Positions 1 to 64,000 of a stretch of 64,000 nt of DNA are shown here, piece after piece. Location: assembly GCA_041671485.1 (NCBI GenBank), contig JBAZBL010000002.1, positions 9,320 to 73,319 of the forward strand. Direction: 5' to 3'. Position numbers and translations under genes: made by a program. How positions within the stretch are numbered: the stretch's first letter is position 1; the number at the start of each line of letters is the position of its first letter. Under the pieces are notes generated by a model. That model ran no database searches. It had not been told where the DNA came from and saw nothing but the letters and a program-made list of their open reading frames with translations. Source of the DNA: Minisyncoccota bacterium (GTDB lineage: Bacteria; Patescibacteriota; Minisyncoccia; Phycocordibacterales; PALSA-1337).

Positions 1-969
1 ACTATGAATTGTAGATGATATTTTGTCTCCTCTTCGAGATTTTTCCATTTTGGTAATGTCTATTTTTTGTGTTTCAAGTATTTCACTAAATAGTTTATAT
101 GCTCTATGATACATTGCTCCTATTTGACGATATTTTGGATTGTCTGATATTTCTACTTTGAATTCTTCTGCCAATTGATTTCTGATAGGAATACTAGAAT
201 CGCATAGATAAGCAATATTTCTGAAAGCAATAAGTTGACTCATTATCTCATCTAATACTATTGACTTGATTGGATGTTTTGCAAGTACATCTCTTGCAAT
301 CTCTTTTATAGATACATTTGGATTTGATTTGATAGCATTGACTAGAGTATCAGCAAAATCAGCAACTGCTTCTCCGTCTGCACCTATAATTACTTTTGCA
401 ATCCACATATTGCGTGTTTTACCTTTATCAGGGAATTCTCCGTATTTTACTGAAGGGGAATACCCTCTGACTATACTATCTCTCAGTGTATCTCCAAGTT
501 TCTTACTAGCATCTTCTGCTTTGCTACAGAAATCAAATGCCAAACCAAATATATTTCTTCGAATATTATCTGGCCTTTCTATATTTGGATCTTCTGGTCC
601 GGCAGCAACAATAAGGTCTACTTTCCTCACAAAGTCATCATATTGAGAAGGTATTATGACTTCTGTACCTTCTCCGAACATATCTCCATTTATAATACTA
701 TGAGTAAATATTGCTTCAGTTATTTTGCCATTTTCTTGTGCCTTAAGTTCTTCCGGACTCATGCGTCTCAACTTCTCTTCGAATAACTGCTTTAGATGAG
801 CAACCTTCTCTAAATCTCTATCTATCTCTTCATTACTAAATCTAGGATCATTCCTGAAACTCTCCAATTTGATGCGCTTGGCCTCCAAGACCTTTATATA
901 ATCCTCAAAAAACTTCTTTATATCTTCGAAGCGATCGGCTCCTGATGTCTGTGGTGCATGTTCTATCAT
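1..969 (-). CDS. Hypothetical protein, N-terminal 323 codons; gene continues beyond the window start
   Basis: Reverse-complement of 967-969 is ATG. An uninterrupted minus-strand frame (MIEHAPQTSGADRFEDIKKFFEDYIKVLEAKRIKLESF...) runs to position 1. It is absent from the ORF track only because no stop lies in the window. No family recognised. Confidence 0.45.
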   Translation of the reverse strand, partial: MIEHAPQTSGADRFEDIKKFFEDYIKVLEAKRIKLESFRNDPRFSNEEIDRDLEKVAHLKQLFEEKLRRMSPEELKAQENGKITEAIFTHSIINGDMFGEGTEVIIPSQYDDFVRKVDLIVAAGPEDPNIERPDNIRRNIFGLAFDFCSKAEDASKKLGDTLRDSIVRGYSPSVKYGEFPDKGKTRNMWIAKVIIGADGEAVADFADTLVNAIKSNPNVSIKEIARDVLAKHPIKSIVLDEIMSQLIAFRNIAYLCDSSIPIRNQLAEEFKVEISDNPKYRQIGAMYHRAYKLFSEILETQKIDITKMEKSRRGDKISSTIHS

Positions 970-1131
970 ATATATTATAAATAATTCAATAGTTTAATAT
1001 TTTTCACTTGTCTATTTTATATCACATATTACTATTCTTCTCAATATATATTAATAACCATTTTCCACAAATTGAAAATCCCCAACCTTTCGGCCGGGGA
1101 ATGAGGATGTCTAATCACTGATTGACGTTGA

Positions 1132-1533
1132 TCAATCAGTGGTCTCAAAATCGAATGGTACAGGTTCTGCTTCAAACGTCTCACCACGGTTCAGAGATAA
1201 GTTATGAAAAACTCTCTCTCCTTTAATGGCATGCTCCTCATCACCTGTGATGGGCTGATGACATTTCTGGCAGATTGAGTCAGGTGATGGTAACAAGCCA
1301 CCCGGTAAATCTCTCTCTGGATCAAATGGTGGTGGATTGGTTTGAACTGATTCACCTTGAAGTCCTGGAATCACTTCGAGCTGTGTTGGATGCTTCATCC
1401 GCCACAGCACTACTTCTTCAATTTCCCACACTTCGGGACTAGACAATTGTCTAGTCCTAAGAACAGTCAGTTTCAAACAACAAAGCAGTTGTTCTGGTGA
1501 CACTCTGGCATATTTCAATTGTGTTTCGGTCAT
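1132..1533 (-). CDS. Small hypothetical protein with a Cys/His cluster (CQKCH...H...H)
   Basis: 133-aa ORF with moderate GC. A 9-bp-arm stem-loop (cactgattg/caatcagtg) overlaps its stop at about 1117-1142. Confidence 0.35.
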   Translation of the reverse strand: MTETQLKYARVSPEQLLCCLKLTVLRTRQLSSPEVWEIEEVVLWRMKHPTQLEVIPGLQGESVQTNPPPFDPERDLPGGLLPSPDSICQKCHQPITGDEEHAIKGERVFHNLSLNRGETFEAEPVPFDFETTD

Positions 1534-1595
1534 AATATTCCTTTCTCCTTTAATAAACTAACATTTCTTGCAAGATTATAATAGGTACAATAACA

Positions 1596-1624
1596 TTGAC
1601 AACATAATCATTGTATGCTTAAAT
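1596..1624 (+). promoter_or_regulatory. Candidate sigma70-like promoter (TTGACA-17-TTAAAT) upstream of the 1705 cassette
   Basis: TTGACA at 1596-1601, 17-nt spacer, TTAAAT at 1619-1624. It sits about 80 nt upstream of the GTG start at 1705, which has an AGGAG SD at 1694-1698. Confidence 0.3.
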
Positions 1625-1704
1625 TAAACAGAATTTCATTTGGCATTAAATGATGCTGAATAATAGTGAACATTGACAATAACCCCAAAACCCAGGAGTA
1701 ATAG

Positions 1705-2940
1705 GTGCAGATAAACTATCCCAGAGAAAGACACGGACTACCACCGGAACATGAAGTGCGAGATATCATTTTGGTCTTATGCCACGAGTGTGGTTGGAAC
1801 CATGATAATGTCAGACTTCAATACATTGGTGGTGATCGACGCAAATATTTCCCCAAACAGGGAATCAAACTTATGCGTGGTTGCCAGTTTACTGTGCAAT
1901 TATATGTAGGTTGCGACAACGAAACGGTTGAGACTCACTTCCAGCTTATAAACGGAAACGGACGAGCGCGTCCGGGTCATGAGCTTTACCAAGAAATGAT
2001 CGGAATCTTCAGCGGCCGAATGATGATCGTCACCGACGAAATGATCCGTGAATTGCGCACTGGCATCAGTGGAAACGTTGTTCGCAGTCAACAACCTGAA
2101 CAACCGACGGTTGTCGTATCTGACGACACTGTATCTGATGGTAGTGTGGACCAAAATGAAATCGTTGACGATGCTTCGTCCACAACTCCAGCACCAAAGT
2201 CATCAGAGCCATCACCGGAGCCACAAGCTCCATTAGCTGATCCGGTACATTACAAAAAGTACTTTGATGATCCCTCCAAACTGCATTTAGGTGTCTGTGC
2301 TCTCGTCGCCATGTGCGACGAAGATACACAAAAACCGTTCAGTTTCGGAGACTTCGAAAAAGTCATCGCCGAATTGGATGTCCCCACGGGTAACATATCG
2401 CCGATGGTGTTCATCAGAGTCTTCACGACAAGAGGATTTGTAATTCGGCTCAACCCGGAAAGCAAACCTTCTCGTTATGCGATCACCGCAGCCGCAGTAG
2501 ACTTTGCGCTCGGTCCGATACCGAATTCTTTGATAAAAACCAAAATGCAAATCGAAGCGGAAGCTAACCGAAAACGAACACCTTCCGCCAAACCGAAAGC
2601 AGACATCCCAAAAACAGACATCAAGCAATCATTGCTTGAACTGAGAGCCAAGGCGGATGAACACAAAGTCCTCGAGGGTAAGTTGACTGCCGTTAAAAAT
2701 CGGTTGGCCAAATTGCAGGAAGTGGACATTACTGCCGAGGAAAAAAACGCCAAGGCAGAAATCACTTCGCACCAAAAGCGAATCGATGACCTCCGTGTGT
2801 TTCTCGATGACCTCGAGAAACGGAAAGGGGAAATACAAGCTACAGAAAAGGAAAGCGAGCACCTGAACAAGGCACTTAGTGATCCTCATCTTCTGCAAGC
2901 ACTCAGTCAACTCGAAGAATTCAAGAAACTGCTGTCCTAA
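1705..2940 (+). CDS. Hypothetical protein with an N-terminal Cys-rich region (CHECGW...C...C) and a C-terminal coiled coil
   Basis: 411-aa ORF with GTG start 6 nt after an AGGAG SD. The C-terminal about 120 aa are K/E/L-rich heptad-like. A rho-independent terminator follows. Higher GC than the genome background. Confidence 0.5.
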   Translation: MQINYPRERHGLPPEHEVRDIILVLCHECGWNHDNVRLQYIGGDRRKYFPKQGIKLMRGCQFTVQLYVGCDNETVETHFQLINGNGRARPGHELYQEMIGIFSGRMMIVTDEMIRELRTGISGNVVRSQQPEQPTVVVSDDTVSDGSVDQNEIVDDASSTTPAPKSSEPSPEPQAPLADPVHYKKYFDDPSKLHLGVCALVAMCDEDTQKPFSFGDFEKVIAELDVPTGNISPMVFIRVFTTRGFVIRLNPESKPSRYAITAAAVDFALGPIPNSLIKTKMQIEAEANRKRTPSAKPKADIPKTDIKQSLLELRAKADEHKVLEGKLTAVKNRLAKLQEVDITAEEKNAKAEITSHQKRIDDLRVFLDDLEKRKGEIQATEKESEHLNKALSDPHLLQALSQLEEFKKLLS

Positions 2941-2966
2941 GTCTTGAATTTGCTGAAAAGAATCAC

Positions 2967-2992
2967 AGGCGCACAAAAGTGCGCCTTTTTTA
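2967..2992 (+). terminator. Rho-independent terminator
   Basis: aggcgcac-aaaa-gtgcgcct stem-loop followed by TTTTTT. Confidence 0.6.
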
Positions 2993-3037
2993 TATTTTTT
3001 CAAAATAATTAAAGATTTTAAGCATAAAAAAGTAGTC

Positions 3038-3066
3038 TTGACATTAAATCAAATATATGTAATATA
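3038..3066 (+). promoter_or_regulatory. Candidate promoter (TTGACA, about 17-nt spacer, TGtAATATA extended -10)
   Basis: TTGACA at 3038-3043 and a TG-extended AT-rich -10 at about 3058-3066. It lies about 45 nt upstream of the ATG at 3114. Confidence 0.35.
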
Positions 3067-3113
3067 TATACAAGATCTTCCACACAACAACAATTGACCA
3101 TTGACAATATGAA

Positions 3114-3782
3114 ATGAAGACCGCAAAAACAATGAAAACTAAGGATTGCATGGCGGATTTCTTTAGGCGTTTCGGTAAATCCGAAGCCCTGATTGAGTTC
3201 GCGGAGGTACAATCCGACACTGAAAGAATGTGGCGCAAACACGGCATTATGCCGACAGGAGAAGTTCTTCTTCGGGTGTGTTATTTTCTGGATCTGATCG
3301 GATACAAAGTTGAAGAGCTTATGCGGGTCCACCCTGACATATTCACGGTTGGACAATGTATAGCTTTCAACCTGATGACTCCACGTATCGTGGAGAGAGC
3401 CATCGGTACGACCGACCGAAAAGCCCTATATCGATATTTTCGAGAAGGCATCGGAGTAACCAGAGAGCGTCTGAATGAATTCAAACTCATTGCAGATTCT
3501 CGTCGGTCTCAACTGACCGAAATGGTAAAACAGAAGCGTCTCGGTTTGAAACAGTTGCTCGGTAATTCACCAAGCCACAGTAACAAACCAGACGATTCAT
3601 TGATAGGCGAATTTGCTGCAGCTTGTTCGAGCGTAAGAACACTAGGAGGGAAACTCTTGGAGGGTCCTGTTGAAAATCGAATACGGATGCGGCAAAAAAT
3701 GGTTGAAGGGCCAGAACCGGCTCTTCATCTGACTTGGGAAACACTGAACAACCTGTTAAGCGAAAAGAAAGGAATCATATGA
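3114..3782 (+). CDS. Hypothetical protein (222 aa), middle gene of the three-gene cassette
   Basis: ORF with no recognisable motifs. Its stop TGA overlaps the downstream ATG (ATGA), indicating translational coupling. Confidence 0.45.
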   Translation: MKTAKTMKTKDCMADFFRRFGKSEALIEFAEVQSDTERMWRKHGIMPTGEVLLRVCYFLDLIGYKVEELMRVHPDIFTVGQCIAFNLMTPRIVERAIGTTDRKALYRYFREGIGVTRERLNEFKLIADSRRSQLTEMVKQKRLGLKQLLGNSPSHSNKPDDSLIGEFAAACSSVRTLGGKLLEGPVENRIRMRQKMVEGPEPALHLTWETLNNLLSEKKGII

Positions 3783-5416
3783 ATGCAATTAATGTTGCAC
3801 TACATCAGGGTAAAGTCATGTATAGGTTGGCGAAAAACTATGCCGATCTATCAGCAGTAATCAAGGAGGTCGTGCAGAATTCTGTCGACTCTTGTGCCAA
3901 ACGAATCGCTATTCAAATAAGTGTGCCACAGCGCACCTTTACTGTGTATGACAATGGTTCGGGGGCTAGCCGTGAGAAAATCACGCAAGCCCTTCAATCC
4001 ATTGGTAATACCCTTAAGGATGTTGGCAAGTATGGGCAGTTTGGACTCGGTCTGATCTCTCCTATTTCCATTGCCCGAGAATTCACCCTGACTTCGTGTC
4101 CGGCACCACGCCGAAGCGATTTCATGGAGTATCGATTCGTAACCGCGACCATCATCAAGCAAAAGCAGGTCTCAATTCCCAGTAGTCCTGTGAGTGGTCT
4201 CGAACACGATCCCAATGGAAAAACTTGGTGGCGCACGAAAGTTAATGTGGGCGGAATCACTAAAGACCGTCGCACCTCGCATCTAGACCCCGCTGAACTG
4301 ACAAGCGATATCGCACTCAAGTTTGGCGATGCCATCAGGGAAAGGCAAATTGACATTACCATCGACATTACCAATGACGATGGACACCAGTCAATCCTCA
4401 AGGTTGAGGCCCCCCAATTCTCCGGAAGAAAGATTGATGTCTTTAAGGAGGAAATGCCCGAGAGCGGCAAGGTAAAGGTTGAGCTCTACATTGCTCCTTT
4501 GGGACGTCGCGGTCGTCAAGGAAAAGTCGTCTTTGGCACAATGAACAACCCATCGCGCCTTTCACCGAAGCAATTCGTTGATTGCACCGTGACATTGCTC
4601 GATCAGCCGGTCGCTAAAGCACTCCTCTCTGGGGTTTTTGAGGGTCAAGTGCTCTGTGAGAAGGTTGCTCTACATGCTGACCGTACCAAATTCGAGGAGA
4701 ACGACGCACTCTTTGTGCTTTGTGAAGTTCTTGGGTTCTGGCATAAGAAGGTCGGTAAGAAAATCATTATTGAGGTGGAAGAACAGGCCTCCGACGATCG
4801 ATTCCAACGAATCGGTGTACAAGTGATGCCATATGCCGAGCTCCTGCTAAAACAGGTGGAGTTCGAATCAGTGGCGAGATTGATCACAGTCGGGTCTGTT
4901 GGTCCTGAACATGTCAAAGTTTCTCGAAAACAGATCATTGGTCAGGATGATGGCACTTCAGTATCAATTGGGGGTAAACCTTTTGAAGAAAAGGAAATAT
5001 GCAAAGGAGGATCTGGCAGTGGTGGTAAAACAATCCCAAAGATAGACCATCCACTTCATAAACCAGGACTCGTCTACGGCCCTCGCGGTCGCAAACGGAC
5101 TGATGTCAGAAGCAGTTCTACAGGTCTCCGGTTTGAACACGTCGAGATGGAAGACTTCAGGGTTCCTTTCGTCTTTGAACCACGGACCGGCATGTTGTCA
5201 TTCAACATCAACAATCCCAACTGGGGATTGTGCCAAGAAAATGACACTTTCCTGTCGGACTATCACATGGCGGTAATCAATACCGCCCTGTCTGCTGAAT
5301 TGTTCAGAGATACGGGTGGAATGATTCACCCCGAAGTGACCAAGTTTGCTCACGAGAATCTGTCTCATCAGGTCTTTGCTATCAGGAACGGCAAAGCCAT
5401 CCAAGTGAAGCACTAA
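3779..5416 (+). CDS. GHKL (Bergerat-fold, HATPase_c/MORC-MutL-Hsp90-like) ATPase with a large uncharacterised C-terminal region
   Basis: N-box E-VVQNSVDS, G1 box DNGSG, G2 box GQFGLGL within the first ~110 aa. A GAAAGGAA SD precedes the ATG at 3779. An alternative in-frame start at 3734 overlaps the upstream gene. Confidence 0.6.
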   Translation: MNAINVALHQGKVMYRLAKNYADLSAVIKEVVQNSVDSCAKRIAIQISVPQRTFTVYDNGSGASREKITQALQSIGNTLKDVGKYGQFGLGLISPISIAREFTLTSCPAPRRSDFMEYRFVTATIIKQKQVSIPSSPVSGLEHDPNGKTWWRTKVNVGGITKDRRTSHLDPAELTSDIALKFGDAIRERQIDITIDITNDDGHQSILKVEAPQFSGRKIDVFKEEMPESGKVKVELYIAPLGRRGRQGKVVFGTMNNPSRLSPKQFVDCTVTLLDQPVAKALLSGVFEGQVLCEKVALHADRTKFEENDALFVLCEVLGFWHKKVGKKIIIEVEEQASDDRFQRIGVQVMPYAELLLKQVEFESVARLITVGSVGPEHVKVSRKQIIGQDDGTSVSIGGKPFEEKEICKGGSGSGGKTIPKIDHPLHKPGLVYGPRGRKRTDVRSSSTGLRFEHVEMEDFRVPFVFEPRTGMLSFNINNPNWGLCQENDTFLSDYHMAVINTALSAELFRDTGGMIHPEVTKFAHENLSHQVFAIRNGKAIQVKH

Positions 5417-5436
5417 AGAACAAATTATGTGTACAC

Positions 5437-5471
5437 ATCACCACGGACATCATGTCTGTGGTGATTTTTTA
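5437..5471 (+). terminator. Rho-independent terminator
   Basis: atcaccacgga...tctgtggtgat stem followed by TTTTTTATT. Confidence 0.55.
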
Positions 5472-5611
5472 TTAAAATATATCTTAACTTCTATATTTCT
5501 TTGCTATTCATTTCGTCGCTGAGTAAAGTTACCTAGCGTGGCGTACTGTGTGGTTTGGTGCGGAGCGATTGATCGTAAGGTCAGTCGCTTTTTATATACA
5601 CCAAAGATTTT

Positions 5612-6259
5612 ATGATACAATTCTCGAACATGATTTATATTTTTCTTGATGAAAGTGGAGATTTGGGATTTGGTGAGCGTTCTACTCGCTGGTTTGTGAT
5701 TGCTACTATTATAACTACAAATTTCAGACCAATAGAGAAAGCTGTGACAAAGATATGGTGTTCGATGTCAAAAAAATATCAGAAACACGGAGAACTTCAC
5801 GCCAATTTTCATAATAGTTCAATACGAAGAAGATTTGTAAAAGCTATATCTAAAATAGAAAATTTAAATATAGCTTATGTGGTAGTAAATAAGCGAAATA
5901 CACCACATAACATAAAATATGAACATGAAAATCTGTATACATATGCGACCTATGTTTTATTGGAGAAGATTCAGTCACTTGGAATAATTACTCATGACAA
6001 TCAAGTGACACTTTGTGCGGATAAAAGATCCACAAATAAGATATTGAACAAGCATTTTACAGAATATATCACTAAATTGACAGAAAAGAATAGAGATGAG
6101 CCAATAAAGGTTGAGTTAATCAATTCGAGTAATAGCAAATCATTACAAGCAGTAGATTTTGTGTCATGGGCAATCTTTAGGAAATACGAAAGAAATGATC
6201 ACGAATTGTATGATTTGATAAGAGAACAGATCTGTAGTGAACAGATTTTATATCAATAA
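5612..6259 (+). CDS. DUF3800 family protein
   Basis: N-terminal IYIFLDESGDLGF motif typical of DUF3800. Very low GC compared with both flanks. Confidence 0.6.
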   Translation: MIQFSNMIYIFLDESGDLGFGERSTRWFVIATIITTNFRPIEKAVTKIWCSMSKKYQKHGELHANFHNSSIRRRFVKAISKIENLNIAYVVVNKRNTPHNIKYEHENLYTYATYVLLEKIQSLGIITHDNQVTLCADKRSTNKILNKHFTEYITKLTEKNRDEPIKVELINSSNSKSLQAVDFVSWAIFRKYERNDHELYDLIREQICSEQILYQ

Positions 6260-6363
6260 TAAATAAGAAAGCCCCTCCACTTTAACGAAGCACCAAGTGC
6301 ATCAACATGGAAGGGTCTTACTCCTTAATGAGAATAATAACAAACAAAAAAATAAATACAATA

Positions 6364-6392
6364 TTGACAATACTTATTAGCTGTGATAGTGT
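6364..6392 (+). promoter_or_regulatory. Candidate promoter (TTGACA-17-TAGTGT)
   Basis: TTGACA at 6364-6369 with a weak -10. Sits just upstream of the ORF starting at 6407. Confidence 0.25.
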
Positions 6393-6406
6393 GATATTGG
6401 ATTAGC

Positions 6407-7072
6407 ATGTTGCTAAAACCCGATCTAAATAACAGATCGTTTGACAACTTTCAACTCATGAGAACATTGACTTTACGTATTCTTGGTACAACACCGTTAA
6501 TTTTACATCGCATTTCCAGGCATGAATTGCGTGAACAGATTGCCTCGGATGCCAGTAAGGGCATACTGTTCGAACAAGAAGCCTTGGAAAATATGAGCAA
6601 AGACGACGACGGTAACCCTGTCGTTCCCGTCTCTTGGCTCTGGGACGCAATCCGCAAAGGTTGCTCCAAGATAACTGTTGACGGAGGCAGTCAATTGAGC
6701 TTCGTCAGATTACAGCAAGTACTTCATCTGCCTAGTGGATCTATTCCGCTCCGCAAAAGGAATCAACATCTGGATAGGGAATGGGAGGTATACACTAGTG
6801 TCCAACATGCTTCACCGGGATCAAAGAAAATGATTACCGTGGTTGCTCCAATGTTTCGGCACTGGATGCTTGAGGGATCAGTGGCCGTTGATGGAAATCA
6901 ATACGATGATTACCTACTTCAGAGAGTTTTCAATGAAGCGGGCAAAGTCGGTATGGGTCTCTTCCATCCACCCAAGAAGCAGTTTGGGAAGTTCACGACT
7001 TTTGTTACGCCAAGCGACGTGCGCCTCTCCCAAGTCAAGTTAGGTGCCGTCCGGTCTAGTCTGGAGCGTTGA
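6407..7072 (+). CDS. Hypothetical protein (221 aa)
   Basis: ORF in a higher-GC segment. No family recognised. Confidence 0.4.
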   Translation: MLLKPDLNNRSFDNFQLMRTLTLRILGTTPLILHRISRHELREQIASDASKGILFEQEALENMSKDDDGNPVVPVSWLWDAIRKGCSKITVDGGSQLSFVRLQQVLHLPSGSIPLRKRNQHLDREWEVYTSVQHASPGSKKMITVVAPMFRHWMLEGSVAVDGNQYDDYLLQRVFNEAGKVGMGLFHPPKKQFGKFTTFVTPSDVRLSQVKLGAVRSSLER

Positions 7073-7124
7073 GATGTTTTTTTGACGCTATTCAGCGCAC
7101 GATCTTCTACAGGACTGTGCGCTT

Positions 7125-8966
7125 TTACTTTCTATCAGAAATCTCTCTCTGTAACTTCTCCAATATTTCCGCGGTTGGTAATTGTCCCACCTGCCCATTG
7201 TCCCTACTTTCCAACGTAACCTTGTTTGCCTCCACATCTTTGTCGCCAATAATTATAAAATAGGGGATTTTTGCTGTTTTCGCATTTCTGACTTTTTTGC
7301 CGAATCCATCATTTGAAATATCGAGTTCGGAGCGAATGAATGAGTCGTGTAATGATTCATGGACTTTTCTAGCAGTATCAAAATGAGTTTCTCCGATTGG
7401 TATGACTTTCACTTGAATAGGTGCAAGCCATAGAGGGAAGTTGCCACCATAATGTTCGATCAAAAATCCGATGAAGCGTTCATGTGTGCCGAGAGGAGCG
7501 CGGTGAATGCAGAGCGGAGTTTTCTTTGTGCCATCTTTATCGGTATATTCAAGATCAAATCTTTTTGGTACAGCAAAGTCAACTTGATTGGTTGCTAGGG
7601 TAAATTCTTTGCCAATAGCAGACCATACTTGTACATCTATCTTTGGTCCATAGAATGCGGCTTCATTGGCTACTTCTACGAAAGGTATTTTGGAATCAAC
7701 TAGTACTTTGCGTACCATATCTTCTGTTTTCTTCCATAATTCTGGCTCATCTACAAACTTTTTGCCAAGCTTCTTTGGATCGTGTGTAGAGAAACGCATT
7801 ATGTATTTGTCTATGCCAAATATCTTGAAATATTTTATATACATATCATTTACAGCCTGGAATTCACTGGCAAACTGTTCTTCTGTGCAATAGATATGTG
7901 CATCATTCATAGAAAGCATACGGACACGCATAAGGCCAAATAGTTCACCAGACTTTTCGTGGCGATAATTTGTGCCATATTCGGCTAAGCGCAAAGGTAG
8001 ATCGCGATAGCTTCTCATTCTAGAAGCAAAGATTTTGTGATGATGTGGACAATTCATGGCCTTGAGATAGTATTTGCCACCTTCATACTCCATAGGAGGG
8101 AACATAGATTCTTCATAATATGGCAAATGACCACTCTTCAGATACATAGAATCTTTGGCTATATGAGGAGTCCTAACCCTCTTATAATTCATCATGAATT
8201 CTGTTTCCTTTGCAAGTTTTTCCAATTCCTCTATCATAGCTGCGCCATTGGGTAACCATAGTGGAAGTCCTGGTCCAACATCATCATCAAATTCAAATAT
8301 ATCCATCTCTTTACCTATCTTGCGATGGTCTCTCTTTTCCGCTTCTTTCATCATGGTCTCATATTCAGATAGCTCTTTTTTATTTTCAAAAGCAAGTCCA
8401 TATATGCGAGTAAGCATTTTGTTTTTCTCATCACCACGCCAATATGCACCAGCTATGCGAGAAAGTTTCCACGAATCGGGCTTTATTTCTTTTGCAGGAT
8501 TTTCGACATGACCACCGCGACAGAGGTCGGTGAATGAAACCGCAACCTCCTCGGCGCGACGAAATGCCTTCGTTGGCTTCGCCAAGTCGCCATTTGTCGC
8601 CGCCTCAACGGTTGCGGTTTCGCTTTTATTTCCAACAGTGTAAAAAGTAATTATTTCTCCCGACTTTTCCAAGTCTTCTATCAATTCTAGTTTATAAGTA
8701 TTATCCTTGAATGAATCTTTAGCCTCCTCTGGACTCACTTCTTTATGCGAAAATGCTTGCCACTTTGGCAAAAGCTCTTTCATCTTTTTCTCTATCTTCG
8801 GCAAATCTTCATCAGTAATTTTCAAATCATCAAAGTCGTAATAAAAACCATTATCAATAGCAGGACCAATAGTGTTTTTTGCTTCTGGATATAGCTCCAA
8901 AACTGCTGCCGCTAGTAGGTGCGCGAGAGTATGTCTTTTCTTTGATAATTCTTCTGAAGGATTCAT
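7125..8966 (-). CDS. thrS: Threonyl-tRNA synthetase, short form lacking N-terminal TGS/editing domains
   Basis: Class II aaRS core plus C-terminal anticodon-binding domain. Strong similarity to ThrRS catalytic region (e.g. LAEYGTNYRHEKSGELFGLMRVR, HRAPLGTHERFIGFLIEHYGG, IIIGDKDVE). Confidence 0.88.
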   Translation of the reverse strand: MNPSEELSKKRHTLAHLLAAAVLELYPEAKNTIGPAIDNGFYYDFDDLKITDEDLPKIEKKMKELLPKWQAFSHKEVSPEEAKDSFKDNTYKLELIEDLEKSGEIITFYTVGNKSETATVEAATNGDLAKPTKAFRRAEEVAVSFTDLCRGGHVENPAKEIKPDSWKLSRIAGAYWRGDEKNKMLTRIYGLAFENKKELSEYETMMKEAEKRDHRKIGKEMDIFEFDDDVGPGLPLWLPNGAAMIEELEKLAKETEFMMNYKRVRTPHIAKDSMYLKSGHLPYYEESMFPPMEYEGGKYYLKAMNCPHHHKIFASRMRSYRDLPLRLAEYGTNYRHEKSGELFGLMRVRMLSMNDAHIYCTEEQFASEFQAVNDMYIKYFKIFGIDKYIMRFSTHDPKKLGKKFVDEPELWKKTEDMVRKVLVDSKIPFVEVANEAAFYGPKIDVQVWSAIGKEFTLATNQVDFAVPKRFDLEYTDKDGTKKTPLCIHRAPLGTHERFIGFLIEHYGGNFPLWLAPIQVKVIPIGETHFDTARKVHESLHDSFIRSELDISNDGFGKKVRNAKTAKIPYFIIIGDKDVEANKVTLESRDNGQVGQLPTAEILEKLQREISDRK

Positions 8967-9011
8967 GAGTAAAATATAACATTTTATTGTTTTCCTTGCT
9001 ATATAGTCCTT

Positions 9012-9032
9012 TACCGAAATCGGATCTCGGTA
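9012..9032. repeat. Palindrome family A copy 1 (taCCGAaATCgGATCTCGGta)
   Basis: Near-perfect 10-nt arms. Lies in the divergent intergenic region between thrS and the cupin gene. Related copies at 32895-32915 and 50103-50121. Confidence 0.6.
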
Positions 9033-9096
9033 GTGATTATCTGGTATAATAAATATACAGTCTTGAAAATAGGAATTAATAAATAATTATAATAAT

Positions 9097-9492
9097 ATGA
9101 ATAAAGAGCCACATATATCGAATATCGAGAAATTAACAGTAGAAAATGACTATTTCCGCCAAGTGATCTATACAGCTCCGCATAGCCAACTTGTCTTAAT
9201 GTCTCTTTTGCCCGGTGAAGAGATAGGATCTGAAACACATCTGAAAGTCGATCAATTCTTCCGTTTCGAGAAAGGGGAGGGTAAAGCTATAGTAAATGGT
9301 GTCGAATACAAAGTCGAAGATGGTATAGCGCTTCTGGTTCCTGCAGGATCCGAGCACAATATCATAAATACTGGTAATGAAGCACTCAAATTGTATACAG
9401 TGTATTCTCCAGCAAATCACATAGATGGACGCATCCACAAGACCAAAGATGAAGCTTTACAGGATATTGAAGATGAAAAGTTTGGGGAGTAA
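9097..9492 (+). CDS. Cupin-domain protein
   Basis: 131 aa with cupin-2-like motifs (G-x5-H-xH...E...G...P-x-G-x2-H-x3-N). Confidence 0.6.
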   Translation: MNKEPHISNIEKLTVENDYFRQVIYTAPHSQLVLMSLLPGEEIGSETHLKVDQFFRFEKGEGKAIVNGVEYKVEDGIALLVPAGSEHNIINTGNEALKLYTVYSPANHIDGRIHKTKDEALQDIEDEKFGE

Positions 9493-9567
9493 ATCTTGAT
9501 ATTAAAAGACTCCAGTACATGTGGTACTGGAGGTAATCTGACATGTAGTTAGTAGAGGATGTGCTCT

Positions 9568-10242
9568 CTAGATCACTCCACTGACGATCTCTTTGATCCC
9601 AGATAGGAGGTCATATTGACCTACAAATTCATGGAACGATCCAGGTCTCTGATTTGCAAAGCTGATTGCAGCTTTCATTGCTTCTGGGTAGCGTCGAGCA
9701 GGTTTGGTCTGGCAATTCGGCTGTTGGTCTTTGGACTTGTTTCTCGTATCAGATGATAGCCTTTCCTGCATGCTTTCCCAGAACATGTGTTCTGCTTCTT
9801 CTGCCACGTATAGGAGACGCACATTCACAAACTCCTTCAGGAACATATGAACTTGGTCTTTGTGTAGTGGCAATCCAAAAGCGATGATATGATTGTAATC
9901 ACCAACATCTTTCCTTGTAACATGGCGAACAAACTTGACAAAAGCAGTTGCAACCAACCTGACAGGCAATGTATCGCTACTTCTGTGATGATCTGAGATT
10001 TTCAAGATCTTAACCCCCGTTGGTGTTTCCGCATGAAGATTCCATGATACAGCATGCCCCAAACTGGTGATAAGAGTGCCGTTGCGATCAAAATCATTCT
10101 GGACTGATTCCACCATTGATTTGATCAGAAAGCCACTTTCTGAATTGTTTGTTGATGCCGTTATGAATGTTACTGGAATCGTCAACTTTCCTGTCTGTTT
10201 TGCTTGCTCCGAATGTCTCTTTTGCAACATAATGTGCTCCAA
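9568..10242 (-). CDS. Hypothetical protein (224 aa)
   Basis: ORF in a slightly higher-GC segment. No family recognised. Confidence 0.35.
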   Translation of the reverse strand: MEHIMLQKRHSEQAKQTGKLTIPVTFITASTNNSESGFLIKSMVESVQNDFDRNGTLITSLGHAVSWNLHAETPTGVKILKISDHHRSSDTLPVRLVATAFVKFVRHVTRKDVGDYNHIIAFGLPLHKDQVHMFLKEFVNVRLLYVAEEAEHMFWESMQERLSSDTRNKSKDQQPNCQTKPARRYPEAMKAAISFANQRPGSFHEFVGQYDLLSGIKEIVSGVI

Positions 10243-10393
10243 TCTGTTTTTTTGTCGAGATTCCTCCTAATCCATTATTTAGAAAGAACCATTACTAGTC
10301 AAAGACGATATCATACTTTTTGAATATTAGCAAGCGAAAACTATAAGGATTAATATTGATGAGCTCAAGGTAATTCTTCGATTATTTTAGATT

Positions 10394-10589
10394 TTAAGAA
10401 AACAATATGTTATTTCATGTCCGAGGACTGTCTGAACGAGTATAAATTTCTTGGTAAAATGCGTAGGTTGTGGGAATTGCTACGAAACTGAGGCATGTAA
10501 TGCCGAAGTATCGAGCAATTCAATAGCATTTTACCTAGAAATTTACCGAGTGAGTTCCGCAGGACATGAAATAACATATTGTTTTCTTA
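10394..10589. repeat. Long imperfect palindrome / MITE-like element (~196 nt)
   Basis: Perfect 29-nt terminal inverted repeats (ttaagaaaacaatatgttatttcatgtcc at 10394-10422; its reverse complement at 10561-10589). Internal nested inverted repeats include ggtaaaatgc/gcattttacc. Confidence 0.6.
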
Positions 10590-10681
10590 AAGCATAGATT
10601 TTATCATTTCTTCAGCGAAATTTTATCAAAATTTTAGGAGAATTTTATCAGGATTTTATCTCTCTCTGATACGATGCTCGT

Positions 10682-11818
10682 ATGATTACGATAAAAGACT
10701 TGTCACTACAGAAGATAACATCTTTTCCAATGATGCCAGGAACAGCGTTTGAAGCTATAGATGATATTCTATGGTATGCAACTTCTATGAAAGCATCAGA
10801 TATCCATATAGATCCACGCATTTCTGACATACTAATAAGATTGCGAATAGATGGTCATATAGAAGAAGTAGGAATTTGGGAAAAAAGATTGCATGAAGAA
10901 ATTATTGCCAGATTGAAGATATTGGCTTGTGTAAGGACAGATCTTCATGCAGTACCACAAGACGGTAGATGGAAAGCATCAATTCGAAATGAAGAATTCA
11001 ATATACGAGTTTCATTTATGCTCACTTATCATGGTGAAAATGCTGTTATACGTCTACTACCAGCACGAGTGCCAAAACATATTTCTTTTTCCAAATTGGG
11101 ATTTACACCAGACCATGTAAGGATGATAGACCATGCTCTGAAGCGACCAAATGGCCTCATCCTTGCTACTGGTCCAACAGGTTGTGGCAAAACCACCACT
11201 CTCCATACTTGTCTATCATTCAAGGCCAGAGAACCACTATCTATCATCACTCTCGAAGATCCAGTCGAATATGAGATAGATGGTGTGAGACAAGTACATA
11301 TCAAACACAATCTAGGCATCACTTTTCCTATAGGACTTCGTGCTGCATTACGCCAAGATCCAGATGTCATCATGGTTGGAGAGATAAGAGACAATGAAAC
11401 TGCTAGAGTTGCAATCCATACAGCTCTCACTGGACATTTGGTATTTTCTACGCTTCATACAAATTCCGCACTCGAATCCATATTGCGTTTGGTTGATATG
11501 AATGTCGATAACTATCTTCTCGCTTCTACTTTGCGATTGGTCATTTCACAAAGATTGGTCAGAAATATCTGTCATGAATGTTCGCTAGCAGGATGTAGCA
11601 GTTGTAGAGGAACTGGATATGTAGGTAGATCTGTCATAGCCGAAGTGTGTGAGATTGATTCAGGATTGTCTCAATTGATTGCAAATAAAGAAGCACCGTC
11701 TGTGATTCGAGACTATGTGATATCAAAAGGATTTAGACCAATAAGTGAAGATGGAGCCGAAAAAGTCGAATGGGGAGTAACTACAAAAGAAGAGATTCTG
11801 CGCGTCTTGGCCGAATAA
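10682..11818 (+). CDS. pilB: Type IV pilus / type II secretion assembly ATPase (PilB/GspE family)
   Basis: Walker A GPTGCGKTTT, Asp box ITLEDPVEY, VGEIRD, His box TLHTN, and the tetracysteine motif CHEC...CSSC. Confidence 0.85.
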   Translation: MITIKDLSLQKITSFPMMPGTAFEAIDDILWYATSMKASDIHIDPRISDILIRLRIDGHIEEVGIWEKRLHEEIIARLKILACVRTDLHAVPQDGRWKASIRNEEFNIRVSFMLTYHGENAVIRLLPARVPKHISFSKLGFTPDHVRMIDHALKRPNGLILATGPTGCGKTTTLHTCLSFKAREPLSIITLEDPVEYEIDGVRQVHIKHNLGITFPIGLRAALRQDPDVIMVGEIRDNETARVAIHTALTGHLVFSTLHTNSALESILRLVDMNVDNYLLASTLRLVISQRLVRNICHECSLAGCSSCRGTGYVGRSVIAEVCEIDSGLSQLIANKEAPSVIRDYVISKGFRPISEDGAEKVEWGVTTKEEILRVLAE

Positions 11819-11840
11819 TAAGATCAAACTGAATATCAAT

Positions 11841-12902
11841 GTGATAAAAAATATATTTCAAAAAAGAAAATGGAAAAGGCGCGAACTTATTTTATTTCTA
11901 GAAAGACTAGAATTGTATATTTCTTCTGGTTTACCACTCGACATGTGTCTCCAAATCTCAAGTGATGGTGTTACAAAGAGACAAAAGAAAATAGTTCTTG
12001 ATATTAGGTCTGCAGTTCTCTTGGGAAGTCAATTATCGAAAGCAATGGTTGTAAATATGAATTTATCAAATACAATTGCTGGTCTTATAAGGCACGGTGA
12101 GACTTCTGGTCAACTAGGAAAAGCGCTTGTTTATGCAAAAGAACTCTTGGAAAGGGAAGAAGATCTAATAAAAAAATGTATCTCTGCACTTATTTATCCT
12201 ACTGTGATAGGAATATTTGCAATAATCCTCACATTTGCACTTGTGAAAGGCGTTATGCCACAGATCATCCCTATGCTTCGTAGTCTGAATGTACAATTGC
12301 TACTCATTACTAGAATTATTATGTTCATATCAGAGAATCTAATGAAATATAGTATTCATTTGATAGTCTTTGGTATTTTATCGACAGTAGGCCTTTTGAT
12401 TTTATATAAAAAGGTTGAGACTTTTCGGAATAAATGTCAGTCTTTTATTTCAAGATTGCCTATTATAGGTCGTTTGATAAATCTGTATTATATATCTCTA
12501 TTTACCCAATCACTCGGTTCACTCATAGAATCTGGTACATCACTTACGATTGCTTATTCAAATACAGTCTCTTCTTTGTCTTTTGCTCCAATAAAGCTTT
12601 TATGTAAAAAACAAGAAGATAATGTAAAAAATGGTTATTCACTAGGTTTAGTTTTTGCAAAAATTCATAGATTGCCACCATATATTGCACCACTTATATC
12701 TGCAGGCGAAATGGCTGGTACTCTCGGTAATTCTCTCATCCGCACAGCAAAGATTGCTGATAGTGATCTAGAATACTCTCTCAAGAAGATTACCTCTCTC
12801 ATAGAGCCAGTAATGATGGCTGGTATGGGACTTGTAGTTGGAGCGATCGCACTTTCTATAGTTTTACCAATATATGATGTATCAAAAGTTCTACAACAGT
12901 GA
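11841..12902 (+). CDS. pilC: Type IV pilus platform protein (PilC/GspF family)
   Basis: 353-aa polytopic membrane protein with GspF-like repeats. Immediately downstream of pilB. Confidence 0.75.
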   Translation: MIKNIFQKRKWKRRELILFLERLELYISSGLPLDMCLQISSDGVTKRQKKIVLDIRSAVLLGSQLSKAMVVNMNLSNTIAGLIRHGETSGQLGKALVYAKELLEREEDLIKKCISALIYPTVIGIFAIILTFALVKGVMPQIIPMLRSLNVQLLLITRIIMFISENLMKYSIHLIVFGILSTVGLLILYKKVETFRNKCQSFISRLPIIGRLINLYYISLFTQSLGSLIESGTSLTIAYSNTVSSLSFAPIKLLCKKQEDNVKNGYSLGLVFAKIHRLPPYIAPLISAGEMAGTLGNSLIRTAKIADSDLEYSLKKITSLIEPVMMAGMGLVVGAIALSIVLPIYDVSKVLQQ

Positions 12903-14287
12903 TTACAAATATTTCCAAAAACAAAGGAATATTACTCATTGATATTATGATTGCTCTTTCTTTGTCACTTCTATTTATTGTTGCAATTACCGAATCGTCT
13001 CTTATTGGTCGAAAAGTTTTTGATGGAGCAAAAAATAGGAATGATCTATTGGATGCATTCTCAGGAATTGTTTCAACTACGACTATTGATATAGTTAGTT
13101 TTTCAAGACCTTTTGGTAATGATCGAATAGAGATCATTACAAAGATAAAGAGTTTCTATGATGAGGTTACATTTCATGAAGTAATTTCATCAAATTCTAC
13201 TATCAATGCGAGTACACCTATTTGTTCTCCATTTTTTGCAAATAAAAATGTTATTGGTAATTATCAATATATAAAAGAATTTGATTCGAATAATATTGCT
13301 GACGTAGATTCAATTGAAATAAAACAAATAACATTACCAATAGATCCACTCTTACTACTCACAGATATTGAAGTTAGGAATAATATAGCATATGTCTCAA
13401 CAGATTCTGCTAGAGCATCTGATCCTGATATATTGATATTTGATATCCATGAAGTACAAAATCCAATACTTCTTTCATCTGTAAACACTGGTCCTGGAAT
13501 AGCTTCGGTATCTATCTTTGGTAATAAAATATATGGATCGGCAAGTAGTCGCATTGGACAATTACACATTATCAAATTGAATAGTCCAAATGATATATCT
13601 CTTATCAATAAATTTCGTTTGCCTCTACCATATGCAACAGCAACGGCACCACTTGGTAGTTCTGTATTCTACGATAATAATTTTGTATATCTTGGCACAG
13701 ATAAATGGGATGGCAGTGAATTGTCTATTATAGATATTGACGATCCGATGAATCCAGAAGTAGTTGGCAATTTTGAAACTGGAAGTAAGATAAATGATAT
13801 ATTTGTCCACAATAATATTGCTTATATTGTTGCTTCAGATCAGAATCAACTCCGTACTATTCACGTATTCGATCATTCAAATCCTTTATTAATAAGTTCA
13901 TTTTCTCCTACAGGTTGGCAGAGGCAAGAAGGTAAAAGTATTTCTATATTTGAAGATGGTTTGTCACTCGGACGTACTCCTGGTGGTTTCAATATTATTC
14001 AGGATCATGAAATATTCCATTGGGCTAGCACTTCAAATGGAGTACTAAATAATATGACTTCAAAAGATATTTCTGGTGGTGTATATGGCATTGTTCTCGA
14101 TAAAAACAATATTTATTTTATTACTAGAACAATTGATAAAGAGTTGATAATAGGAAACAATGATCTATCTTCTCTAGAATATAAATATTATTCACTACCT
14201 ATAGCTCCAAAAACTATTACATGTGATAGTGATCGACTTTACATTCTCGCCAATTCGGCGCCAATCATATATGAAATCACTTTCTAA
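12899..14287 (+). CDS. Pilin-like N-terminus fused to an LVIVD-type beta-propeller repeat domain (candidate minor pilin / tip adhesin)
   Basis: N-terminal KNKG/ILLIDIMIALSL resembles a prepilin cleavage site followed by a hydrophobic helix. At least four repeats of the form NIAYV..D....I.D...P..v follow. Start overlaps the pilC stop. Confidence 0.5.
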   Translation: MITNISKNKGILLIDIMIALSLSLLFIVAITESSLIGRKVFDGAKNRNDLLDAFSGIVSTTTIDIVSFSRPFGNDRIEIITKIKSFYDEVTFHEVISSNSTINASTPICSPFFANKNVIGNYQYIKEFDSNNIADVDSIEIKQITLPIDPLLLLTDIEVRNNIAYVSTDSARASDPDILIFDIHEVQNPILLSSVNTGPGIASVSIFGNKIYGSASSRIGQLHIIKLNSPNDISLINKFRLPLPYATATAPLGSSVFYDNNFVYLGTDKWDGSELSIIDIDDPMNPEVVGNFETGSKINDIFVHNNIAYIVASDQNQLRTIHVFDHSNPLLISSFSPTGWQRQEGKSISIFEDGLSLGRTPGGFNIIQDHEIFHWASTSNGVLNNMTSKDISGGVYGIVLDKNNIYFITRTIDKELIIGNNDLSSLEYKYYSLPIAPKTITCDSDRLYILANSAPIIYEITF

Positions 14288-14459
14288 ATACATAAAGACT
14301 CATTCATATTGCCAAAATAAAGGCATGACACTTATTGAAGTCATATTATATTCAATGCTTCTGTCTATGTTATTGGCCGGATTTATAAAATATGTCTATG
14401 ATATTCATTCAAATGAAATCAAACTCGATCTTGATATCAAAGATGCGCAGTTCAGATAA
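14271..14459 (+). CDS. Type IV prepilin-like small protein (leader ending KG / MTLIEV)
   Basis: Classic G/MTLIE prepilin peptidase site followed by a hydrophobic helix. An alternative longer ORF starts at 14223. Confidence 0.5.
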   Translation: MKSLSKYIKTHSYCQNKGMTLIEVILYSMLLSMLLAGFIKYVYDIHSNEIKLDLDIKDAQFR

Positions 14460-14462
14460 AAT

Positions 14463-14816
14463 ATGAAAGAGAATCCAAATAAATACAGTCAAGGTTTTAT
14501 AGCACTTATTGCTGTTATTCTACTTGCATTTGGGACAACTGCATTTTCTCTCGCAACACTTTCATCTGCTTTCTCTTATGCTGATACTGTAGCAAAAATG
14601 GAAATTCGTATTCAGGCACGTCTCAATCTGAACGCCTGTTTGGATACTTTGACCCTCATGATTTCTAGAGACTATTTCCTGAATGGTAATGTGACAATCC
14701 GAGAATTTGCCTGCGAAGCAAAAATATCAAATGATTTTGTAAATCCAATCCTACTAGAAGTGAAAACGATGCTGAATGAGGTTTCTGTTTATGATAGTCG
14801 TATTATTTACAGATAA
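14463..14816 (+). CDS. Pseudopilin-like protein (QG/FIALIAVILLAF N-terminus)
   Basis: Pilin-like N-terminal hydrophobic segment. Located within the pilus cluster. Confidence 0.45.
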   Translation: MKENPNKYSQGFIALIAVILLAFGTTAFSLATLSSAFSYADTVAKMEIRIQARLNLNACLDTLTLMISRDYFLNGNVTIREFACEAKISNDFVNPILLEVKTMLNEVSVYDSRIIYR

Positions 14817-14879
14817 GAAAAATCTCATTGACATTCTTTTTCAAAAGACTATCCTTAGAGGTCAGAAGGAGATAGAACA

Positions 14880-15212
14880 ATGAATGAAAAAAATCAATGC
14901 ACATGGTTTATTGACCCCATGGGTGATACCCATGTGAATCGGGTACTTGCGGGTAACTCGGATCCAGAAGATGAATGCTTTGGCCAGCTCTGTTCTGATG
15001 GATTGAAACGAAATCTATGGCGTTGTAGTCATGACCTGATCACACGCCTCAACAGAGCAGCAACAGAGAACAAAATGCATTTTCGGATCTATCGGAAACG
15101 TGGTAACAATGGTGAGATCGAACCGTGGAGATTTGAGACACTTCCACATCCAGTGGTGCCGAGAAGGAATGAATCAATCTTCACACTGATTCTTACCAGC
15201 CAACCAATATGA
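14880..15212 (+). CDS. Hypothetical protein (110 aa)
   Basis: ORF with higher GC, followed by a terminator. No family recognised. Confidence 0.3.
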   Translation: MNEKNQCTWFIDPMGDTHVNRVLAGNSDPEDECFGQLCSDGLKRNLWRCSHDLITRLNRAATENKMHFRIYRKRGNNGEIEPWRFETLPHPVVPRRNESIFTLILTSQPI

Positions 15213-15213
15213 T

Positions 15214-15259
15214 CCATACAAAGCCGTACATCTAGACCTCCTTCGGGAGATCCGGATGT
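15214..15259 (+). terminator. Rho-independent terminator (likely bidirectional)
   Basis: ccgtacatctagacctcc-ttcg-ggagatccggatgtacgg followed by TTTTTT. Confidence 0.55.
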
Positions 15260-15284
15260 ACGGTTTTTTAAAGATATTTATAAT

Positions 15285-15503
15285 TTATTTTTCAGAAAAC
15301 TTATTACGAGATATTTTCGATTGTTTCACAATTGCGAGAAATGTCCCTATTGGAATCACTTTGTTACTACCATGACAAGGAACTGGTACAGATACTCCGG
15401 TTTCTTCATTATAAAAAATATGGTGACTGCCTTTCTGACGAGATAGAACGAATCCATTCATTTCAAGAATGGTGATAATTCGCTTAGCAGTTAGCGGTCG
15501 CAT
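15285..15503 (-). CDS. hicA: HicA-family mRNA interferase toxin
   Basis: LTAKRIITILEMNGFVLSRQKGSHHIF...PIGTFLAIVKQ matches the HicA signature (KGSHH). Start taken at an internal Met of the 87-aa ORF. Confidence 0.6.
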   Translation of the reverse strand: MRPLTAKRIITILEMNGFVLSRQKGSHHIFYNEETGVSVPVPCHGSNKVIPIGTFLAIVKQSKISRNKFSEK

Positions 15504-15771
15504 ATGAAGTTTTTGTCCGGCGGGGTATAGGAGATAAATTTCTCCCAATTACATATTCAATAGACACAGACATTATTTTTTGTCCGTGTTCCGTAAGTTC
15601 TTCAATCCATAACTGAAGAACCTCCTTGGCTTTTCTTTTTGCCTCTGCGAAAGTTCTGCCGAAAGTGACGCAACCTGGAAAGTCAGGAAAAGAGACTTCG
15701 TAACAACCTTTTTTATACGGTTTGAAAATGGCATTATAAGTCATAGTTGTTTTTGGTCCAATTAATTTCAT
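15484..15771 (-). CDS. hicB: HicB-family antitoxin (N-terminal UPF0150-like domain)
   Basis: YEVSFPDFPGCVTFGRTFAEAKRKAKEVLQLWIEEL is typical of HicB. Overlaps the hicA start by about 20 nt. Confidence 0.5.
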   Translation of the reverse strand: MKLIGPKTTMTYNAIFKPYKKGCYEVSFPDFPGCVTFGRTFAEAKRKAKEVLQLWIEELTEHGQKIMSVSIEYVIGRNLSPIPRRTKTSYATANC

Positions 15772-16034
15772 AGATTAATTCTACCTTGGATATTTCAAAA
15801 AAGTCAAGGTTCTGATACATATCCAAGAAAATAATAAGCTTCAACAATATGGTACTTGTCTTTGAGGTATATGCGCATTTTTTTCAGATCTACTTTCCAG
15901 TTATCTTGAGTGGTCCCAAGATGCAGATCTTGACCATTTATAAATACAATGTCTGATACTTTTACTTTATCAATAAGAACATTATTGCATGAGAACCAAG
16001 AGCGGGATTGCTAACCAATCAGTCCTAGTTATTT

Positions 16035-16727
16035 CTATGACAAAAACGGATTGTAGCTGATACTTCGATCATACACATCAATACCCTCCGCTTTTTTGAG
16101 TCTATTCACAATCACATATGTAACCGGTGTAAGAATTACCTCATAGACAACTTTTGCAATGTAACCTGATAAGATAAGTATTAGGAGACTTGAGAAAGGT
16201 ATAGTTCCGGCAAATGCAATAATGCCAAAAATAAGGCTATCTACTCCTTCACCCACAATTGTTGATCCAATAGTCCTCATCCATAGATGTTTACCATTGC
16301 TCCAAATCTTCATTCTTGAAAGGACATAGGAGTTACTAAATTCTCCTACAAAATAGGCGATGATTGATCCGAATACAATTCTTGGCACTGTTCCCAAAAT
16401 CATTTCATATGCAGTCTGATTTTGCCAAAACGCTGGAGCTGGAAGTGCTTGAACTAGCCAATAACAAAGAGCCATGAAAACTAGTGCAACAAATCCTGAC
16501 CAGATTATTTTTCGAGAAGCCTTATATCCGTAGACCTCGGTTAAAATATCACCGAAAATATAACTAATCGGAAAGATAAATATTGCACCAGCAAACACAA
16601 ACGGTCCTATCTGCACAAGTTTTACAGCAACAGTATTTGAAATCATAAGAACGACGACAAACAAAATTGCTATGTAAATAAAGTACTTGCTATTGCGAGA
16701 AATGTCTGTATGTGGTTCCGTTTTCAT
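16035..16727 (-). CDS. Queuosine-precursor transporter family membrane protein (YhhQ/DUF165-like)
   Basis: Polytopic protein with the FPISYIFGDILTEVYGYK motif characteristic of the YhhQ/VUT family. Confidence 0.6.
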   Translation of the reverse strand: MKTEPHTDISRNSKYFIYIAILFVVVLMISNTVAVKLVQIGPFVFAGAIFIFPISYIFGDILTEVYGYKASRKIIWSGFVALVFMALCYWLVQALPAPAFWQNQTAYEMILGTVPRIVFGSIIAYFVGEFSNSYVLSRMKIWSNGKHLWMRTIGSTIVGEGVDSLIFGIIAFAGTIPFSSLLILILSGYIAKVVYEVILTPVTYVIVNRLKKAEGIDVYDRSISYNPFLS

Positions 16728-16790
16728 ATTTTTTGTATAATTTTGTATAATGACTATATGGTACAATAAGATTAGCCTTTTTACAAAATA

Positions 16791-17507
16791 ATGACTTTAA
16801 ACAATTATGATAAATTGGCGGCGACTTACAAAAAATCAGATATCAAGCCTGATAAGCAATTTTCTATTCTCCCCACAGTATTAGGCATAATCGGCTACCC
16901 ATGCGGTAAAGTCATTTTAGATCTTGGTTGTGGTGATGGATTTTTCACTCATGCACTAGCTTCTCTCGGAGCAAGGCATGTTATAGGGATTGATAATTCA
17001 AAAGAACAAATAAGGCTGGCAAATGCTAACCCTAGCGAACATGTCACCTTTCAATACGGAGATATATTCAAAGACATGTTATCACCAGCTGATATTATCC
17101 TTTCACCGTTTGTGGTTAATTATGCCAATTCTGTACAGGATATCGAATTTCTGTTCGGAAATATCATGCGCGTTTTGTCTGAAAGAGGAAAGGTAATACT
17201 AGTTGTCGATTTACCAAAAGGCGAAAATCTGAAAAAATTCGGAAGCGTAAAAATACTACAAGGACCACCAATAGATGGTACAAAAATCAAGATCGATTTA
17301 TATAATTCCGATGAATTGATTTGTACTCTCTTCTCACATTACTTTACACCAGCTACTTTAGAAAACGCCCTGAAAAAAGTTGGATTCAAAAATATTATTT
17401 GGCATAAGACAATCATTTCGGAAGAAGGTATAGAAAAATTTGGAATAGAATTCTGGAAAGACTACTGTGATAATTCTGAACTTGGATATGTAAGTGCTGA
17501 GAACTAG
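16791..17507 (+). CDS. Class I SAM-dependent methyltransferase
   Basis: Motif I VILDLGCGDGFFT. Confidence 0.6.
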   Translation: MTLNNYDKLAATYKKSDIKPDKQFSILPTVLGIIGYPCGKVILDLGCGDGFFTHALASLGARHVIGIDNSKEQIRLANANPSEHVTFQYGDIFKDMLSPADIILSPFVVNYANSVQDIEFLFGNIMRVLSERGKVILVVDLPKGENLKKFGSVKILQGPPIDGTKIKIDLYNSDELICTLFSHYFTPATLENALKKVGFKNIIWHKTIISEEGIEKFGIEFWKDYCDNSELGYVSAEN

Positions 17508-17512
17508 TTTTC

Positions 17513-18190
17513 CTACACTGTATTAGGTTTGATTCTGTACATTCTCCATAGATGTCCTATGTCTTCGATTTCAATAAATCTTTCAATTTTATACCCATAT
17601 TTTGAAACCATCTTTTCAAACTTTTCAAAATCACTTGTACCCTTGAAATTAATATGAGTCATAATTATGATGCCAGTACTGGTCAAATGCTTTCCAACCT
17701 CAGCAAAAAATCGCCTATGAAGTCTATATTCTGGATCATACAAAGATGACTCAACAATTCCTTCAATAGGATAATCAGTAATCGGTAAATTGGCTATTAC
17801 TATGTCGAATTTTTCATCTAGTTTTAGAGCCGAAAATAGATCACTTTGCAAAATAGTCGCCTCAGATTTAACACAATTCAATTCGATATTTTCTTTAGCA
17901 CACGAGACTGCTTCTGGATTTATATCTAAACCAACAGCTTTACGCGCCCCCCTTATAACAGCCTGAATCGTTTGGACACCGGTACCAGTTCCGACATCGA
18001 GAACCGCCAATCCTTTAAGGTCACCAAAAATTATATGGAGCTTTTCCGATGTTCTAGAGAAATTACTTCTCGGTGGAAAAACATTCTTGCAAGTTTTTAT
18101 CTTAACCCCATCGATGTCAACAATCTCACTTTTCTGATTTTTTATTTCTTTAAGAAATTTTTGGCTTAATTCTGGATTTATTTTTTTCAT
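17513..18190 (-). CDS. SAM-dependent methyltransferase (small-domain MTS/HemK-like)
   Basis: VLDVGTGTGVQTI motif I. FDIVIANLPI resembles the N/D-PP-Y/F motif of N-methyltransferases. Confidence 0.55.
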   Translation of the reverse strand: MKKINPELSQKFLKEIKNQKSEIVDIDGVKIKTCKNVFPPRSNFSRTSEKLHIIFGDLKGLAVLDVGTGTGVQTIQAVIRGARKAVGLDINPEAVSCAKENIELNCVKSEATILQSDLFSALKLDEKFDIVIANLPITDYPIEGIVESSLYDPEYRLHRRFFAEVGKHLTSTGIIIMTHINFKGTSDFEKFEKMVSKYGYKIERFIEIEDIGHLWRMYRIKPNTV

Positions 18191-18348
18191 AAGATTTTTA
18201 CTAATCTTTACGGAATTCTACCATGATAAATATAATATATCATAACTTATTTGCCCCAAGTAAAATATATTATTTCATTAACATTCTTGCTCAAAAAGCT
18301 ATCTTTAATAGTTAGAAGGAGATGAAATGATGAAAATAGAGATATTTA

Positions 18349-19539
18349 TTATTTAACCCTAGACCTCCTCAAAAATGCAGGTATTGCTCCCCAATCATCG
18401 TCATCTTTCGTTTCTTTCTTTGGATCTGTCTTGATAGAAGTATCAGTTGAATCTGTCTTTTTTGATTCAGATATAGAGTTGAATATTTTGCCACGCTCTT
18501 TTTCTTTTCCTTGCGTAAGTGAAGAGATAGATGGATCGGTATCGGTAATGTTCTTTGTTTGTGCCTTTATAGTTGATAAGGCATTTTCAGGAAAACCAGT
18601 TGCAATGACTGTAATCTTGATCTCATTTTTCTTTAACTTATCATCACGAACTGTTCCAAATATGATCTTTGCTTCAGGATCAATAGATTCTGTGATCACT
18701 TTGGCTGCATCTTGGATTTCGAACATTGTTAGATCTTCGCCACCTGCGATAGAGAAGAGAACACCTTTTGCTCCTGCTATAGATACATCTAATAATGGGG
18801 AATTGATGGCTTGCTTGGCTGCTTCTATGGCTCTATTTTCACCAGAAGCAGAGCCAATGCCCATGAGAGCAGAGCCGGCATTTTCCATTACTGTTCTTAT
18901 GTCTGCAAAGTCTATATTTATGAGCCCAGGAGTTGTAATAAGATCTGATATACCTTCGACTGCTTGGCGCAATATTTCATCACACATACCAAAAGCATTT
19001 CTGACCGTTGTTGCTTTGTCTACTACTGTAAGTAGTTTGTCATTTGGTATTACAATGATTGCATCAACTTCTTTTCTCAAATCATCCAATGATGCATCTG
19101 CAATGCGTGATCTCTGTCTACCCTCAAAATAAAATGGTTTTGTTACTACTGCTACAGTGAGGCAACCAAGTTCTTTGGCAGTACGTGCTATGAGCGGACT
19201 AGCACCACTCCCTGTGCCACCACCTAGGCCACATGTTACAAAGACCATATCTGCACCCTTTACTACTTCTTGGATTTCATCTTTTGTTTCTTCTACTGCT
19301 CTTTTGCCTAGATCAGCATTCATGCCTGTACCCAATCCACGGGTTAGATTCTTGCCTATATGGATACGCTTCTTTGTTAGGGATCGATGCAAATCTTGTG
19401 AATCTGTATTGACAGCAATAAAATCGACTCCTTTGACTTTGCAATTAATCATATGATTTACTGCATTACCACCGGATCCTCCTATACCCAATACTTTGAT
19501 TCTTGCAAATGCTTCGATTTCTGGTGTTATATTTGGCAT
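18349..19539 (-). CDS. ftsZ: Cell division GTPase FtsZ
   Basis: Tubulin signature GLGGGTGSGASP, T7 loop, and an acidic C-terminal tail. Confidence 0.9.
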   Translation of the reverse strand: MPNITPEIEAFARIKVLGIGGSGGNAVNHMINCKVKGVDFIAVNTDSQDLHRSLTKKRIHIGKNLTRGLGTGMNADLGKRAVEETKDEIQEVVKGADMVFVTCGLGGGTGSGASPLIARTAKELGCLTVAVVTKPFYFEGRQRSRIADASLDDLRKEVDAIIVIPNDKLLTVVDKATTVRNAFGMCDEILRQAVEGISDLITTPGLINIDFADIRTVMENAGSALMGIGSASGENRAIEAAKQAINSPLLDVSIAGAKGVLFSIAGGEDLTMFEIQDAAKVITESIDPEAKIIFGTVRDDKLKKNEIKITVIATGFPENALSTIKAQTKNITDTDPSISSLTQGKEKERGKIFNSISESKKTDSTDTSIKTDPKKETKDDDDWGAIPAFLRRSRVK

Positions 19540-19640
19540 AAATGGAAATTGTATTTATAAGTCCAATACTATCATATGATTTTTTTGACGCAAGAAGTGC
19601 GCCCGAGGTCTACTCCGTGCAACTGAAACGAGGCTTCGAA

Positions 19641-20828
19641 TTATGGTAAAAACTGTTTTGTCCAGTCGGATATCTTTTTCCAAGTCCTTTTCAGAAGTGA
19701 ATTGAAAGTTGTCTCCAAACTGTTTGTATCTTGATCTGTATGAAGTCCCCAAATACAGAGTCCATATGCAACAGCCCAAGTTGCATCCTTGAATGAAGAC
19801 TTGCCATCGATCAGTCCCAAAGTACCAATGCGTGAAGGTAGTTTGAGAGCAGCACGAGCCATAGTATCGATAGAGTTGAGTGCCGATCCACCACCAGTAA
19901 TTATGATACCAGCAGGTAGAAGACCGTTTCTGCCAATTTTCTTCAAATGAACTTCGATGAGTTCAAATATGTCAGACAGACGAGCTCCAACAATCTCTTC
20001 GAGTTTCTTTCTCGGGAAAGTGCTTCCCGTGATTGCACCAATCTTGATTTGCTCGGCTTCTTCGAGTGGTACTTTGAGACCGAGAGCAATATCATTTGTA
20101 ATATCTGTTGAACCGATAGGGAATACTTCTAGAGATGTTGGTATATTGTTTTCGAATACTGCTATAGATACTGTTTCTGCACCAATATTTGCAAGAACAC
20201 AGCCAGCAATCTTTTGAGTTTTTGATAATGTTACAAATCCTGCTGCAACTGGTGCTGCCATAATATCTTCTACTTCTATACCAGCTTCGTTCACTGCTTG
20301 GATCAGATCAGAAAAATGATGATCGAGACAAGTTATAAATAGCATTTTGAGCTCGAGTTTATTACCTTTCATACCTTCTGGTTTGCCCAAGACTGGGTTG
20401 CCATCTATCTTATAGAGAAGTGGTATTGCATATATTATCCTTCTATTTGCAATGAGGGCATGAGGAATGTCTTTTTCGCATTGACTCTGCAATCTTTGTA
20501 TATCCAATGATGTTATCTCTGCATCAGCCCTAGAAGTAACTATAAAACTCGAAAGAGATGTGCTAGATAAACCTATGCCACCTATGCCTATAAAAGCTCT
20601 TCGAATCTTTTGATTTGCCTTTTCTTCTGCAATAGATATTGCTTTCTTGATACTATATACAACATCTTCGACATTGGTTACATAGCCATGTCGTAGACCA
20701 CGAGTCTCGGCCATACCAGTCCCAAGGATCTTTGGGAATCCCTTTTCATTTTTTTCTCGGGTATCAGTTATGACAACTTTCGTTTGATAAGTTCCTATAT
20801 CTATTCCTGTAATGATATTGCGCGACAT
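19641..20828 (-). CDS. ftsA: Cell division protein FtsA (actin-like ATPase)
   Basis: N-terminal IITGIDIGTYQTKVV and an actin-fold ATPase. Immediately upstream of ftsZ. Confidence 0.85.
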   Translation of the reverse strand: MSRNIITGIDIGTYQTKVVITDTREKNEKGFPKILGTGMAETRGLRHGYVTNVEDVVYSIKKAISIAEEKANQKIRRAFIGIGGIGLSSTSLSSFIVTSRADAEITSLDIQRLQSQCEKDIPHALIANRRIIYAIPLLYKIDGNPVLGKPEGMKGNKLELKMLFITCLDHHFSDLIQAVNEAGIEVEDIMAAPVAAGFVTLSKTQKIAGCVLANIGAETVSIAVFENNIPTSLEVFPIGSTDITNDIALGLKVPLEEAEQIKIGAITGSTFPRKKLEEIVGARLSDIFELIEVHLKKIGRNGLLPAGIIITGGGSALNSIDTMARAALKLPSRIGTLGLIDGKSSFKDATWAVAYGLCIWGLHTDQDTNSLETTFNSLLKRTWKKISDWTKQFLP

Positions 20829-21184
20829 ATTTTCTTTTCGAATACATCCATTCTACTGCCATGATCATATCCTTTCAAGTGAGCACAACCGTGGATAAAT
20901 AGATATACAAAAAAATTATTGTAACTTCGTCCAAATTGTTTTGCCTGTTTCCTAGATTCACTCGTGCATATATATATCTCACCTTGACTTTTGGAGAGTG
21001 GAAAACTCAATATATCTGTTGGCTTATCTTTGCCACGATATATCTTGTTTAGGAGCTTGATCCTGGAAGGTGTGGTTACAATCAGATTGAGATCGTATGA
21101 TTTTCCGAGGACGAGATTTCTAATAACATCAAAATCAACCTTAGGCATGGTTGATTTAGTTTCATTTATTATTGTTATAGACAT
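20801..21184 (-). CDS. ybeY: Endoribonuclease YbeY (rRNA maturation)
   Basis: HGCAHLKGYDHG matches the H-x3-H-L-x-G-x2-H zinc motif. Confidence 0.7.
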   Translation of the reverse strand: MSITIINETKSTMPKVDFDVIRNLVLGKSYDLNLIVTTPSRIKLLNKIYRGKDKPTDILSFPLSKSQGEIYICTSESRKQAKQFGRSYNNFFVYLFIHGCAHLKGYDHGSRMDVFEKKICRAISLQE

Positions 21185-21423
21185 TATCTCCTTTTGACTT
21201 TTATAGGGGCTTTGCCTTGCTTAATGAGTTCCGCTAGATTTGCTCTTTTTATGATCTTTTTTAGTGTACATTGTTTGATTTTGTAATGTGATTGGGTACG
21301 ACTACTATATCGGAGTGATCTCATACGAGGTATTACACCAGCACTTTGAACTTTCCTAGAAAAGCGTCGCAGTATGCCTAGATTGTTTTCGTTTGGATTC
21401 TTATTTATTTGTACGTTTAGCAT
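21184..21423 (-). CDS. rpsU: 30S ribosomal protein S21
   Basis: ILRRFSRKVQSAG plus a basic C-terminus. Start taken at an internal Met (MLNVQINK) of the 91-aa ORF. Confidence 0.55.
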   Translation of the reverse strand: MLNVQINKNPNENNLGILRRFSRKVQSAGVIPRMRSLRYSSRTQSHYKIKQCTLKKIIKRANLAELIKQGKAPIKVKRR

Positions 21424-21459
21424 GAAGAAAATATTAACACAAACATTATATGTATGCAA

Positions 21460-22710
21460 TTATTGTTTTGACCAGAATTTTGTCTCTATCTTTTTCATAT
21501 ATTTTGCCAATTCATCTAAGGAAACAGTCTCTTGGGAACGAGTATCTGTATCTCTTACAATTGCAGTGTGTTCTACGGCTTCTTTCTTGCCAATAACTAT
21601 AGTATATGGAGTATGATATCTTTCGATAGATGAAACTTGTGCTCCAAGACGGTCTTTTGCGAGTGATACATATAAAGGTACTTTTATTTGACGTAATCTC
21701 TCTATAATATCTAGGCATAAAAGTTTCGATTCGACACCGAGCTGAACAAATGAAGCTATTGGTCTTTTGATCTTTTTGACTATTTTTCTATTGTCAATAT
21801 TATTTGGTTTTACAACTATCGAAATACCTACACCAATAATATCTCTTTTCATACCTAGACGTTTCGCAAGACCACTATATCGCATACCTACTGCAAGTAT
21901 CTTTTGATCTTTTTTTGATTGGTTACGGTTGTTGTTTACAATAGAAAAGATTGTTTCGGTTGCATATTTACGATTTGCAATAAGAGAATTGTTGATAGTG
22001 TATGAAATATTTAGAGCTTCAAAGTATTCTAGAAGTTCTTCTAGATGTTGACGGCTATCCTCTGTCAAGAAATCAAGTGACTTTGGTGCCTGTTCATTTA
22101 GTGCTCTGCATGATTCATTGTTTGATGAGAGCAATTCGAAAGGATCTTTCTTGAATAATTGTCTACATTCTGGAGACATATTGTTTATATTTTTGCGATA
22201 GTATGCGGTGAGTTCTCGAGTAAATTTTGCAATTGAATCACGGTCTCCTGTACTATTTATCTCTACGACCGTATCTTTGTATCCTTCTTCGGAAAGTATA
22301 AGTCTAGCAACGTGGATAAGTGTTGCCTCGGCTATGCTACCAGAGGGACCCAATATTTCTAGATCTGCATAACGATGATATGCACTTTTTTTGCTTCCTC
22401 GAGAAGGATCTTTGAAATAGAGCATCACTGGTTGCAATAAAGTGTGCATATTTTGTTCATTGTATGTACGCAGTAATGCAGCTTTTTCTTCTACATGGAG
22501 TGGCAGTCGGCCGTGATATTCTGTTTCATCATCAATAGAATCATTTTCCAAAATGTCTTTTGTATAGTCCATATCAGTTTTTGTTATGGATACACTTTTT
22601 GTCGGTGTAAAACCATAATAAACAGCGATCTCTCCGATCTTGTCTAGGTTATCGCAAGCTATGAATTTTGTTTCTTTCTTTTTGTTCATAGATTTATTTG
22701 TCCTGGCCAT
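21460..22710 (-). CDS. hisS: Histidyl-tRNA synthetase-like class IIa aaRS
   Basis: Class IIa C-terminal anticodon-binding domain (YTIVIGKKEAVEHTAIVRD). VGMRYSGL resembles the HisRS GGRYDGL motif. Size 416 aa. Assignment to His is moderate. Confidence 0.55.
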   Translation of the reverse strand: MARTNKSMNKKKETKFIACDNLDKIGEIAVYYGFTPTKSVSITKTDMDYTKDILENDSIDDETEYHGRLPLHVEEKAALLRTYNEQNMHTLLQPVMLYFKDPSRGSKKSAYHRYADLEILGPSGSIAEATLIHVARLILSEEGYKDTVVEINSTGDRDSIAKFTRELTAYYRKNINNMSPECRQLFKKDPFELLSSNNESCRALNEQAPKSLDFLTEDSRQHLEELLEYFEALNISYTINNSLIANRKYATETIFSIVNNNRNQSKKDQKILAVGMRYSGLAKRLGMKRDIIGVGISIVVKPNNIDNRKIVKKIKRPIASFVQLGVESKLLCLDIIERLRQIKVPLYVSLAKDRLGAQVSSIERYHTPYTIVIGKKEAVEHTAIVRDTDTRSQETVSLDELAKYMKKIETKFWSKQ

Positions 22711-23309
22711 AAGGATATATTCGAAAATGGAAATAGTCGAAGTATTGGTCTACCTACAATGAGATTTTGGTCTAAGAGACCCCAAGCACGAGAATCGGAA
22801 CTTTGTATACGATTGTCTCCCATTACAAAATATTGTTCTGATCCGAGTTGTATAGTACTTGTGTCGTGTGATAATCGTGATTCGGAAATGAAAGATTCAT
22901 CTAGTACAAAACCATCTTTATTTTCTTCATTTATGATTGTGATTTTTCCATCCTGAATTTTTACAGTTTCATTGGGAAGGCCGATAATACGCTTGATATA
23001 ATATACTTTTTGATTGAAAGGATATTTAAAGACTATTACATCATCTCTTTGTGGTTCTTGAAATCTATATGATAGGCGATCTATTATGAGGAAATTTCCT
23101 GAATCAAATGTTGGGTCCATAGAAGCGCCATTTACGATGAATGGTTCGGCTATGAAGAATCTTATGGGTAGAGCAATCAAAAGAGCTATAATGATCGTTT
23201 TGGCCCATTCACGAGCAGAATTTCGCCAATTTAGGTCTTTTTTCTCTTCAATCTCTGGATTCATTTTACTATTGTAATACACTTTTCGGGTATTTGCAAA
23301 TTGATACAT
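22686..23309 (-). CDS. lepB: Signal peptidase I
   Basis: Box B GASMDPTF and VMGDNRIQSSDSR motifs. N-terminal TM helix. Confidence 0.8.
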   Translation of the reverse strand: MYQFANTRKVYYNSKMNPEIEEKKDLNWRNSAREWAKTIIIALLIALPIRFFIAEPFIVNGASMDPTFDSGNFLIIDRLSYRFQEPQRDDVIVFKYPFNQKVYYIKRIIGLPNETVKIQDGKITIINEENKDGFVLDESFISESRLSHDTSTIQLGSEQYFVMGDNRIQSSDSRAWGLLDQNLIVGRPILRLFPFSNISLWPGQINL

Positions 23310-23350
23310 ATTTCCATGAATGAGTTGATTTTATGTCAGTTTTCATTTAA

Positions 23351-23447
23351 TCTGGCTACAGAGTCGATTTAATCGGCAAAGCCAAAAGCACGGCTTAGTG
23401 TGCTCATTTGAACGTTGAAATAGACATATAAACTGGAGGATTTTCTC
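23351..23447 (+). promoter_or_regulatory. Conserved ~90-nt leader, copy 1 (upstream of pyrD)
   Basis: Shares agagtcgaYttaatcgRcaaag...tgaacRttgaaa with 25519-25598. Hairpin agcac/gtgct here; swapped arms in copy 2. Confidence 0.45.
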
Positions 23448-24347
23448 ATGATTACTCTCTCAAACGGCCATGCTTTCAAATACATGGTCGCTAGTGGTGC
23501 TCTAGCATTTGATGGCAAAGGCTGGTTTTGGGAACGACCACTGGTGTGGCTTGGTCTTATCAAGCCCGAACTTTTCACTGTCGTCATAAAATCTCTAACA
23601 CGTAACCCGCGTGCCGGAAATCTACGCTGGTGGAAACCATGGAATTGTGTTCGTCTGATTCCTGGTGGTTCGGTCAACAAAGTTGGTCTTACCAATCCTG
23701 GAATCGAATGGTGGTGCCGAGGAGTCGGTCCCAAACTCGATTTTAAGAAGTTCCCTACAGCCGGATCAATTTTCGGTGATGAAAAGGAACTGGTGGAAAT
23801 GGCGGAGATGCTCAATCGCTTCAGTCTCGTCGCGCTTGAAGTCAATGTCTCATGCCCGAATACCGGCCATGCAATCGAGCAGGCAGAGATGGTGGTAAAC
23901 AGCATGAAGGCGGTCAAACATGTTTCGTGTCATCCTGTCATCGTCAAAGTCTCGGCTGATCAAGACTATCTGATCATTGCACGCGAACTTGTTGGAGTCG
24001 CAGAAGCGGTCTCTCTCAACAGCGTGCCGTGGAAAACAGTCTTCACCAATGGCGAGCAAACGCCTTTGGCTAAGCTCGAGAAACAAGTCGGTGGTGGAGG
24101 CGGAGGCGTCTCTGGCAAACCAGCACAGAAACACAACTGGGCGGCAGTCGAGAGCTTATCCAAACAAGGATCGCTCCCCATGATCGGTCCAAGCGTCATG
24201 GAATTCGAAGACATGAAAAAGCTCAGGAGACTCGGCGCAAAAGCAATCAGCTTCGGTGCGATTCATCTTCCAACAAAAGGGAAACCATGGACCCTATTTA
24301 CAAATCCATGCAAGCCAACATTGTTCATCGAAAAGGAAAACATGTGA
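23448..24347 (+). CDS. pyrD: Dihydroorotate dehydrogenase (class 1-like)
   Basis: ASGAL.FDG.G N-terminus, NPGIE, EVNVSCPNT active-site region. About 300 aa. GC much higher than the genome. Confidence 0.7.
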   Translation: MITLSNGHAFKYMVASGALAFDGKGWFWERPLVWLGLIKPELFTVVIKSLTRNPRAGNLRWWKPWNCVRLIPGGSVNKVGLTNPGIEWWCRGVGPKLDFKKFPTAGSIFGDEKELVEMAEMLNRFSLVALEVNVSCPNTGHAIEQAEMVVNSMKAVKHVSCHPVIVKVSADQDYLIIARELVGVAEAVSLNSVPWKTVFTNGEQTPLAKLEKQVGGGGGGVSGKPAQKHNWAAVESLSKQGSLPMIGPSVMEFEDMKKLRRLGAKAISFGAIHLPTKGKPWTLFTNPCKPTLFIEKENM

Positions 24348-25426
24348 AAGAAAACTCTGTAACTATCCCTCGATGGTTTGACCGCCATCTCCATATTCGC
24401 GATGGCGACATGCTCAAAATCGTTCTTCCGTTCACGCTCAAACAGCGTGCGACAGGAGCTATCATCATGCCTAACCTTACTGATCCGATCTCGGATATCG
24501 AAAAGGCGAGGGCCTATCGCAATCGGATAGAACACTTCCTTAGAAGGATTCTACCGTTAGGTTGTGGCTTCATTCCGTGCATGACGCTGTATTTGACGGA
24601 TCACACTGATCCTGAAGAAGTTGTGCGCGGATTCGAAGAAGGTGTTTGGAGGGCGGTGAAGCTCTACATGGCCAATCAAAAAGGCCAAGGCGGAACTACC
24701 GGTTCTGCGCACGGCGTGAAGAATCTTTTCGGTCGCTATCCGGTGTTCAAGGCAATGGAGAAACACAAAATCCCGTTGCTCGGACACTTCGAAGCAGTCG
24801 AAGAAGATGTTGACGAATTCGATCGAGAGATCGTCTCCGTCGAGCGTGACCTCATGCCCATCCTCAAGTCCTTCCCAGGACTGCCGGTGGTCTTCGAGCA
24901 TATCACGGACGGACGCGCGGCCGACTTCGTCGCAGAAGTCGATCACGACATCCATGCGACCGTGACTGCCCATCATCTGATGATCAATCGCAATGCCATG
25001 TTCTGGGGCGGTATGAATCCTGGCCACTACTGCAAGCCTGTGCCGAAGCGCGAAACGCATCGTGCAAAGGTCCGGCAGTATGTGACTTCGGGTAATCGTC
25101 GCTTCGGGGCGGGAACTGATTCCGCTCCTCACGATGAAAGTGTTAAGTCTCGTTGCTATGGTTGCGCGGCTGGCATCTTCACTGCTCTATCGGCCGTCGA
25201 GCTCTACACGATGACCTTCGACGAAGACGATGCACTCGAACATCTCGGTCCATTCCTTTCCGAAAACTTCCTCGACATCTATGGTATGGAAGTGAGTTCG
25301 AATACGATGACGATCGAACGGCAAGGTTGGCATCTTCCGGAAAGTGTTTCGAGTCAGCTTATCGGCACACCGACCGTCAAAGTTTTCAAAGGAGGTGCAG
25401 ATCTTCCGTGGAAACTCGTTGGTTGA
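24308..25426 (+). CDS. pyrC: Dihydroorotase, E. coli PyrC-type (class II)
   Basis: Near-colinear similarity to E. coli PyrC (DRHLHIRDGDMLK, IIMPNL, LYLTD, VVFEHIT, GTDSAPH, CAAG). Confidence 0.85.
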   Translation: MQANIVHRKGKHVKENSVTIPRWFDRHLHIRDGDMLKIVLPFTLKQRATGAIIMPNLTDPISDIEKARAYRNRIEHFLRRILPLGCGFIPCMTLYLTDHTDPEEVVRGFEEGVWRAVKLYMANQKGQGGTTGSAHGVKNLFGRYPVFKAMEKHKIPLLGHFEAVEEDVDEFDREIVSVERDLMPILKSFPGLPVVFEHITDGRAADFVAEVDHDIHATVTAHHLMINRNAMFWGGMNPGHYCKPVPKRETHRAKVRQYVTSGNRRFGAGTDSAPHDESVKSRCYGCAAGIFTALSAVELYTMTFDEDDALEHLGPFLSENFLDIYGMEVSSNTMTIERQGWHLPESVSSQLIGTPTVKVFKGGADLPWKLVG

Positions 25427-25449
25427 AATCAAAAACAAGAACCTTAACC

Positions 25450-25485
25450 CAGCCCTGACATTAATTTGTCAGGGCTGATTTTTTG
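25450..25485 (+). terminator. Rho-independent terminator
   Basis: cagccctgaca-ttaatt-tgtcagggctg followed by TTTTTT. Confidence 0.6.
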
Positions 25486-25518
25486 TGTGCTTTACATTTT
25501 AATAAAATTATAGTAATG

Positions 25519-25598
25519 TTCCGCTTAGAGTCGACTTAATCGACAAAGGCTAAAGTGCTGCCTTAAAGCATACAACTGAACATTGAAAGGAAAATACC
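25519..25598 (+). promoter_or_regulatory. Conserved leader, copy 2 (upstream of putative pyrE)
   Basis: See 23351-23447. Confidence 0.45.
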
Positions 25599-26315
25599 AT
25601 GAAGCCAATCATTCCATTGCCAGGGGAAGATCTCCTGGAACTTGGGAAGCGTTGCAACGCAGTCTATGTCTGTCCGAAAGTCGGCTCTGAACGCAAGGGA
25701 CCTCTGGTCGCCTACGCAGGAAAGGATAAATACGGGAGGAATCTCGTCGGAGACATTTACTTCAACTTCCGGCGGATCGAGGTTCACCCAAAAGTGGTCG
25801 AGGCATTCGCCGAAGCCGCATGCCAGAAACTCCGCGATCAAGGTCTCATCGATGTGTTTGATACTGTCTGCGGAATTCCGCAAGGCGGTCGGACGTTCGG
25901 TCAGATGCTTGCGCTCGTCGCTGGTAAGCGGTTCGCATATGCGGACAAGAAGCCGAAACCGACGGAGGCGGGCAAGAAACAGGAATACACCTGGGACCTC
26001 TCGCAGTTCGATTTCGAGCAAGGCGAACGCGTTGCGGTTGCGGAAGATGTTTTTAACAACTTCCAGAATACCGACAATACTCTCGCAGAAATCGCCGTCA
26101 CTGGTGCGAACATCGTGCTTCTCGTCGGGGCGCTTAACCGCTCTCCGATCTACAGCACGTCCTACAAGGGTCTGCCGGTAATTGCTTCCATTCGTGAAGC
26201 GTATCCGGAATTCGAACAGGATGATCCTGCGGTTGCGAACGATATCGCTGCCGGCAAGCTCGAACTCGAAGTGAAAAAGAACTGGGCACGTCTCTGCGCA
26301 GCAATGCAACAGTAA
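25599..26315 (+). CDS. pyrE: Type I phosphoribosyltransferase, probable orotate phosphoribosyltransferase
   Basis: PRTase-fold motifs (VCGIPQGGRTFG; VAVAEDVFNNFQNT matching the PRPP-binding acidic patch). Sits between pyrC and pyrF. Product assignment rests on context. Confidence 0.45.
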   Translation: MKPIIPLPGEDLLELGKRCNAVYVCPKVGSERKGPLVAYAGKDKYGRNLVGDIYFNFRRIEVHPKVVEAFAEAACQKLRDQGLIDVFDTVCGIPQGGRTFGQMLALVAGKRFAYADKKPKPTEAGKKQEYTWDLSQFDFEQGERVAVAEDVFNNFQNTDNTLAEIAVTGANIVLLVGALNRSPIYSTSYKGLPVIASIREAYPEFEQDDPAVANDIAAGKLELEVKKNWARLCAAMQQ

Positions 26316-26345
26316 CTCTCAAACAAAACGAAAGGAAAACAGAAC

Positions 26346-27086
26346 ATGCAAAAGACACTGACACCGGAGGAACGATTGATCGTTGCCGCCGACTTCAAGC
26401 CAACGGCTCCCAACGGAAAGGACTGGGTGAAAGCCCGAGTTCTCGCACTGGCCGACAGCCTCAAAGGGACCGGAGTCTACCTCAAGGTGAACTCCGCCCT
26501 TCGAGCTTGCGGCTACAATCTGATCGGCGAAATCCAGTCGCGCGGTTTGCGGGTCTTCGCGGACCTCAAACTCTTCGACATCAGCGAGACTCTGTCCACA
26601 GACGGCGTCTTGCTGAAGGAAGCGAAACCGGAACTGCTCACCACTGTCTGCGTCGCGGGAGTTACCGCAATGCAGGCTTTGAAAGCCGAACTGCCCGACA
26701 CGGAAGTGCTCGGTGTGACGGTTCTTACGAGCCTCAAGGATGCCGATACGCAAGCGATGTTCACCTGCTCAACTGAGGAAGCCGTCATGCGGTTCGCCCA
26801 AGTCGCGGCAGATGCGAAGATCGATGGACTCATCTCGTCTCCCAAAGAGGCGGAAGTGCTCCGTGCGAAATTCGGCATCGTCTTGTCGCTCAACACACCG
26901 GCTATTCGGCCGACGTGGGCGATCGTTCCTGGCGATGATCAGAATCCCGAGCGGATCATGACTCCCGCAAAGGCCATCAAGGCCGGTGCGGATCGTATCG
27001 TGGTCGGACGTCCGATCGTGAAGGCCGAAAAGCCCTACGACGCGGTCATGCGGACCATCGAGGAAATCGCTTCGGCTATGGTGTAG
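26346..27086 (+). CDS. pyrF: Orotidine-5'-phosphate decarboxylase
   Basis: LIVAAD, DLKLFDI, and IVVGRPI motifs. Confidence 0.8.
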   Translation: MQKTLTPEERLIVAADFKPTAPNGKDWVKARVLALADSLKGTGVYLKVNSALRACGYNLIGEIQSRGLRVFADLKLFDISETLSTDGVLLKEAKPELLTTVCVAGVTAMQALKAELPDTEVLGVTVLTSLKDADTQAMFTCSTEEAVMRFAQVAADAKIDGLISSPKEAEVLRAKFGIVLSLNTPAIRPTWAIVPGDDQNPERIMTPAKAIKAGADRIVVGRPIVKAEKPYDAVMRTIEEIASAMV

Positions 27087-27104
27087 CCAAGTCCTCAGCA
27101 ACAA

Positions 27105-27138
27105 TTAGCTCGTTCACTCCGGTGGCGAGCTAATTTTT
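27105..27138 (+). terminator. Rho-independent terminator after pyrF
   Basis: ttagctcg...cgagctaa stem followed by TTTTT. A second hairpin (aaaacccca-agt-ggggtttt) lies at about 27175-27197. Confidence 0.55.
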
Positions 27139-27363
27139 CATAATTAACTTTTTTAGTGTTTATGATAAATAACAAAAACCCCAAGTGGGGTTTTTGTGCG
27201 TTTCTGTGACATCATATGATACACAGAGTGTTTGCCTGCCATCAACACGCTGTCGATAGAATCATCTTGGTCGCAACTCCAATGACTCGCAGGCTTAACT
27301 ACAAGATAGTATAGACAAAAAATCTTACTTGTCAAGTATTTGTTTTAGACTTATAATCGCATC

Positions 27364-27960
27364 ATGTCATATACAATAGTTGGTCTAGGCAATCCGGGTG
27401 CAGAGTATGAAAATACACGTCACAATACTGGTCGTATTGTTTTGAATGTGATTGCAGATGAATTCTCGAAAAAAGACTTTGAATCAGATAAGAAAATAAA
27501 TGCATTGATAGTAGAAGGGAAGATAGGCAAAGAAAAAGTAGTTTTTGTGGTACCCGATACATTCATGAATAATTCTGGCAAAGCAGTTGGAGTATTGATC
27601 AAAAGCAAAAAGGCAGCAGAAAGACTTGTCGTTATCTATGATGATTTCAATTTACCACTCGGAAGAATCAAAATCTCTTTCAATAGAAGTTCTGGTGGGC
27701 ACAATGGTATAGAATCTATAATCAAAGCAATAAAGACTGAAAGCTTTATCCGTATTCGTATTGGCACTGCTCCAGAGAATGCAAAAGGAGAAGCAAAAGT
27801 ACCACACGGTGATGAGAAAATAGAGAAATTCATTCTTGGATCATTCAAACCAGATGAATTGAAAACATTAAAAAAGGTTGCAAATAAATGTACTGAAGCC
27901 GTAGAGATGATAGTGAGAGAAGGAAGGCAAAAAGCCATGAGCGTTTTTAACGCTATTTAG
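27364..27960 (+). CDS. pth: Peptidyl-tRNA hydrolase
   Basis: N-terminal IVGLGNPGAEYENTRHNTG and GHNG motifs. Confidence 0.85.
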   Translation: MSYTIVGLGNPGAEYENTRHNTGRIVLNVIADEFSKKDFESDKKINALIVEGKIGKEKVVFVVPDTFMNNSGKAVGVLIKSKKAAERLVVIYDDFNLPLGRIKISFNRSSGGHNGIESIIKAIKTESFIRIRIGTAPENAKGEAKVPHGDEKIEKFILGSFKPDELKTLKKVANKCTEAVEMIVREGRQKAMSVFNAI

Positions 27961-27998
27961 TATTTTTTATACCCAAAATATCTGTCTCAAAAATAGAT

Positions 27999-29225
27999 TT
28001 ATTTTTTCTCCCCAGAAAAACTCAATGCCATTTTTTGTTCCTTTGGTTCGAATAGTGTTATCTTGAAATCATAAGTTTTACCCAATTCGAGAGTTTTCCT
28101 CAATTTTTCTTCAGAGCCAAATTCAGAAACATGAACCAAGCCTGCTACACCTTCTTCGATAGAAGCCAATGCACCATGCTTATTGAATTTGATAATAACT
28201 CCAGATATAGGCATATCCTTTTTGTATTTTTTACCTGCTTCTACCCATGGATTTGGCTTCAGTTGTTTTATCGATAGAGATATCTTGCCATCTTTGATCT
28301 CTATGATCTTGGCTTTGACTTTTTGTCCAACTTTTACAAAATTGCTTGGATTGTCTACGAGACCCCAGTCAATTTCTGATATATGTACCAAACCTTCCAT
28401 GCCTTCTTCTAGCTTTATGAATGCACCAAATTCTACGACACCTGTTATAGTACCCTCGACCTCATTGCCCACTTCGTATTTACTTGCTATTTCTTCTTTT
28501 TCTTTGAGTTCAGAACCCTTTTCAGAGAAAATAAGTTTGCCTTCCTTTGGGTCGGCGGTGATGATAGAAACCTGTAGTCTTGTACCAACGAGCTTCTTCA
28601 ATTCCTCGAGGATTTTGTCTTTGTCTCCGTCTGCTACTTTGGGATAATGTTCTGGTTTCAATTGTGATGCTGGAAGAAATCCAGTTATTCCTTGCCAATC
28701 GATAAGAAGTCCTCCTTTATTTGCTTCTTTTATCTGGAGATCGAGCATTTTCCTATCTTTGATTGCAGATTCTGCTTCATTCCATATGAGAGCTTGCCTT
28801 GCTTCCTTTAGAGACAGTTCGTAATAGCCTTCTTTATGTGCATTGTCTACTATCTTTGCTGCTACGATATCTCCAACATTGATCTTTTTTATAATATCGC
28901 GTGCAGTCAAAAACTCTTTACCATATATGATACCTGTACCAAATGGTGCAAGATCTATAAATACAGAAGACTTTTCTGTTGCTATCACTGGTCCCTCGAC
29001 CAAGTCACCAATCATCGGAGGGTTTTTGATCTGTGCAATAAGTTTACCCATTACGGTTGCCTTCTTTTCTTCGGCAATCCTCATTGCTTTGTCTTTTATC
29101 TTTTCCTTATCATCAGACTTTTTGTCAGAAACTTTTTTTGGAGCCTTTATCTCTATCTCTTTTTCTTTTGTCACTTTACTATCATCTTTCGAACCAGTCA
29201 GAGTTTCTCTTAATTTTTTGAACAT
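27999..29225 (-). CDS. rpsA: 30S ribosomal protein S1 (four S1 domains)
   Basis: Repeated S1 OB-fold motifs (G.V..I...GAFV.L..G..GL.H.SE). Confidence 0.75.
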   Translation of the reverse strand: MFKKLRETLTGSKDDSKVTKEKEIEIKAPKKVSDKKSDDKEKIKDKAMRIAEEKKATVMGKLIAQIKNPPMIGDLVEGPVIATEKSSVFIDLAPFGTGIIYGKEFLTARDIIKKINVGDIVAAKIVDNAHKEGYYELSLKEARQALIWNEAESAIKDRKMLDLQIKEANKGGLLIDWQGITGFLPASQLKPEHYPKVADGDKDKILEELKKLVGTRLQVSIITADPKEGKLIFSEKGSELKEKEEIASKYEVGNEVEGTITGVVEFGAFIKLEEGMEGLVHISEIDWGLVDNPSNFVKVGQKVKAKIIEIKDGKISLSIKQLKPNPWVEAGKKYKKDMPISGVIIKFNKHGALASIEEGVAGLVHVSEFGSEEKLRKTLELGKTYDFKITLFEPKEQKMALSFSGEKK

Positions 29226-29428
29226 TTTGTTTTGCCCATCTTTATAGCATTTATGATTGATGGGGCGTTCCGCTTTTTAGGCTATTAATATTTGTTGCGG
29301 GATTACGCTATTTCTAAACTTATAAAAATGGCTTATAGCCATCTTTTTCTTTTTGTAATTTAACATGGATAGGTGAAATAATCAATGTTTGGCTATTTAT
29401 CCACATTTTTGGTAATATTTAAGTAATT

Positions 29429-29818
29429 ATGAACTACAAAGGCGTAATAATTGAAGAAAGTTTAGAAAAGAAAGACATTCTCAAAGATGTCAAAATTTTA
29501 GATACAAAAGTTGAGGAAGTTGTGGAGGAGCATAAAACCCCTTGGATAAAACAATGGACTTTACATACTGTTGAGATTCTAGAAAATCAAGCAAGAGATG
29601 TCGCGGAAAAAATAAGTAAAGTATTGGATTCAAAACATGATTGGTATGCCGATTTCAAAAACGGAACCCATCATTACATTATTTTTCGCGACAAAGTTTT
29701 TTATATAGACAGAAAAAGTAAGGAGCAATATAATGAAGCAAAACATTACGGCATCTCTCTTGGCATACCTGAATATCAAGTTGATTTTGCTCCTGACGAT
29801 ACGATTTGGGAAAGATAA
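29429..29818 (+). CDS. Hypothetical protein (129 aa)
   Basis: ORF only. Confidence 0.35.
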   Translation: MNYKGVIIEESLEKKDILKDVKILDTKVEEVVEEHKTPWIKQWTLHTVEILENQARDVAEKISKVLDSKHDWYADFKNGTHHYIIFRDKVFYIDRKSKEQYNEAKHYGISLGIPEYQVDFAPDDTIWER

Positions 29819-29820
29819 TT

Positions 29821-30522
29821 ATGACAACAATTAACAAGAAAGTTTGGAGAGAATATTTTGAGAAAATCATTTCCGGTAAGAAAAAGCTGGAATTACGTCT
29901 TGCCGATTTTGAAGTGAACGAAGGAGATACTTTGGTTTTGGAAGAATGGGACAAAGACAAGAAAGAACACACCGGAAGAAAAGTTGAAGTTATCGCTACC
30001 TATATTCTCAAAACAAAAGGTCAAACTTTTTGGTCAACGGAGGAAGTTGAAAAATGCGGTTTTCAGATTATTCAGTTTGAGCCAAAAGATAGCCCTGCCC
30101 AATGTCCGAAAGTTGGTGTTGGTGTAATGATTTTGAAAGACAATAAAGTTTTGTTAGGAAAACGCAAAGGTTCACATGGCGAGGGCGAGTACGCCTTCCC
30201 CGGTGGTCATTTGGAATACATGGAATCCTTTGAGGATTGTGCTCGGCGCGAAGTAAGTGAGGAGTGCGGAATAGAAATTGATAATATTCGTTTTCAGTAT
30301 TTGGCGAATATTACCAAGTACGCACCGAAGCACTATACGCATATCGGTCTTGTGGCAGATTGGAAAAGTGTCGAGCCAAAAGTTTTAGAACCAGAAAAAT
30401 CAGAATTGTGGGGTTGGTATGAAATAGACGACTTGCCTCAACCAATTTTTGAAATGTGCAAGTTGGCTGTTCAGTGCCACAAGACAGGAAAGAACTATTT
30501 GGATGTTTCAGATTTGAAATAG
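29821..30522 (+). CDS. ASCH/PUA-like domain fused to a NUDIX hydrolase
   Basis: Nudix box GGHLEYMESFEDCARREVSEECGI. The N-terminal ~90 aa are ASCH-like. An alternative start at 29806 overlaps the upstream ORF. Confidence 0.6.
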   Translation: MTTINKKVWREYFEKIISGKKKLELRLADFEVNEGDTLVLEEWDKDKKEHTGRKVEVIATYILKTKGQTFWSTEEVEKCGFQIIQFEPKDSPAQCPKVGVGVMILKDNKVLLGKRKGSHGEGEYAFPGGHLEYMESFEDCARREVSEECGIEIDNIRFQYLANITKYAPKHYTHIGLVADWKSVEPKVLEPEKSELWGWYEIDDLPQPIFEMCKLAVQCHKTGKNYLDVSDLK

Positions 30523-30655
30523 CCACCGATTTATTTAAGAAAAGAAAGCCGAAGTCCCTACAAATTCCTCCGCAGACTTCTCAGTTTGCGAAGGTTTTAA
30601 TTCGGGAGGTTAGTCCTTATTTGAAAAATGAAAGTTTTCTTGCTATATTAATCCC

Positions 30656-31300
30656 ATGATAATCACTTACCTAGGTGGAGAATTCGTAAAAGTACAATTT
30701 GGTGATACAACGATTGCACTCAATCCTATTTCCAAAGAGTCAAATCTAAAGACATCAAAGTTTGGTGCCAGCATCGTATTGTCTAGTATCAATCATCCAG
30801 ACACAAATGGTGTCGATCAAGTCACTTTTGGCGAGAAGAAACCATTTGTCATAAATGGCCCCGGAGAATATGAAGTCGGTGGTGTATTCGTAAAAGGCTT
30901 CAAATCATTATCAAATTTTGATTACGGAGGTCAGACCTCCGTAAGGATCAATACCATCTTTACTGTAACTTTAGAAGGCATGAATATATGTTATCTCGGA
31001 GCTATAAATCAGATAGAATTACCAATAGAGGCAGATGAAGCAATAGATGATGTTGATATATTATTTGTTCCAATAGGTGGTGATGGAGTATTGGATGCAG
31101 TAAAGGCTTATAAATTGGCTATAGAAATAGGTCCCAAAATAATCATACCAATACACTACGGTGATATTGGCAATCCCAATGCATTGAAGATATTCCTAAA
31201 AGAGGCTGGCGAAAATCCTAGTCCTATGTCAAAATTAACATTGAAGAAGAAAGATCTAGATGGTAAGGAGGCAGAGGTGGTCGTGCTTGAGAAGGAGTAA
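30656..31300 (+). CDS. MBL-fold metal-dependent hydrolase (UPF0173-like)
   Basis: IPIHYGD metal-binding motif and an N-terminal beta-lactamase-fold pattern. Contains a 21-nt palindrome (family B) at 30923-30943. Confidence 0.6.
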   Translation: MIITYLGGEFVKVQFGDTTIALNPISKESNLKTSKFGASIVLSSINHPDTNGVDQVTFGEKKPFVINGPGEYEVGGVFVKGFKSLSNFDYGGQTSVRINTIFTVTLEGMNICYLGAINQIELPIEADEAIDDVDILFVPIGGDGVLDAVKAYKLAIEIGPKIIIPIHYGDIGNPNALKIFLKEAGENPSPMSKLTLKKKDLDGKEAEVVVLEKE

Positions 31301-31339
31301 TGTGGATTCCCGCTTTCGCGGGAATGACACAAAAAACAA

Positions 31340-31639
31340 ATGAGCATACAATCATATATAGAAAATTTGCGTACGAAGCCCGAACATGTTCGCAGGAGGC
31401 ATGCATTCTGGTATTCTTTTGGTGTAACTTTTGTGATATTTGCATTCTGGATATCTTCTTGGACCACTTTAGGAAATACAACCAAGGGTGTTGTAACAAA
31501 AGCTGTAGACAAAGTAGAGACTCCTGCTCAATCTCTAATTGCAGGAGTAGGTTCATTTTTCGTAGATATAAAAGATATTGTCTTTGGTCCCAAAAAGATC
31601 ATCTATTCCGAGGTTGAGGCTGTTCCGGGGAATCGATAG
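31340..31639 (+). CDS. Small membrane protein (99 aa)
   Basis: ORF with one TM helix. A hairpin attcccgctttcgcgggaat precedes it. Confidence 0.3.
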   Translation: MSIQSYIENLRTKPEHVRRRHAFWYSFGVTFVIFAFWISSWTTLGNTTKGVVTKAVDKVETPAQSLIAGVGSFFVDIKDIVFGPKKIIYSEVEAVPGNR

Positions 31640-31673
31640 GGTACTAGTATACTTGCTATTTTAGATATATATA

Positions 31674-32825
31674 TTGTATACTATACCCATGAATTATAAT
31701 AGAATAATAAGCAAGGCTTTACTTGAAAATATAGGCAAAAAACCTATATTGGTACTTTATGGTGCGAGACAGGTCGGTAAAACAACATTGATAAAATCCA
31801 TTTTGGAAAAGTTTACAAAGACATTGTATTTACAAGGAGATGACCCGAAGGATGCTTTACTACTTGAACATAGATCAACAGATGAGCTTAGAGATCTCGT
31901 GTCAGGTTACGATCTCGTTGTTATTGATGAGGCTCAGAGAGTGAAAGATATCGGTACGACGCTCAAGTTGATCGCTGATAATGTAAAAGATGTGAGAGTC
32001 ATTGCATCAGGGTCGTCTGCATTTGAATTGGCTAATAGGTTGAGTGAGCCTCTGACAGGTAGAAATCGTAAATTTTATCTTTACCCACTGTCCATGTCGG
32101 AACTGATAGAGGCATACGGGAAAATAAATACGAGCAAAGAACTCGAGACATATATGTCCTTTGGCATGTATCCAAAGATCGTATCCGCAGAGTCTAGAGA
32201 GGAAAAAGCACTTCTAGTAAAAGAGTTGGCAGGGGATTATCTATTCAAGGACTTGTTCATGTTCGGAGACATTCGAAACTCATTTGCTTTTGAAAAACTC
32301 ATAAAACTCCTGGCACTTCGCATAGGTGGCGAGATTTCTTACTCAGAATTGGCAAAAGAAGTCGGAATAAGTAGAGATACGGTGTTGAATTATATCAAAT
32401 TACTTGAACAAGCGTTCATAATATTCCGATTGACACCTCTATACACCAATAAGTCCAAGGAGATAAACAAAAGCCACAAGATATATTTCTATGATGTTGG
32501 TATCAGAAATGCTCTCATCAATAATACCGATCCAATGGAATTGCGTCTAGATAAAGGTGCGATTTTTGAGAATTTCTTTATCGCAGAAAAAGTGAAAGAA
32601 AAAGAATATTCTGGTCGTACAAGTGAAATCCATTTCTGGAAGAGTCGCAGTGGAAGTGAGGTCGATTTTGTCGAAGTCTCTGGTGGTTCTATCAATGCTT
32701 TTGAATGTAAATGGAAGGAAGTGGTTAAGGCTCCGAAGACGTGGTTAGAAACATATCCAAAATCAAGCTTTGAATGTGTCACAACAGAAAATATACTCGA
32801 TTCATTTGCTGTCAAAACTTTATAA
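31674..32825 (+). CDS. AAA-family ATPase with DUF4143-like C-terminal domain
   Basis: Walker A GARQVGKTTL and Walker B DLVVIDEAQRV. Confidence 0.65.
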   Translation: MYTIPMNYNRIISKALLENIGKKPILVLYGARQVGKTTLIKSILEKFTKTLYLQGDDPKDALLLEHRSTDELRDLVSGYDLVVIDEAQRVKDIGTTLKLIADNVKDVRVIASGSSAFELANRLSEPLTGRNRKFYLYPLSMSELIEAYGKINTSKELETYMSFGMYPKIVSAESREEKALLVKELAGDYLFKDLFMFGDIRNSFAFEKLIKLLALRIGGEISYSELAKEVGISRDTVLNYIKLLEQAFIIFRLTPLYTNKSKEINKSHKIYFYDVGIRNALINNTDPMELRLDKGAIFENFFIAEKVKEKEYSGRTSEIHFWKSRSGSEVDFVEVSGGSINAFECKWKEVVKAPKTWLETYPKSSFECVTTENILDSFAVKTL

Positions 32826-32894
32826 AGTATAAGAGTCAAAACAGATATTTCCTTGATGACAAACACTCTTTTTCTTGCTAGAATGATATAGTAA

Positions 32895-32915
32895 TACCGA
32901 GATCGGATCTCGGTA
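32895..32915. repeat. Palindrome family A copy 2 (taCCGAGATCgGATCTCGGta)
   Basis: Perfect 10-nt arms. Sits 13 nt upstream of the gyrA start. Confidence 0.6.
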
Positions 32916-32927
32916 AAAGTATTAAAA

Positions 32928-35414
32928 ATGGCAAAAAAGAATGAAAATAATGAAATGAAGATAAGGCCGGTAAATACGGCCGGAGTTGTTTCGCGGTCTA
33001 TAACAACAGAGATGCGTGAGTCATTCCTCGACTATGCAATGTCAGTTATCACAGATAGGGCATTGCCAGATGTAAGAGATGGTTTGAAGCCAGTGCATCG
33101 TCGTATCTTATACGCAATGCATGAAAAAGGTTTGACGGCTTCGGTCAAATTTCGCAAATCTGCTGTCGTAGTCGGTGATGTACTCGGTAATTATCATCCT
33201 CATGGTGATGTAGCTGTTTATGATTCTTTGGTAAAGATGGCTCAAGACTTTACCATGCGATATCCTCTGGTACAAGGTCAAGGAAACTTTGGTACGGTAG
33301 ATGGCGACAATGCCGCTGCTATGCGTTATACAGAGTCCAGAATGTCCAAGATCGCAGCAGAACTCTTGCGAGATATAGATAAAGATACAGTTAACTTTCG
33401 TCCGAACTACGATGGTACCAAGAAAGAACCGATAGTCTTGCCAACTGCTGTACCAAACTTGCTCCTGAATGGAACGCTGGGCATAGCAGTCGGTATGGCA
33501 ACGAATATACCACCACACAATCTTCGTGAAGTTCTAGATGCAACTATGCATCTCGTAGAAGATTCGGGTGCAAGTACAGAAGATTTGCTCAAATTTATAA
33601 AGGGTCCTGATTTTCCTACAGGGGCCATCATGTATGGAGAAAAAGATATTCAACATGCATATTCTACTGGACGTGGTGGTATCGTTGTCCGTGGTGAAGC
33701 AGAGATAGTAGAAGACAAAAAAGGACAATTCCAGATCATCATAAGTTCTATCCCTTATAGAGTGAATAAATCATCACTTATTATGCGTATTGCTGATCTT
33801 GTCCGTGAAAAGTCTATAGAAGGTGTAAAAGCACTACGTGATGAATCTGATAAAGAATTGAGGATAGCGATAGACCTAAAACAAGGTTCATTCCCGGAAA
33901 AGATCTTGAATCAGCTTTACAAACATACACAACTCGAAGAGACATTTCATGTAAATATAGTTGCTCTAGTAGACGGTGTTCCTCACACTTTGGGCCTAAA
34001 GACAATATTAGAAGAATTTGTAGATCATAGGATAGAGGTTATACGTCGAAGAACAAAGTTTGACCTCAACAAAGCCGAAGAACGCGAGCATATACTTCTA
34101 GGCCTGAAAAAAGCACTCGATCATATAGATGAAATAATTACTCTTATACGTGCATCGAAAGATGTCCTAGAAGCTCATGCTGGCCTCATGAAGAAATTCA
34201 AGTTTAGTGATAGACAAGCAACAGCAATATTAGAAATGAAATTGCAAAGATTGGCAGGACTTGAGAGAAAGAAAGTTCTAGACGAATTGGAACAAGTACA
34301 AAAACTCATTATCGAACTCAAAAGTATTCTTGACAGTGATAAGAAAGTCCGTGGCATCATAAAGACAGAACTTTCAGATATTAGAGAAAAGTATGGTGAT
34401 GATAGGAGGACAAAACTGGTCAAACATGGTGTCAAAGAATTTAGTGCAGAAGACCTTATCGCTGATGAAGAATCTGTTTTGGTTTTGACAAAGGGTGGCT
34501 ATATAAAGAGAACTGATCCTTCGGAATATAGAAAACAAAAGAGGGGTGGTGTAGGTGTTATAGACCTAGATACAAAAGAAGAAGATTTCATAACTCATCT
34601 CGTATATGCAACAACTCACAATGATATTTTATTCTTTACCGACAAAGGCAAAGCTTATCAGATAAGGATGTTCGAAATACCAGAAGGCAAACGTGCCACA
34701 AAAGGCAAATCAATAATGAATTTTCTTTCTCTAGCAGATGGAGAAAGAGTGACTTCTATATTGCCTATGCCAAAAGACAAAAAAGTAGCAGAAGGTCTAT
34801 CACTCATGATGGTGACAAAGAATGGCACAGGCAAAAAGAGCTCGGCAAAATATTTTCGAGATGTACGAAGGTCAGGACTCATCGCTATCACTCTAGATGA
34901 AAAAGACGAATTGATCCAAGCATCATTTGTCACAAAGAGTGATGATATAGTCCTAGCTACAAAACAAGGTCAGTCAATACGATTCAAAGAAAGCGATGTT
35001 CGTGAAATGGGTAGAAATGCTTCTGGAGTGAGAGTTATCAAGCTCGATAAATCTGGCAAATCTGAAAGTGATGAAGTAATTTCTGCAGATATCGTTTCCA
35101 AGGATGCAAAAGATCCAGCATTGTTTGTCATGAGTGCAAATGGTTATGGCAAGAAGACAGAACTTTCTGAATACAAAACACAAAAGCGTGGTGGTTCTGG
35201 CATACTCACCATGAAAGTCACAACAAAGACTGGTCCACTAATATCTGCAAAAGCAATTGTAGAAGGAGATGAAGAGATAGTTGCTATGTCGAAGAAAAGC
35301 CAAGTAATAAGAGTTGATATCAAAGAAATTCCAACTCTAAGTAGAGCTACACAAGGAGTCCGTGTTATGAAGCTTCGAGAAGGGGATACTTTGGCGAGTT
35401 TGATTTGTTTGTAA
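32928..35414 (+). CDS. gyrA: DNA gyrase subunit A
   Basis: Active-site region AAMRYTE, QRR region, and C-terminal beta-pinwheel repeats. 828 aa. Confidence 0.9.
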
Positions 35415-35439
35415 ATTATTATTGAGCTATAATTAGCAT

Positions 35440-35958
35440 ATGTTTTCTGACCCTACTCAAAATATAGGAAAGTTGGGACTAATACATGGAATGAAAGTAG
35501 TGGATCTTGGTGCAGGATCTGGTTTTTATACATTGGAAGCTGCAAGAAGAGTTGGAGCTGACGGAAGAGTATATGCAGTAGATGTACAAAAGAATTTGCT
35601 TGAACGCATAAGGACAAATGGAGCGCAAGAGGGACTCCGAAATATCGAAGTTGTTTGGGGCAATGCAGAGAAGATAGGCGGAACAAAGTTGCGTGAATCT
35701 ATAGCAGACATGGTTATTGCTTCAAATGTATTGTTTCAGATAGAAAAGCCAGATGAATTTGCTCTGGAGACAAAAAGATTATTGAAGCAAGGAGGCAAAG
35801 TATTGATAATAGATTGGAGTGAATTGAGCCCTATGGGACCACAAAATATTTTTACAGCCAATAAAGCACAAATGTTATTTGAGAAATCTGGATTCAAACT
35901 AGAGCAATCTTTCTCTGCTGGTGACCATCATTATGGGCTAATATTTATAAGACCATGA
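35440..35958 (+). CDS. Class I SAM-dependent methyltransferase
   Basis: Motif I VVDLGAGSGFYT. Confidence 0.6.
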   Translation: MFSDPTQNIGKLGLIHGMKVVDLGAGSGFYTLEAARRVGADGRVYAVDVQKNLLERIRTNGAQEGLRNIEVVWGNAEKIGGTKLRESIADMVIASNVLFQIEKPDEFALETKRLLKQGGKVLIIDWSELSPMGPQNIFTANKAQMLFEKSGFKLEQSFSAGDHHYGLIFIRP

Positions 35959-37250
35959 GTAAATTCCAAATAATAGTATTGGGAGTATTTGTTCTGGCTA
36001 TAATTGTCGGAGTAGCTACTTTTGCTACATACAAAGGTAGAGGAGGATCTAGTACACAATTACCACCTATCACAATCTGGGGTACATTTCCTGCAGAAAC
36101 TTTCAATAGTTATATATCCAAGATCAATCAAACTTTTTCTTTGCCATTAAGTATTTCTTATACAGAGATAAATCCAAATTCTTTTTCCAAACAATTTATC
36201 GCTGCTCTAGCTAGAGGGACTGGACCAGACGCCATATTGATATCGGCTGATATGATATTGCCACATTTGGATAAAATAACTCCTATACCATATGAAGCAT
36301 TACCACAGAGAACATTTATGGATTCTTATATAAATGAAGCACAGATATATGTAGGAGATGGTGGTATCCTAGCAATTCCTTTTGTAGTAGATCCATTACT
36401 TATGTATTGGAATAAAGACATGTTTGCTTCCGCCAATATAGCAACATATCCAAAATATTGGGATGATTTTACTGAATTGAATAAAAAGCTAACAGTCAAA
36501 GACAATAATGGAAATATAAGAAAGTCTGCTATTGCAATGGGAGACTTTGTAAATATAGCAAATGCAAGAGAGATCCTAGGAACACTCATACTTCAATTGG
36601 GGAATCCAGTTACAGTGAAAAATCAAGATGGATATATTTCAAGTACTATCAATACTTCTAATTCGACGAATCCAATCTCTGCTGTCCAATACTTTACTCA
36701 ATTTGTAAATCCAAATAGTTCAAATTATTCTTGGAATAGAGGAATGCAAAATTCCAAAACTGCTTTCTTATCTGGTACACTCGCTACATATTTTGGCTTT
36801 GCATCTGAACTCAAAGATATTCGTTCCAAGAATTCAAATCTCAATTTTGATGTTGCAGTCTTGCCACAGATGAAAGTTGGTGGTATGAAAGCTAGTTATG
36901 GCAAACTATACGGCTTCTCTGTAGTAAAGGCCTCAACAAATCAAAATGCTGCATATCAAACTTTTACCATGATAACAAATCCAAATAGTTTGAGAGTTTT
37001 GTCGGAAATGACATATTTGCCATCCGTTAGTATCGATCTTATTGCCCAAGGTTCAAAAGATCCATATATAACAGTATTCAATGGCGTTGCACTTATCGCC
37101 AAGACTTGGCTTGATGCAGATCCCATACAATCCAATAGGATATTTGGCAATATGGTAGATGCTATAACTAGTGGAGCGAAGAATATTTCGGAAGCCATAA
37201 ATGATACTGGAGACCAGTATGATGTATTGTTGTATCAAGCGACACAATAA
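35955..37250 (+). CDS. Extracellular solute-binding protein (ABC transporter SBP-like)
   Basis: N-terminal TM/signal anchor and periplasmic SBP-like composition. Family-level call only. Confidence 0.4.
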   Translation: MSKFQIIVLGVFVLAIIVGVATFATYKGRGGSSTQLPPITIWGTFPAETFNSYISKINQTFSLPLSISYTEINPNSFSKQFIAALARGTGPDAILISADMILPHLDKITPIPYEALPQRTFMDSYINEAQIYVGDGGILAIPFVVDPLLMYWNKDMFASANIATYPKYWDDFTELNKKLTVKDNNGNIRKSAIAMGDFVNIANAREILGTLILQLGNPVTVKNQDGYISSTINTSNSTNPISAVQYFTQFVNPNSSNYSWNRGMQNSKTAFLSGTLATYFGFASELKDIRSKNSNLNFDVAVLPQMKVGGMKASYGKLYGFSVVKASTNQNAAYQTFTMITNPNSLRVLSEMTYLPSVSIDLIAQGSKDPYITVFNGVALIAKTWLDADPIQSNRIFGNMVDAITSGAKNISEAINDTGDQYDVLLYQATQ

Positions 37251-37304
37251 TAGATTACAAATGTTCCGCCTTCGCCAAGGCTTCGGTGGACAAGCAAAAT
37301 CCAG

Positions 37305-37766
37305 ATGACAAATCAATTTCAAAATCCAAAGTATCTAATTATTATTGTTCTTTTGGTCATGGTATTGACTCCGATGCTAGTCAATGCAGCCAATCCTATA
37401 ACAGATGTATTCAATAGTAATTTCAAACTTTCTGTTTGCGATGGCCCTGCCAAGAATCCAAATGCAAATGCAACGAACTATCCCAATGGTTATGTAGCAT
37501 GCGACTTCAATGGTCTCATGTTACAAGCACAGCATCTTATTAATGTTTTTATAATATTTGGTGTTTTGGCGGCGATAGTAAGTTTTAGTTATGCTGGGTA
37601 TCTATATATTACTGGTGTAGAGAAAAATATAAGTCATGCAAGAGAGATCTTCCGTAAAACTGGCATAGGTCTTATAATGATGTTGACTGCATGGTTTGTT
37701 GTTTATCAGATACTGGACTGGCTAGTCGCAGATCCGGGGGTAAAGACACTTTTGGGGACACCATAA
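37305..37766 (+). CDS. Small secreted 2-TM protein, paralog 1 (VirB2/TrbC-pilin-like topology)
   Basis: Signal peptide plus two hydrophobic helices. First of six tandem paralogs. Confidence 0.5.
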   Translation: MTNQFQNPKYLIIIVLLVMVLTPMLVNAANPITDVFNSNFKLSVCDGPAKNPNANATNYPNGYVACDFNGLMLQAQHLINVFIIFGVLAAIVSFSYAGYLYITGVEKNISHAREIFRKTGIGLIMMLTAWFVVYQILDWLVADPGVKTLLGTP

Positions 37767-37783
37767 TTGTTGAATAAATATAT

Positions 37784-38272
37784 ATGAGAAAAATTATTTT
37801 TATAACTATAATTGCAGTCTTAATTGCTACTGGACCATTATCTGTATTTGCACAGAATTTATCAAATCAGACAGGTGGATCAACGTCAGGACAGACCGGA
37901 GGATCAACATCAGGACAAACTGGTGGTCCAAGTAATTCAAACACGAATACAATAACTCTAAAGAATCCACTAAAACCAGAAATAAACTCTGTTGGTGCAA
38001 TAGTGAGTGAAGGAGTGAAAATCTTTAGTTATGTTGTTGTCTTATTTGCTGTAATTGTACTTATATGGGTTGGCTTGCAATTTATTCTTGCAAGAGGTAA
38101 TGCAGAAGAATTGAAAAAGCTCAAACTATGGCTTACATGGGTAGTTGTTGGTGTTGCTATAGTCATAGGTGCTAGGATAATCATAGAATTGGTCATAAAC
38201 ACTTTGAGCTCTACGAATCTGGTCGATCAAAATGTTATTCAAAGTGCAGGTCAAGCTATAAGGAGTCAATAA
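37784..38272 (+). CDS. Small secreted 2-TM protein, paralog 2 (with GGSTSGQT repeats)
   Basis: Same architecture. Carries a tandem GGSTSGQT x3 low-complexity insert. Confidence 0.5.
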   Translation: MRKIIFITIIAVLIATGPLSVFAQNLSNQTGGSTSGQTGGSTSGQTGGPSNSNTNTITLKNPLKPEINSVGAIVSEGVKIFSYVVVLFAVIVLIWVGLQFILARGNAEELKKLKLWLTWVVVGVAIVIGARIIIELVINTLSSTNLVDQNVIQSAGQAIRSQ

Positions 38273-38293
38273 AATATTTATAAATAAAATAAT

Positions 38294-38689
38294 ATGAATA
38301 AAAAAATATATATAACAATATCGTCACTTGCTCTAGTATGTTTGCCACTATTTGCATTTGCTCAACAAAAGAAAGATTTGAATTATCTCATTTCTTTGTT
38401 TACAGATTATCTCAATAAAATACTATTGGTGATGATGGGTGTGGCCGTAGTTTTGTTCGTCTATTACATAATCAAATTCTTCTTAAGGCCAAGTGACAAA
38501 AGAGAAGAAGGTGCAAAATATCTCATGTGGAGTATTATTGGTTTCTTCATCATCTTATCATTTTGGGGTGTAGTGAATGTTCTGAAAAATACTTTCAATC
38601 TCGATAGTGAACGTCCTGCTTCATGGAGCGATTTCTTCAATATTTTTCCTAGAAATACTAATTCTGGAGGTACGACCTTAACTAGATAA
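38294..38689 (+). CDS. Small secreted 2-TM protein, paralog 3
   Basis: Shared motif W.I.G..I..S.WG.VN.L.NTF. Confidence 0.5.
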   Translation: MNKKIYITISSLALVCLPLFAFAQQKKDLNYLISLFTDYLNKILLVMMGVAVVLFVYYIIKFFLRPSDKREEGAKYLMWSIIGFFIILSFWGVVNVLKNTFNLDSERPASWSDFFNIFPRNTNSGGTTLTR

Positions 38690-38700
38690 ACTGATAGGCA

Positions 38701-39123
38701 ATGAATCAAACAGTATTCAATACAATAAATAATGCGAATGACCTATTTGGAAGATTGATGTATCTTGGCAATCTCATAATATATCTACTAATAGCTCTCG
38801 GTGTTGTATATATAGTATGGAATATAGTTATATATTTTATCAAAGGCAAAGAGGGCGATGAGAATCGTAGAGAGTCTGGCAAACATATTATGTGGGGTAT
38901 AGTTGGTCTGGCGATAATATTATCAGTTTGGGGCTTGGTCAATATTTTGGTCAATACATTTAGGACAAATCCTAATGAACCAAGAGATCGTTTCCCAAAT
39001 GCTGACTTCGTCAATTCTCAATCAGGACAAACTAATTCAGGCCAATACTATGATCGTAATATAGATAATCGTATGATTGACGCCCCTCAAGGCTGGGAGA
39101 GACAATATGAGAATATGATCTGA
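38701..39123 (+). CDS. Small secreted 2-TM protein, paralog 4
   Basis: IMWGIVGLAIILSVWGLVNILVNTF. Confidence 0.5.
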   Translation: MNQTVFNTINNANDLFGRLMYLGNLIIYLLIALGVVYIVWNIVIYFIKGKEGDENRRESGKHIMWGIVGLAIILSVWGLVNILVNTFRTNPNEPRDRFPNADFVNSQSGQTNSGQYYDRNIDNRMIDAPQGWERQYENMI

Positions 39124-39223
39124 TATATTACAATCCACAGCTAGTGTTGCTATATCTGTGTATAAACATATATAATTAGATTACATAATGTACGTTTATT
39201 TATTAGGTTAATATTAATTAAAA

Positions 39224-39592
39224 ATGAAAAAGACTTTTCTAACAGTTTTATTGACATCTTCGCCTATACTCGCTTTGGCGCAGACCAACCTTGTTACAGA
39301 TGCAAATTCTCTAACACAAAAGTTGATTGACATTAGCAATGTAGTCATATATCTTCTCATTGCTCTTGCAGTCATATTTATAATTTGGAATATAGTCATG
39401 TTCCTCATAAAGTCAGGCGAGGAAGATGCGAGAACAAAAGCGAGAAGTTCGATATTGTGGGGAATAGTAGGTTTGGCTATCATCTTGTCCATCTGGGGCT
39501 TGGTCAATATACTCATCAATACATTCAGGACAACTCCACCGGTTACTCCAAATCCAAATATAAGCAATACTGGTGTACCATTGATCAGATAA
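39224..39592 (+). CDS. Small secreted 2-TM protein, paralog 5
   Basis: ILWGIVGLAIILSIWGLVNILINTF, nearly identical to the core of paralog 4. Confidence 0.5.
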   Translation: MKKTFLTVLLTSSPILALAQTNLVTDANSLTQKLIDISNVVIYLLIALAVIFIIWNIVMFLIKSGEEDARTKARSSILWGIVGLAIILSIWGLVNILINTFRTTPPVTPNPNISNTGVPLIR

Positions 39593-39601
39593 TATTCAAA
39601 G

Positions 39602-39889
39602 ATGTTTTCGATCATATCATATGCTCATGCAGAAGTGAATGCAGTTACTTTTGGTAAAGTAATAGATCCTATAATTGCAAATGTGGTCAATCCGATAATC
39701 CAGATACTTTTTGCAATTGGTATATTTGTTTTTGCTTTGGGTGTAGTAGAGATGATAGTAAAAGGTGATGATGCTACAGCTAGAGAAAAGGGGAAGTTGC
39801 ATATGCTATATGGGGCGATAGGAATGTTCATAATGGTATCTGCATGGGGTATCATATATCTTATAGCAAATACGATAAAAGGGATTTAG
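39602..39889 (+). CDS. Small secreted 2-TM protein, paralog 6
   Basis: LYGAIGMFIMVSAWGIIYLIANTIKG. Confidence 0.45.
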   Translation: MFSIISYAHAEVNAVTFGKVIDPIIANVVNPIIQILFAIGIFVFALGVVEMIVKGDDATAREKGKLHMLYGAIGMFIMVSAWGIIYLIANTIKGI

Positions 39890-39905
39890 TCTAGAAAAGA
39901 TATTG

Positions 39906-39940
39906 AAAAAGGCCGTGAGAGTATCACGGCCTTTGCGTTT
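39906..39940. terminator. Bidirectional rho-independent terminator
   Basis: aaaaa-ggccgtga-gagta-tcacggcc-tttgcgttt, lying between convergent genes. Confidence 0.5.
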
Positions 39941-39951
39941 GAAATCCATAT

Positions 39952-40344
39952 TTACTGGGTCCAAATCTTTACGACTAAAGGACCGTTCAACAGATTTATC
40001 TTTTCTGCGAGCATCTGAAATCTTTTGATGCCAGCGGTGTTGAAGTGTTTCCCAGGTTCTATGGAATGTCTCTCAGATGGATGGTCGAGGTCAATGACTC
40101 TGATTTCCTCTGCCCATCCCCTAACGATTTCAAAGAACCAATCTTGATTTGTCCCAACATGGAATACCTGAGAAGGATTTGCAGTTAGGGTAATAACTGC
40201 AGAATTTCCATTAACACCAGTTTGTGTATTGGATGAACTTTGATCGCGATTGCTGTAAACACGCCATCCCCAACCAGCTATTGCGACTACGGCCGCAATC
40301 AGTATGATTGTCGTTGCGATTTTCCAACCTTGTTTGGTGTCCAT
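39952..40344 (-). CDS. Membrane-anchored hypothetical protein (possible NfeD-like partner of the SPFH protein)
   Basis: N-terminal TM helix. Located immediately downstream of the SPFH gene on the same strand. Confidence 0.4.
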   Translation of the reverse strand: MDTKQGWKIATTIILIAAVVAIAGWGWRVYSNRDQSSSNTQTGVNGNSAVITLTANPSQVFHVGTNQDWFFEIVRGWAEEIRVIDLDHPSERHSIEPGKHFNTAGIKRFQMLAEKINLLNGPLVVKIWTQ

Positions 40345-41367
40345 TTACTTTCCTCCTTTCTTTTCTCCACCCTTTCCACCAAATTTGATGTCGGGGTTTA
40401 CAAGATTTATGTTTTGGCCACTACCGCCACTCTCGATACGTGCAACCATATTGTCTCTTACGAGACGTTGGACACGGATAGTTTCGAGACATTCAGTAAG
40501 ACCAGGAATAGTCTTTGCTTGAACCAGAGCTCTCATTTGAGCTAGGAATTGATCTTCTGAAAGATTGGTCGGTAAGTATTGTCGTGCCAGTGCCACTTGC
40601 AGTTCTTGGGCTGCAATTCGCATTGTCTGGTACTCCATCCGTTCTGCCTCACGTTGGAATTTCTCTCTCTCGACTTGTCTCATGTCATCATGGATATCTT
40701 TGTCGAGAGTAAAGTTGACTCTGACTTTGATCAGTTCAATTCCAAATGCTTGACGCTGAAACAGATTGTTTTTGATCTTTGCATGCAGTAGATTTGCAAT
40801 CTTATTGCCTTCTCTGCTGATAGCAAGGACATCCATTTTTTGTTCTGGATCCATCACAATCTCCTGTACTTCTTGAAATACTGGATCTGCTAGTTGGGTA
40901 AATACCTGTTCTATGTCATTGCCTGCCTGAACAAAGTCTTCTAGGTCAGCAATATCTGGACAAGCAGTTACCGAGACTTTTCCTGATATCGGAACTTTAT
41001 TCCATGAGATAATAGTCATAGGAAAGTCGCGATCCTTATTGTCCATGGCGATCTTGATGCTTCCTAGTTTGAATGGGAAGTAGTCGGCAAGTATCGTAGT
41101 ACCTCCAACGACCACACATTGCCCGTAGATCTTGATCGGTGCGTCCCAGAGAGTGAGCAAGCCCGCTTCTCGAGGTTTTGATGGCGAATGTTTGGTAAGA
41201 CCAAATCCAAATGCAAATGCACCAATTGCTGTGATTAAAATCCCGACCAACCCTATCACGAATGACAGAATTAATCCGATAATGATGAAGCTACCAACGA
41301 TGATTGCTATCAATATCGTAACTGGATTTCCGAATGGAACTAACTTTGGAGCAACTCTTTCTTCCAT
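40345..41367 (-). CDS. SPFH/Band-7 (stomatin/prohibitin/flotillin-like) domain membrane protein
   Basis: N-terminal TM segments followed by an SPFH-like domain and a coiled-coil tail. Confidence 0.65.
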   Translation of the reverse strand: MEERVAPKLVPFGNPVTILIAIIVGSFIIIGLILSFVIGLVGILITAIGAFAFGFGLTKHSPSKPREAGLLTLWDAPIKIYGQCVVVGGTTILADYFPFKLGSIKIAMDNKDRDFPMTIISWNKVPISGKVSVTACPDIADLEDFVQAGNDIEQVFTQLADPVFQEVQEIVMDPEQKMDVLAISREGNKIANLLHAKIKNNLFQRQAFGIELIKVRVNFTLDKDIHDDMRQVEREKFQREAERMEYQTMRIAAQELQVALARQYLPTNLSEDQFLAQMRALVQAKTIPGLTECLETIRVQRLVRDNMVARIESGGSGQNINLVNPDIKFGGKGGEKKGGK

Positions 41368-41506
41368 ATTTCCTTTCTAACCTCCCACAGTAGGGAAGTA
41401 TTGTTTCTTTTGTTGTTGTCAACGCAATACTCACAAGAGTACTACTAACTAAATTCCTATAAATGGTAGCATTTAAAGGATACTTTGTCAAGATTAGGAA
41501 GTCATA

Positions 41507-41531
41507 CGGATGTTTTCATACGGAGGTCTGA
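41507..41531. repeat. Palindrome family B copy (cataCGGAGGTCtGACCTCCGtatg)
   Basis: Perfect 12-nt arms. Related copies at 30923-30943, 50293-50311, and 50978-50996. Confidence 0.6.
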
Positions 41532-41544
41532 CCTCCGTATGTCC

Positions 41545-41588
41545 GTAGGTGTATAAAAAAGAGCGCGACCACATGTATTGCTACACAT
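41545..41588 (-). terminator. Rho-independent terminator for the 41618-43765 gene
   Basis: On the minus strand, gagcgcgaacatgtgtagcaatacatgtggtcgcgctc is followed by TTTTTT. Confidence 0.55.
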
Positions 41589-41617
41589 GTTCGCGCTCCG
41601 TGAATCTGGAAACAGTT

Positions 41618-43765
41618 CTACCTCATTCGGTAGAATGTGAACTCGAGGCTTGTTTCCTGAATGCCTACGAGTCGCAGTTTCCACTCATGTTGCTGGAGTG
41701 GATCTGCCGCAACTTTGACCTGACCGGAATGTTTGGTGGACAGCTTTCCGTCTATTACACATTCGATCTGATCACTGTTTGCTGGAGTGTAACAGGACAT
41801 GTTCCAGCCATCTGGAATAATGACCTGAAGCAACTCTCCAGCCTTGATCCATCTTGAATCGGTGAAGCTCTTGCAACAGTTATTAGCTGGCACACAGAGC
41901 CGTCCGTCGAGGATTTGTGTCGGAGGTAGTTCCCACCAATTGGGAACCTTAACCTCGACAGGCTTCTCCTGTGGCACTGATGCCGTCCGAGGAGAAGTCG
42001 CCGTGACGTCTGTTGGCTTTGCCGTCGTTGGACAGCAACCGCCTATAACGACATTGCTTTTGCCAACAGCATTGCCGTTGCCGATCACAATGTTGATGAC
42101 ATTATTGTCACCAACACCGTCACGAGTTACCCTTTGTAAGAGGGCGTTCGTCAGGTCGGACACGTTGGTCACGACTGGTGGCACAATTACCGACCGCTGA
42201 CCCAGTCCATCCACCGACTTTTGTAGTCCTTGGATGGCTGACAGGAACGGAGTCGTGTCAGTAACCGGCGGAGTTGTCGCTGTTGGCACTGTGGACTTTT
42301 TGAAGAGCACGGCCTGCCACACAAACCACACCGCTCCGATGATCATGAGGACGACCAGGAGTGGCAACCACTGCAAGTCGCGATCATACCAGGACCCCTT
42401 CTTTGCAGGAGGAGTTGGTGGCACCACGGGCGGAGGTGTCGGAGTGACCAACTTGCCACGAAGTTCATCAAGTTCCTTTCGGAGTTTGGTTACTTCATCA
42501 CTTGTTGTCACCACTGGTGCTGGCGGAGTCTGTGCCACTTTCGTGGCAGTTCCTACAGCCAACTCACGAATGAGATCGATCTGGCTCTGAAGCGCAGAGA
42601 TCTCATCTTTCGCAACTTTCAGTTCCTGTTGTGCCAGAGCCGAATGGTCATCGAATGATCCGGCCGGGAGTTTCTCCTCGGCGGGTTTCGATGGCTCTGC
42701 TGTTGCTGACCCAACCTTTTCCTCGGCAGGCTTCGGAGCCAGCGTCGGAGGAGGCGGGACCACTTTCGGTTCCTCGACCACGGGGGTCGGAGGTGGAGCC
42801 GGAGGAACGGCATGACCGACAGGTGGTGTTGTCACTGGTGCTGGTGTGTCAATGACCGCGGGGGTCGGAGCTGGTTTTTCCTTCGCCATTTCGGTGGCGA
42901 GGTTGGCGCAGGCGACACTGTGGTGTTGCTCCAGCTCGTCGATGATCTTTGTAAGCTCGTCCCATCCTCCTTGGAACTTGCTATACAGAGATTTGAGTTG
43001 GATGACTTGTCTCCTCATTTGGTTCAATGCGAGTCCCATGTTTCTCAACATGGAAGTGTCTGGAGTGATTTGTTTGGCCTCGACTCCCACAAGGTCGTTC
43101 TTGATCCTCTCCAATCGCCGGACCATCGTCACATACCCAGGCGGGACCCTCTCCTTCTTTTCTGACCCATCCGCTTTTGGCGTTGGGGGCAGAGTCGGAG
43201 GAGGAGTGATCACTTTTGGTTCCTCGGCCATGGTGGCCGTGGGAACTGGAGGAGTCACCACAGCAGGCGGTGTTGCCACTGCCGGTGTCTCGGTCGCAGG
43301 GGTCGGAGGAAGTGGAAGCTTAATCGCAAGTGCAGATAACTTTCCGTTTTCTTTGCACGAGAGCTTTTCCTTCCACGGTTCACTTCGATCGAGGTTAGGT
43401 GCCATGAGAGCACATACCTGAAGACCATAGAAGATCGTATCGTTTGGATGTCCGGGAGCCCAACTGAGACCCTCGTTGATATCCATGATGAGCCGATCAT
43501 TTGAAAGTATCGGTTCAAGCGTTCTCACGTTTGTTACGATACTTTCTTTGTCATAGTCAATCACGACGATGACAAATGAAGACTCACCAGTCTTCGGCAT
43601 GATCGTGAGCGTATTACCACTCAGTTCACATGTCGGGGCAAGAGCCCGTTTTGTTTTCTTAGCCATTTTCTGTTTTCTCCGTTTGTTGCGACCCCTTTTA
43701 TAGGGCCTTTGTTTTGCGAGAATCCATTGAAGGATCCTTGCGGTTTTTGTCTTTTTGATTGTCAA
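41618..43765 (-). CDS. Large Pro/Thr-rich repeat membrane protein with coiled-coil segments and a Cys-rich C-terminal domain
   Basis: 715-aa ORF (the start may be an internal Met at 43666). One TM helix (LPLLVVLMIIGAVWFVWQAVLF). Two copies of a ~150-aa repeat (EEPKV.TPPPTL...). About 55% GC in a ~35% GC genome. Confidence 0.5.
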   Translation of the reverse strand: MTIKKTKTARILQWILAKQRPYKRGRNKRRKQKMAKKTKRALAPTCELSGNTLTIMPKTGESSFVIVVIDYDKESIVTNVRTLEPILSNDRLIMDINEGLSWAPGHPNDTIFYGLQVCALMAPNLDRSEPWKEKLSCKENGKLSALAIKLPLPPTPATETPAVATPPAVVTPPVPTATMAEEPKVITPPPTLPPTPKADGSEKKERVPPGYVTMVRRLERIKNDLVGVEAKQITPDTSMLRNMGLALNQMRRQVIQLKSLYSKFQGGWDELTKIIDELEQHHSVACANLATEMAKEKPAPTPAVIDTPAPVTTPPVGHAVPPAPPPTPVVEEPKVVPPPPTLAPKPAEEKVGSATAEPSKPAEEKLPAGSFDDHSALAQQELKVAKDEISALQSQIDLIRELAVGTATKVAQTPPAPVVTTSDEVTKLRKELDELRGKLVTPTPPPVVPPTPPAKKGSWYDRDLQWLPLLVVLMIIGAVWFVWQAVLFKKSTVPTATTPPVTDTTPFLSAIQGLQKSVDGLGQRSVIVPPVVTNVSDLTNALLQRVTRDGVGDNNVINIVIGNGNAVGKSNVVIGGCCPTTAKPTDVTATSPRTASVPQEKPVEVKVPNWWELPPTQILDGRLCVPANNCCKSFTDSRWIKAGELLQVIIPDGWNMSCYTPANSDQIECVIDGKLSTKHSGQVKVAADPLQQHEWKLRLVGIQETSLEFTFYRMR

Positions 43766-43915
43766 AATTCACTACCTATACATTATACTCTGTTTTACGA
43801 AAATGTCAAGTATTTTATTGGTTTCTACGCAGGTCTACCCTGCGTAAATCCCAAAAATGATATCCACACAATATTTCAATTAGTTTTCTCTAATAGTGTT
43901 ATAATTACTGCATAA

Positions 43916-44188
43916 ATGGAAAAAAATGTAAAAATGGTATTACTTGTATTGATAATTATCCTTTCATGTGTATTTATCTTCTTCTATTCCTTTCAATCAA
44001 AATCTTCGCTACCATCTCAATCACCTCAACCCAATAAAGAAAAGACAGAAGAGCAGATTATGCAGGTTTTTACCGACTCTATTGCTCCAACGACTGCAAC
44101 AACCTCATTAGACATACAGGAGTCAAAGGAGCTTATAGATTCTATTGCACCACGAGATAATAAAATAATTAAAACTATTAATAATTAA
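43916..44188 (+). CDS. Small secreted protein (90 aa)
   Basis: N-terminal hydrophobic helix. ORF only. Confidence 0.3.
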   Translation: MEKNVKMVLLVLIIILSCVFIFFYSFQSKSSLPSQSPQPNKEKTEEQIMQVFTDSIAPTTATTSLDIQESKELIDSIAPRDNKIIKTINN

Positions 44189-44199
44189 TTAAAATATTT

Positions 44200-45108
44200 A
44201 TGAAACAACAAAAAATCCTTAATATAACAGGAATTATTGTACTGGGTCTTGTTATTAGTTTTGGCGCCAACTATGCTTTTGCTGTGTGGACAAATCCTCC
44301 CGGAAATCCTCCAACATGTCCGGATACGATAGAGGGTTGCAATACACCACTCAATGTATCAGGTACAACTCAGAATAAAGTTGGAGGACTTACTTTGGGT
44401 GGAGGAATTATTGTCGGAACACAAAATCCTGTAAATGGCCTTATCGTCCAGACGGGAAAGGTTGGTATTGGGACAATTACACCTAGCAACAAATTGACTA
44501 TAAATGGTGGTGGATTAACCGGCAGCGGAATTAATAATGTTTTGCGTCTTTCTGGCGGGGCTATGTCAACCGTGAATGATGCTACGAGTTTGCTCTTTAT
44601 TCAGTGGGATGTCCACAATGCCTACGGGGCGGCCATCCGTTTGGTAAACACGCAATCAACTCCGCAGGTTCTTAATCCGCGCCTGGATTTTGCTGTTCAA
44701 AACACGGGTACGAGCGCGCAAGCAGATATTGGAGTAAAGATGAGTATATTGGGGAATGGCAATATTGGTGTTGGTACAATCAATCCAACACAGAAACTAG
44801 AAGTAGTAGGAACAGTAAAGACTACAGGTCTTCAAGTTACAGGTGGAACTCCTGGCGCTGGCAAAGTTTTGACTTCTGATGCGAATGGAGTAGGAACATG
44901 GCAGATATCTACTGGTGGAAGTGGTGGTAGTAGTCCTAAAATAATCTCAGGTGTTGCGAATATTCCTATAAGTATTTGTCTGGCATCGGGTGGTGTATGT
45001 ACACATGATGTTACTTTTCCTTCAGGATCGTTTTCCTTGACACCAAATGTGGTTATTACACCCAAATGGGTTGCCTTTCATGCGAATTCAGAAGAAGCTT
45101 CTATGTAG
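44200..45108 (+). CDS. Secreted protein with tail-fibre-like VGIGT..P..KL.V repeats
   Basis: Signal peptide. Repeats KVGIGTITPSNKLTINGG and NIGVGTINPTQKLEVVG resemble the repeat found in phage tail-fibre / fibre-like proteins. Confidence 0.45.
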   Translation: MKQQKILNITGIIVLGLVISFGANYAFAVWTNPPGNPPTCPDTIEGCNTPLNVSGTTQNKVGGLTLGGGIIVGTQNPVNGLIVQTGKVGIGTITPSNKLTINGGGLTGSGINNVLRLSGGAMSTVNDATSLLFIQWDVHNAYGAAIRLVNTQSTPQVLNPRLDFAVQNTGTSAQADIGVKMSILGNGNIGVGTINPTQKLEVVGTVKTTGLQVTGGTPGAGKVLTSDANGVGTWQISTGGSGGSSPKIISGVANIPISICLASGGVCTHDVTFPSGSFSLTPNVVITPKWVAFHANSEEASM

Positions 45109-45265
45109 TGGATTACTAACATTACAAAAAATGGTTTTAAGATTAATTGGCGTACACCATCTTTCGATAGAGATACACAAGGAGAGAATGGAGTAATGTG
45201 GATAGCAACATCTCCATAAATATTATTAAGTTTTATAAGGACAATTCTTATGGAAGGATAAAATA

Positions 45266-46486
45266 ATGAAAATTTCTTTTCAAAAAATTATTTTTACACT
45301 AGTTTTTCTTTTATTACCATTTATTGTTTCTGCAGGAACTGAACATAATATATTTGGTTATGCTTGGTCATCGAATGTCGGTTGGATCAGTTTCAATGGT
45401 GTAAACAAAGACGCAAGTGGCAATCTAATAGGTTATGCGTGGTCTTCTAATGTTGGTTGGATACAGTTCGGTGGACTCTCGGGTTTTCCTTCTGGAACTG
45501 GAACACAAGCTCAAAATGCAAAAATAAGTGGCAACAATCTAAAAGGTTGGGCCAAGGCTCTTTCTGCTGATGGCAATGGTTGGGATGGTTGGATTTCACT
45601 TTCTGGTGCTGGATATGGCGTGACTCTCTCGGGGACGAGTCTTACAGGATATGGTTGGGGTTCGACTGTTATTGGATGGGTTGATTTTAATCTTGTTACT
45701 ATTGTGCCATCTATTCCAACAGAAATAACAGGGGCGTGTTCATTGAATAACATTCCATACAGTGATTTAAATCCAGTAACCATCTTTTCATTAGGAGATA
45801 TAGTAACATTCAAATTGTCTAATATTGGTGGCGGTACGAATCCAACAGGTTATACATATGAACTTACTGTGGGTAGTGGATGGACCCCTATATCTCTGAA
45901 TGCAAATAGTTCATATATACATACATTTATCATAACAACAGGTGTCGGATTTCCTACAGTTATCAAGGTTACCAATGCTGGTATTACAAAAGATATACAA
46001 TGTGGCAAGATCACAGTTTTAGATCCGACTCCGCCAGCAACGGTTCCTCCGGGTCCATTGCTTTGGTTTAAAGATAGAGGTCAGCCAAATAGTAATGTTA
46101 AAGCAGTATGGGATCAACAAGCAAAGACAGTGAGGGAAGGAACAGATGTGGAAGTTGTATATGATAGAGATAGTCTTTTGTGTTATGGATATTCCATTCC
46201 CTCAGTCATTCCTGGAGATTCAAATTGGGGAAATCAAGGATTTATTACCCAAAATTCAAATTATTATATCAATCCTGATCATCAAATATACAAATTTACC
46301 AATTTAGTAAAAGGTAAGTATGTTTTAATCTTGACATGTGATGACTCATTAGCAATAAAAATCCAATATTCATGGCTTGCTAATATTATTAACTCGTTCT
46401 CTCAAATCTTCGCTCAAAGTCCTTCCACTATCGATAGCAATAGAATAACAATCAATGTAGTAAAGCCAACCATAGAAGAGATATAG
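45266..46486 (+). CDS. Secreted protein with GYAWSSNVGWI(S/Q)F repeats
   Basis: Signal peptide and tandem W-rich repeats. No family assigned. Confidence 0.45.
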   Translation: MKISFQKIIFTLVFLLLPFIVSAGTEHNIFGYAWSSNVGWISFNGVNKDASGNLIGYAWSSNVGWIQFGGLSGFPSGTGTQAQNAKISGNNLKGWAKALSADGNGWDGWISLSGAGYGVTLSGTSLTGYGWGSTVIGWVDFNLVTIVPSIPTEITGACSLNNIPYSDLNPVTIFSLGDIVTFKLSNIGGGTNPTGYTYELTVGSGWTPISLNANSSYIHTFIITTGVGFPTVIKVTNAGITKDIQCGKITVLDPTPPATVPPGPLLWFKDRGQPNSNVKAVWDQQAKTVREGTDVEVVYDRDSLLCYGYSIPSVIPGDSNWGNQGFITQNSNYYINPDHQIYKFTNLVKGKYVLILTCDDSLAIKIQYSWLANIINSFSQIFAQSPSTIDSNRITINVVKPTIEEI

Positions 46487-46500
46487 AGTTATTTATGTAT

Positions 46501-46540
46501 AAAAAAAGTGAGGCCGAGCGATTGCATCGCCGGCCTCTTG
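46501..46540 (-). terminator. Rho-independent terminator for the 46561-47550 gene (hairpin shared with the convergent + gene)
   Basis: gaggccg-agcgattgcatcgc-cggcctc hairpin with a T-run on the minus strand. Confidence 0.5.
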
Positions 46541-46560
46541 TTGTCTCGAAATGATACGTC

Positions 46561-47550
46561 TCAATACGGCGACACATTGGTCGTCACCGTACGGAAAAAC
46601 ATTTGATTTGTTTTCCCAATAACGAAGGACCGTGAAGCCCCACTGGGGAAGTAATGTGACAATGGCGAAACAATGTTCACCTCTCCAACATTCGTCCAGC
46701 TCTTGAGATTCTGTGACTTTTGTAGGAAGTACGCTCTACCAGAGTCTCCACCTCTCACTGTTACGGTAACGGAACTCCCAGAGGAAGCAATGCCAGTTCT
46801 CATAGGAGTTTCGGGAAGCAGTTTCCCGTCTCCATTGAAGCTTTGGAAGCCAGCACTAGAGAAGATAGACACCTTGAGCTGGTACGTACCAGTCGCAATT
46901 GACGAATCTGTGATTACATCAACAGGGAGGTAGATGAAACCGTCAGAATGGAGTATGTCCGTGGAAGGATCCAGTCTCCGATCATCCACCTCAAATGGAA
47001 ATGGATCTCCCCAGTATCCGATCTCCATCCTTACCCAAGAAGTTCCTGGGATGTACATGGGCAGATCGCTGGCCATGGTTGTCTTGAACCATGACAAGTC
47101 CGGGACAGAGTACACACCACCTACCTTGTTTGGGGTGATGTAGATGTAGGGGGTTGCGAATGAGGCTTGGGCAAGTTGCCAATTTGCTGCCATACGACAT
47201 TGTACATACACTTTAATCCCCATATCCTTGTTTATGATCGGATTTGCATTGGCCAATAAATTGCTAAGGATGTTAGACAACTGAGTGGCAATGATTTGAT
47301 CCATTTGCACCTTGTTTGTCATGGGCGTAGAAGGATACATCCCACTTGTCATGTATCCTTTCCAACTACCATTGGTATTGAAATAGTACGTCCAGATTCC
47401 AATTACATACACATTTGACACCGCGTACTGTTCCACTTTCGCCATATTCCCAAAGGGGAGCGAAGGAACTTCACCCACTGCATGTTGTGCAATGAGTGTA
47501 TTCGTGGCAATCAGGAAGACCGCCACGATCAAACTGCTGATCTTTTTCAT
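46561..47550 (-). CDS. Secreted hypothetical protein (higher GC)
   Basis: Signal peptide MKKISSLIVAVFLIATNTLIA. ORF only. Confidence 0.4.
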   Translation of the reverse strand: MKKISSLIVAVFLIATNTLIAQHAVGEVPSLPFGNMAKVEQYAVSNVYVIGIWTYYFNTNGSWKGYMTSGMYPSTPMTNKVQMDQIIATQLSNILSNLLANANPIINKDMGIKVYVQCRMAANWQLAQASFATPYIYITPNKVGGVYSVPDLSWFKTTMASDLPMYIPGTSWVRMEIGYWGDPFPFEVDDRRLDPSTDILHSDGFIYLPVDVITDSSIATGTYQLKVSIFSSAGFQSFNGDGKLLPETPMRTGIASSGSSVTVTVRGGDSGRAYFLQKSQNLKSWTNVGEVNIVSPLSHYFPSGASRSFVIGKTNQMFFRTVTTNVSPY

Positions 47551-47770
47551 GACGATTCTTTCTGATCTACCAATACTCCAACACACGTCAGGGTAATAGC
47601 AGACCTTTTGTTGCGCCTAGGTTTTACCCTTGGCTTTGTTTATCTGTGAAATTATTAGAATGCTGTACTTCGTTATCATTTCGATGTCAACGAACGAGCA
47701 GTCTAGAGTATATATAGCATGTTTTGGAGGGGAAGTAAAGGGGGTAAGAAGTACATTCAATCTTTTATTT

Positions 47771-48436
47771 TTATGATATAAACAATGACGCATCAGCAGA
47801 TGCAAGTTTTGAAGCGCTAGTTTCAGGATGATTATGTAAATATGCTGCAACAAGATCATATCCTAATGTATACCCTGTCCAACGCGGAATGATATCTGGC
47901 TTTGAACCGAAGAACCAGAGATCGTTATCATATGTTGGCTTTTTCCATTCCTCCGAAGCCTTTTTAAAAAATATTTTCTTCTGTTCAGGAGTTAATGCAC
48001 AAGAATATAATGAAGGTTTACTTCTTCCAGTCACTTCTTGAGCAAAATGATCGGCGAGGCCTTCGAAAACCATAGCTTCAAGTAATGTGTCACCTTCAAC
48101 TTGTTTTTGCCAACGAATAGTGTGATGTAATTCATGTGCAAGTGTAAAAAATAGCTCATGTTTAAGGGAATCCTTAAACTTTGGATGGCGCGGATCAAGC
48201 GAGATAAAGATGGTGTGGGCATTTGGTGCAAACCCTCCAATACCGCCAATCTCATCTTCTTTAAATGTCGCTACTGGGTTATCGTAAAAAACTATATCCA
48301 CATCTTTTATCGGCAAGAATTTCTTAACTGAAGCGATAGTGTCTTCAGCAATAGATTTTATCTCCTTAGAATATGGTCTGATATCCTTTGAAGCGGACAG
48401 AATGTGGATGTTTACGGACATGTTAGCATTATACAA
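47771..48436 (-). CDS. Predicted Zn-dependent protease (DUF2268-like, HEXXH)
   Basis: LAHELHHTIRW zincin motif. Confidence 0.5.
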   Translation of the reverse strand: MYNANMSVNIHILSASKDIRPYSKEIKSIAEDTIASVKKFLPIKDVDIVFYDNPVATFKEDEIGGIGGFAPNAHTIFISLDPRHPKFKDSLKHELFFTLAHELHHTIRWQKQVEGDTLLEAMVFEGLADHFAQEVTGRSKPSLYSCALTPEQKKIFFKKASEEWKKPTYDNDLWFFGSKPDIIPRWTGYTLGYDLVAAYLHNHPETSASKLASADASLFIS

Positions 48437-48657
48437 TATTATTTAGAAATAAAAAAATTCGCGATAGTCATCTGGTGATAACGAAAGAGGATTACTGTAA
48501 ATATATTGATGACTTTTATTCAGTTCACGAAAAAGAGATGAAGAAAATCTTAAATGAAACTATTAAATGTTTTGATGATGTAAAAGATATCTTGTTTTCT
48601 GAGTTGTTTAAATATTTCAGTCATGATTATAGTAAGGAAGATTACAAATGCTATTTA

Positions 48658-49173
48658 TCAATTTTTGGCTTGTAAACTTTTCTCGACAATTTTCTTATAT
48701 TCTGCAAAACTCTCCATACTGTATTCTGCGCGTCTTTTTTCTAGATCTTCCGGTTGCTCAATATCGATATATTTTATGATACCATCTTTGTCAATATTAT
48801 ATTGAGTACCATATAGTTGAGGTAACTTTTGAATGACCCTAGCTTTATCTATCATGTAAGCAATATCTCTTTTTTGTATTGAAATAGGATCTGCATCCTG
48901 CAAATTCTTAATTGATTTGTTTAGAAGATCAACATCTCCAGAATGTAACACTACTAGTACAGCCCCCTTATAAGCTTTTTGTGAGGTTAGATTTATTGTT
49001 GGAAATCCGATTTCAGTAATAATATTTTTAACGATGCTGACATTCTTTTTATTTATTTCCATGAAATCAGATTCTGTAATTTTTCTAGTCTTAAAATCCT
49101 TTATTGCTTGTTGGTCTGTTTCCAGAATTGTTTCCAGCGTAATGGTATCCTTTTTGATTAAAGTTGAATCCAT
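48658..49173 (-). CDS. Hypothetical protein (171 aa)
   Basis: ORF only. Confidence 0.35.
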   Translation of the reverse strand: MDSTLIKKDTITLETILETDQQAIKDFKTRKITESDFMEINKKNVSIVKNIITEIGFPTINLTSQKAYKGAVLVVLHSGDVDLLNKSIKNLQDADPISIQKRDIAYMIDKARVIQKLPQLYGTQYNIDKDGIIKYIDIEQPEDLEKRRAEYSMESFAEYKKIVEKSLQAKN

Positions 49174-49197
49174 AGCAATACTATACTATATTATCAT

Positions 49198-49407
49198 ATG
49201 AAAAAGATTTCACTAAAAAGTCTAGTATGGAAAGAGGGAAAGTATTTTGTTTCCCATGCCCTTAACGTGGATGTTTCAAGTTTTGGAAAAACACGAGGTG
49301 AAGCTTTGAAGAATCTAGTTGAAGCAATTAAACTATATATGGAGGATCTTCCTAAATTCAAGATTAGGGAAGTCACACGGCCAGCCATTGTCAACAATGC
49401 TTTGTAA
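49198..49407 (+). CDS. HicB-like (UPF0150) small protein, orphan
   Basis: WKEGKYFVSHALNVDVSSFGKTRGEALKNLVEAIKLYMED follows the HicB N-domain pattern. No hicA partner lies adjacent. Confidence 0.4.
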   Translation: MKKISLKSLVWKEGKYFVSHALNVDVSSFGKTRGEALKNLVEAIKLYMEDLPKFKIREVTRPAIVNNAL

Positions 49408-49408
49408 T

Positions 49409-49441
49409 TAAAAACCGCCACTTCCTTTCGAAAGTGGCGGG
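49409..49441 (-). terminator. Rho-independent terminator for the 49461-50003 gene
   Basis: ccgccactt-cctttcga-aagtggcgg hairpin with a T-run on the minus strand. Confidence 0.5.
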
Positions 49442-49460
49442 CGAAACTGTTTGGTGGATC

Positions 49461-50003
49461 TTATCGGCGTCCACCACCGTGGCCACCACCACCATGGGTG
49501 CTGTACGACGGGTACACTGCTCCCGGAGGCGAGCTGTATTGATTCCCGTACCGAGTGTAAACACTCGGCCCCGGTTGCTGGTAAACAGCACCGGGCGGGT
49601 ATGAGATCTGGTCGGGGTACCTCACATACGACGATCCTCCGTTGTAGTATGTTGGGACGGAATTGTACGTTGGTGCGTATCCACCGGAGTACCCGACACT
49701 ACCGGATCCGGTCCAGTAATGAGTTTGCCCACTGCTATTCATCGGGGTGATGGAGACATTGTTCTCCGCCCCGACAGGGATCTGCGACCAGTACTTGCGG
49801 TTGTAGGACTGACTCCCAACGAGAGCCCACCCCTTCGAGTGGTCTTCATAGGTGGACAAGTCCACCGTGTTACCACAGGCGTCCTTGGTGATGTGATTGC
49901 GTTTGACCACATCGTTCTTCTGGTACGTTGCACAACCAGTGCCGACGACCGACACTGCGATGAGACCAACCGTCAGGACAACCAACGAAACTAAATTCTT
50001 CAT
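49461..50003 (-). CDS. Gly/Tyr/Pro-rich putative lipoprotein (higher GC)
   Basis: Signal peptide with lipobox-like VGTGC. The C-terminal half is low-complexity G/Y/P/S. Confidence 0.45.
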   Translation of the reverse strand: MKNLVSLVVLTVGLIAVSVVGTGCATYQKNDVVKRNHITKDACGNTVDLSTYEDHSKGWALVGSQSYNRKYWSQIPVGAENNVSITPMNSSGQTHYWTGSGSVGYSGGYAPTYNSVPTYYNGGSSYVRYPDQISYPPGAVYQQPGPSVYTRYGNQYSSPPGAVYPSYSTHGGGGHGGGRR

Positions 50004-50102
50004 AATTCAAAGTTCTATCTATCTGTAGTTTGTTTTCTTTTTTACCCAGAGACGTTCCAGGTAATTCCCTAGAAGTCTAGCATACTAGAGCTAAATTGTC
50101 AA

Positions 50103-50121
50103 GCGAGATCAGATCTCGGTA
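50103..50121. repeat. Palindrome family A copy 3 (gCGAGATCaGATCTCGgta)
   Basis: See 9012-9032. Confidence 0.55.
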
Positions 50122-50128
50122 AAAATGC

Positions 50129-50286
50129 GCATAGCTTGATGAGATATGCTCTTGAGCCGACACGCAATGCGATCTGAGCCATGAACAAATTGCTCGTATT
50201 TGCTGAATCCTTGTAAGCAAATACGATTGCAATTTGGAATGGCGACCTTGCGTGGAGGCGAGGGAGCATATCTCATCAAGCTATGC
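50129..50286. repeat. Long inverted-repeat / MITE-like element (~158 nt)
   Basis: Perfect 23-nt terminal inverted repeats (gcatagcttgatgagatatgctc at 50129-50151; its reverse complement at 50264-50286). Nested inner inverted repeat ttgctcgtatttgct / agcaaatacgattgcaa. Confidence 0.6.
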
Positions 50287-50475
50287 TGAGAATCGGAGGT
50301 GCGACCTCCGATATTGGCACTATCCCAGAGTTATCCACAGGTCGCCTTGTGGTGTGGATAGCGAGAAGTGTTGTAGAATAGCAGTAAGTGGGAAGAAGTG
50401 GGATAAGTAAAAAACGTACATATGTTCATCATTTGAATACGTCATACAAACTGCTTCAATACCCGCAAAATTTAT

Positions 50476-50919
50476 ATGCTCATTGGCGAATACAAGCACA
50501 CTATCGACGGCAAGAATCGCCTCTCCATACCTGTCAAATTTCGACAGGAAATGGGGAATAAGGTGATCATAACGAGCGGGCTCGATAACTGTCTCTTCAT
50601 CTTTACGATGATAGAGTGGGAAAGAGTCACAGCACGTTTGTCGGCTTCGGAAGCGTCAATGTTGCAGGCGGACAATCGAGGCTTCAACCGTTATCTCCTC
50701 GGAGGAGCGGTTGAAGTCGAGATTGATACAGTAGGTCGTATGCTCATACCACAATATTTGCGTGATAGGGGCAATCTAATAAAAAGTAAGGTTGTGATAG
50801 TAGGCGTGAGAGATCGTGCCGAAATATGGGATGAAGAAAATTGGGAAAAGTATAGGAGTGGGGTCGAACAAAATGTCGATGCATTGGCAGAGAAGCTGGG
50901 ACAGAGTAGTGAAAAGTAA
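50476..50919 (+). CDS. mraZ: Transcriptional regulator MraZ
   Basis: N-terminal GEYKHTIDGKNRLSIP and duplicated MraZ half-domains. First gene of the dcw cluster. Confidence 0.8.
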   Translation: MLIGEYKHTIDGKNRLSIPVKFRQEMGNKVIITSGLDNCLFIFTMIEWERVTARLSASEASMLQADNRGFNRYLLGGAVEVEIDTVGRMLIPQYLRDRGNLIKSKVVIVGVRDRAEIWDEENWEKYRSGVEQNVDALAEKLGQSSEK

Positions 50920-50923
50920 GAGT

Positions 50924-51826
50924 ATGGAAAGTATTCATAAAGCAGTTCTTTTACATGAAGTAGTAAGTGGACTAGTCACGAGGTCGGACCTCGTGGGTTG
51001 TGTGAATTATCTAGATTGCACTATAGGTGGTTGCGGGCATGCTCTCGCTATAGCCGAAGCACTAAAAGGCAATCTCAATATAATAGGTCTTGATCGTGAT
51101 CCGAGATCAATAGAGAGAGCAAAAGTCTTATTGAGTGGTAAAGCAGAGAAAGTAATATTGGAAAATGAAGACTTTCGCAATCTTGATAAGGTATTAGACA
51201 AAAATGAGATAAAAAATGTTGATCTTATTCTCATGGATCTAGGGCTATCTAGTGATCAGCTACAAGATTCTATGCGAGGCTTTTCATTCCAGGCAGATGA
51301 ACCACTACTTATGACTATGAATGATCCAACGAAACATTTATTCAATGCAGGAAGTATAGTCAACAATTGGAAGGAAGAAGATATTGCAAATGTAATATTT
51401 GCTTATGGAGAAGAGAGATTTGCAAGGAGGATAGCAAAGGGGATCGTAGAATATAGAGAGAAGAAAGAGATAGAAACTTCTGGAGAACTCGTAGAAATAA
51501 TAAAGATGAGAGTGCCAGCATTTTATAGGAGGGGGAAGATTCATCCGGCAACAAAGACTTTCCAAGCATTACGGATAGCAGTAAACGATGAATTGAATTC
51601 CTTGAAAGAAGGACTAGAGAAGAGTTATGAAAGACTAAATATAGGAGGCAGGATGGCAGTGATTTCATTTCATAGTTTGGAAGATAGAATAGTCAAAAAT
51701 TTTTATAAAGAAAAAGCAAATACAAAAGAATCTATTGTTACCAAGAAACCAGTCTGTGCGAGTTTGGAAGAAGTGAGAGATAACCCTAGGTCTAGAAGTG
51801 CAAAATTGAGAATTTTTCAAAAATGA
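50924..51826 (+). CDS. rsmH: 16S rRNA (cytosine1402-N4)-methyltransferase RsmH
   Basis: HKAVLLHEV N-terminus and the SAM-binding motif DCTIGGCGHA. Start taken at an internal Met of the listed ORF. Confidence 0.8.
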   Translation: MESIHKAVLLHEVVSGLVTRSDLVGCVNYLDCTIGGCGHALAIAEALKGNLNIIGLDRDPRSIERAKVLLSGKAEKVILENEDFRNLDKVLDKNEIKNVDLILMDLGLSSDQLQDSMRGFSFQADEPLLMTMNDPTKHLFNAGSIVNNWKEEDIANVIFAYGEERFARRIAKGIVEYREKKEIETSGELVEIIKMRVPAFYRRGKIHPATKTFQALRIAVNDELNSLKEGLEKSYERLNIGGRMAVISFHSLEDRIVKNFYKEKANTKESIVTKKPVCASLEEVRDNPRSRSAKLRIFQK

Positions 51827-52158
51827 ATAAAGCAATAATAAAGATATATAATATAGTTTCTAGAGATCAATCGAAGTTTGTATACTTATTGATTGCTATT
51901 TGTATCTGTGTATCTTTTGTATACGGTTTGTTCGTCTATAGAACAATAGAATACACTATTGCCATCCGAGACAATGAAACAAAGATAGCAGACCTTGGAA
52001 GTCTTGTTGGTGAACTAGATACACAATATATTGCCAAATCATCCAAGATTACTTCAGAATTGGCAAAAGAATATGGTCTCTATGAGACAAAAGTAAGTGC
52101 ATATATCAATCGTACAACTTCTCTCGGAAGTGTAGCGCGAGCGCGGTTGGAGTTGTGA
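51823..52158 (+). CDS. ftsL: FtsL-like small membrane protein
   Basis: Single TM helix followed by a coiled-coil region. Lies between rsmH and ftsI. Call rests on position. Confidence 0.4.
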   Translation: MNKAIIKIYNIVSRDQSKFVYLLIAICICVSFVYGLFVYRTIEYTIAIRDNETKIADLGSLVGELDTQYIAKSSKITSELAKEYGLYETKVSAYINRTTSLGSVARARLEL

Positions 52159-53882
52159 TGAATCATATACAAAAGATCAAAACAAGGACCGCTCTTATCG
52201 GCATTATATTGTTTGCTCTTATTCTATGCATAACTCTATATTCGCGACAAATAGTAAAAGGGGAAATATATGCTATAAAAGCTGATAAACAATATGCTCG
52301 TCCTGGGGCGCAAGTATTCGATCGTGGAAGTATATATTTCAAATCAAAAGATGGAACAAAGATCGCCGCAGCAACGATAGAGCGTGGTTATGTTGCATTT
52401 GTAAATCCCAAACTCATAAATGATGCAGAGGAAGTTTTTAATGTTGTTTCTCAATTCTTGAAAATAGATAATGCTACGTTTCTGAAAATTGCATCGAAGA
52501 AAGATGATCCATATGAAGAGATTGCACATAGATTGGATCAAAGTACAATGCAATCATTGTTATCTCTATCTATGCCCAGTGTTGGTGTTACTAGTGAAGC
52601 TTGGCGATCATACCCTGGAGGAGTCTTATCTGCACATTTGCTTGGTCTTACTGGACAAAATAAAGATTCATCTCTAATCGAAGGTAAATATGGTCTGGAG
52701 AGATCGTATCAAGATATTCTGGATCGTTCTCGAGAAAGTAATAGTTCTATTGAAATCTTTGCTCAATTATTTGTTGATGTGAGGGATAGCCTTATCGGAG
52801 AAAAAGAAGTTGTAGGTGATATAGTAACAACTATAGAACCTACCGTTGAAGCATATTTAGAAAAAACTTTAAGTGAGACAAATGCAATATGGCATCCCGA
52901 TGAAATAGGAGGTATCATAATTGATCCAAAAACTGGTGATATTATAGCGATGGCATCTCTACCCACATTCAATCCAAATGATACTTCTCTTATAAATAAC
53001 GCTTCTATATTCTCAAATCCATTGGTTGAACATGTATATGAGATGGGTTCAATCATGAAGCCACTCACTATAGCAATGGGATTGGATTCTGGAGCAATAG
53101 GTTTGGATTTTACCTATGATGATCCTGGTTGCATCACTCTCGACACAAAGAAGATATGCAATTCTGATAAACTTCCACGCAATCGAGTAGATATTCAAAC
53201 AGTGTTGGATCATTCCTTGAATGTGGGAGCGGCTACAATTGCCATAAAAACTGGTAGTGAAAAAGTAATCAATTATTTTTCTGATAGATATAATTTTGGC
53301 AGAAAGACTGGTATTGATTTGCCCAATGAAGCTACGAATCTACTAGGCAATATGAAACGGGGTCGTGATATAGAGATAGCTACTGCAGCATATGGACAAG
53401 GTATAGCAGTGTCCCCGATCGCCATGACAAGAGCTCTTTCAATCCTTGCAAATGATGGATATGGGATTGTACCTCATGTAGTAAGTGAAGTCATCTATTC
53501 CGATGGAACGAGAGAAGACATGAAGGTAGAACAAGTCAAGATAAGATCATTGAATAAAATTACTGTTGATGAAGTGACCAAGATATTGGTGTCTATTGTA
53601 GACAAAACACTGAAGGGTGGTGCTATCAAAATGCCAAATCATTCTATTGCTGCGAAGACTGGTACTGCACAAATACCGGATCCGAAGAATGGTGGCTACT
53701 ATACTGATAGATATTTGCATTCATTCTTCGGGTATTTCCCTGCATACAATCCAAAATTTTTGATTTTCATCTATCAAGTGCATCCAAAGGGTGCTCAATA
53801 TGCATCGGAGACTTTGACAGATCCGTTTGCCAATATGACCAAGTTTCTGATAAATTACTACAATGTGCCTCCGGACAGATAG
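52155..53882 (+). CDS. ftsI: Penicillin-binding protein transpeptidase (FtsI/PBP2-like)
   Basis: N-terminal TM anchor, SxxK (GSIMKP), SxN (HSLN), and KTGT motifs. Confidence 0.75.
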   Translation: MMNHIQKIKTRTALIGIILFALILCITLYSRQIVKGEIYAIKADKQYARPGAQVFDRGSIYFKSKDGTKIAAATIERGYVAFVNPKLINDAEEVFNVVSQFLKIDNATFLKIASKKDDPYEEIAHRLDQSTMQSLLSLSMPSVGVTSEAWRSYPGGVLSAHLLGLTGQNKDSSLIEGKYGLERSYQDILDRSRESNSSIEIFAQLFVDVRDSLIGEKEVVGDIVTTIEPTVEAYLEKTLSETNAIWHPDEIGGIIIDPKTGDIIAMASLPTFNPNDTSLINNASIFSNPLVEHVYEMGSIMKPLTIAMGLDSGAIGLDFTYDDPGCITLDTKKICNSDKLPRNRVDIQTVLDHSLNVGAATIAIKTGSEKVINYFSDRYNFGRKTGIDLPNEATNLLGNMKRGRDIEIATAAYGQGIAVSPIAMTRALSILANDGYGIVPHVVSEVIYSDGTREDMKVEQVKIRSLNKITVDEVTKILVSIVDKTLKGGAIKMPNHSIAAKTGTAQIPDPKNGGYYTDRYLHSFFGYFPAYNPKFLIFIYQVHPKGAQYASETLTDPFANMTKFLINYYNVPPDR

Positions 53883-53893
53883 GTTGCACAATT

Positions 53894-55195
53894 ATGAGAT
53901 TTATAAAGAAAATTCTTGTTTCAATACTTACTCTAGAGTCCAAAGCTATCCTAAAGAAGTATAGGCCATTTGTAATAGCTGTGACTGGAAGTGTAGGCAA
54001 AACTTCTACAAAAGATGCTATATATGCAATGCTTCGGAATAGTGGTGGCTTTGTAAGGAAAAGTGAAAAGAGTCTAAATAGTGATATCGGCTTGCCTCTC
54101 ACTATCATTGGAGTTCCGAATGCTTGGTATAGTATTTCTCTATGGGTACAGAATATTATTCAAGGATTATCTCTTATATTAATTAACCAAGAATATCCAA
54201 ATCTATTGATCCTAGAAGTTGGTGCAGATCATCCAGGTGATATAAAGAAGATTACAAAATGGCTTCATCCAGATATTGCAGTTATTACAAAGATAAGTGA
54301 TATGCCAGTACATGTAGAATTTTTCAAATCACCAGAGCAAGTTTTCGAAGAAAAGATGGCTTTGGGGGAAGCCCTGAAAGATGGTGGAACACTATTACTA
54401 TTTGCAGATGACAATAAGGTTGCATCTATAGGCAATATAATAAAAAAGAATTCAAAGAAGAAATTTGAAGTACTGACTTTCGGTACAGCAGAAAATGCAA
54501 ATATAAGAGGTTTTGACTATGAAGTAAAAGGTATGAATGAAGGATTTACTTTCAAGATGAATTTCTCTGGTCGCATAGAGACGGTGAAGATAGATAGGGT
54601 GTTAGGGAAGCAACAGATGTATCCACTACTTGCTGCTATAGCTGTCGGCAAAGTCAGAGGACTTTCTGTCGATGATATGATGAGAGGCTTGTATGAATAT
54701 GAATCACCTAGGGGGCGTATGAATGTATTGGATGGAGTGAATGGTTCTCAAATAATTGATGATACTTACAATTCATCACCAGATGCGGTAGTCTCTGCCC
54801 TCGAAACTCTCAAAGAATCGAAGTGTAGAGGTAGAAGAATAGCTATATTGGGGGATATGATGGAGCTTGGAAAATATTCTACGGAAGAACATAGGAAGGT
54901 AGGAAAAGTTGTTTCGAAGATTTCTGATATTTTGATAACAGTTGGACCTAGAGCAAGGATGATAGGAGAAGAAGCATTGGCAAATGGTATGGAAAAAGAA
55001 AGGATAATATCCTTTGACTGCTCAATAGATGCTATACCTTATGTCAAATCTTTGATTCAAACTGGTGATGTTGTACTTATAAAAGGATCACAGAGTCCTA
55101 GACTAGAGCGTATAACAAAAGCTCTCTTGAAAAATCCCGAGAAAGCAGATAAACTCCTTGTGCGACAAGAGAAAGAATGGTTGGAGAAGAAGTGA
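53894..55195 (+). CDS. murF: UDP-N-acetylmuramoyl-tripeptide--D-alanyl-D-alanine ligase
   Basis: Mur ligase P-loop AVTGSVGKTSTKD and Mur ligase middle and C-terminal domains. Confidence 0.75.
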   Translation: MRFIKKILVSILTLESKAILKKYRPFVIAVTGSVGKTSTKDAIYAMLRNSGGFVRKSEKSLNSDIGLPLTIIGVPNAWYSISLWVQNIIQGLSLILINQEYPNLLILEVGADHPGDIKKITKWLHPDIAVITKISDMPVHVEFFKSPEQVFEEKMALGEALKDGGTLLLFADDNKVASIGNIIKKNSKKKFEVLTFGTAENANIRGFDYEVKGMNEGFTFKMNFSGRIETVKIDRVLGKQQMYPLLAAIAVGKVRGLSVDDMMRGLYEYESPRGRMNVLDGVNGSQIIDDTYNSSPDAVVSALETLKESKCRGRRIAILGDMMELGKYSTEEHRKVGKVVSKISDILITVGPRARMIGEEALANGMEKERIISFDCSIDAIPYVKSLIQTGDVVLIKGSQSPRLERITKALLKNPEKADKLLVRQEKEWLEKK

Positions 55196-55208
55196 TTGTG
55201 GTACTAAG

Positions 55209-55280
55209 GGCCCTATCGTCTAACGGTTAGGACATTGCCTTCTCAAGGCAGTAATCCGGGTTCGATTCCCGGTAGGGTCA
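55209..55280 (+). tRNA. tRNA-Glu (anticodon CUC)
   Basis: Hand-folded cloverleaf: acceptor ggcccta/tagggtc (one G-U pair), D arm gtc..gac, anticodon stem ttgcc/ggcag with loop ttCTCaa (U33, A37), T arm ccggg-ttcgatt-cccgg, discriminator A. No encoded CCA. Confidence 0.65.
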
Positions 55281-55286
55281 CTCGGT

Positions 55287-55322
55287 CAAAAAAGACTGGA
55301 TTATTCCAGTCTTTTTTGACCG
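55287..55322. terminator. Perfect 15-bp hairpin (gtcaaaaaagactgg / ccagtcttttttgac), bidirectional terminator-like
   Basis: Perfect inverted repeat with internal A/T runs, immediately 3' of the tRNA. Confidence 0.5.
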
Positions 55323-55762
55323 TAGGGAGGCTCTGGGAATCGAAGCCCGATTGAGATTTTATCGAGTCCGCAGGACGAAGAGAAAATCCAATTGGGGTAC
55401 TGGTCCTGTAAGGACCGATTCCCGGTAGGGTCACCAAGAGAAACATTGTAGGATTTAAGATAGCAGAGCGATTTTGTGGAAGCCAAAATCGTTCCAAAAT
55501 GCAGAAACTGAAGAAGTTTCTCTTGGTGATGTAATTGTATCATTTGCTCGAATTTTCTTCCAAAGGAATTCTTGAAGCACCCCGCCACTTTTTTATCTGG
55601 AGAAAGTGAAGCGGGGTGCTCTACTCGCCCGCACGCAGGAGTGGTTTGGAGAGGAATGCGTGCGGGCTCCCATTCTTTTTTGGCAGGGGGAATCCTTAAA
55701 TACAGAATATCATAATATCTAAACTTTGGATATTGATTATTTAGATAGATGATAGTATCATT

Positions 55763-55984
55763 ATGACTAAGTCAATCAGAACCAAAGAATATGCTTATTT
55801 TGTTGAGCGATTGCGTAAAGCTCGCGAGGAGAAAGGATTGACACAGATACAAGTTGCAAAAAAATTGAGGCGTCCACAATCGCATATTTCTAATATCGAA
55901 TCAGGACAGCAGAGAGTTGATGTTGTTGAACTTCAGACTTTTGCGAAGATTTATGGGAAGGATATTGGGTATTTTATTAAATAA
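55763..55984 (+). CDS. XRE-family HTH transcriptional regulator
   Basis: Cro/C1-type HTH (GLTQIQVAKKLRRPQSHISNIESGQQ). Confidence 0.7.
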   Translation: MTKSIRTKEYAYFVERLRKAREEKGLTQIQVAKKLRRPQSHISNIESGQQRVDVVELQTFAKIYGKDIGYFIK

Positions 55985-55995
55985 CTTTAAATGAT

Positions 55996-56502
55996 ATGAA
56001 TTGGTCAAAGGAAAATGCTTTAAAAATACTAATCCTAATAGCTCTAACAGTAGGAGCAACAGTTTTTGTTTTGAATAGCAACGGTAAAGATATCAAATTA
56101 ACTAATGTTCTAGACAAAGAAATAGAGTTACCTAAACTGGTAGAGACAAAAATTGTTAAAATTGGTCGTTATGGTCTAGATTGTCAAACTACTTACTATT
56201 CAGCCATTGTTACAGGAGATTTTTTAATTGATGAATCTTATGTAAAAATAGCTGAAGGTCATGAAAAACAAGTACTCTATGTAGAAGATAAAACTGCTAA
56301 ATTTTTTGGGGCTGACTATGCTGTAATACAAGATGACGAAAGCTATCTTGTTATCGTGCGAACCTATCCCGTTAGTGGTTTAATTGAGACAGTAACAATT
56401 AACAAGGAAAAGGGGATTGGTTTTGATACAAAGACAATGGGTATGGGTATAAGTGGAGGACCACAGTCGGATACCTATATTCTGAAGTGTTTAGAAATAT
56501 AA
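55996..56502 (+). CDS. Hypothetical membrane-anchored protein (168 aa)
   Basis: N-terminal TM helix. ORF only. Confidence 0.35.
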   Translation: MNWSKENALKILILIALTVGATVFVLNSNGKDIKLTNVLDKEIELPKLVETKIVKIGRYGLDCQTTYYSAIVTGDFLIDESYVKIAEGHEKQVLYVEDKTAKFFGADYAVIQDDESYLVIVRTYPVSGLIETVTINKEKGIGFDTKTMGMGISGGPQSDTYILKCLEI

Positions 56503-56511
56503 AACAATTAT

Positions 56512-57006
56512 ATGAAATTAAAAGAAAATTGGTTTATGATTTTACTGCTATTGCTCATAGGTATATTTGTTATTTTTTCCCTTACTAAAAAAAGTAGCGA
56601 CTCAACCGAGATAAAAAAATCATTTTCTGAAACAAATGTTTCTTCTGCTGTTCAAATAACTTGTACTTATCCTCAAGTTTTGAATGCTAATTATTTAAAT
56701 AGTGAAATTTCTCACAACATATCGCAACCTGAAACAAATCCTATAATTTTTACTTTTTCAAAACTTGAGGATCCTAAAGTGGGACAATTGAGTTATATAG
56801 ATTCAACGCGATCTATAACAAATGTTCCGATCTATAAAATAATTGATGATTCTGAAAAATTTGTCTATCTTGATGGAACTGGTGAAAATTATTTATCAAC
56901 TCATACTATCTACAAAAAAACTGGTGTTTCTACATATACAAAAACTGTGAGCATACTCGGTATTCCATCGGGAACTTTAGCCATGGGAAGCTGTGTCGGG
57001 TATTAG
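56512..57006 (+). CDS. Hypothetical secreted/membrane-anchored protein (164 aa)
   Basis: N-terminal TM helix. ORF only. Confidence 0.35.
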   Translation: MKLKENWFMILLLLLIGIFVIFSLTKKSSDSTEIKKSFSETNVSSAVQITCTYPQVLNANYLNSEISHNISQPETNPIIFTFSKLEDPKVGQLSYIDSTRSITNVPIYKIIDDSEKFVYLDGTGENYLSTHTIYKKTGVSTYTKTVSILGIPSGTLAMGSCVGY

Positions 57007-57327
57007 ACCTATGGAAAATTCAAGTAAAAAAAGCCAAGAGGAGTAGGTAGAAATTCGGAATAGTTCGACAATTAATTCTGAGGAATATCAAAGAGCAAAA
57101 GATCATATTCGAGATATACAGGGTAATGTAAATAATATTTAAATTGCTAATTTAACTGATTTTATTAGGGCATATAAAATTGAAACCGAGAAAAACATTG
57201 AAAGTAATCGTAATCTGTCACTTGTAGCTATTGGTGTTGCCATACTAATGCCTTTAATTCCAATGATAATTGATTTAATATTAAAATATTGTTCATAAAA
57301 TTATGAACAAATTAAAGAAAAAACAAT

Positions 57328-57618
57328 ATGAAATATAAAGGTGTAATTATTATTGTTCTTATTGTCGCTGGGATTTACTTCTTTTGGGGTGGAAAAGAAA
57401 CATGGCTCGGATTTTACTATCCTAATGGTTGTTTAACTTGCACAGACCAATATATTTATAGCCCACAATTTGATAATCGTGCTTCATGCCTCGCTTGGGC
57501 TACAAACACCAAGCAGCGACGAAATAATCCCAATGACGATTTTGAGTGTGGAAAAAATTGTAAAGTACCAAATAGTCCAGACGGGTTGTATGTGTGTGAT
57601 GAGACTGTAGATTACTAA
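57328..57618 (+). CDS. Small Cys-rich secreted protein (96 aa)
   Basis: Signal anchor and 7 Cys. A 10-bp-arm palindrome (ttgttcataa aa ttatgaacaa) lies just upstream. Confidence 0.35.
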   Translation: MKYKGVIIIVLIVAGIYFFWGGKETWLGFYYPNGCLTCTDQYIYSPQFDNRASCLAWATNTKQRRNNPNDDFECGKNCKVPNSPDGLYVCDETVDY

Positions 57619-57623
57619 TTCGT

Positions 57624-58022
57624 ATGACGACTGATTCTCTCATCACTCTACATCGTTATTATACTTGGGCTAACAAACTGCGTGTAGATTTTCAGAATAT
57701 TCTGGAAAATAAGAATAAAACTTCTAAAGATGAATTTGAAATAACATCTATAATGTATATGTCGTTGTGGTATGGAATGTTATATGTAGTAATCGAAGGG
57801 TGGCGAGAATTAAAATTTAAAGATCAAGTTATTGACGATTTATTGAGATCAAAATATACCAATTTACTTAGACAATACAGAAATGGAGTTTTTCATTTTC
57901 AGAAAAAATATAAAGATGAAAGATTTGAGGATTTAGATAAAGAAAAAGATGCAGTTAAATGGATAATTGATTTAAACAAAGAATTTGGGAGATTTTTTCT
58001 GGAAAAATTGAAAATGCGATGA
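57624..58022 (+). CDS. Hypothetical protein with a HEPN-like R-x4-H motif (RNGVFH)
   Basis: 132 aa, alpha-helical composition, R-x4-H near the C-terminus. The HEPN assignment is tentative. Confidence 0.35.
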   Translation: MTTDSLITLHRYYTWANKLRVDFQNILENKNKTSKDEFEITSIMYMSLWYGMLYVVIEGWRELKFKDQVIDDLLRSKYTNLLRQYRNGVFHFQKKYKDERFEDLDKEKDAVKWIIDLNKEFGRFFLEKLKMR

Positions 58023-58098
58023 TCTTTACAATACTCTGATATACGATAATCTTCACCAATTTTATTTTCTATACTATAAAATCTGAACAAATGATATA

Positions 58099-58938
58099 AT
58101 GCTATCTAATAATATGGCTGAAATAAACAAAAAAATCATAGTTTCAGGCACAAAAATATCAGTTGTCTCAAAAGACGGCCAAGATTACCTGTCTCTCACA
58201 GAAATGCTCAAGGCAAAAGATGGTGATTTTTTTATTGCTGATTGGCTCAGAAATAGGAATACTGTTGAATTTCTGGGAATATGGGAGAGTATAAACAACC
58301 CCGATTTTAATTATGGCGAATTCGCCACAATTAAAAGCCAAGCAGGGCTTAACAGCTTCAAAATCAGCGCTAAAGAATGGGTGCAAAAGACTAGGGCGAT
58401 AGGTCTCAAGGCTACTGCTGGTAGGTATGGAGGCACATTTGCACATAAAGACATCGCTTTTGAATTTGGCATGTGGATCAGTCCTCAATTTAAACTTTAC
58501 TTAATCAAAGAGTTCCAAAGGTTAAAAGATGAAGAAAAGATAAGAATAGAAACGGGCTGGGATGTAAAAAGATTACTAGCAAAAGTTAATTATCGTATTC
58601 ATACAGATGCTATCAAGGCACATCTGATACCTCCCAAGATAAGCCATATTTCCTCAACTATTTTATATGCCAATGAAGCGGATATTTTAAATGTCGCTCT
58701 ATTCGGTTTAAGCGCAAAAGAGTGGCGAGATAAAAATAAAGATAAACAAGGAAATGTGAGAGATTATGCAACTGTTGAGCAACTTGTAGTGCTTGTAAAT
58801 CTAGAATCACTCAATGCACAATACATTATTGAGGGAGTTTCTCAACCCTTGAGACTCGCCAAACTCAATGAAATAGCGATATCACAAATGAGATCTTTGA
58901 TAAATAATCCATCAATTAAGAAATTAGAAATAAAATAA
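58099..58938 (+). CDS. KilA-N domain protein (phage-associated)
   Basis: GGTFAHKDIAFEFGMWISPQFKLYLIKEFQRL closely matches the KilA-N core. Confidence 0.6.
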   Translation: MLSNNMAEINKKIIVSGTKISVVSKDGQDYLSLTEMLKAKDGDFFIADWLRNRNTVEFLGIWESINNPDFNYGEFATIKSQAGLNSFKISAKEWVQKTRAIGLKATAGRYGGTFAHKDIAFEFGMWISPQFKLYLIKEFQRLKDEEKIRIETGWDVKRLLAKVNYRIHTDAIKAHLIPPKISHISSTILYANEADILNVALFGLSAKEWRDKNKDKQGNVRDYATVEQLVVLVNLESLNAQYIIEGVSQPLRLAKLNEIAISQMRSLINNPSIKKLEIK

Positions 58939-59221
58939 CAAGGTTTGTAGTCCTCCCAAATCCCGCCAAAAAAATGGGAGCCCGCACGCATTCCTCTTCA
59001 GACCACTCCTGTGTGCGGGCGAGCAGAGCACTCTTACAGGGTCAGTACACCTTTTGGATATTTTCATTCGCTTCGCTCTGAAAATCTCAATTGTGGTACT
59101 GGTCCTGTAAGGACCGATTCCCGGTAGGGTCACATTCAAACTTTATAAGAATTTAGTATTTTGCATAACTTTATAAAGTTTGGTAATATGTTTATATTCG
59201 GTATTTAGGCCGTTTACCAAC

Positions 59222-60154
59222 ATGACCACTCGTCAAAAGCTCGAGATTATTCAGAAAATGCTGGGACTAACCCAAACCAAATTAGCCGAACGGGTTGGCG
59301 TGTCTTTTGCTGCATTCAACAGTTGGTGGACTGGCAAGTCGGAACCGAGAGCAAAAGCACTAGCCGTTATAGACGAGCTATTCATGGAGATAACTGGGCA
59401 GAAAGTTATTCCAGCTGATCAACTTACTGCAAAGAAAAAAGCTATTGAGCAAAAATCTAGCGAGCACAAGAATGTGATCCAAGAAATTTTGAATAACCCT
59501 GATATCCGTGACCAATTCATCCTCAAGCTTACATATCATAGCAACAGCATTGAGGGTAGCACCCTTACCGAGCCTGATACTGCTGCTATTCTTTTTGATA
59601 ATGCGGCATTGCCTGACAAGAGTCTGACAGAACAGCTTGAAGCAAAGAATCACCAAACAGCGTTGAATTATCTGTTTGGACATATCCTGAAAGACGAGAA
59701 AATTGATGAAAATCTAATCTTGAAATTACACAGTATTCTCATGAACGGAATCCGTCCAGATGCAGGTGCTTACAGAAATCATGGTGTTCGGATCACCGGA
59801 GTCAATCTGCCAACAGCTAATCATATGAGCATTCGTAAGCTCATTGGAGAAGTCTTTGCTCGGGTATCGGAAGACACAAAGGATATTATCAGCTTGTCTT
59901 CTTCGGTTCATGCCAAATTTGAGCAGATCCACCCATTCTCCGATGGCAATGGACGCATCGGCCGACTGTTCATGAATGCAATGCTACTCAAAGAAAATAT
60001 TGCGCCTGCAATTATTCGTCAGGAACAGAAGCGACTTTATTATATGTATCTCTATAAGGCGCAGACTAAAGACGATATGAGTCAGCTCGAGGACTTTCTA
60101 TGTGAAGCAGTTATAGATGGTTTTATGATCTTGGAGAGAAAGGATAAGAGATAG
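59222..60154 (+). CDS. Fic/Doc-family (Fido) protein with an N-terminal HTH
   Basis: Canonical Fic motif HPFSDGNGRIGRL. The N-terminus has an XRE-like HTH (LGLTQTKLAERVGVS). The ORF track starts at TTG 59180; ATG 59222 is preferred. Confidence 0.8.
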   Translation: MTTRQKLEIIQKMLGLTQTKLAERVGVSFAAFNSWWTGKSEPRAKALAVIDELFMEITGQKVIPADQLTAKKKAIEQKSSEHKNVIQEILNNPDIRDQFILKLTYHSNSIEGSTLTEPDTAAILFDNAALPDKSLTEQLEAKNHQTALNYLFGHILKDEKIDENLILKLHSILMNGIRPDAGAYRNHGVRITGVNLPTANHMSIRKLIGEVFARVSEDTKDIISLSSSVHAKFEQIHPFSDGNGRIGRLFMNAMLLKENIAPAIIRQEQKRLYYMYLYKAQTKDDMSQLEDFLCEAVIDGFMILERKDKR

Positions 60155-60532
60155 TTTATTACATTTTTATGAATATATATCTACGATTAAAGAGTCGATA
60201 AGTCAAGCTAGAAATAATAAAAGCCCTGCTGCAACGAAGTGCGCAGCAGGGCTGTCGGAAGACGGGGTAATCTCTGTTCCACGGAGCTAAACATCATCTC
60301 CAAGGTATGGAACTGGACGAGGCGTTTAAACGTCCTCTCATTCTTCGCTGTGAATGGTCAAGGCAATAGGTCGCCCATCTAGGCATTGGTTACGACCTTC
60401 GCGTATGAACGATCCAACGAGTGTACCCACATCTAGAGATAATATTAGATATATAAGATTCATTTGTAAAGCTTTACCTGTGTATATCTATCGGCCTCGC
60501 CTCGGACTTTCTTTTCTGATACCATTTAGCTT

Positions 60533-62776
60533 ATGAATAAGAAAATAGATAAAGAAATAAAGGACGACAATGTACACCCTAAATTTTTGAAGCCGTACGA
60601 TCCTCTTGCGACAGAGGATAAGATATACAAAATGTGGGAAGATAGTGGATATTTCAATCCCGACAAATTGCCAGAGAGACACCAGAAGGGTGAACCATTT
60701 TCTATCGTTCTGCCACCACCAAATGTTACTGGAACGCTACATATGGGACATGCTGCTATGCTTGCTATCGAAGACATAATGATACGATACAAAAGAATGA
60801 AAGGTTATAAGACTCTCTGGTTGCCCGGTACAGACCATGCAGCTATTGCCACACAATCCAAAGTAGAGAAAGAGCTTGAGAAAAAAGAGAAAAAGCACAG
60901 GAAAGATCTTGGTCGTGAAGAATTTTTGAAAAGAGTTGATGCCTTCGCAAAGGAGAGTCACGATACTATAGTCAATCAAATACGCAAGATGGGTGCATCT
61001 ATAGATTGGTCTCGAGAAGCTTTTACATTGGATGAAAAGAGAACATTTGCTGTAAATACTGCATTCAAAAAAATGTATGATATGGGTCTCATATATCGTG
61101 GACATAGAATAGTCAATTGGGATCCAAAGGGTCAGACGACTATATCGGATGATGAAATCGAGTACAAAGAAGAAAAAGCCAAGTTTTATTATTTCAAATA
61201 CGGGCCCTTCACTATCGGTACAGCAAGACCAGAGACAAAGTTTGGTGATAAATATGTTGTCATGCATCCGAGTGATAAAAGATATGCAGAGTATAAACAT
61301 GGTCAAAAGATTGACCTTGAATGGATAAATGGCCCGATAACTGCAACTGTCATAAAAGATGAATCTATCGATATGGAATTTGGTACAGGAGTTATGACTA
61401 TCACCCCTTGGCACAGTACTGTCGACTTTGAAATAGCTGAAAGACATGGACTGGACAAAGAACAAATAATTGACTTTCATGGAAGACTTTTACCTATTGC
61501 AGGCGAATTTGCTGGACTCAAGATAGGGGATGCAAGGTCAAAGGTTGTGGAGAAATTGCGTGTAAAAGGTCTCATCGCAAAAGAAGAAGATTATATTCAC
61601 AATATTGCGATTGCTGATCGATCTTCTGGCATGATCGAACCACAAATAATGAATCAATGGTTCGTTGCTGTTAATAAGCAGTTCAAGCTAGAACACTCTA
61701 ACATTTCTGGGATAAATAGTGGACAAGAAACAACTTTGAAAGAGATTATGAAGAAAGGTGTCGAAGGTGGTGCGATAAAGATCATTCCAGAGAGATTCGA
61801 AAAGACATATTTTCACTGGATAGAAAATCTGCATGATTGGTGTATATCGAGACAAATATGGTATGGGCATAGGGTGCCGGTGTGGTATAAGATCAAAGAT
61901 AAAAAATCAAAGATCAAAGATAGGGAAGAAATTTTTGTTGGGGATGAGAGACCAGAGGGGGAAGGGTGGACGCAAGATGAAGATACACTCGACACATGGT
62001 TTTCTTCTGGACTATGGACATTTTCGACTTTGGGCTGGCCAGAAGAGACAGATGATTTGAAAGTTTTTCACCCTACAAGTGTCTTGGAAACTGGCTATGA
62101 CATACTCTTCTTCTGGATCGCAAGGATGATCCTCATGACAGGATGTCTCTTGGGTGAAGTTCCATTCAGGACTGTATATCTACATGGCCTAGTACGAGAC
62201 GGCAAGGGCAGGAAGATGTCCAAGTCACTCGATAATATAATTGATCCATTGGATATGATCGCGAAGTATGGAGGAGATGCAACTCGTCTTTCTCTCATCA
62301 TTGGTACTGGGCCTGGAAATGATATGAAACTTTCTCCAGACAAGGTGAAGGGATATAAGAATTTTTCCAATAAGATATGGAATATAGCGAGGTTTGTAAT
62401 TGCTTCTACAGATGGAATAGAAATAATAAAAGGTTTTAATGATTATACAGAAATAGATGCTGGATATTGTGCAGAGAGAGACAATATGCTTATTGATATA
62501 ACTTATGATATTGAGAATTTCCGATATTATCTCGCTGGTGAGAAACTATATCATTATATCTGGCACAAGTTTGCTGATGTTATACTCGAGAGTAGTAAAA
62601 AAATATTTGAGGAAGGGAATAGTGAAGAGATAATGTCACGCAAACAAATATTATTAGTTTCATTGAATAAAATATTGCGTGCATTGCATCCATTTATGCC
62701 ATATGTAACTGAAGAGATTTGGCAAGAATTGTATAAAGGGAAGTCATTGCTCATGGTCGAAGAGTGGCCAGTTTGA
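60533..62776 (+). CDS. valS: Valyl-tRNA synthetase (short form, 747 aa)
   Basis: PPPNVTGTLHMGHA (HIGH region typical of ValRS), KMSKS, and the editing-domain region. Lacks the long C-terminal coiled coil. Confidence 0.8.
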   Translation: MNKKIDKEIKDDNVHPKFLKPYDPLATEDKIYKMWEDSGYFNPDKLPERHQKGEPFSIVLPPPNVTGTLHMGHAAMLAIEDIMIRYKRMKGYKTLWLPGTDHAAIATQSKVEKELEKKEKKHRKDLGREEFLKRVDAFAKESHDTIVNQIRKMGASIDWSREAFTLDEKRTFAVNTAFKKMYDMGLIYRGHRIVNWDPKGQTTISDDEIEYKEEKAKFYYFKYGPFTIGTARPETKFGDKYVVMHPSDKRYAEYKHGQKIDLEWINGPITATVIKDESIDMEFGTGVMTITPWHSTVDFEIAERHGLDKEQIIDFHGRLLPIAGEFAGLKIGDARSKVVEKLRVKGLIAKEEDYIHNIAIADRSSGMIEPQIMNQWFVAVNKQFKLEHSNISGINSGQETTLKEIMKKGVEGGAIKIIPERFEKTYFHWIENLHDWCISRQIWYGHRVPVWYKIKDKKSKIKDREEIFVGDERPEGEGWTQDEDTLDTWFSSGLWTFSTLGWPEETDDLKVFHPTSVLETGYDILFFWIARMILMTGCLLGEVPFRTVYLHGLVRDGKGRKMSKSLDNIIDPLDMIAKYGGDATRLSLIIGTGPGNDMKLSPDKVKGYKNFSNKIWNIARFVIASTDGIEIIKGFNDYTEIDAGYCAERDNMLIDITYDIENFRYYLAGEKLYHYIWHKFADVILESSKKIFEEGNSEEIMSRKQILLVSLNKILRALHPFMPYVTEEIWQELYKGKSLLMVEEWPV

Positions 62777-62806
62777 TTTCGTAACAACGGAAGGTTAGTC
62801 CTCCCG

Positions 62807-62844
62807 TTGGACAATTGAAAAAGGGCGGTACTGATATCAGCCGC
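62807..62844. terminator. Bidirectional rho-independent terminator
   Basis: aaaaa-gggcgg-tactgatatcag-ccgccc-tcttttt. Confidence 0.6.
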
Positions 62845-62889
62845 CCTCTTTTTCTCACACGGAAGTCCCTTTGGCTTACGTGTACAGTG

Positions 62890-63117
62890 TTATCCTCGAT
62901 CTTCGGGTGGCAAACACTGTCTGCCACGCTGGACTCGAGACTCTAAACTTTCTGGTTTATTCCTAGTTACAGGTTTTGACCAGAAGTTTGTACTCTTTCC
63001 GCTACTCGTCACGATCTGATCGTTCACTATTTGAACCTTGCCACTAGTGACAAGTCTCAGCAATGTAAACCAACCGTGCGGGCTACACGGAACCGCCCTT
63101 CTTAGGTTTATGGTCAT
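62890..63117 (-). CDS. Small basic protein (75 aa) or structured ncRNA, expressed from a consensus promoter
   Basis: A minus-strand TTGACA-18-TATAAT promoter (63169-63140) is followed about 20 nt downstream by a GGAG SD, then ATG at 63117. The ORF ends 40 nt before the bidirectional terminator. The region is GC-rich, and its 5' and 3' ends can pair (cacggag / cttccgtg). Confidence 0.3.
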   Translation of the reverse strand: MTINLRRAVPCSPHGWFTLLRLVTSGKVQIVNDQIVTSSGKSTNFWSKPVTRNKPESLESRVQRGRQCLPPEDRG

Positions 63118-63139
63118 ACTGTTCTCCGTCTCCGTGGCT

Positions 63140-63169
63140 ATTATATCACCTAAATTAGTGATCTGTCAA
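63140..63169 (-). promoter_or_regulatory. Near-consensus sigma70 promoter (TTGACA-18-TATAAT) on the minus strand
   Basis: Reverse complement of 63164-63169 is TTGACA and of 63140-63145 is TATAAT, with an 18-nt spacer. Confidence 0.5.
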
Positions 63170-63180
63170 ATACGAAATAT

Positions 63181-63648
63181 TTAGCCTTTCTTTATCGCCT
63201 CTTTCTCTTCATTTGATAGTTCAAATTCGGATGCATGCTTCTTGATCGGCTTTGAGAAGACGCTTATATGGTCACGAGAATACAAACTTGAAATGACTAC
63301 ACCATCGCCACTTTGGTCTAAGAAAGATGTAGCGAAACTCTGATTACCACCACCACCAGTTCCTTTGAATGGATTGAATCGAACTGTTTTGACCGTTTGA
63401 ACACTTTTCTGCAATCTCTTTTCTACGCTAGATAAATATTTTTCAAGTTCATTTTTAAATGTTTTCAATTCATTCAATTCTGAAGAAACGAAATTGAGCG
63501 AATCACCAACATGTTTCGAATCAAATCCTATAAGAAAACGACGCATACGAAATAAAAGCCAAAGGACGATGCCAAGTAATATGAGTGTTGCAACAGTAAG
63601 GATAATAAAACCCAAAAGTAGGGGATCTATATTTGAAAATATATTCAT
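63181..63648 (-). CDS. Membrane protein (DUF4446-like)
   Basis: N-terminal TM helix followed by a coiled-coil region. Family call tentative. Confidence 0.35.
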   Translation of the reverse strand: MNIFSNIDPLLLGFIILTVATLILLGIVLWLLFRMRRFLIGFDSKHVGDSLNFVSSELNELKTFKNELEKYLSSVEKRLQKSVQTVKTVRFNPFKGTGGGGNQSFATSFLDQSGDGVVISSLYSRDHISVFSKPIKKHASEFELSNEEKEAIKKG

Positions 63649-63686
63649 ATAAATATTATTGCATATTTGTGCTAATATCTCTAATT

Positions 63687-64000
63687 ATGAAACGTATATA
63701 TCTAGACTATGCATCTCTAACGCCTATGGACAGGCGGGTTTTGCGAGAATATAAGAAGTATTCCAAAGCAAAGTATGCAAATCCTTCTTCTTGGTATAAA
63801 GAAGGTGTTTTGGCCAAGAATGCATTGGTTGAAGCCAGAAAGACTATTGCTAACTTTATCTCTTCACATCCTGATGAGGTCGTATTTACTTCTGGTGGAA
63901 CAGAAGCGAACAATATGGGAATACTTGGAACAGTCGAAGCTTTGCACAGTACAGGAGTAGATTATAAAGATATGCATATTGTGAAAAGTGCAATTGAACA
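63687..64000 (+). CDS. Class-V aminotransferase (cysteine desulfurase-like), N-terminal fragment, continues past the window end
   Basis: MKRIYLDYASLTP...FTSGGTEANN matches the NifS/IscS N-terminal motifs. Absent from the ORF track because no stop lies in the window. Confidence 0.7.
   Translation, partial: MKRIYLDYASLTPMDRRVLREYKKYSKAKYANPSSWYKEGVLAKNALVEARKTIANFISSHPDEVVFTSGGTEANNMGILGTVEALHSTGVDYKDMHIVKSAIE

What the first reader, a model, noticed from the sequence alone, without database searches (positions are those of the whole stretch)
37305..39889. Tandem array of six paralogous small secreted 2-TM proteins (VirB2/TrbC-pilin-like topology)
Six consecutive same-strand genes (95-162 aa) each encode a cleavable signal peptide followed by two hydrophobic helices around a short basic loop. 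Paralogs 3-6 share the conserved core W.I.G..I..S.WG.VN.L.NTF. The N- and C-terminal tails are highly divergent, and one paralog carries GGSTSGQT tandem repeats. The topology matches conjugative T-pilins (VirB2/TrbC). A diversifying pilin or surface-protein family that may be antigenically or phase variable is a reasonable hypothesis. No VirB4/VirB6/VirD4 genes are in the window.
Basis: partly seen in the sequence, partly recalled or inferred. Interest (0 to 1): 0.55.

Follow-up and report, generated by a model that had tools for sequence, protein, structure and literature searches.

The report
Conserved six-gene T4SS-type pilin array
Six neighbouring small membrane-hairpin genes in an ultra-small (Patescibacteria) bacterium belong to the known "type IV secretion pilin" family. 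They form a fixed, conserved set of distinct subunits, not a variable antigen cassette, and published work already describes such arrays.

Summary
The six same-strand genes are real. Five score above the Pfam T4SS_pilin (PF18895) threshold. The sixth, P1, falls below it but joins the family by profile-profile comparison. The source is a Candidatus Paceibacterota MAG. Tandem VirB2-like pilin arrays are already published for Patescibacteria (Wang 2023; Quiñonero-Coronel 2025), so this is a new member of a known kind.

The antigenic or phase-variation idea is not supported:
- Across about 80 related species the array keeps one gene order (P1-P2-P3-[P4]-P5-P6) with 1:1 positional orthologues.
- Against the closest relative, dN/dS is 0.02-0.30.
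- There are no slippage tracts, invertible elements or silent cassettes.
- Only the extracellular tails vary.

Two details of the finding were wrong. P4 has no signal peptide and P6 has only a 10-residue leader.

New details found here:
- The array always follows a membrane-anchored MalE-like binding protein.
- No VirB4-like ATPase was detected within ±10 kb of it in related loci.
- It carries a conserved internal promoter (ATCCACA-N29-32-TATAAT) before P5-P6.
- It ends at a strong terminator.

Relatives elsewhere include single proteins with 2-8 fused hairpin modules. The most likely function is a set of subunits of a T4SS-associated pilus or stalk, assembled by a VirB4 system encoded elsewhere. 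That link is inferred, not shown.

The parts
35955..37250 (+). Membrane-anchored MalE-like solute-binding protein (431 aa). It is the conserved upstream neighbour and probably in the same transcription unit as P1-P4.
   Evidence: Pfam SBP_bac_1/SBP_bac_8. Similar to maltose-binding proteins in the PDB. N-terminal TM segment 1-28. A homologue lies in 71 ORFs of related loci, directly upstream of the array. The stop-start gap is 54 nt here, 16 nt in L002, and the genes overlap in L004.
37305..37766 (+). P1: the most divergent hairpin paralogue (153 aa). It has a signal peptide (…LVNA|A), an extracellular segment with the conserved C45-D-G-P…C66 pair, and a 2-TM core.
   Evidence: PF18895 21.6 bits, below the 26.6 cut-off. 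hhalign of the P1 group against the P2 group gives 98.1% probability, and against P6 95.7%. Conserved Cys pair. dN/dS 0.05.
37784..38272 (+). P2: a signal peptide, a low-complexity G/S/T/Q N-tail, and a 2-TM core. It is the closest of the six to TrbC/VirB2.
   Evidence: PF18895 29.2 bits; TrbC PF04956 21.1 bits, sub-threshold. hhalign against a VirB2 alignment gives 31% probability. The N-tail length ranges 10-119 aa across species. dN/dS 0.30.
37868..37917 (+). 24-nt tandem repeat (2.1 copies) encoding GGSTSGQT in the P2 N-tail.
   Evidence: Tandem Repeats Finder. The closest relative, L006, carries a different repeat (GGVNQTP) at the same place.
38294..38689 (+). P3: a signal peptide (…AFA|Q), a 2-TM core and a variable C-tail.
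   Evidence: PF18895 37.5 bits. The C-tail ranges 21-141 aa across species. dN/dS 0.19.
38701..39123 (+). P4: a leaderless duplicate of P5 (58% identity) with a long C-tail.
   Evidence: PF18895 40.8 bits. No signal peptide; its N-terminus aligns with mature P5. Absent from 35 of about 80 arrays (order 12356).
39133..39176 (+). Conserved internal promoter-like element: ATCCACA, then 31 nt, then TATAAT, ending about 47 nt before the P5 start codon.
   Evidence: Present in 74 of 75 related loci, with 29-32 nt spacing in 64 of 73. Only two composite sites occur in the 64-kb window. 64 of 67 composite sites in 1.2 Mb of related loci precede P5-type genes. The gap has no significant RNA structure (z = -0.12).
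39224..39592 (+). P5: a signal peptide (…ALA|Q), a 2-TM core and a short Pro-rich C-tail. It is the most conserved member.
   Evidence: PF18895 41.4 bits. 98% identical to L006, dN/dS 0.02. AF2 model: a helix over the predicted signal peptide plus a hairpin at H27-62/H67-100, pLDDT 78.5.
39602..39889 (+). P6: the minimal 95-aa hairpin with a 10-residue leader ending AHA|E and almost no tails.
   Evidence: PF18895 39.7 bits over 70 of 71 profile positions. Always last in the array. dN/dS 0.04.
39908..39934 (.). GC-rich hairpin flanked by an A-run and a U-run, lying between P6 and the convergent 130-aa gene. It is probably a bidirectional intrinsic terminator that ends the array transcript.
   Evidence: strand folding on 39880-39965: -29.7 kcal/mol, z = -4.70, 0 of 200 shuffles as stable.

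Best explanation
The six genes encode a fixed set of T4SS_pilin-family (PF18895, VirB2-like) membrane hairpins in a Candidatus Paceibacterota chromosome.

Shown:
- Each protein is a roughly 61-73-residue two-helix hairpin with a charged connecting loop.
- Four carry Sec-type leaders ending in AxA.
- The six fall into five ancient orthogroups (P1, P2, P3, P5, P6) plus a leaderless P5 duplicate (P4).
- They are kept in one order behind a MalE-like binding-protein gene in about 80 species, under purifying selection.
- Hairpin core lengths are nearly fixed, while the N- and C-tails are hypervariable.
- P5-P6 have their own conserved promoter, and the array ends at a terminator.

Inferred:
- The proteins insert through Sec/YidC with both ends outside and the loop in the cytoplasm.
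- Leaders are removed by signal peptidase I (a LepB gene lies at 22686-23309).
- The different subunits co-assemble, with P5/P6 as the bulk subunits and P1-P3 as minor or specialised ones, into a pilus- or stalk-like structure.
- A VirB4-type, monoderm-class T4SS encoded elsewhere in the genome builds that structure.
- It serves the cell-to-host contact on which these epibionts depend.
- The variable tails would decorate the exposed surface.
For: - Family: PF18895 above the gathering score for P2-P6. P1 is sub-threshold but 98% hhalign probability to the P2 group. There are sub-threshold hits to the Mycoplasma ICE 'pilin-like conjugal transfer protein' NF045849. NCBI names orthologues 'pilin'.
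- Structure: hydropathy and the AF2 hairpin.
- Distinct roles: 1:1 positional orthology (47-98% between orthologues against 18-58% between paralogues) and conserved order 12356/123456 in 58 of 85 arrays (another 10 read 123556). dN/dS 0.02-0.30. Fixed core lengths with variable tails.
- Co-assembly: single polypeptides with 2-8 fused hairpin modules occur among relatives (58 of the best 150 representatives).
- Own promoter and terminator.
- T4SS link: in Ca. [quoted passage not shown] 441 such arrays are reported in Patescibacteria, and 2,417 of 3,035 genomes have VirB4 (PMC12102498). The Taylorbacteria genome that supplied L048, which has the same array, is listed VirB4-positive.
Against: - No VirB4, VirB6, VirD4, TrsD or PrgI is in the 64-kb window. 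No VirB4-like ATPase was detected within ±10 kb of the array in related loci: of the ORFs of 450 aa or more without a window homologue, a sample of ten (seven with a Walker A motif) was scanned, and the ATPases and GTPases among them are SMC, ClpB and IF-2. So in this lineage the array is linked to an SBP gene, not to a T4SS.
- Homology to bona fide VirB2 is weak: TrbC 21 bits; hhalign 31% for P2 and 7% or less for the others.
- There is no sequence hit to solved pilins.
- Fold searches return only generic helical hairpins.
- No pilus of this type has been seen in any Patescibacterium (PMC12857230 treats it as a possibility).
- Fused proteins with up to 16 TM helices are awkward to extract into a filament.
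Confidence: 0.58

Rival explanations
1. T4SS-independent envelope module. The hairpins form a membrane-embedded hetero-oligomer (a ring, channel or platform) that works with the co-encoded membrane-anchored MalE-like binding protein, for example to capture or pass host-derived carbohydrates. They are never extracted into a pilus.
For: - The SBP gene is directly upstream in 71 related-locus ORFs, with short or overlapping junctions.
- No VirB4-like ATPase was detected within ±10 kb in related loci, from a sample of ten large ORFs.
- Relatives exist as single polytopic proteins of 2-8 hairpins.
- Similarity to true VirB2 is weak.
Against: - The family is otherwise found inside T4SS clusters: pilins lie near virB4 in 1,135 of 1,948 assemblies, and inside the essential cluster of S. 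epibionticum.
- There are sub-threshold matches to an ICE conjugal-transfer protein family.
- No ABC permease or ATPase lies next to the SBP to suggest a transporter.
- Synteny with gyrA and a methyltransferase is equally conserved, so adjacency alone is weak evidence.
Confidence: 0.24
2. One reading: a diversifying, antigenically or phase-variable pilin cassette, in which paralogues are alternative versions of one surface subunit.
For: - Paralogues are only 18-58% identical.
- Tails vary widely in length and sequence between species.
- The P2 N-tail carries a short tandem repeat that is replaced by a different repeat in the closest relative.
- The published discussion raises adaptation to different hosts.
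Against: - Every paralogue has a positional orthologue, in the same order, in about 80 species.
- All are under purifying selection.
- There are no homopolymer or SSR tracts at starts, no invertible promoter, no recombinase and no silent cassettes.
- Paralogues share DNA identity only in an 82-nt TM2 segment, at 63-80%.
- The only copy-number change is presence or absence of the P4/P5 duplicate.
Confidence: 0.06
3. An unrelated small membrane protein family (holins, bacteriocin or immunity proteins, or spurious hydrophobic ORFs) that matches a pilin HMM only through transmembrane composition.
For: Short 2-TM proteins give compositionally inflated matches. Many weak Pfam hits to unrelated membrane families appear below threshold. 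Fold searches are non-specific.
Against: - Five independent above-threshold PF18895 matches cover 79-99% of the model.
- Conserved non-TM motifs are present.
- A reversed-sequence control gives hhalign probability of 0.5% or less, against 31% for VirB2.
- No holin or phage family hit was found.
- dN/dS is well below 1, and the genes are conserved in about 80 species.
- The setting is chromosomal housekeeping, not a prophage.
Confidence: 0.04

Closest known systems
VirB2-like pilin arrays of Patescibacteria (Ca. Southlakia epibionticum ML1 T4SS cluster SEML1_0006-0019; the 441 arrays of Quiñonero-Coronel et al. 2025)
   Same: - Same Pfam family (PF18895) and same phylum.
- Tandem arrays of 2-11 small, sequence-divergent pilin-like genes, averaging about 25% identity; S. 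epibionticum also has six.
- Chromosomal, with no relaxase context.
- All six window genes meet that paper's detection criteria (i-E < 0.001, more than 50% HMM coverage).
   Different: - In S. epibionticum the pilins sit inside the T4SS cluster and are shown to be essential. Here the array is more than 24 kb from any possible virB4. In its lineage no VirB4-like ATPase was detected within ±10 kb, and it sits behind a MalE-like SBP gene.
- The class is Paceibacteria, not Saccharimonadia.
- The fixed five-orthogroup order, the internal promoter and the leaderless P4 are not described in those papers.
TrbC/VirB2 conjugative pilins of diderm T4SS (Agrobacterium VirB2, RP4 TrbC; Pfam PF04956)
   Same: - A small protein with a leader and two hydrophobic helices around a short charged loop.
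- P2 aligns in register over TM1-loop-TM2 with a VirB2 alignment and gives a weak PF04956 hit.
   Different: - Scores are below the family threshold (21.1 against 27.9 bits).
- hhalign probability is 31% at best, and there is no match to solved pilin sequences or folds.
- Leaders are short rather than 40-50 residues.
- No adjacent virB1, virB3 or virB4.
- Monoderm host.
- Six distinct subunits rather than one major pilin.
Small 2-TM proteins of monoderm conjugation systems (Mycoplasma ICE Mbov_0395 family, NF045849; pCF10 PrgF)
   Same: - Same size and hairpin topology, with a similar acidic/basic loop.
- P2-P6 score 24.7-38.1 bits on NF045849.
- Tandem 'VirB2 + PrgF + PrgF' hits far from virB4 are listed for other Paceibacteria in Table S3 of PMC12102498.
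- This fits the MPF-FATA ancestry of Patescibacterial VirB4.
   Different: - All hits are below the NF045849 cut-off of 40.
- Direct comparison with pCF10 PrgF is weak (11 bits; hhalign 8%).
- Those proteins are single-copy and ICE- or plasmid-borne, and no pilus is known for them.
VirB2 paralogue families of Anaplasma and Bartonella (antigenic variation or host-range model)
   Same: Several tandem, divergent VirB2-type genes in an organism that depends on a host (cited).
   Different: Here the paralogues are ancient, positionally orthologous across species and under purifying selection, with no sign of recombination or switching.

Membership tests
Pfam PF18895 T4SS_pilin | Whole-protein HMM score at or above the gathering score (26.6 bits) | tested here: met
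   P2 29.2, P3 37.5, P4 40.8, P5 41.4 and P6 39.7 bits. P1 scores 21.6 bits (E = 2.3e-4), below the cut-off.
Pfam PF18895 T4SS_pilin | P1 belongs to the same family as P2-P6 | tested here: met
   hhalign of orthogroup alignments: P1 against P2 98.1% (E = 1e-13), against P6 95.7%, against P3 90.5%, all over the 2-TM core. Caveat: TM composition inflates such scores.
Pfam PF18895 T4SS_pilin | Small protein with an N-terminal leader followed by a two-helix membrane hairpin | tested here: met
   Hydropathy and the AF2 model of P5. Four of six have a canonical leader; P4 has none and P6 has a 10-residue leader.
Patescibacterial VirB2 array (sensu PMC12102498) | Two or more pilin genes in tandem (or separated by one gene), each hitting PF18895/PF04956 with i-E < 0.001 and more than 50% HMM coverage | tested here: met
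   All six are adjacent. E-values are 2.3e-4 to 1.5e-10, and coverage is 54-70 of 71 profile positions. The definition is quoted.
Functional T4SS pilin (any class) | Encoded with, or in a genome that has, a VirB4 ATPase and channel components | tested here: inconclusive
   None is in the window, and none was detected within ±10 kb of the array in related loci from a sample of ten large ORFs. The rest of this genome is not available. A relative with the same array (L048, GCA_001821055.1) is listed VirB4-positive.
Functional T4SS pilin (any class) | Polymerises into an extracellular pilus | not testable with these tools
   No experimental data exist for this lineage. The literature treats a Patescibacterial T4SS pilus as a possibility only.
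Pfam PF04956 TrbC/VirB2 | HMM score at or above the gathering score (27.9 bits) | tested here: not met
   Best is P2 at 21.1 bits (E = 3.8e-4), then P3 16.2 and P5 12.5.
Pfam PF04956 TrbC/VirB2 | Profile-profile or structural similarity to bona fide VirB2 pilins | tested here: inconclusive
NCBIfam NF045849 Mbov_0395 pilin-like conjugal transfer protein | Score at or above the curated cut-off (40 bits) | tested here: not met
   24.7-38.1 bits for P2-P6; no hit for P1.
Phase- or antigenically variable pilin system | Slippage-prone repeats at gene starts, an invertible promoter, silent cassettes or a recombinase; lineage-specific turnover of copies | tested here: not met
   The only tandem repeat is an in-frame 24-nt unit in the P2 tail. 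There are no strong inverted repeats around promoters. Order and 1:1 orthology are conserved. dN/dS is 0.02-0.30.
Holins / phage small membrane proteins | Match to a holin or phage family; phage neighbourhood | tested here: not met
   No Pfam holin hit. PHROGs gives only E = 0.0075 to a family of unknown function for P5. Neighbours are gyrA, a methyltransferase, an SBP and a Band_7 homologue.

The most novel reading that the evidence does not exclude
The SBP-linked, virB4-unlinked five-orthogroup hairpin module is not a pilus at all. It would be a distinct envelope device of Paceibacteria: a membrane-embedded hetero-oligomer of VirB2-like hairpins acting with a MalE-like receptor, under its own conserved ATCCACA-type promoter. 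In this reading the 2-8-module 'poly-hairpin' fusion proteins found among relatives represent the same assembly written as one polypeptide.
Probability: 0.2. Interest if true: 0.7.

Novelty: new member of a known kind. Interest (0 to 1): 0.35.

Why it matters
Patescibacteria make up a large share of uncultured bacterial diversity and live attached to host cells. Their T4SS and its pilin series are essential in the one species tested, yet nobody knows what the structure is or does.

This locus adds no new kind of system, but it gives useful constraints:
- The subunits are a fixed heteromeric set rather than interchangeable variants.
- In this lineage they can be uncoupled from virB4 and coupled to a sugar-binding protein.
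- They have a conserved dedicated promoter.
- Relatives exist as covalently fused multi-hairpin proteins.

Together these make testable predictions about stoichiometry, assembly and regulation of the proposed monoderm T4SS pilus.

Tried and rejected
- A profile of P5 orthologues against all PDB sequences found no pilin. The best hit was FliL at E = 0.3.
- hhalign against an alignment of seven plasmid VirB2/TrbC proteins was weak, 31% at best. The comparison with pCF10 PrgF was also weak.
- PHROGs found no holin or phage link.
- A search for phase-variation signals (tandem repeats, direct and inverted repeats, promoter scan) found nothing convincing.
- A search for VirB4 in the window and in ±10 kb flanks of related loci detected none. 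A sample of ten of the large ORFs lacking a window homologue was scanned, and the ATPases and GTPases among them are SMC, ClpB and IF-2.
- The supplement of PMC12102498 was searched for the syntenic relative GCA_028865255.1. It is not in their dataset.
- I could not obtain a Patescibacterial VirB4 sequence with the allowed inputs, so the WCW03 MAG could not be queried directly for VirB4.
- The P4-P5 gap was folded as RNA and shows no structure above background. It is therefore read as a promoter, not a riboregulator.
Full report
**1. What is there**

The window holds six consecutive + strand ORFs:
- P1, 37305-37766, 153 aa
- P2, 37784-38272, 162 aa
- P3, 38294-38689, 131 aa
- P4, 38701-39123, 140 aa
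- P5, 39224-39592, 122 aa
- P6, 39602-39889, 95 aa

The gaps between them are 17, 21, 11, 100 and 9 nt. Each protein has two hydrophobic segments separated by a 12-19 residue loop with four or five K/R and two to four D/E, net +1 to +2.

P1, P2, P3 and P5 have ordinary leaders ending VNA|A, VFA|Q, AFA|Q and ALA|Q. P4 has none. Its first residues (MNQTVFNTINNANDL…) align with the mature N-terminus of P5 (QTNLVTDANSLTQKL…). P6 has only MFSIISYAHA|E.

The GGSTSGQT repeat is a 24-nt unit present in 2.1 copies at 37868-37917.

**2. Family**

Pfam T4SS_pilin (PF18895, gathering score 26.6) scores:

| Paralogue | Bits |
|---|---|
| P2 | 29.2 |
| P3 | 37.5 |
| P4 | 40.8 |
| P5 | 41.4 |
| P6 | 39.7 |
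| P1 | 21.6 |

- TrbC/VirB2 (PF04956) appears only below threshold, with P2 best at 21.1 bits.
- NCBIfam gives sub-threshold hits (24.7-38.1 bits, cut-off 40) to the Mycoplasma ICE 'Mbov_0395 pilin-like conjugal transfer protein' family.
- Orthogroup alignments built from about 80 genomes are all related by hhalign. P1 against P2 gives 98.1% and P4 against P5 gives 100%.
- An AF2 model of P5 (pLDDT 78.5) shows a leader helix plus a hairpin at H27-62/H67-100.
- Against an alignment of seven annotated plasmid VirB2/TrbC proteins, hhalign gives 31% probability for the P2 group, with TM1-loop-TM2 in register. The other groups give 7% or less, and reversed controls give 0.5% or less.

So membership of PF18895 is established. 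Membership of classical TrbC/VirB2 is not.

**3. Source and context**

P1, P2 and P6 are exact matches to NCBI proteins of a MAG named Candidatus Paceibacterota bacterium. The locus tags are WCW03_00385 (P6), WCW03_00405 (P2) and WCW03_00410 (P1), on a contig of 101,814 bp. NCBI annotates these three as 'hypothetical protein'. Homologues are all from Patescibacteria (Taylorbacteria, Paceibacterota), and several are named 'pilin'.

The window is core chromosome. It carries:
- ThrRS, HisRS and a class I tRNA synthetase
- FtsZ, FtsA, LepB and GyrA
- MraW, a PBP and a Mur ligase
- a PilB/PilC-type type IV pilus pair

It has no VirB4- or VirD4-like ATPase, and none of the unknown ORFs is polytopic.

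**4. Comparative anatomy**

The neighbourhood gyrA - methyltransferase - MalE-like SBP - array - Band_7 recurs in relatives. A scan of one genome per species returned 80 loci, all from MAGs of this lineage.
- Among 63 arrays not cut by contig ends, 34 have five genes, 27 have six and 2 have four.
- When each gene is assigned to its best orthogroup, the order is 12356 in 35 arrays, 123456 in 23 and 123556 in 10.
- Positional orthologues are 47-98% identical, whereas paralogues within the window are 18-58% identical.

Against the closest relative, L006 (GyrA 98% identical, dS 0.25-0.6 for most genes (1.3 for P4)), dN/dS values are:

| Paralogue | dN/dS |
|---|---|
| P1 | 0.05 |
| P2 | 0.30 |
| P3 | 0.19 |
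| P4 | 0.06 |
| P5 | 0.02 |
| P6 | 0.04 |

Hairpin cores keep nearly fixed lengths (61-73 aa). Tails vary widely: the P2 N-tail is 10-119 aa, the P3 C-tail 21-141 aa and the P5 C-tail 19-84 aa. P1 keeps an invariant C-D-G-P…C pair.

No slippage tracts, invertible segments or silent copies were found.

The array is therefore an old, ordered set of five distinct subunit types plus one recent duplicate. It is not a variation cassette.

**5. Transcription signals**

The only long gap (39124-39223) carries ATCCACA, then 31 nt, then TATAAT, ending about 47 nt before the P5 ATG.
- The same arrangement occurs in 74 of 75 related loci, with 29-32 nt spacing in 64 of 73.
- The composite occurs only twice in the window.
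- In 1.2 Mb of related loci, 64 of 67 composite sites precede P5-type genes.
- The gap has no RNA structure above background.

After P6, a GC-rich hairpin at 39908-39934 (-29.7 kcal/mol, z = -4.7) lies between the convergent genes. I infer two units. The first is (gyrA/MTase/)SBP-P1-P4 by read-through. The second is a dedicated P5-P6 transcript, which suggests P5/P6 are the abundant subunits.

**6. Link to a secretion system**

Published work already describes this kind of array.
- Wang et al. [quoted passage not shown] Southlakia epibionticum.
- Quiñonero-Coronel et al. 2025 report VirB4 in 2,417 of 3,035 Patescibacteria genomes. They found VirB2-like pilins near virB4 in 1,135 of 1,948 assemblies. 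They also list 441 arrays of 2-11 pilin genes averaging 25% identity.
- A 2025 review calls the pilus a possibility, not a finding.

In the present lineage the array was not seen next to a VirB4-like ATPase within ±10 kb. A sample of ten of the large ORFs lacking a window homologue was scanned, and the ATPases and GTPases among them are SMC, ClpB and IF-2. The Taylorbacteria genome that supplied L048 is listed as VirB4-positive. Similar virB4-distant tandem 'VirB2/PrgF' hits are tabulated for other Paceibacteria.

The T4SS link is thus an inference from family membership and lineage-level co-occurrence. I give it about 0.58.

**7. Alternative**

Three observations keep open a T4SS-independent membrane assembly working with the binding protein (about 0.24):
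- the constant pairing with a membrane-anchored MalE-like SBP;
- the lack of local T4SS genes;
- the existence of genuine fusion proteins with 2-8 hairpin modules.

The fusion proteins come from a library-wide profile search, which found 23,768 representatives at E <= 1e-3. Of the best 150, 58 have 2-8 matched stretches. The four sequences inspected have two to eight modules. In them the leader is at the N-terminus only, and linkers join the modules. Whichever reading is right, the fusions argue that different hairpins sit side by side in one assembly.

**8. Verdict**

The antigenic or phase-variation reading fails. The kind of feature is already published, so novelty is 'new member of a known kind'.

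The lineage-specific points are modest additions: the fixed order, SBP linkage, internal promoter, leaderless duplicate and fused relatives. Interest is 0.35.

Noticed in passing
window 39133-39176 and 43862-43905: The composite ATCCACA-N31-TATAAT occurs only twice in 64 kb. One copy is before P5. The other is before a cluster of three secreted or membrane proteins of unknown function: 43916-44188 (90 aa), 44200-45108 (302 aa, with a weak tail-fibre PHROG hit) and 45266-46486 (406 aa, with GYAWSSNVGWI repeats). This may mark a small surface-protein regulon with an unknown regulator.
   Followed up: partly
proteins P0121, P0124, P0125, P0134, P0154, not in the window: Relatives of the family exist as single polypeptides with 2-8 tandem hairpin modules (up to 820 aa and about 16 TM helices). 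The leader is only at the N-terminus, so these are true fusions and not read-through. The papers I read do not mention them.
   Followed up: partly
window 38701-39123 (P4): P4 is a duplicate of P5 that has lost the signal peptide and starts exactly at the predicted mature N-terminus of P5. It is absent from 35 of about 80 related arrays.
   Followed up: yes
window 35955-37250: An orphan membrane-anchored MalE-like solute-binding protein with no ABC permease or ATPase nearby. It lies directly upstream of the array in 71 related-locus ORFs, and its stop overlaps the first pilin start in L004.
   Followed up: partly
window 24000-28000 and 40000-44000: Two islands of higher G+C (0.44-0.51 against a background of 0.33-0.40). 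ORFs there have no Pfam or PHROG match, including a 715-aa proline-rich single-TM protein at 41618-43765 (-). In 24.3-26.3 kb, ORFs overlap on both strands.
   Followed up: no
window ~20000-24000: The cumulative GC skew has its minimum near 20-22 kb, and gene orientation switches from - to + at about 23.9 kb. This is the pattern expected at a replication origin, but no dnaA was identified in the window.
   Followed up: no
window 10682-14287: A type IV pilus pair (a PilB/PilT-type ATPase and a PilC-type platform protein) followed by a 462-aa single-TM protein of unknown function. This system is separate from the T4SS-type hairpins.
   Followed up: no
window 58099-60154 and 31674-32825: KilA-N and Fic/DOC-HTH genes and a DUF4143 AAA ATPase. 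These are mobile-element or defence-type genes embedded among housekeeping genes.
   Followed up: no
loci L013, L020, L022, L027, L028 and others: Many TPA MAG records titled 'uncultured Candidatus Saccharibacteria bacterium' carry the same pilin-array layout as the Taylorbacteria/Paceibacterota loci. Their titles are probably mislabelled.
   Followed up: no
window 37305-39889; NCBI MFA6404455.1-MFA6404460.1: In the source MAG, P1, P2 and P6 are annotated 'hypothetical protein', while close orthologues in other MAGs are named 'pilin'. Annotation is inconsistent across the array.
   Followed up: partly

Follow-up and report, generated by a model that had tools for sequence, protein, structure and literature searches.

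The window analysed here is a 64-kb stretch of DNA from a Minisyncoccota bacterium, in which a 3.7-kb segment downstream of a tRNA-Glu(CTC) gene lies between direct repeats. The features of this locus are as follows, TDE denoting a hairpin module that is described in the next section.

55209-55281, + strand: tRNA-Glu(CTC) gene (ARAGORN; Rfam RF00005, 62 bits)
55253-55352: long imperfect palindrome spanning the end of the tRNA gene, the linker hairpin and the TDE1 antisense arm
55283-55322, + strand: linker between tRNA-Glu and TDE1 (inverted repeat I6, 100% complementary)
55315-55436, + strand: TDE1, complete module (covariance model R1, 47.8 bits, E 1e-9, full-length match)
55382-55434 and 59080-59133: direct repeat copies, bracketing 3.7 kb
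55431-55529: hairpin at the left end of the cargo segment (inverted repeat I20)
55616-55688, + strand: left arm of the inverted repeat, G+C-rich hairpin and T-run facing into the island
55763-55984, + strand: XRE-family HTH regulator, 73 aa (Pfam HTH_3 E 8e-13; PHROG repressor families)
55996-56502, + strand: ORF of 168 aa, predicted N-terminal hydrophobic anchor
56512-57006, + strand: ORF of 164 aa, predicted N-terminal hydrophobic anchor
57328-57618, + strand: Cys-rich ORF of 96 aa, predicted N-terminal hydrophobic anchor
57624-58022, + strand: HEPN-like all-helical protein, 132 aa, invariant R86-x4-H91
58099-58938, + strand: KilA-N domain protein (Pfam KilA-N E 5e-22; PADLOC PDC-S22 E 1e-125; PHROG 2657 E 2e-59)
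58962-59031, - strand: right arm of the inverted repeat, hairpin and T-run facing into the island
59010-59135, + strand: TDE2, rearranged module (model R1, 24.1 bits, E 0.003)
59222-60154, + strand: HTH-Fic protein, just outside repeat 2 (Pfam Fic E 8e-21 and HTH_3; PADLOC PDC-S04, SoFic)

The last 19 nt of the tRNA gene (55263-55281) form a block, S (CGATTCCCGGTAGGGTCAC), of which a repeat search returned exactly three copies in the window, at 55263, 55416 and 59115, with no match in 100 shuffles; an earlier note on this DNA had described the recurrence of the tRNA 3' end at the repeat ends as one nucleotide shorter, and all three copies are exact. The direct repeats that it gave as 53 nt are real: a BLAST alignment with one indel covers 54 nt at 96% identity (E 1e-19; ungapped, 46 nt at 98%); the second copy was correctly placed, but the first lies 10 nt off the proposed 55372-55424. 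The linker after the tRNA forms an 18-bp hairpin without mismatches, bears A6 and T6 tracts and resembles in sequence a bidirectional intrinsic terminator for tRNA-Glu, and equivalent hairpins stand between tRNA and TDE in most relatives. The longer palindrome that includes this linker has a BLAST self-match of 86% over 71 nt and a single-stranded DNA fold of -38 kcal/mol (z -10), and the hairpin at 55431-55529 has a perfect 14-bp stem (TCACCAAGAGAAAC / GTTTCTCTTGGTGA; DNA fold z -4.6), the 5' strand of which begins within the end of S.

Further inside, the inverted segments formerly put at ~67 nt and ~90% identity were recovered as 64-73 nt at 90-92% (55616-55688 versus 59031-58962, E 2e-21), exactly around the coding block. 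Each arm consists of a G+C-rich stem (GCCCGCACGC / GCGTGCGGGC), a ~20-nt loop and a T-run on its own strand, and because the loop exceeds 8 nt, neither was called by a simple terminator scan. The hairpin and T-run of the proposed outward- and inward-facing terminators are seen in both arms, but both face into the island. The inverted repeat has no further copy in the window or in ~200 related loci (~1.8 Mb). The G+C content of 55700-58100 is 0.25-0.34, versus about 0.37-0.40 in the flanks.

The cargo described before (an XRE repressor, three membrane proteins, HEPN-like and KilA-N proteins, with HTH-Fic just outside) was borne out by Pfam, PHROG, PADLOC and the sequence itself. The three anchored ORFs have no match in Pfam, PHROG or PADLOC, and 57007-57327 holds no + strand ORF of at least 20 aa. 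The KilA-N gene, which starts at 58114 in the public gene call (274 aa), encodes a protein ~50% identical to proteins of Staphylococcus phage EW and Streptococcus satellite phages; its 5' region has a 292-nt DNA match of 88% to a fragment in the same tRNA hot spot (locus L004) of a species with a MurF identity of no more than 60%. The HTH-Fic sequence, with its N-terminal HTH, carries HPFSDGNGRIGR; at another locus (L025) a truncated TDE is joined to a Fic fragment of 75-83% identity, and the gene, formerly counted as an outside neighbour, is probably an older occupant (a cargo gene) of the same hot spot and not a chromosomal neighbour. Since the island carries KilA-N/PDC-S22, a HEPN-like protein and Fic, the suggestion of anti-phage or addiction functions stands. 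Phage structural or replication genes are absent from the island, and its DNA has no phage match apart from the widely shared KilA-N gene; therefore, the decayed prophage once proposed is not indicated. Between the tRNA and valS, relatives have anything from 1.5 to 9.6 kb, of highly variable content, and the island is absent from every related locus examined. The description of the cargo as a horizontally acquired, recombinase-less segment at a tRNA-Glu hot spot is thus supported.

A hairpin module downstream of tRNA genes

The repeats are not the simple att scars that had been assumed: repeat 1 is the 3' part of TDE1 and repeat 2 lies in the rearranged TDE2, while the 153-nt stretch from tRNA to repeat 1, formerly read as a first prophage with repeat 1 as its attR, is one conserved TDE unit. 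The TDE, a hairpin-rich DNA module found behind many tRNA genes of Patescibacteria, is apparently undescribed; it is a conserved structured unit of 120-185 nt with five helices, in the order terminator-like linker, antisense arm, hairpin B, GTAC, hairpin C (CTGTAAG top) and sense arm S. The 3' arm is a copy of the last part of the adjoining tRNA, T54 onwards (usually 21 nt), and the 5' arm is the antisense of this copy. In TDE1, these parts are located as follows.

~55329-55344: antisense arm, GGCTC-T-GGGAATCGAA
55346-55396: hairpin B
55397-55400: GTAC
55402-55416: hairpin C, GGTCC-TGTAA-GGACC
55416-55434: sense arm S

TDE1 folds with z -5.1 as RNA and z -4.7 as DNA, and its hairpin-B core is at least 85% identical to those of TDEs at tRNA-Ile and one other locus. 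TDE2 keeps hairpin B, GTAC, hairpin C and the sense arm (59115-59133), and its 5' arm is replaced by an inverted GTAC/hairpin-C copy (59033-59048, - strand); therefore, 59033-59111 folds as one long palindrome, and 59033-59090 matches the canonical TDE cores of at least 15 loci in reverse orientation at 82-90%.

The structure is conserved through covariation. RNAalifold, applied to nine TDE sequences, gave 46 pairs, 25 of them with compensatory changes; among 112 distinct sequences found with a covariance model, 92.8% of cells pair versus 61% in shuffles, double changes occur in 45 of 46 base pairs, and the covariation score is 0.535 versus 0.118, a value reached by none of 500 shuffles and set against at most 0.076 in slid controls. 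The unpaired nucleotides GAAAAGG, GTAC and the CTGTAAG top are conserved, the module is G+C-enriched within an A+T-rich genome, its RNA folds reach z -4 to -9, and no Rfam match was found.

More than 120 metagenome contigs carry TDEs behind tRNA genes, which together represent at least 17 amino-acid identities, and a TDE lies downstream of tRNA-Glu in about 17-20 of ~65 related genomes. The block shared by tRNA and TDE is exactly 21 nt (T54 to tRNA end) in 39 of 54 pairs; the arms match the local tRNA at every tRNA identity and copy 0-3 nt of genomic trailer beyond the tRNA end, not CCA, and different tRNAs can have hairpin-B cores that share at least 85% identity. The core pattern has no match in IMG/VR versus the more than 120 in metagenome contigs, an absence from which it is argued that the TDE would not be a phage attP. 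Housekeeping genes lie downstream of most TDEs, so that the role of the module may be a cellular one with no connection to islands.

Arrays, recombinases and the origin of the island

In an alignment of filled with empty sites, the TDE unit fits exactly between the end of the tRNA and a flank that both share, as an insertion would. Tandem arrays of TDEs, or cassettes bracketed by them, were found at L048, L127, L160, L171, L155, L159, L057, L183, L022 and in the window; gene cassettes are bracketed in at least five genomes, and their ORFs are all co-oriented with the tRNA. At L022, for example, two near-identical complete TDEs surround 6.3 kb, no recombinase domain was found among seven ORFs scanned, and L036 provides the matching empty site. 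The repeats around cassettes measure 5, 8, 10, 54 and ~170 nt, and such varied lengths point to homologous or illegitimate recombination more than to a single fixed crossover. Public unitigs break at the repeats of the window, and no empty-site or circle junction of its island was recovered.

As had been stated earlier, no recombinase was found in the 64-kb window, by tblastn with an approximate XerD query and four large serine recombinases (LSRs) and with a minority of ORFs Pfam-scanned. LSR genes or remnants are present at 16 related loci, nine of them overlapping the tRNA end by 28-37 nt and six at the TDE 3' arm; at the remaining locus (L082), 219 nt separate the end of the tblastn match from tRNA-Glu(TTC). 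The junction genes (Resolvase, Recombinase and Zn-ribbon) sit head-on against S, whether the tRNA's own or the TDE's copy, and an inverted T-arm-like motif lies in the LSR-side flank ~23 nt from S. Relatives carry large serine recombinases here in place of the expected tyrosine integrase, and a dependence on a helper, also suggested before, is plausible, as these genes stand exactly at the junction. The approximate XerD query revealed no tyrosine recombinase near ~200 loci, its single XerD-like match being not adjacent to a TDE. No second S or TDE was found on the far side of the tRNA-adjoining LSR elements, in the stretch examined, which stops before their far ends; this counts against the TDE as an LSR attP arm, for which it is at most a candidate. 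As a crossover of 2 bp is enough for serine recombinases, they do not alone explain a 21-nt or 54-nt repeat. The TDE marks where serine-recombinase elements and gene cassettes pile up.

The explanation preferred here, with about even confidence, is that LSRs acting in trans, or recombination between TDE copies, move the island as a non-autonomous cassette within an array of tRNA/TDE attachment sites. The locus would be a short array of attachment-site modules built on the tRNA-Glu 3' end, with the 3.7-kb island (~55435-59133) between two of them; S would serve as a recombinase half-site that the TDE multiplies and carries, acting as folded or palindromic DNA and not as RNA. The island may have entered next to the S of TDE1, either through LSR-type site-specific recombination with the enzyme supplied in trans, or through homologous recombination of the Campbell type, in which incoming DNA, circular or transformed, would recombine its own TDE with the resident one; either route would leave the 54-nt repeat. 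The XRE-to-KilA-N genes would be selfish or defence-type cargo, which the two inward-facing hairpin/T-run repeats may insulate from outside transcription.

Alternatively, the TDE could be a structured non-coding RNA tied to tRNA genes, made by read-through or from its own transcript and involved in tRNA processing, decoy or regulation, in which case the island merely landed between TDE copies from a local duplication. The very strong covariation, the several conserved unpaired nucleotides, the G+C enrichment, the RNA folds, the reproduction of the tRNA acceptor stem by helix P1, the housekeeping genes after most copies and some G:U bias in hairpin A (mismatches of 17 G:T versus 4 A:C) are all in keeping with an RNA. 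However, TDE stems overall contain nearly equal numbers of G:T and A:C mismatches (120 versus 89, as against 172 versus 15 in tRNA stems of the same DNA), a pattern that argues against RNA, though not decisively; a terminator-like hairpin usually precedes the TDE, a promoter would have no room, Rfam holds no match, and the arms copy genomic trailer bases and not CCA. An RNA would also leave the arrays, the cassettes and the S-abutting recombinase genes unexplained, and this account is considered rather unlikely.

The other alternatives concern the island itself. A classical tRNA-integrating prophage or satellite that used a tyrosine integrase to enter the 3' end of tRNA-Glu twice in succession, and then lost this enzyme and most of its genes, would account for direct repeats that end in the tRNA 3' end, for a shared block that begins in the T-loop (a known crossover location of tRNA-targeting tyrosine integrases) and for the phage-associated KilA-N and XRE genes; it is nonetheless improbable, as what would be the first element is a structured unit of ~150 nt that recurs, conserved, in many genomes and beside many tRNAs, the junction enzymes are serine recombinases, with no tyrosine recombinase revealed near ~200 loci by the approximate XerD query, and phage structural or replication genes, as well as phage DNA similarity beyond KilA-N, are lacking. 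Decidedly improbable is a non-autonomous transposon bounded by the 64-73-nt inverted repeats (55616-59031) beside the TDE, whose repeats would be incidental: these arms are 90-92% identical, unique to the island and exactly around its coding block, but the sequence, read directly, has no target-site duplication at them, no transposase and no other repeat copy (window and ~1.8 Mb of related loci) were found, each arm looks like an ordinary hairpin/T-run terminator, and the fusion of the right arm to the inverted TDE core suggests a TDE-related rearrangement. An origin without mobility, by local duplication, template switching at palindromes and unequal crossing-over with vertical gene content, could draw on unequal exchange between 21-nt repeats for tandem TDEs and on fold-back events, to which the palindromic TDE2 points; it is highly improbable in view of the island's G+C below that of the flanks, its absence from every related locus examined, the KilA-N DNA 88% identical to a distant species' copy and the highly variable content downstream of the tRNA.

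Comparison with known systems

The cassette-in-array explanation shares traits with several known systems. REP/REPIN and other extragenic palindromic elements and the folded single-strand attP of CTX phage resemble the TDE in being short, non-coding, hairpin-forming and multi-copy, in lying just downstream of genes near terminators and in a possible action as single-stranded DNA. However, REP elements keep a fixed sequence genome-wide and use a RAYT transposase, whereas TDE arms are re-specified per tRNA, and CTX attP mimics dif for XerCD; neither enzyme class was seen near TDE loci (approximate XerD query). LSR attachment sites provide a further parallel, in that LSR genes lie at the S junction as int lies beside attL/attR, S (~21 nt) has the size of an attB half-site, and the element-side flank bears the inverted T-arm-like motif; yet serine integrases exchange at a 2-bp core and leave no long repeat, the window has no LSR, and hairpins A-C or the antisense arm are not known to be needed at LSR sites.

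CIMEs are integrase-less cis-mobilisable elements that undergo tandem accretion beside integrative elements in streptococci, and Prochlorococcus tycheposons are tRNA-proximal island arrays. The island resembles them in its att-like direct repeats, its lack of a recombination module and its stacked position distal to the primary site, and genomes related to that of the window have recombinase-encoding elements at the same site. They use tyrosine integrases and plain att repeats, whereas here the repeat lies in a complex conserved hairpin module that by itself, as a gene-less unit, is widespread at many tRNAs.

Integron attC sites and CALINs complete the comparison, although the TDE has no IntI-type tyrosine recombinase, its arms copy the tRNA block from T54 to the 3' end in place of R and L boxes, its internal hairpins B and C are conserved in sequence, and the island, unlike an integron cassette, holds eight or so genes with their own signals, recombination of the TDE being putative. 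In other respects, the properties of attC recur in the TDE: both are imperfect palindromic modules of ~60-180 nt with structure conserved above sequence, mutually complementary outer arms and Watson-Crick stem covariation free of RNA-type wobble bias. Cassettes that share one orientation and are mostly promoter-independent carry either module at their 3' end; both modules also occur as empty units, and both kinds of array are headed by a simple primary site, which is here the tRNA 3' end.

Repeats and the module behind the tRNA gene

In the window, which derives from a Patescibacteria genome (Paceibacteria / Candidatus Taylorbacteria-like), murF is followed directly by the tRNA-Glu(CTC) gene at 55209-55281, whose 19-nt 3' end (CGATTCCCGGTAGGGTCAC) recurs exactly at 55416-55434 and 59115-59133, giving three occurrences in all where chance predicts none. 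Both copies form the 3' ends of a longer direct repeat (55382-55434 vs 59080-59133; 54 nt, 96% identity, one indel) that brackets the island, a cargo segment of ~3.7 kb. Within the island lies an inverted repeat (55616-55688 vs 59031-58962; 64-73 nt, 90-92% identity), each arm of which consists of a G+C-rich hairpin followed by a T-run and is directed into the island; on the simplest reading, these inward-facing structures would insulate the cargo from outside transcription. The earlier note had described an integrase-less element here, with att-like repeats of the tRNA end outside and terminator-like inverted repeats inside, and had read it as a decayed prophage or satellite-like island. The observation is confirmed: the tRNA-end block is exact on alignment, at 19 rather than 18 nt, the inverted repeats are present, and the direct repeats are real, with the first copy placed 10 nt too low by the note. 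The interpretation is supported in part.

Across 80 related genomes collected via MurF (the best GTDB MurF relative is 65% identical), the linkage of murF to tRNA-Glu(CTC) is kept, with a distance to valS of 1.5-9.6 kb and almost no genes in common; this variable interval beside a conserved linkage marks a hot spot. Many of these genomes carry a second copy of their own tRNA 3' end 150-180 nt downstream of the tRNA, and the DNA between the two is alignable, with the same fold everywhere. The hairpin-rich module so delimited (120-185 nt) is named TDE here, and S denotes the sense copy of the tRNA 3'-end block, from T54 to the 3' end, whether in the tRNA itself or in the TDE.

Parts of a TDE, in order
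Part 1, terminator-like linker
Part 2, antisense of the tRNA acceptor 3' strand, GTGACCCTA
Part 3, hairpin A
Part 4, antisense of the T-stem and T-loop, GGGGAGTCGAA
Part 5, hairpin B, long and variable
Part 6, GTAC
Part 7, hairpin C, with a conserved CTGTAAG at its top
Part 8, S, sense copy of the tRNA 3' end

RNAalifold assigned 46 pairs to the TDE, with compensatory changes in 25; over 112 distinct sequences, 92.8% of cells are paired (61% in shuffles), double changes occur in 45 of the 46 pairs, and the covariation score is 0.535 vs 0.118 (0 of 500 shuffles reach 0.535), or at most 0.076 with the partners slid. TDEs were also found by covariance model behind tRNA-Ala and tRNA-Tyr, with arms matching each tRNA, and the core pattern occurs in at least 120 JGI metagenome contigs, where, among the matches listed, the module follows tRNAs of at least 17 amino-acid identities. 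The block shared by tRNA and TDE starts at T54, the first base of the T-loop, continues to the end of the tRNA and takes in 0-3 genomic trailer bases, not CCA; its length is exactly 21 nt in 39 of 54 pairs among the matches listed. Hairpin-B cores behind different tRNAs are at least 85% identical, which argues for a modular core with arms set by the locus. When orthologous loci with and without a TDE are aligned, linker and TDE lie exactly between the tRNA end and the common downstream flank. In the window, the covariance model finds TDE1 at 55315-55436 (E 1e-9), whose 3' third is the first direct repeat. A second full-length match, of lower significance (59010-59135, E 0.003), is a rearranged module, TDE2; the second direct repeat is its equivalent 3' part, and in place of its 5' arm stands the GTAC/hairpin-C module, copied in inverted orientation.

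Read at the RNA level, the TDE would be a noncoding RNA, and against this reading stand the mismatches in its stems, where G:T (120) barely exceeds A:C (89), compared with 172 to 15 in tRNAs encoded by the same DNA (acceptor and T stems). A terminator-like hairpin also separates the TDE from the tRNA in most cases, and the arms are copies of the genomic trailer, not of mature tRNA ends. Taken together, these features favour a role at the DNA level; the acting form of the TDE would be a single strand in its folded state, a cruciform, or a palindrome to which a protein binds.

Several known structures were compared with the TDE and set aside. Rfam 15, at permissive thresholds, returned only tRNA for the window and a canonical TDE; the best other match on the TDE, drum, scored 18.9 bits against a threshold of 43, and drum was judged unrelated, as were the group I introns described in tRNA genes of Patescibacteria. 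By eye, the junctions of the TDE do not fit the core of a hammerhead ribozyme, and a retroelement primer-binding site was rejected since the antisense arm is complementary to the genomic trailer (TGTG..) and not to CCA (TGG..). A phage attP was rejected after two scans of IMG/VR with the core patterns gave no match. ORFs downstream of TDEs, once clustered, are mostly housekeeping genes (YraN, TsaD, IF-2 and others); eight metagenome contigs (L087, L091, L094, L106, L117, L122, L132 and L164) have a gene for a YraN/UPF0102-like predicted endonuclease 0.25-3.4 kb downstream of the TDE, a recurrence that may simply reflect synteny with tRNA-Gly and tRNA-Arg.

Cargo of the island

The island extends over ~55435-59133, from right after the S of TDE1 to the S of TDE2; its G+C content is lower than that of the flanks, and it is present in none of the relatives examined.

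Genes of the island and just beyond repeat 2
In the island, XRE regulator (Pfam)
In the island, three ORFs with hydrophobic N-terminal anchors, without family match
57624-58022, HEPN-like protein; R-x4-6-H motif present, R86 and H91 invariant in 38 sequences
58099-58938, KilA-N protein; Pfam KilA-N E 5e-22, PADLOC candidate PDC-S22 E 1e-125
59222-60154, just beyond repeat 2, HTH-Fic protein; Pfam Fic E 8e-21, HxFx(D/E)GNGRxxR motif as HPFSDGNGRIGR in translation

The KilA-N and Fic assignments first made from the sequence alone are both upheld by Pfam and PADLOC, and the two invariant residues bear out the HEPN-like R-x4-H motif. Proteins of staphylococcal phages and streptococcal satellites match the KilA-N protein at ~50% identity, and the island has no phage DNA similarity beyond KilA-N. 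The 5' region of this gene (58054-58342) shares 88% DNA identity with a fragment at the same hot spot in a relative whose MurF is 60% identical (locus L004), and a truncated copy of Fic, 75-83% identical and fused to a truncated TDE, occurs in locus L025; Fic, outside repeat 2, is probably an earlier cargo layer. The window belongs to the 89-kb contig k141_382806 of ENA ERZ27249449, and the same island was retrieved from three public samples by exact-protein look-ups, with unitigs that break at 55238/55244, 55405, 58335 and 59104; neither an empty site nor an alternative junction was found in the public assemblies, where unitigs end at the repeats. The island is of an ordinary kind, an accessory segment without a recombinase, placed at a tRNA hot spot, and may credibly carry functions of the KilA-N (PDC-S22), HEPN-like and Fic types.

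Further features were recorded in and beside the island. A near-perfect palindrome of 18 nt (TTTTAATTATGGCGAATT / AATTCGCCACAATTAAAA) within the KilA-N gene, at 58305-58336, coincides with the public unitig end at 58335 and with the point at which the L004 KilA-N homologue is truncated and inverted, which suggests a recombination or assembly breakpoint. Between two intact genes, the 320 nt at 57007-57327 hold no + strand ORF of at least 20 aa and have the lowest G+C of the island (0.25); they may represent a decayed gene. Downstream of repeat 2 and upstream of Fic, 43 nt with overlapping palindromes (59139-59181) are 88% identical to positions 13682-13724 of locus L016 at the same hot spot and may be a conserved operator or promoter of the HTH-Fic gene. 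Between Fic and valS, a G+C-rich stretch on the - strand (60215-60470) has a promoter-like site at 60470-60441 and a strong intrinsic terminator at 60253-60222, followed by TTTATTATTT; the 231-nt - strand RNA has a fold z of -4.4 and matches neither Rfam nor, at the nucleotide level, the ~200 related loci. The stretch is put forward as a candidate small RNA.

Recombinases, cassette arrays and origin of the island

By tblastn, neither a tyrosine recombinase (unverified XerD query) nor a serine recombinase (queried with large serine recombinases, LSRs) was detected in the 64-kb window, which agrees with the description of an element without integrase or recombinase. Over the 1.8 Mb of related loci, the XerD query gave one match only, which is non-adjacent. 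LSR genes, encoding Resolvase, Recombinase and Zn-ribbon domains, are found at 16 related loci, all on the opposite strand with the 3' end toward S: in nine loci they overlap the tRNA end by 28-37 nt (the ORF at a bare tRNA ending 28-37 nt inside it), in six they are located at a TDE 3' arm, and in L082 the LSR match by tblastn ends 219 nt from tRNA-Glu(TTC). In L042 (4986-6767) and L188, the LSR ORF continues into the TDE, across its 3' arm and hairpin C and some way into hairpin B, the last ~42 residues of the L042 protein being encoded by the antisense of the TDE. The flank conserved in the alignment of filled and empty sites is the LSR 3' end, and in the main LSR group this flank carries an inverted T-arm-like motif ~23 nt from S. 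The head-on position of the LSR genes at S and the T-arm-like motif point to S as an LSR half-site, one that LSR elements appear to use and that the TDE would duplicate. At the far end of the tRNA-adjacent LSR elements, no second S or TDE was found within the sequence available. An LSR remnant inside the island was considered and rejected: permissive tblastn matches were trivial, encoded by the TDE, and the sequence following TDE1 shows no significant similarity to the 3' ends of LSRs.

Tandem TDE units occur at nine loci (L048, L127, L160, L171, L123, L137, L144, L155 and L183), and genes lie between TDE copies, all co-oriented with the tRNA, in L159, L155, L057, L183, L022 and the window, with a TTGACA/TATAAT promoter right after S in several cassettes. 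In L022, two near-identical complete TDEs surround 6.3 kb with a MazF-like toxin and a DinG-like helicase, no recombinase domain is found among seven ORFs scanned, and L036 is the corresponding empty site. The repeats around cassettes vary in length (5, 8, 10, 54 and ~170 nt), so that homologous or illegitimate exchange accounts for them no less well than a fixed crossover. Convergent TDE pairs were noted in L200 (6691-6823, + strand, and 8173-8308, - strand) and L180 (8394-8532, + strand, and 8557-8689, - strand) and may reflect inversions between modules; the hairpin-C module inverted within TDE2 may be such an event on a small scale. Stand-alone GIY-YIG nuclease ORFs (~85-130 aa) recur at most a few hundred nt from tRNA-Glu, tRNA-Ala or the TDEs of these (L004 11553-11945; L011 11630-11839; L030 11783-11992; L025 11441-11671; L057 12455-12712; L022 1153-1278; L139), those of L004, L011 and L030 being preceded by repeated CCACTTCG...CTACGCGGTG hairpin modules; they may represent another type of selfish element at the same sites.

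The direct repeats of the tRNA 3' segment at both ends are what a classical prophage, or another island integrated at tRNA-Glu by a tyrosine integrase, would leave. Such an integrase is missing from the element end and from the window as searched by tblastn, and no Phage_integrase domain appears among the seven island and flank proteins scanned; structural, replication and packaging genes are likewise absent, PHROG matches being confined to regulators and KilA-N. A transposon bounded by inverted repeats and a purely local rearrangement were the other rivals weighed. We give about even chances to the island being a non-autonomous cassette in a tRNA/TDE attachment-site array, inserted beside S by either of two routes. 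A serine recombinase supplied in trans could insert the island next to S; alternatively, a TDE on incoming DNA could recombine with the resident TDE in Campbell fashion. Genes for a type IV pilus/T2SS ATPase and platform at 10682-14287, and for DprA beyond the right end of the window (L203 11637-12521), are consistent with DNA uptake as a route of cassette acquisition. A bolder and rather less probable proposal is that the TDE represents a new type of DNA element, miniature, non-autonomous and specific to Patescibacteria, or else a portable attachment site. Around its conserved hairpin core, the two arms would be re-specified to the T54-to-3'-end block of the tRNA gene at hand; the TDE would multiply the recombinase half-site of tRNA genes and so build integron-like, recombinase-remote cassette arrays by which these small-genome bacteria exchange defence and addiction genes.

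Significance and comparison with known systems

Patescibacteria have very small genomes and, to our knowledge, little is known of how they gain and lose genes. What is out of the ordinary is the flanking module, which is widespread and strongly covarying, has tRNA-specific arms, and had no description in the full-text literature searched. It marks the spots at which serine-recombinase elements and recombinase-less cassettes gather; were it a recombination platform, it would constitute a second, independent solution to the integron problem of stockpiling promoter-equipped accessory genes at a safe site, and would provide a searchable DNA signature for islands in a large, poorly annotated lineage. 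The arm-matching rule, moreover, poses a sharp mechanistic question, namely how sense and antisense copies of a 21-nt target are installed around a conserved core.

The attachment site of an LSR is ~40-50 bp long, with imperfect dyad symmetry around a 2-bp crossover; the TDE is comparable in half-site size and, at the related loci, in the position of the recombinase gene, but the chemistry of these recombinases predicts neither its long repeats nor its hairpins. With CIME-like elements, the island shares flanking att-type repeats and the lack of a recombination module of its own, and candidates for the cognate recombinase genes would be the LSR genes at the same tRNA/TDE block in the 16 related loci, no LSR gene having been found in the window. 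The TDE differs from attC in sequence and architecture, and no IntI-type tyrosine recombinase was found for it; the TDE arrays stand outside both integrons and CIMEs, whose defining tyrosine integrases and site consensus they lack. As in integrons, however, a structured palindromic site is located at the 3' end of co-oriented cassettes in the window, L022, L159, L155, L057 and L183, and by analogy it is the integron attC array, combined with accretion of the CIME type, that the TDE arrays would most resemble in their working.
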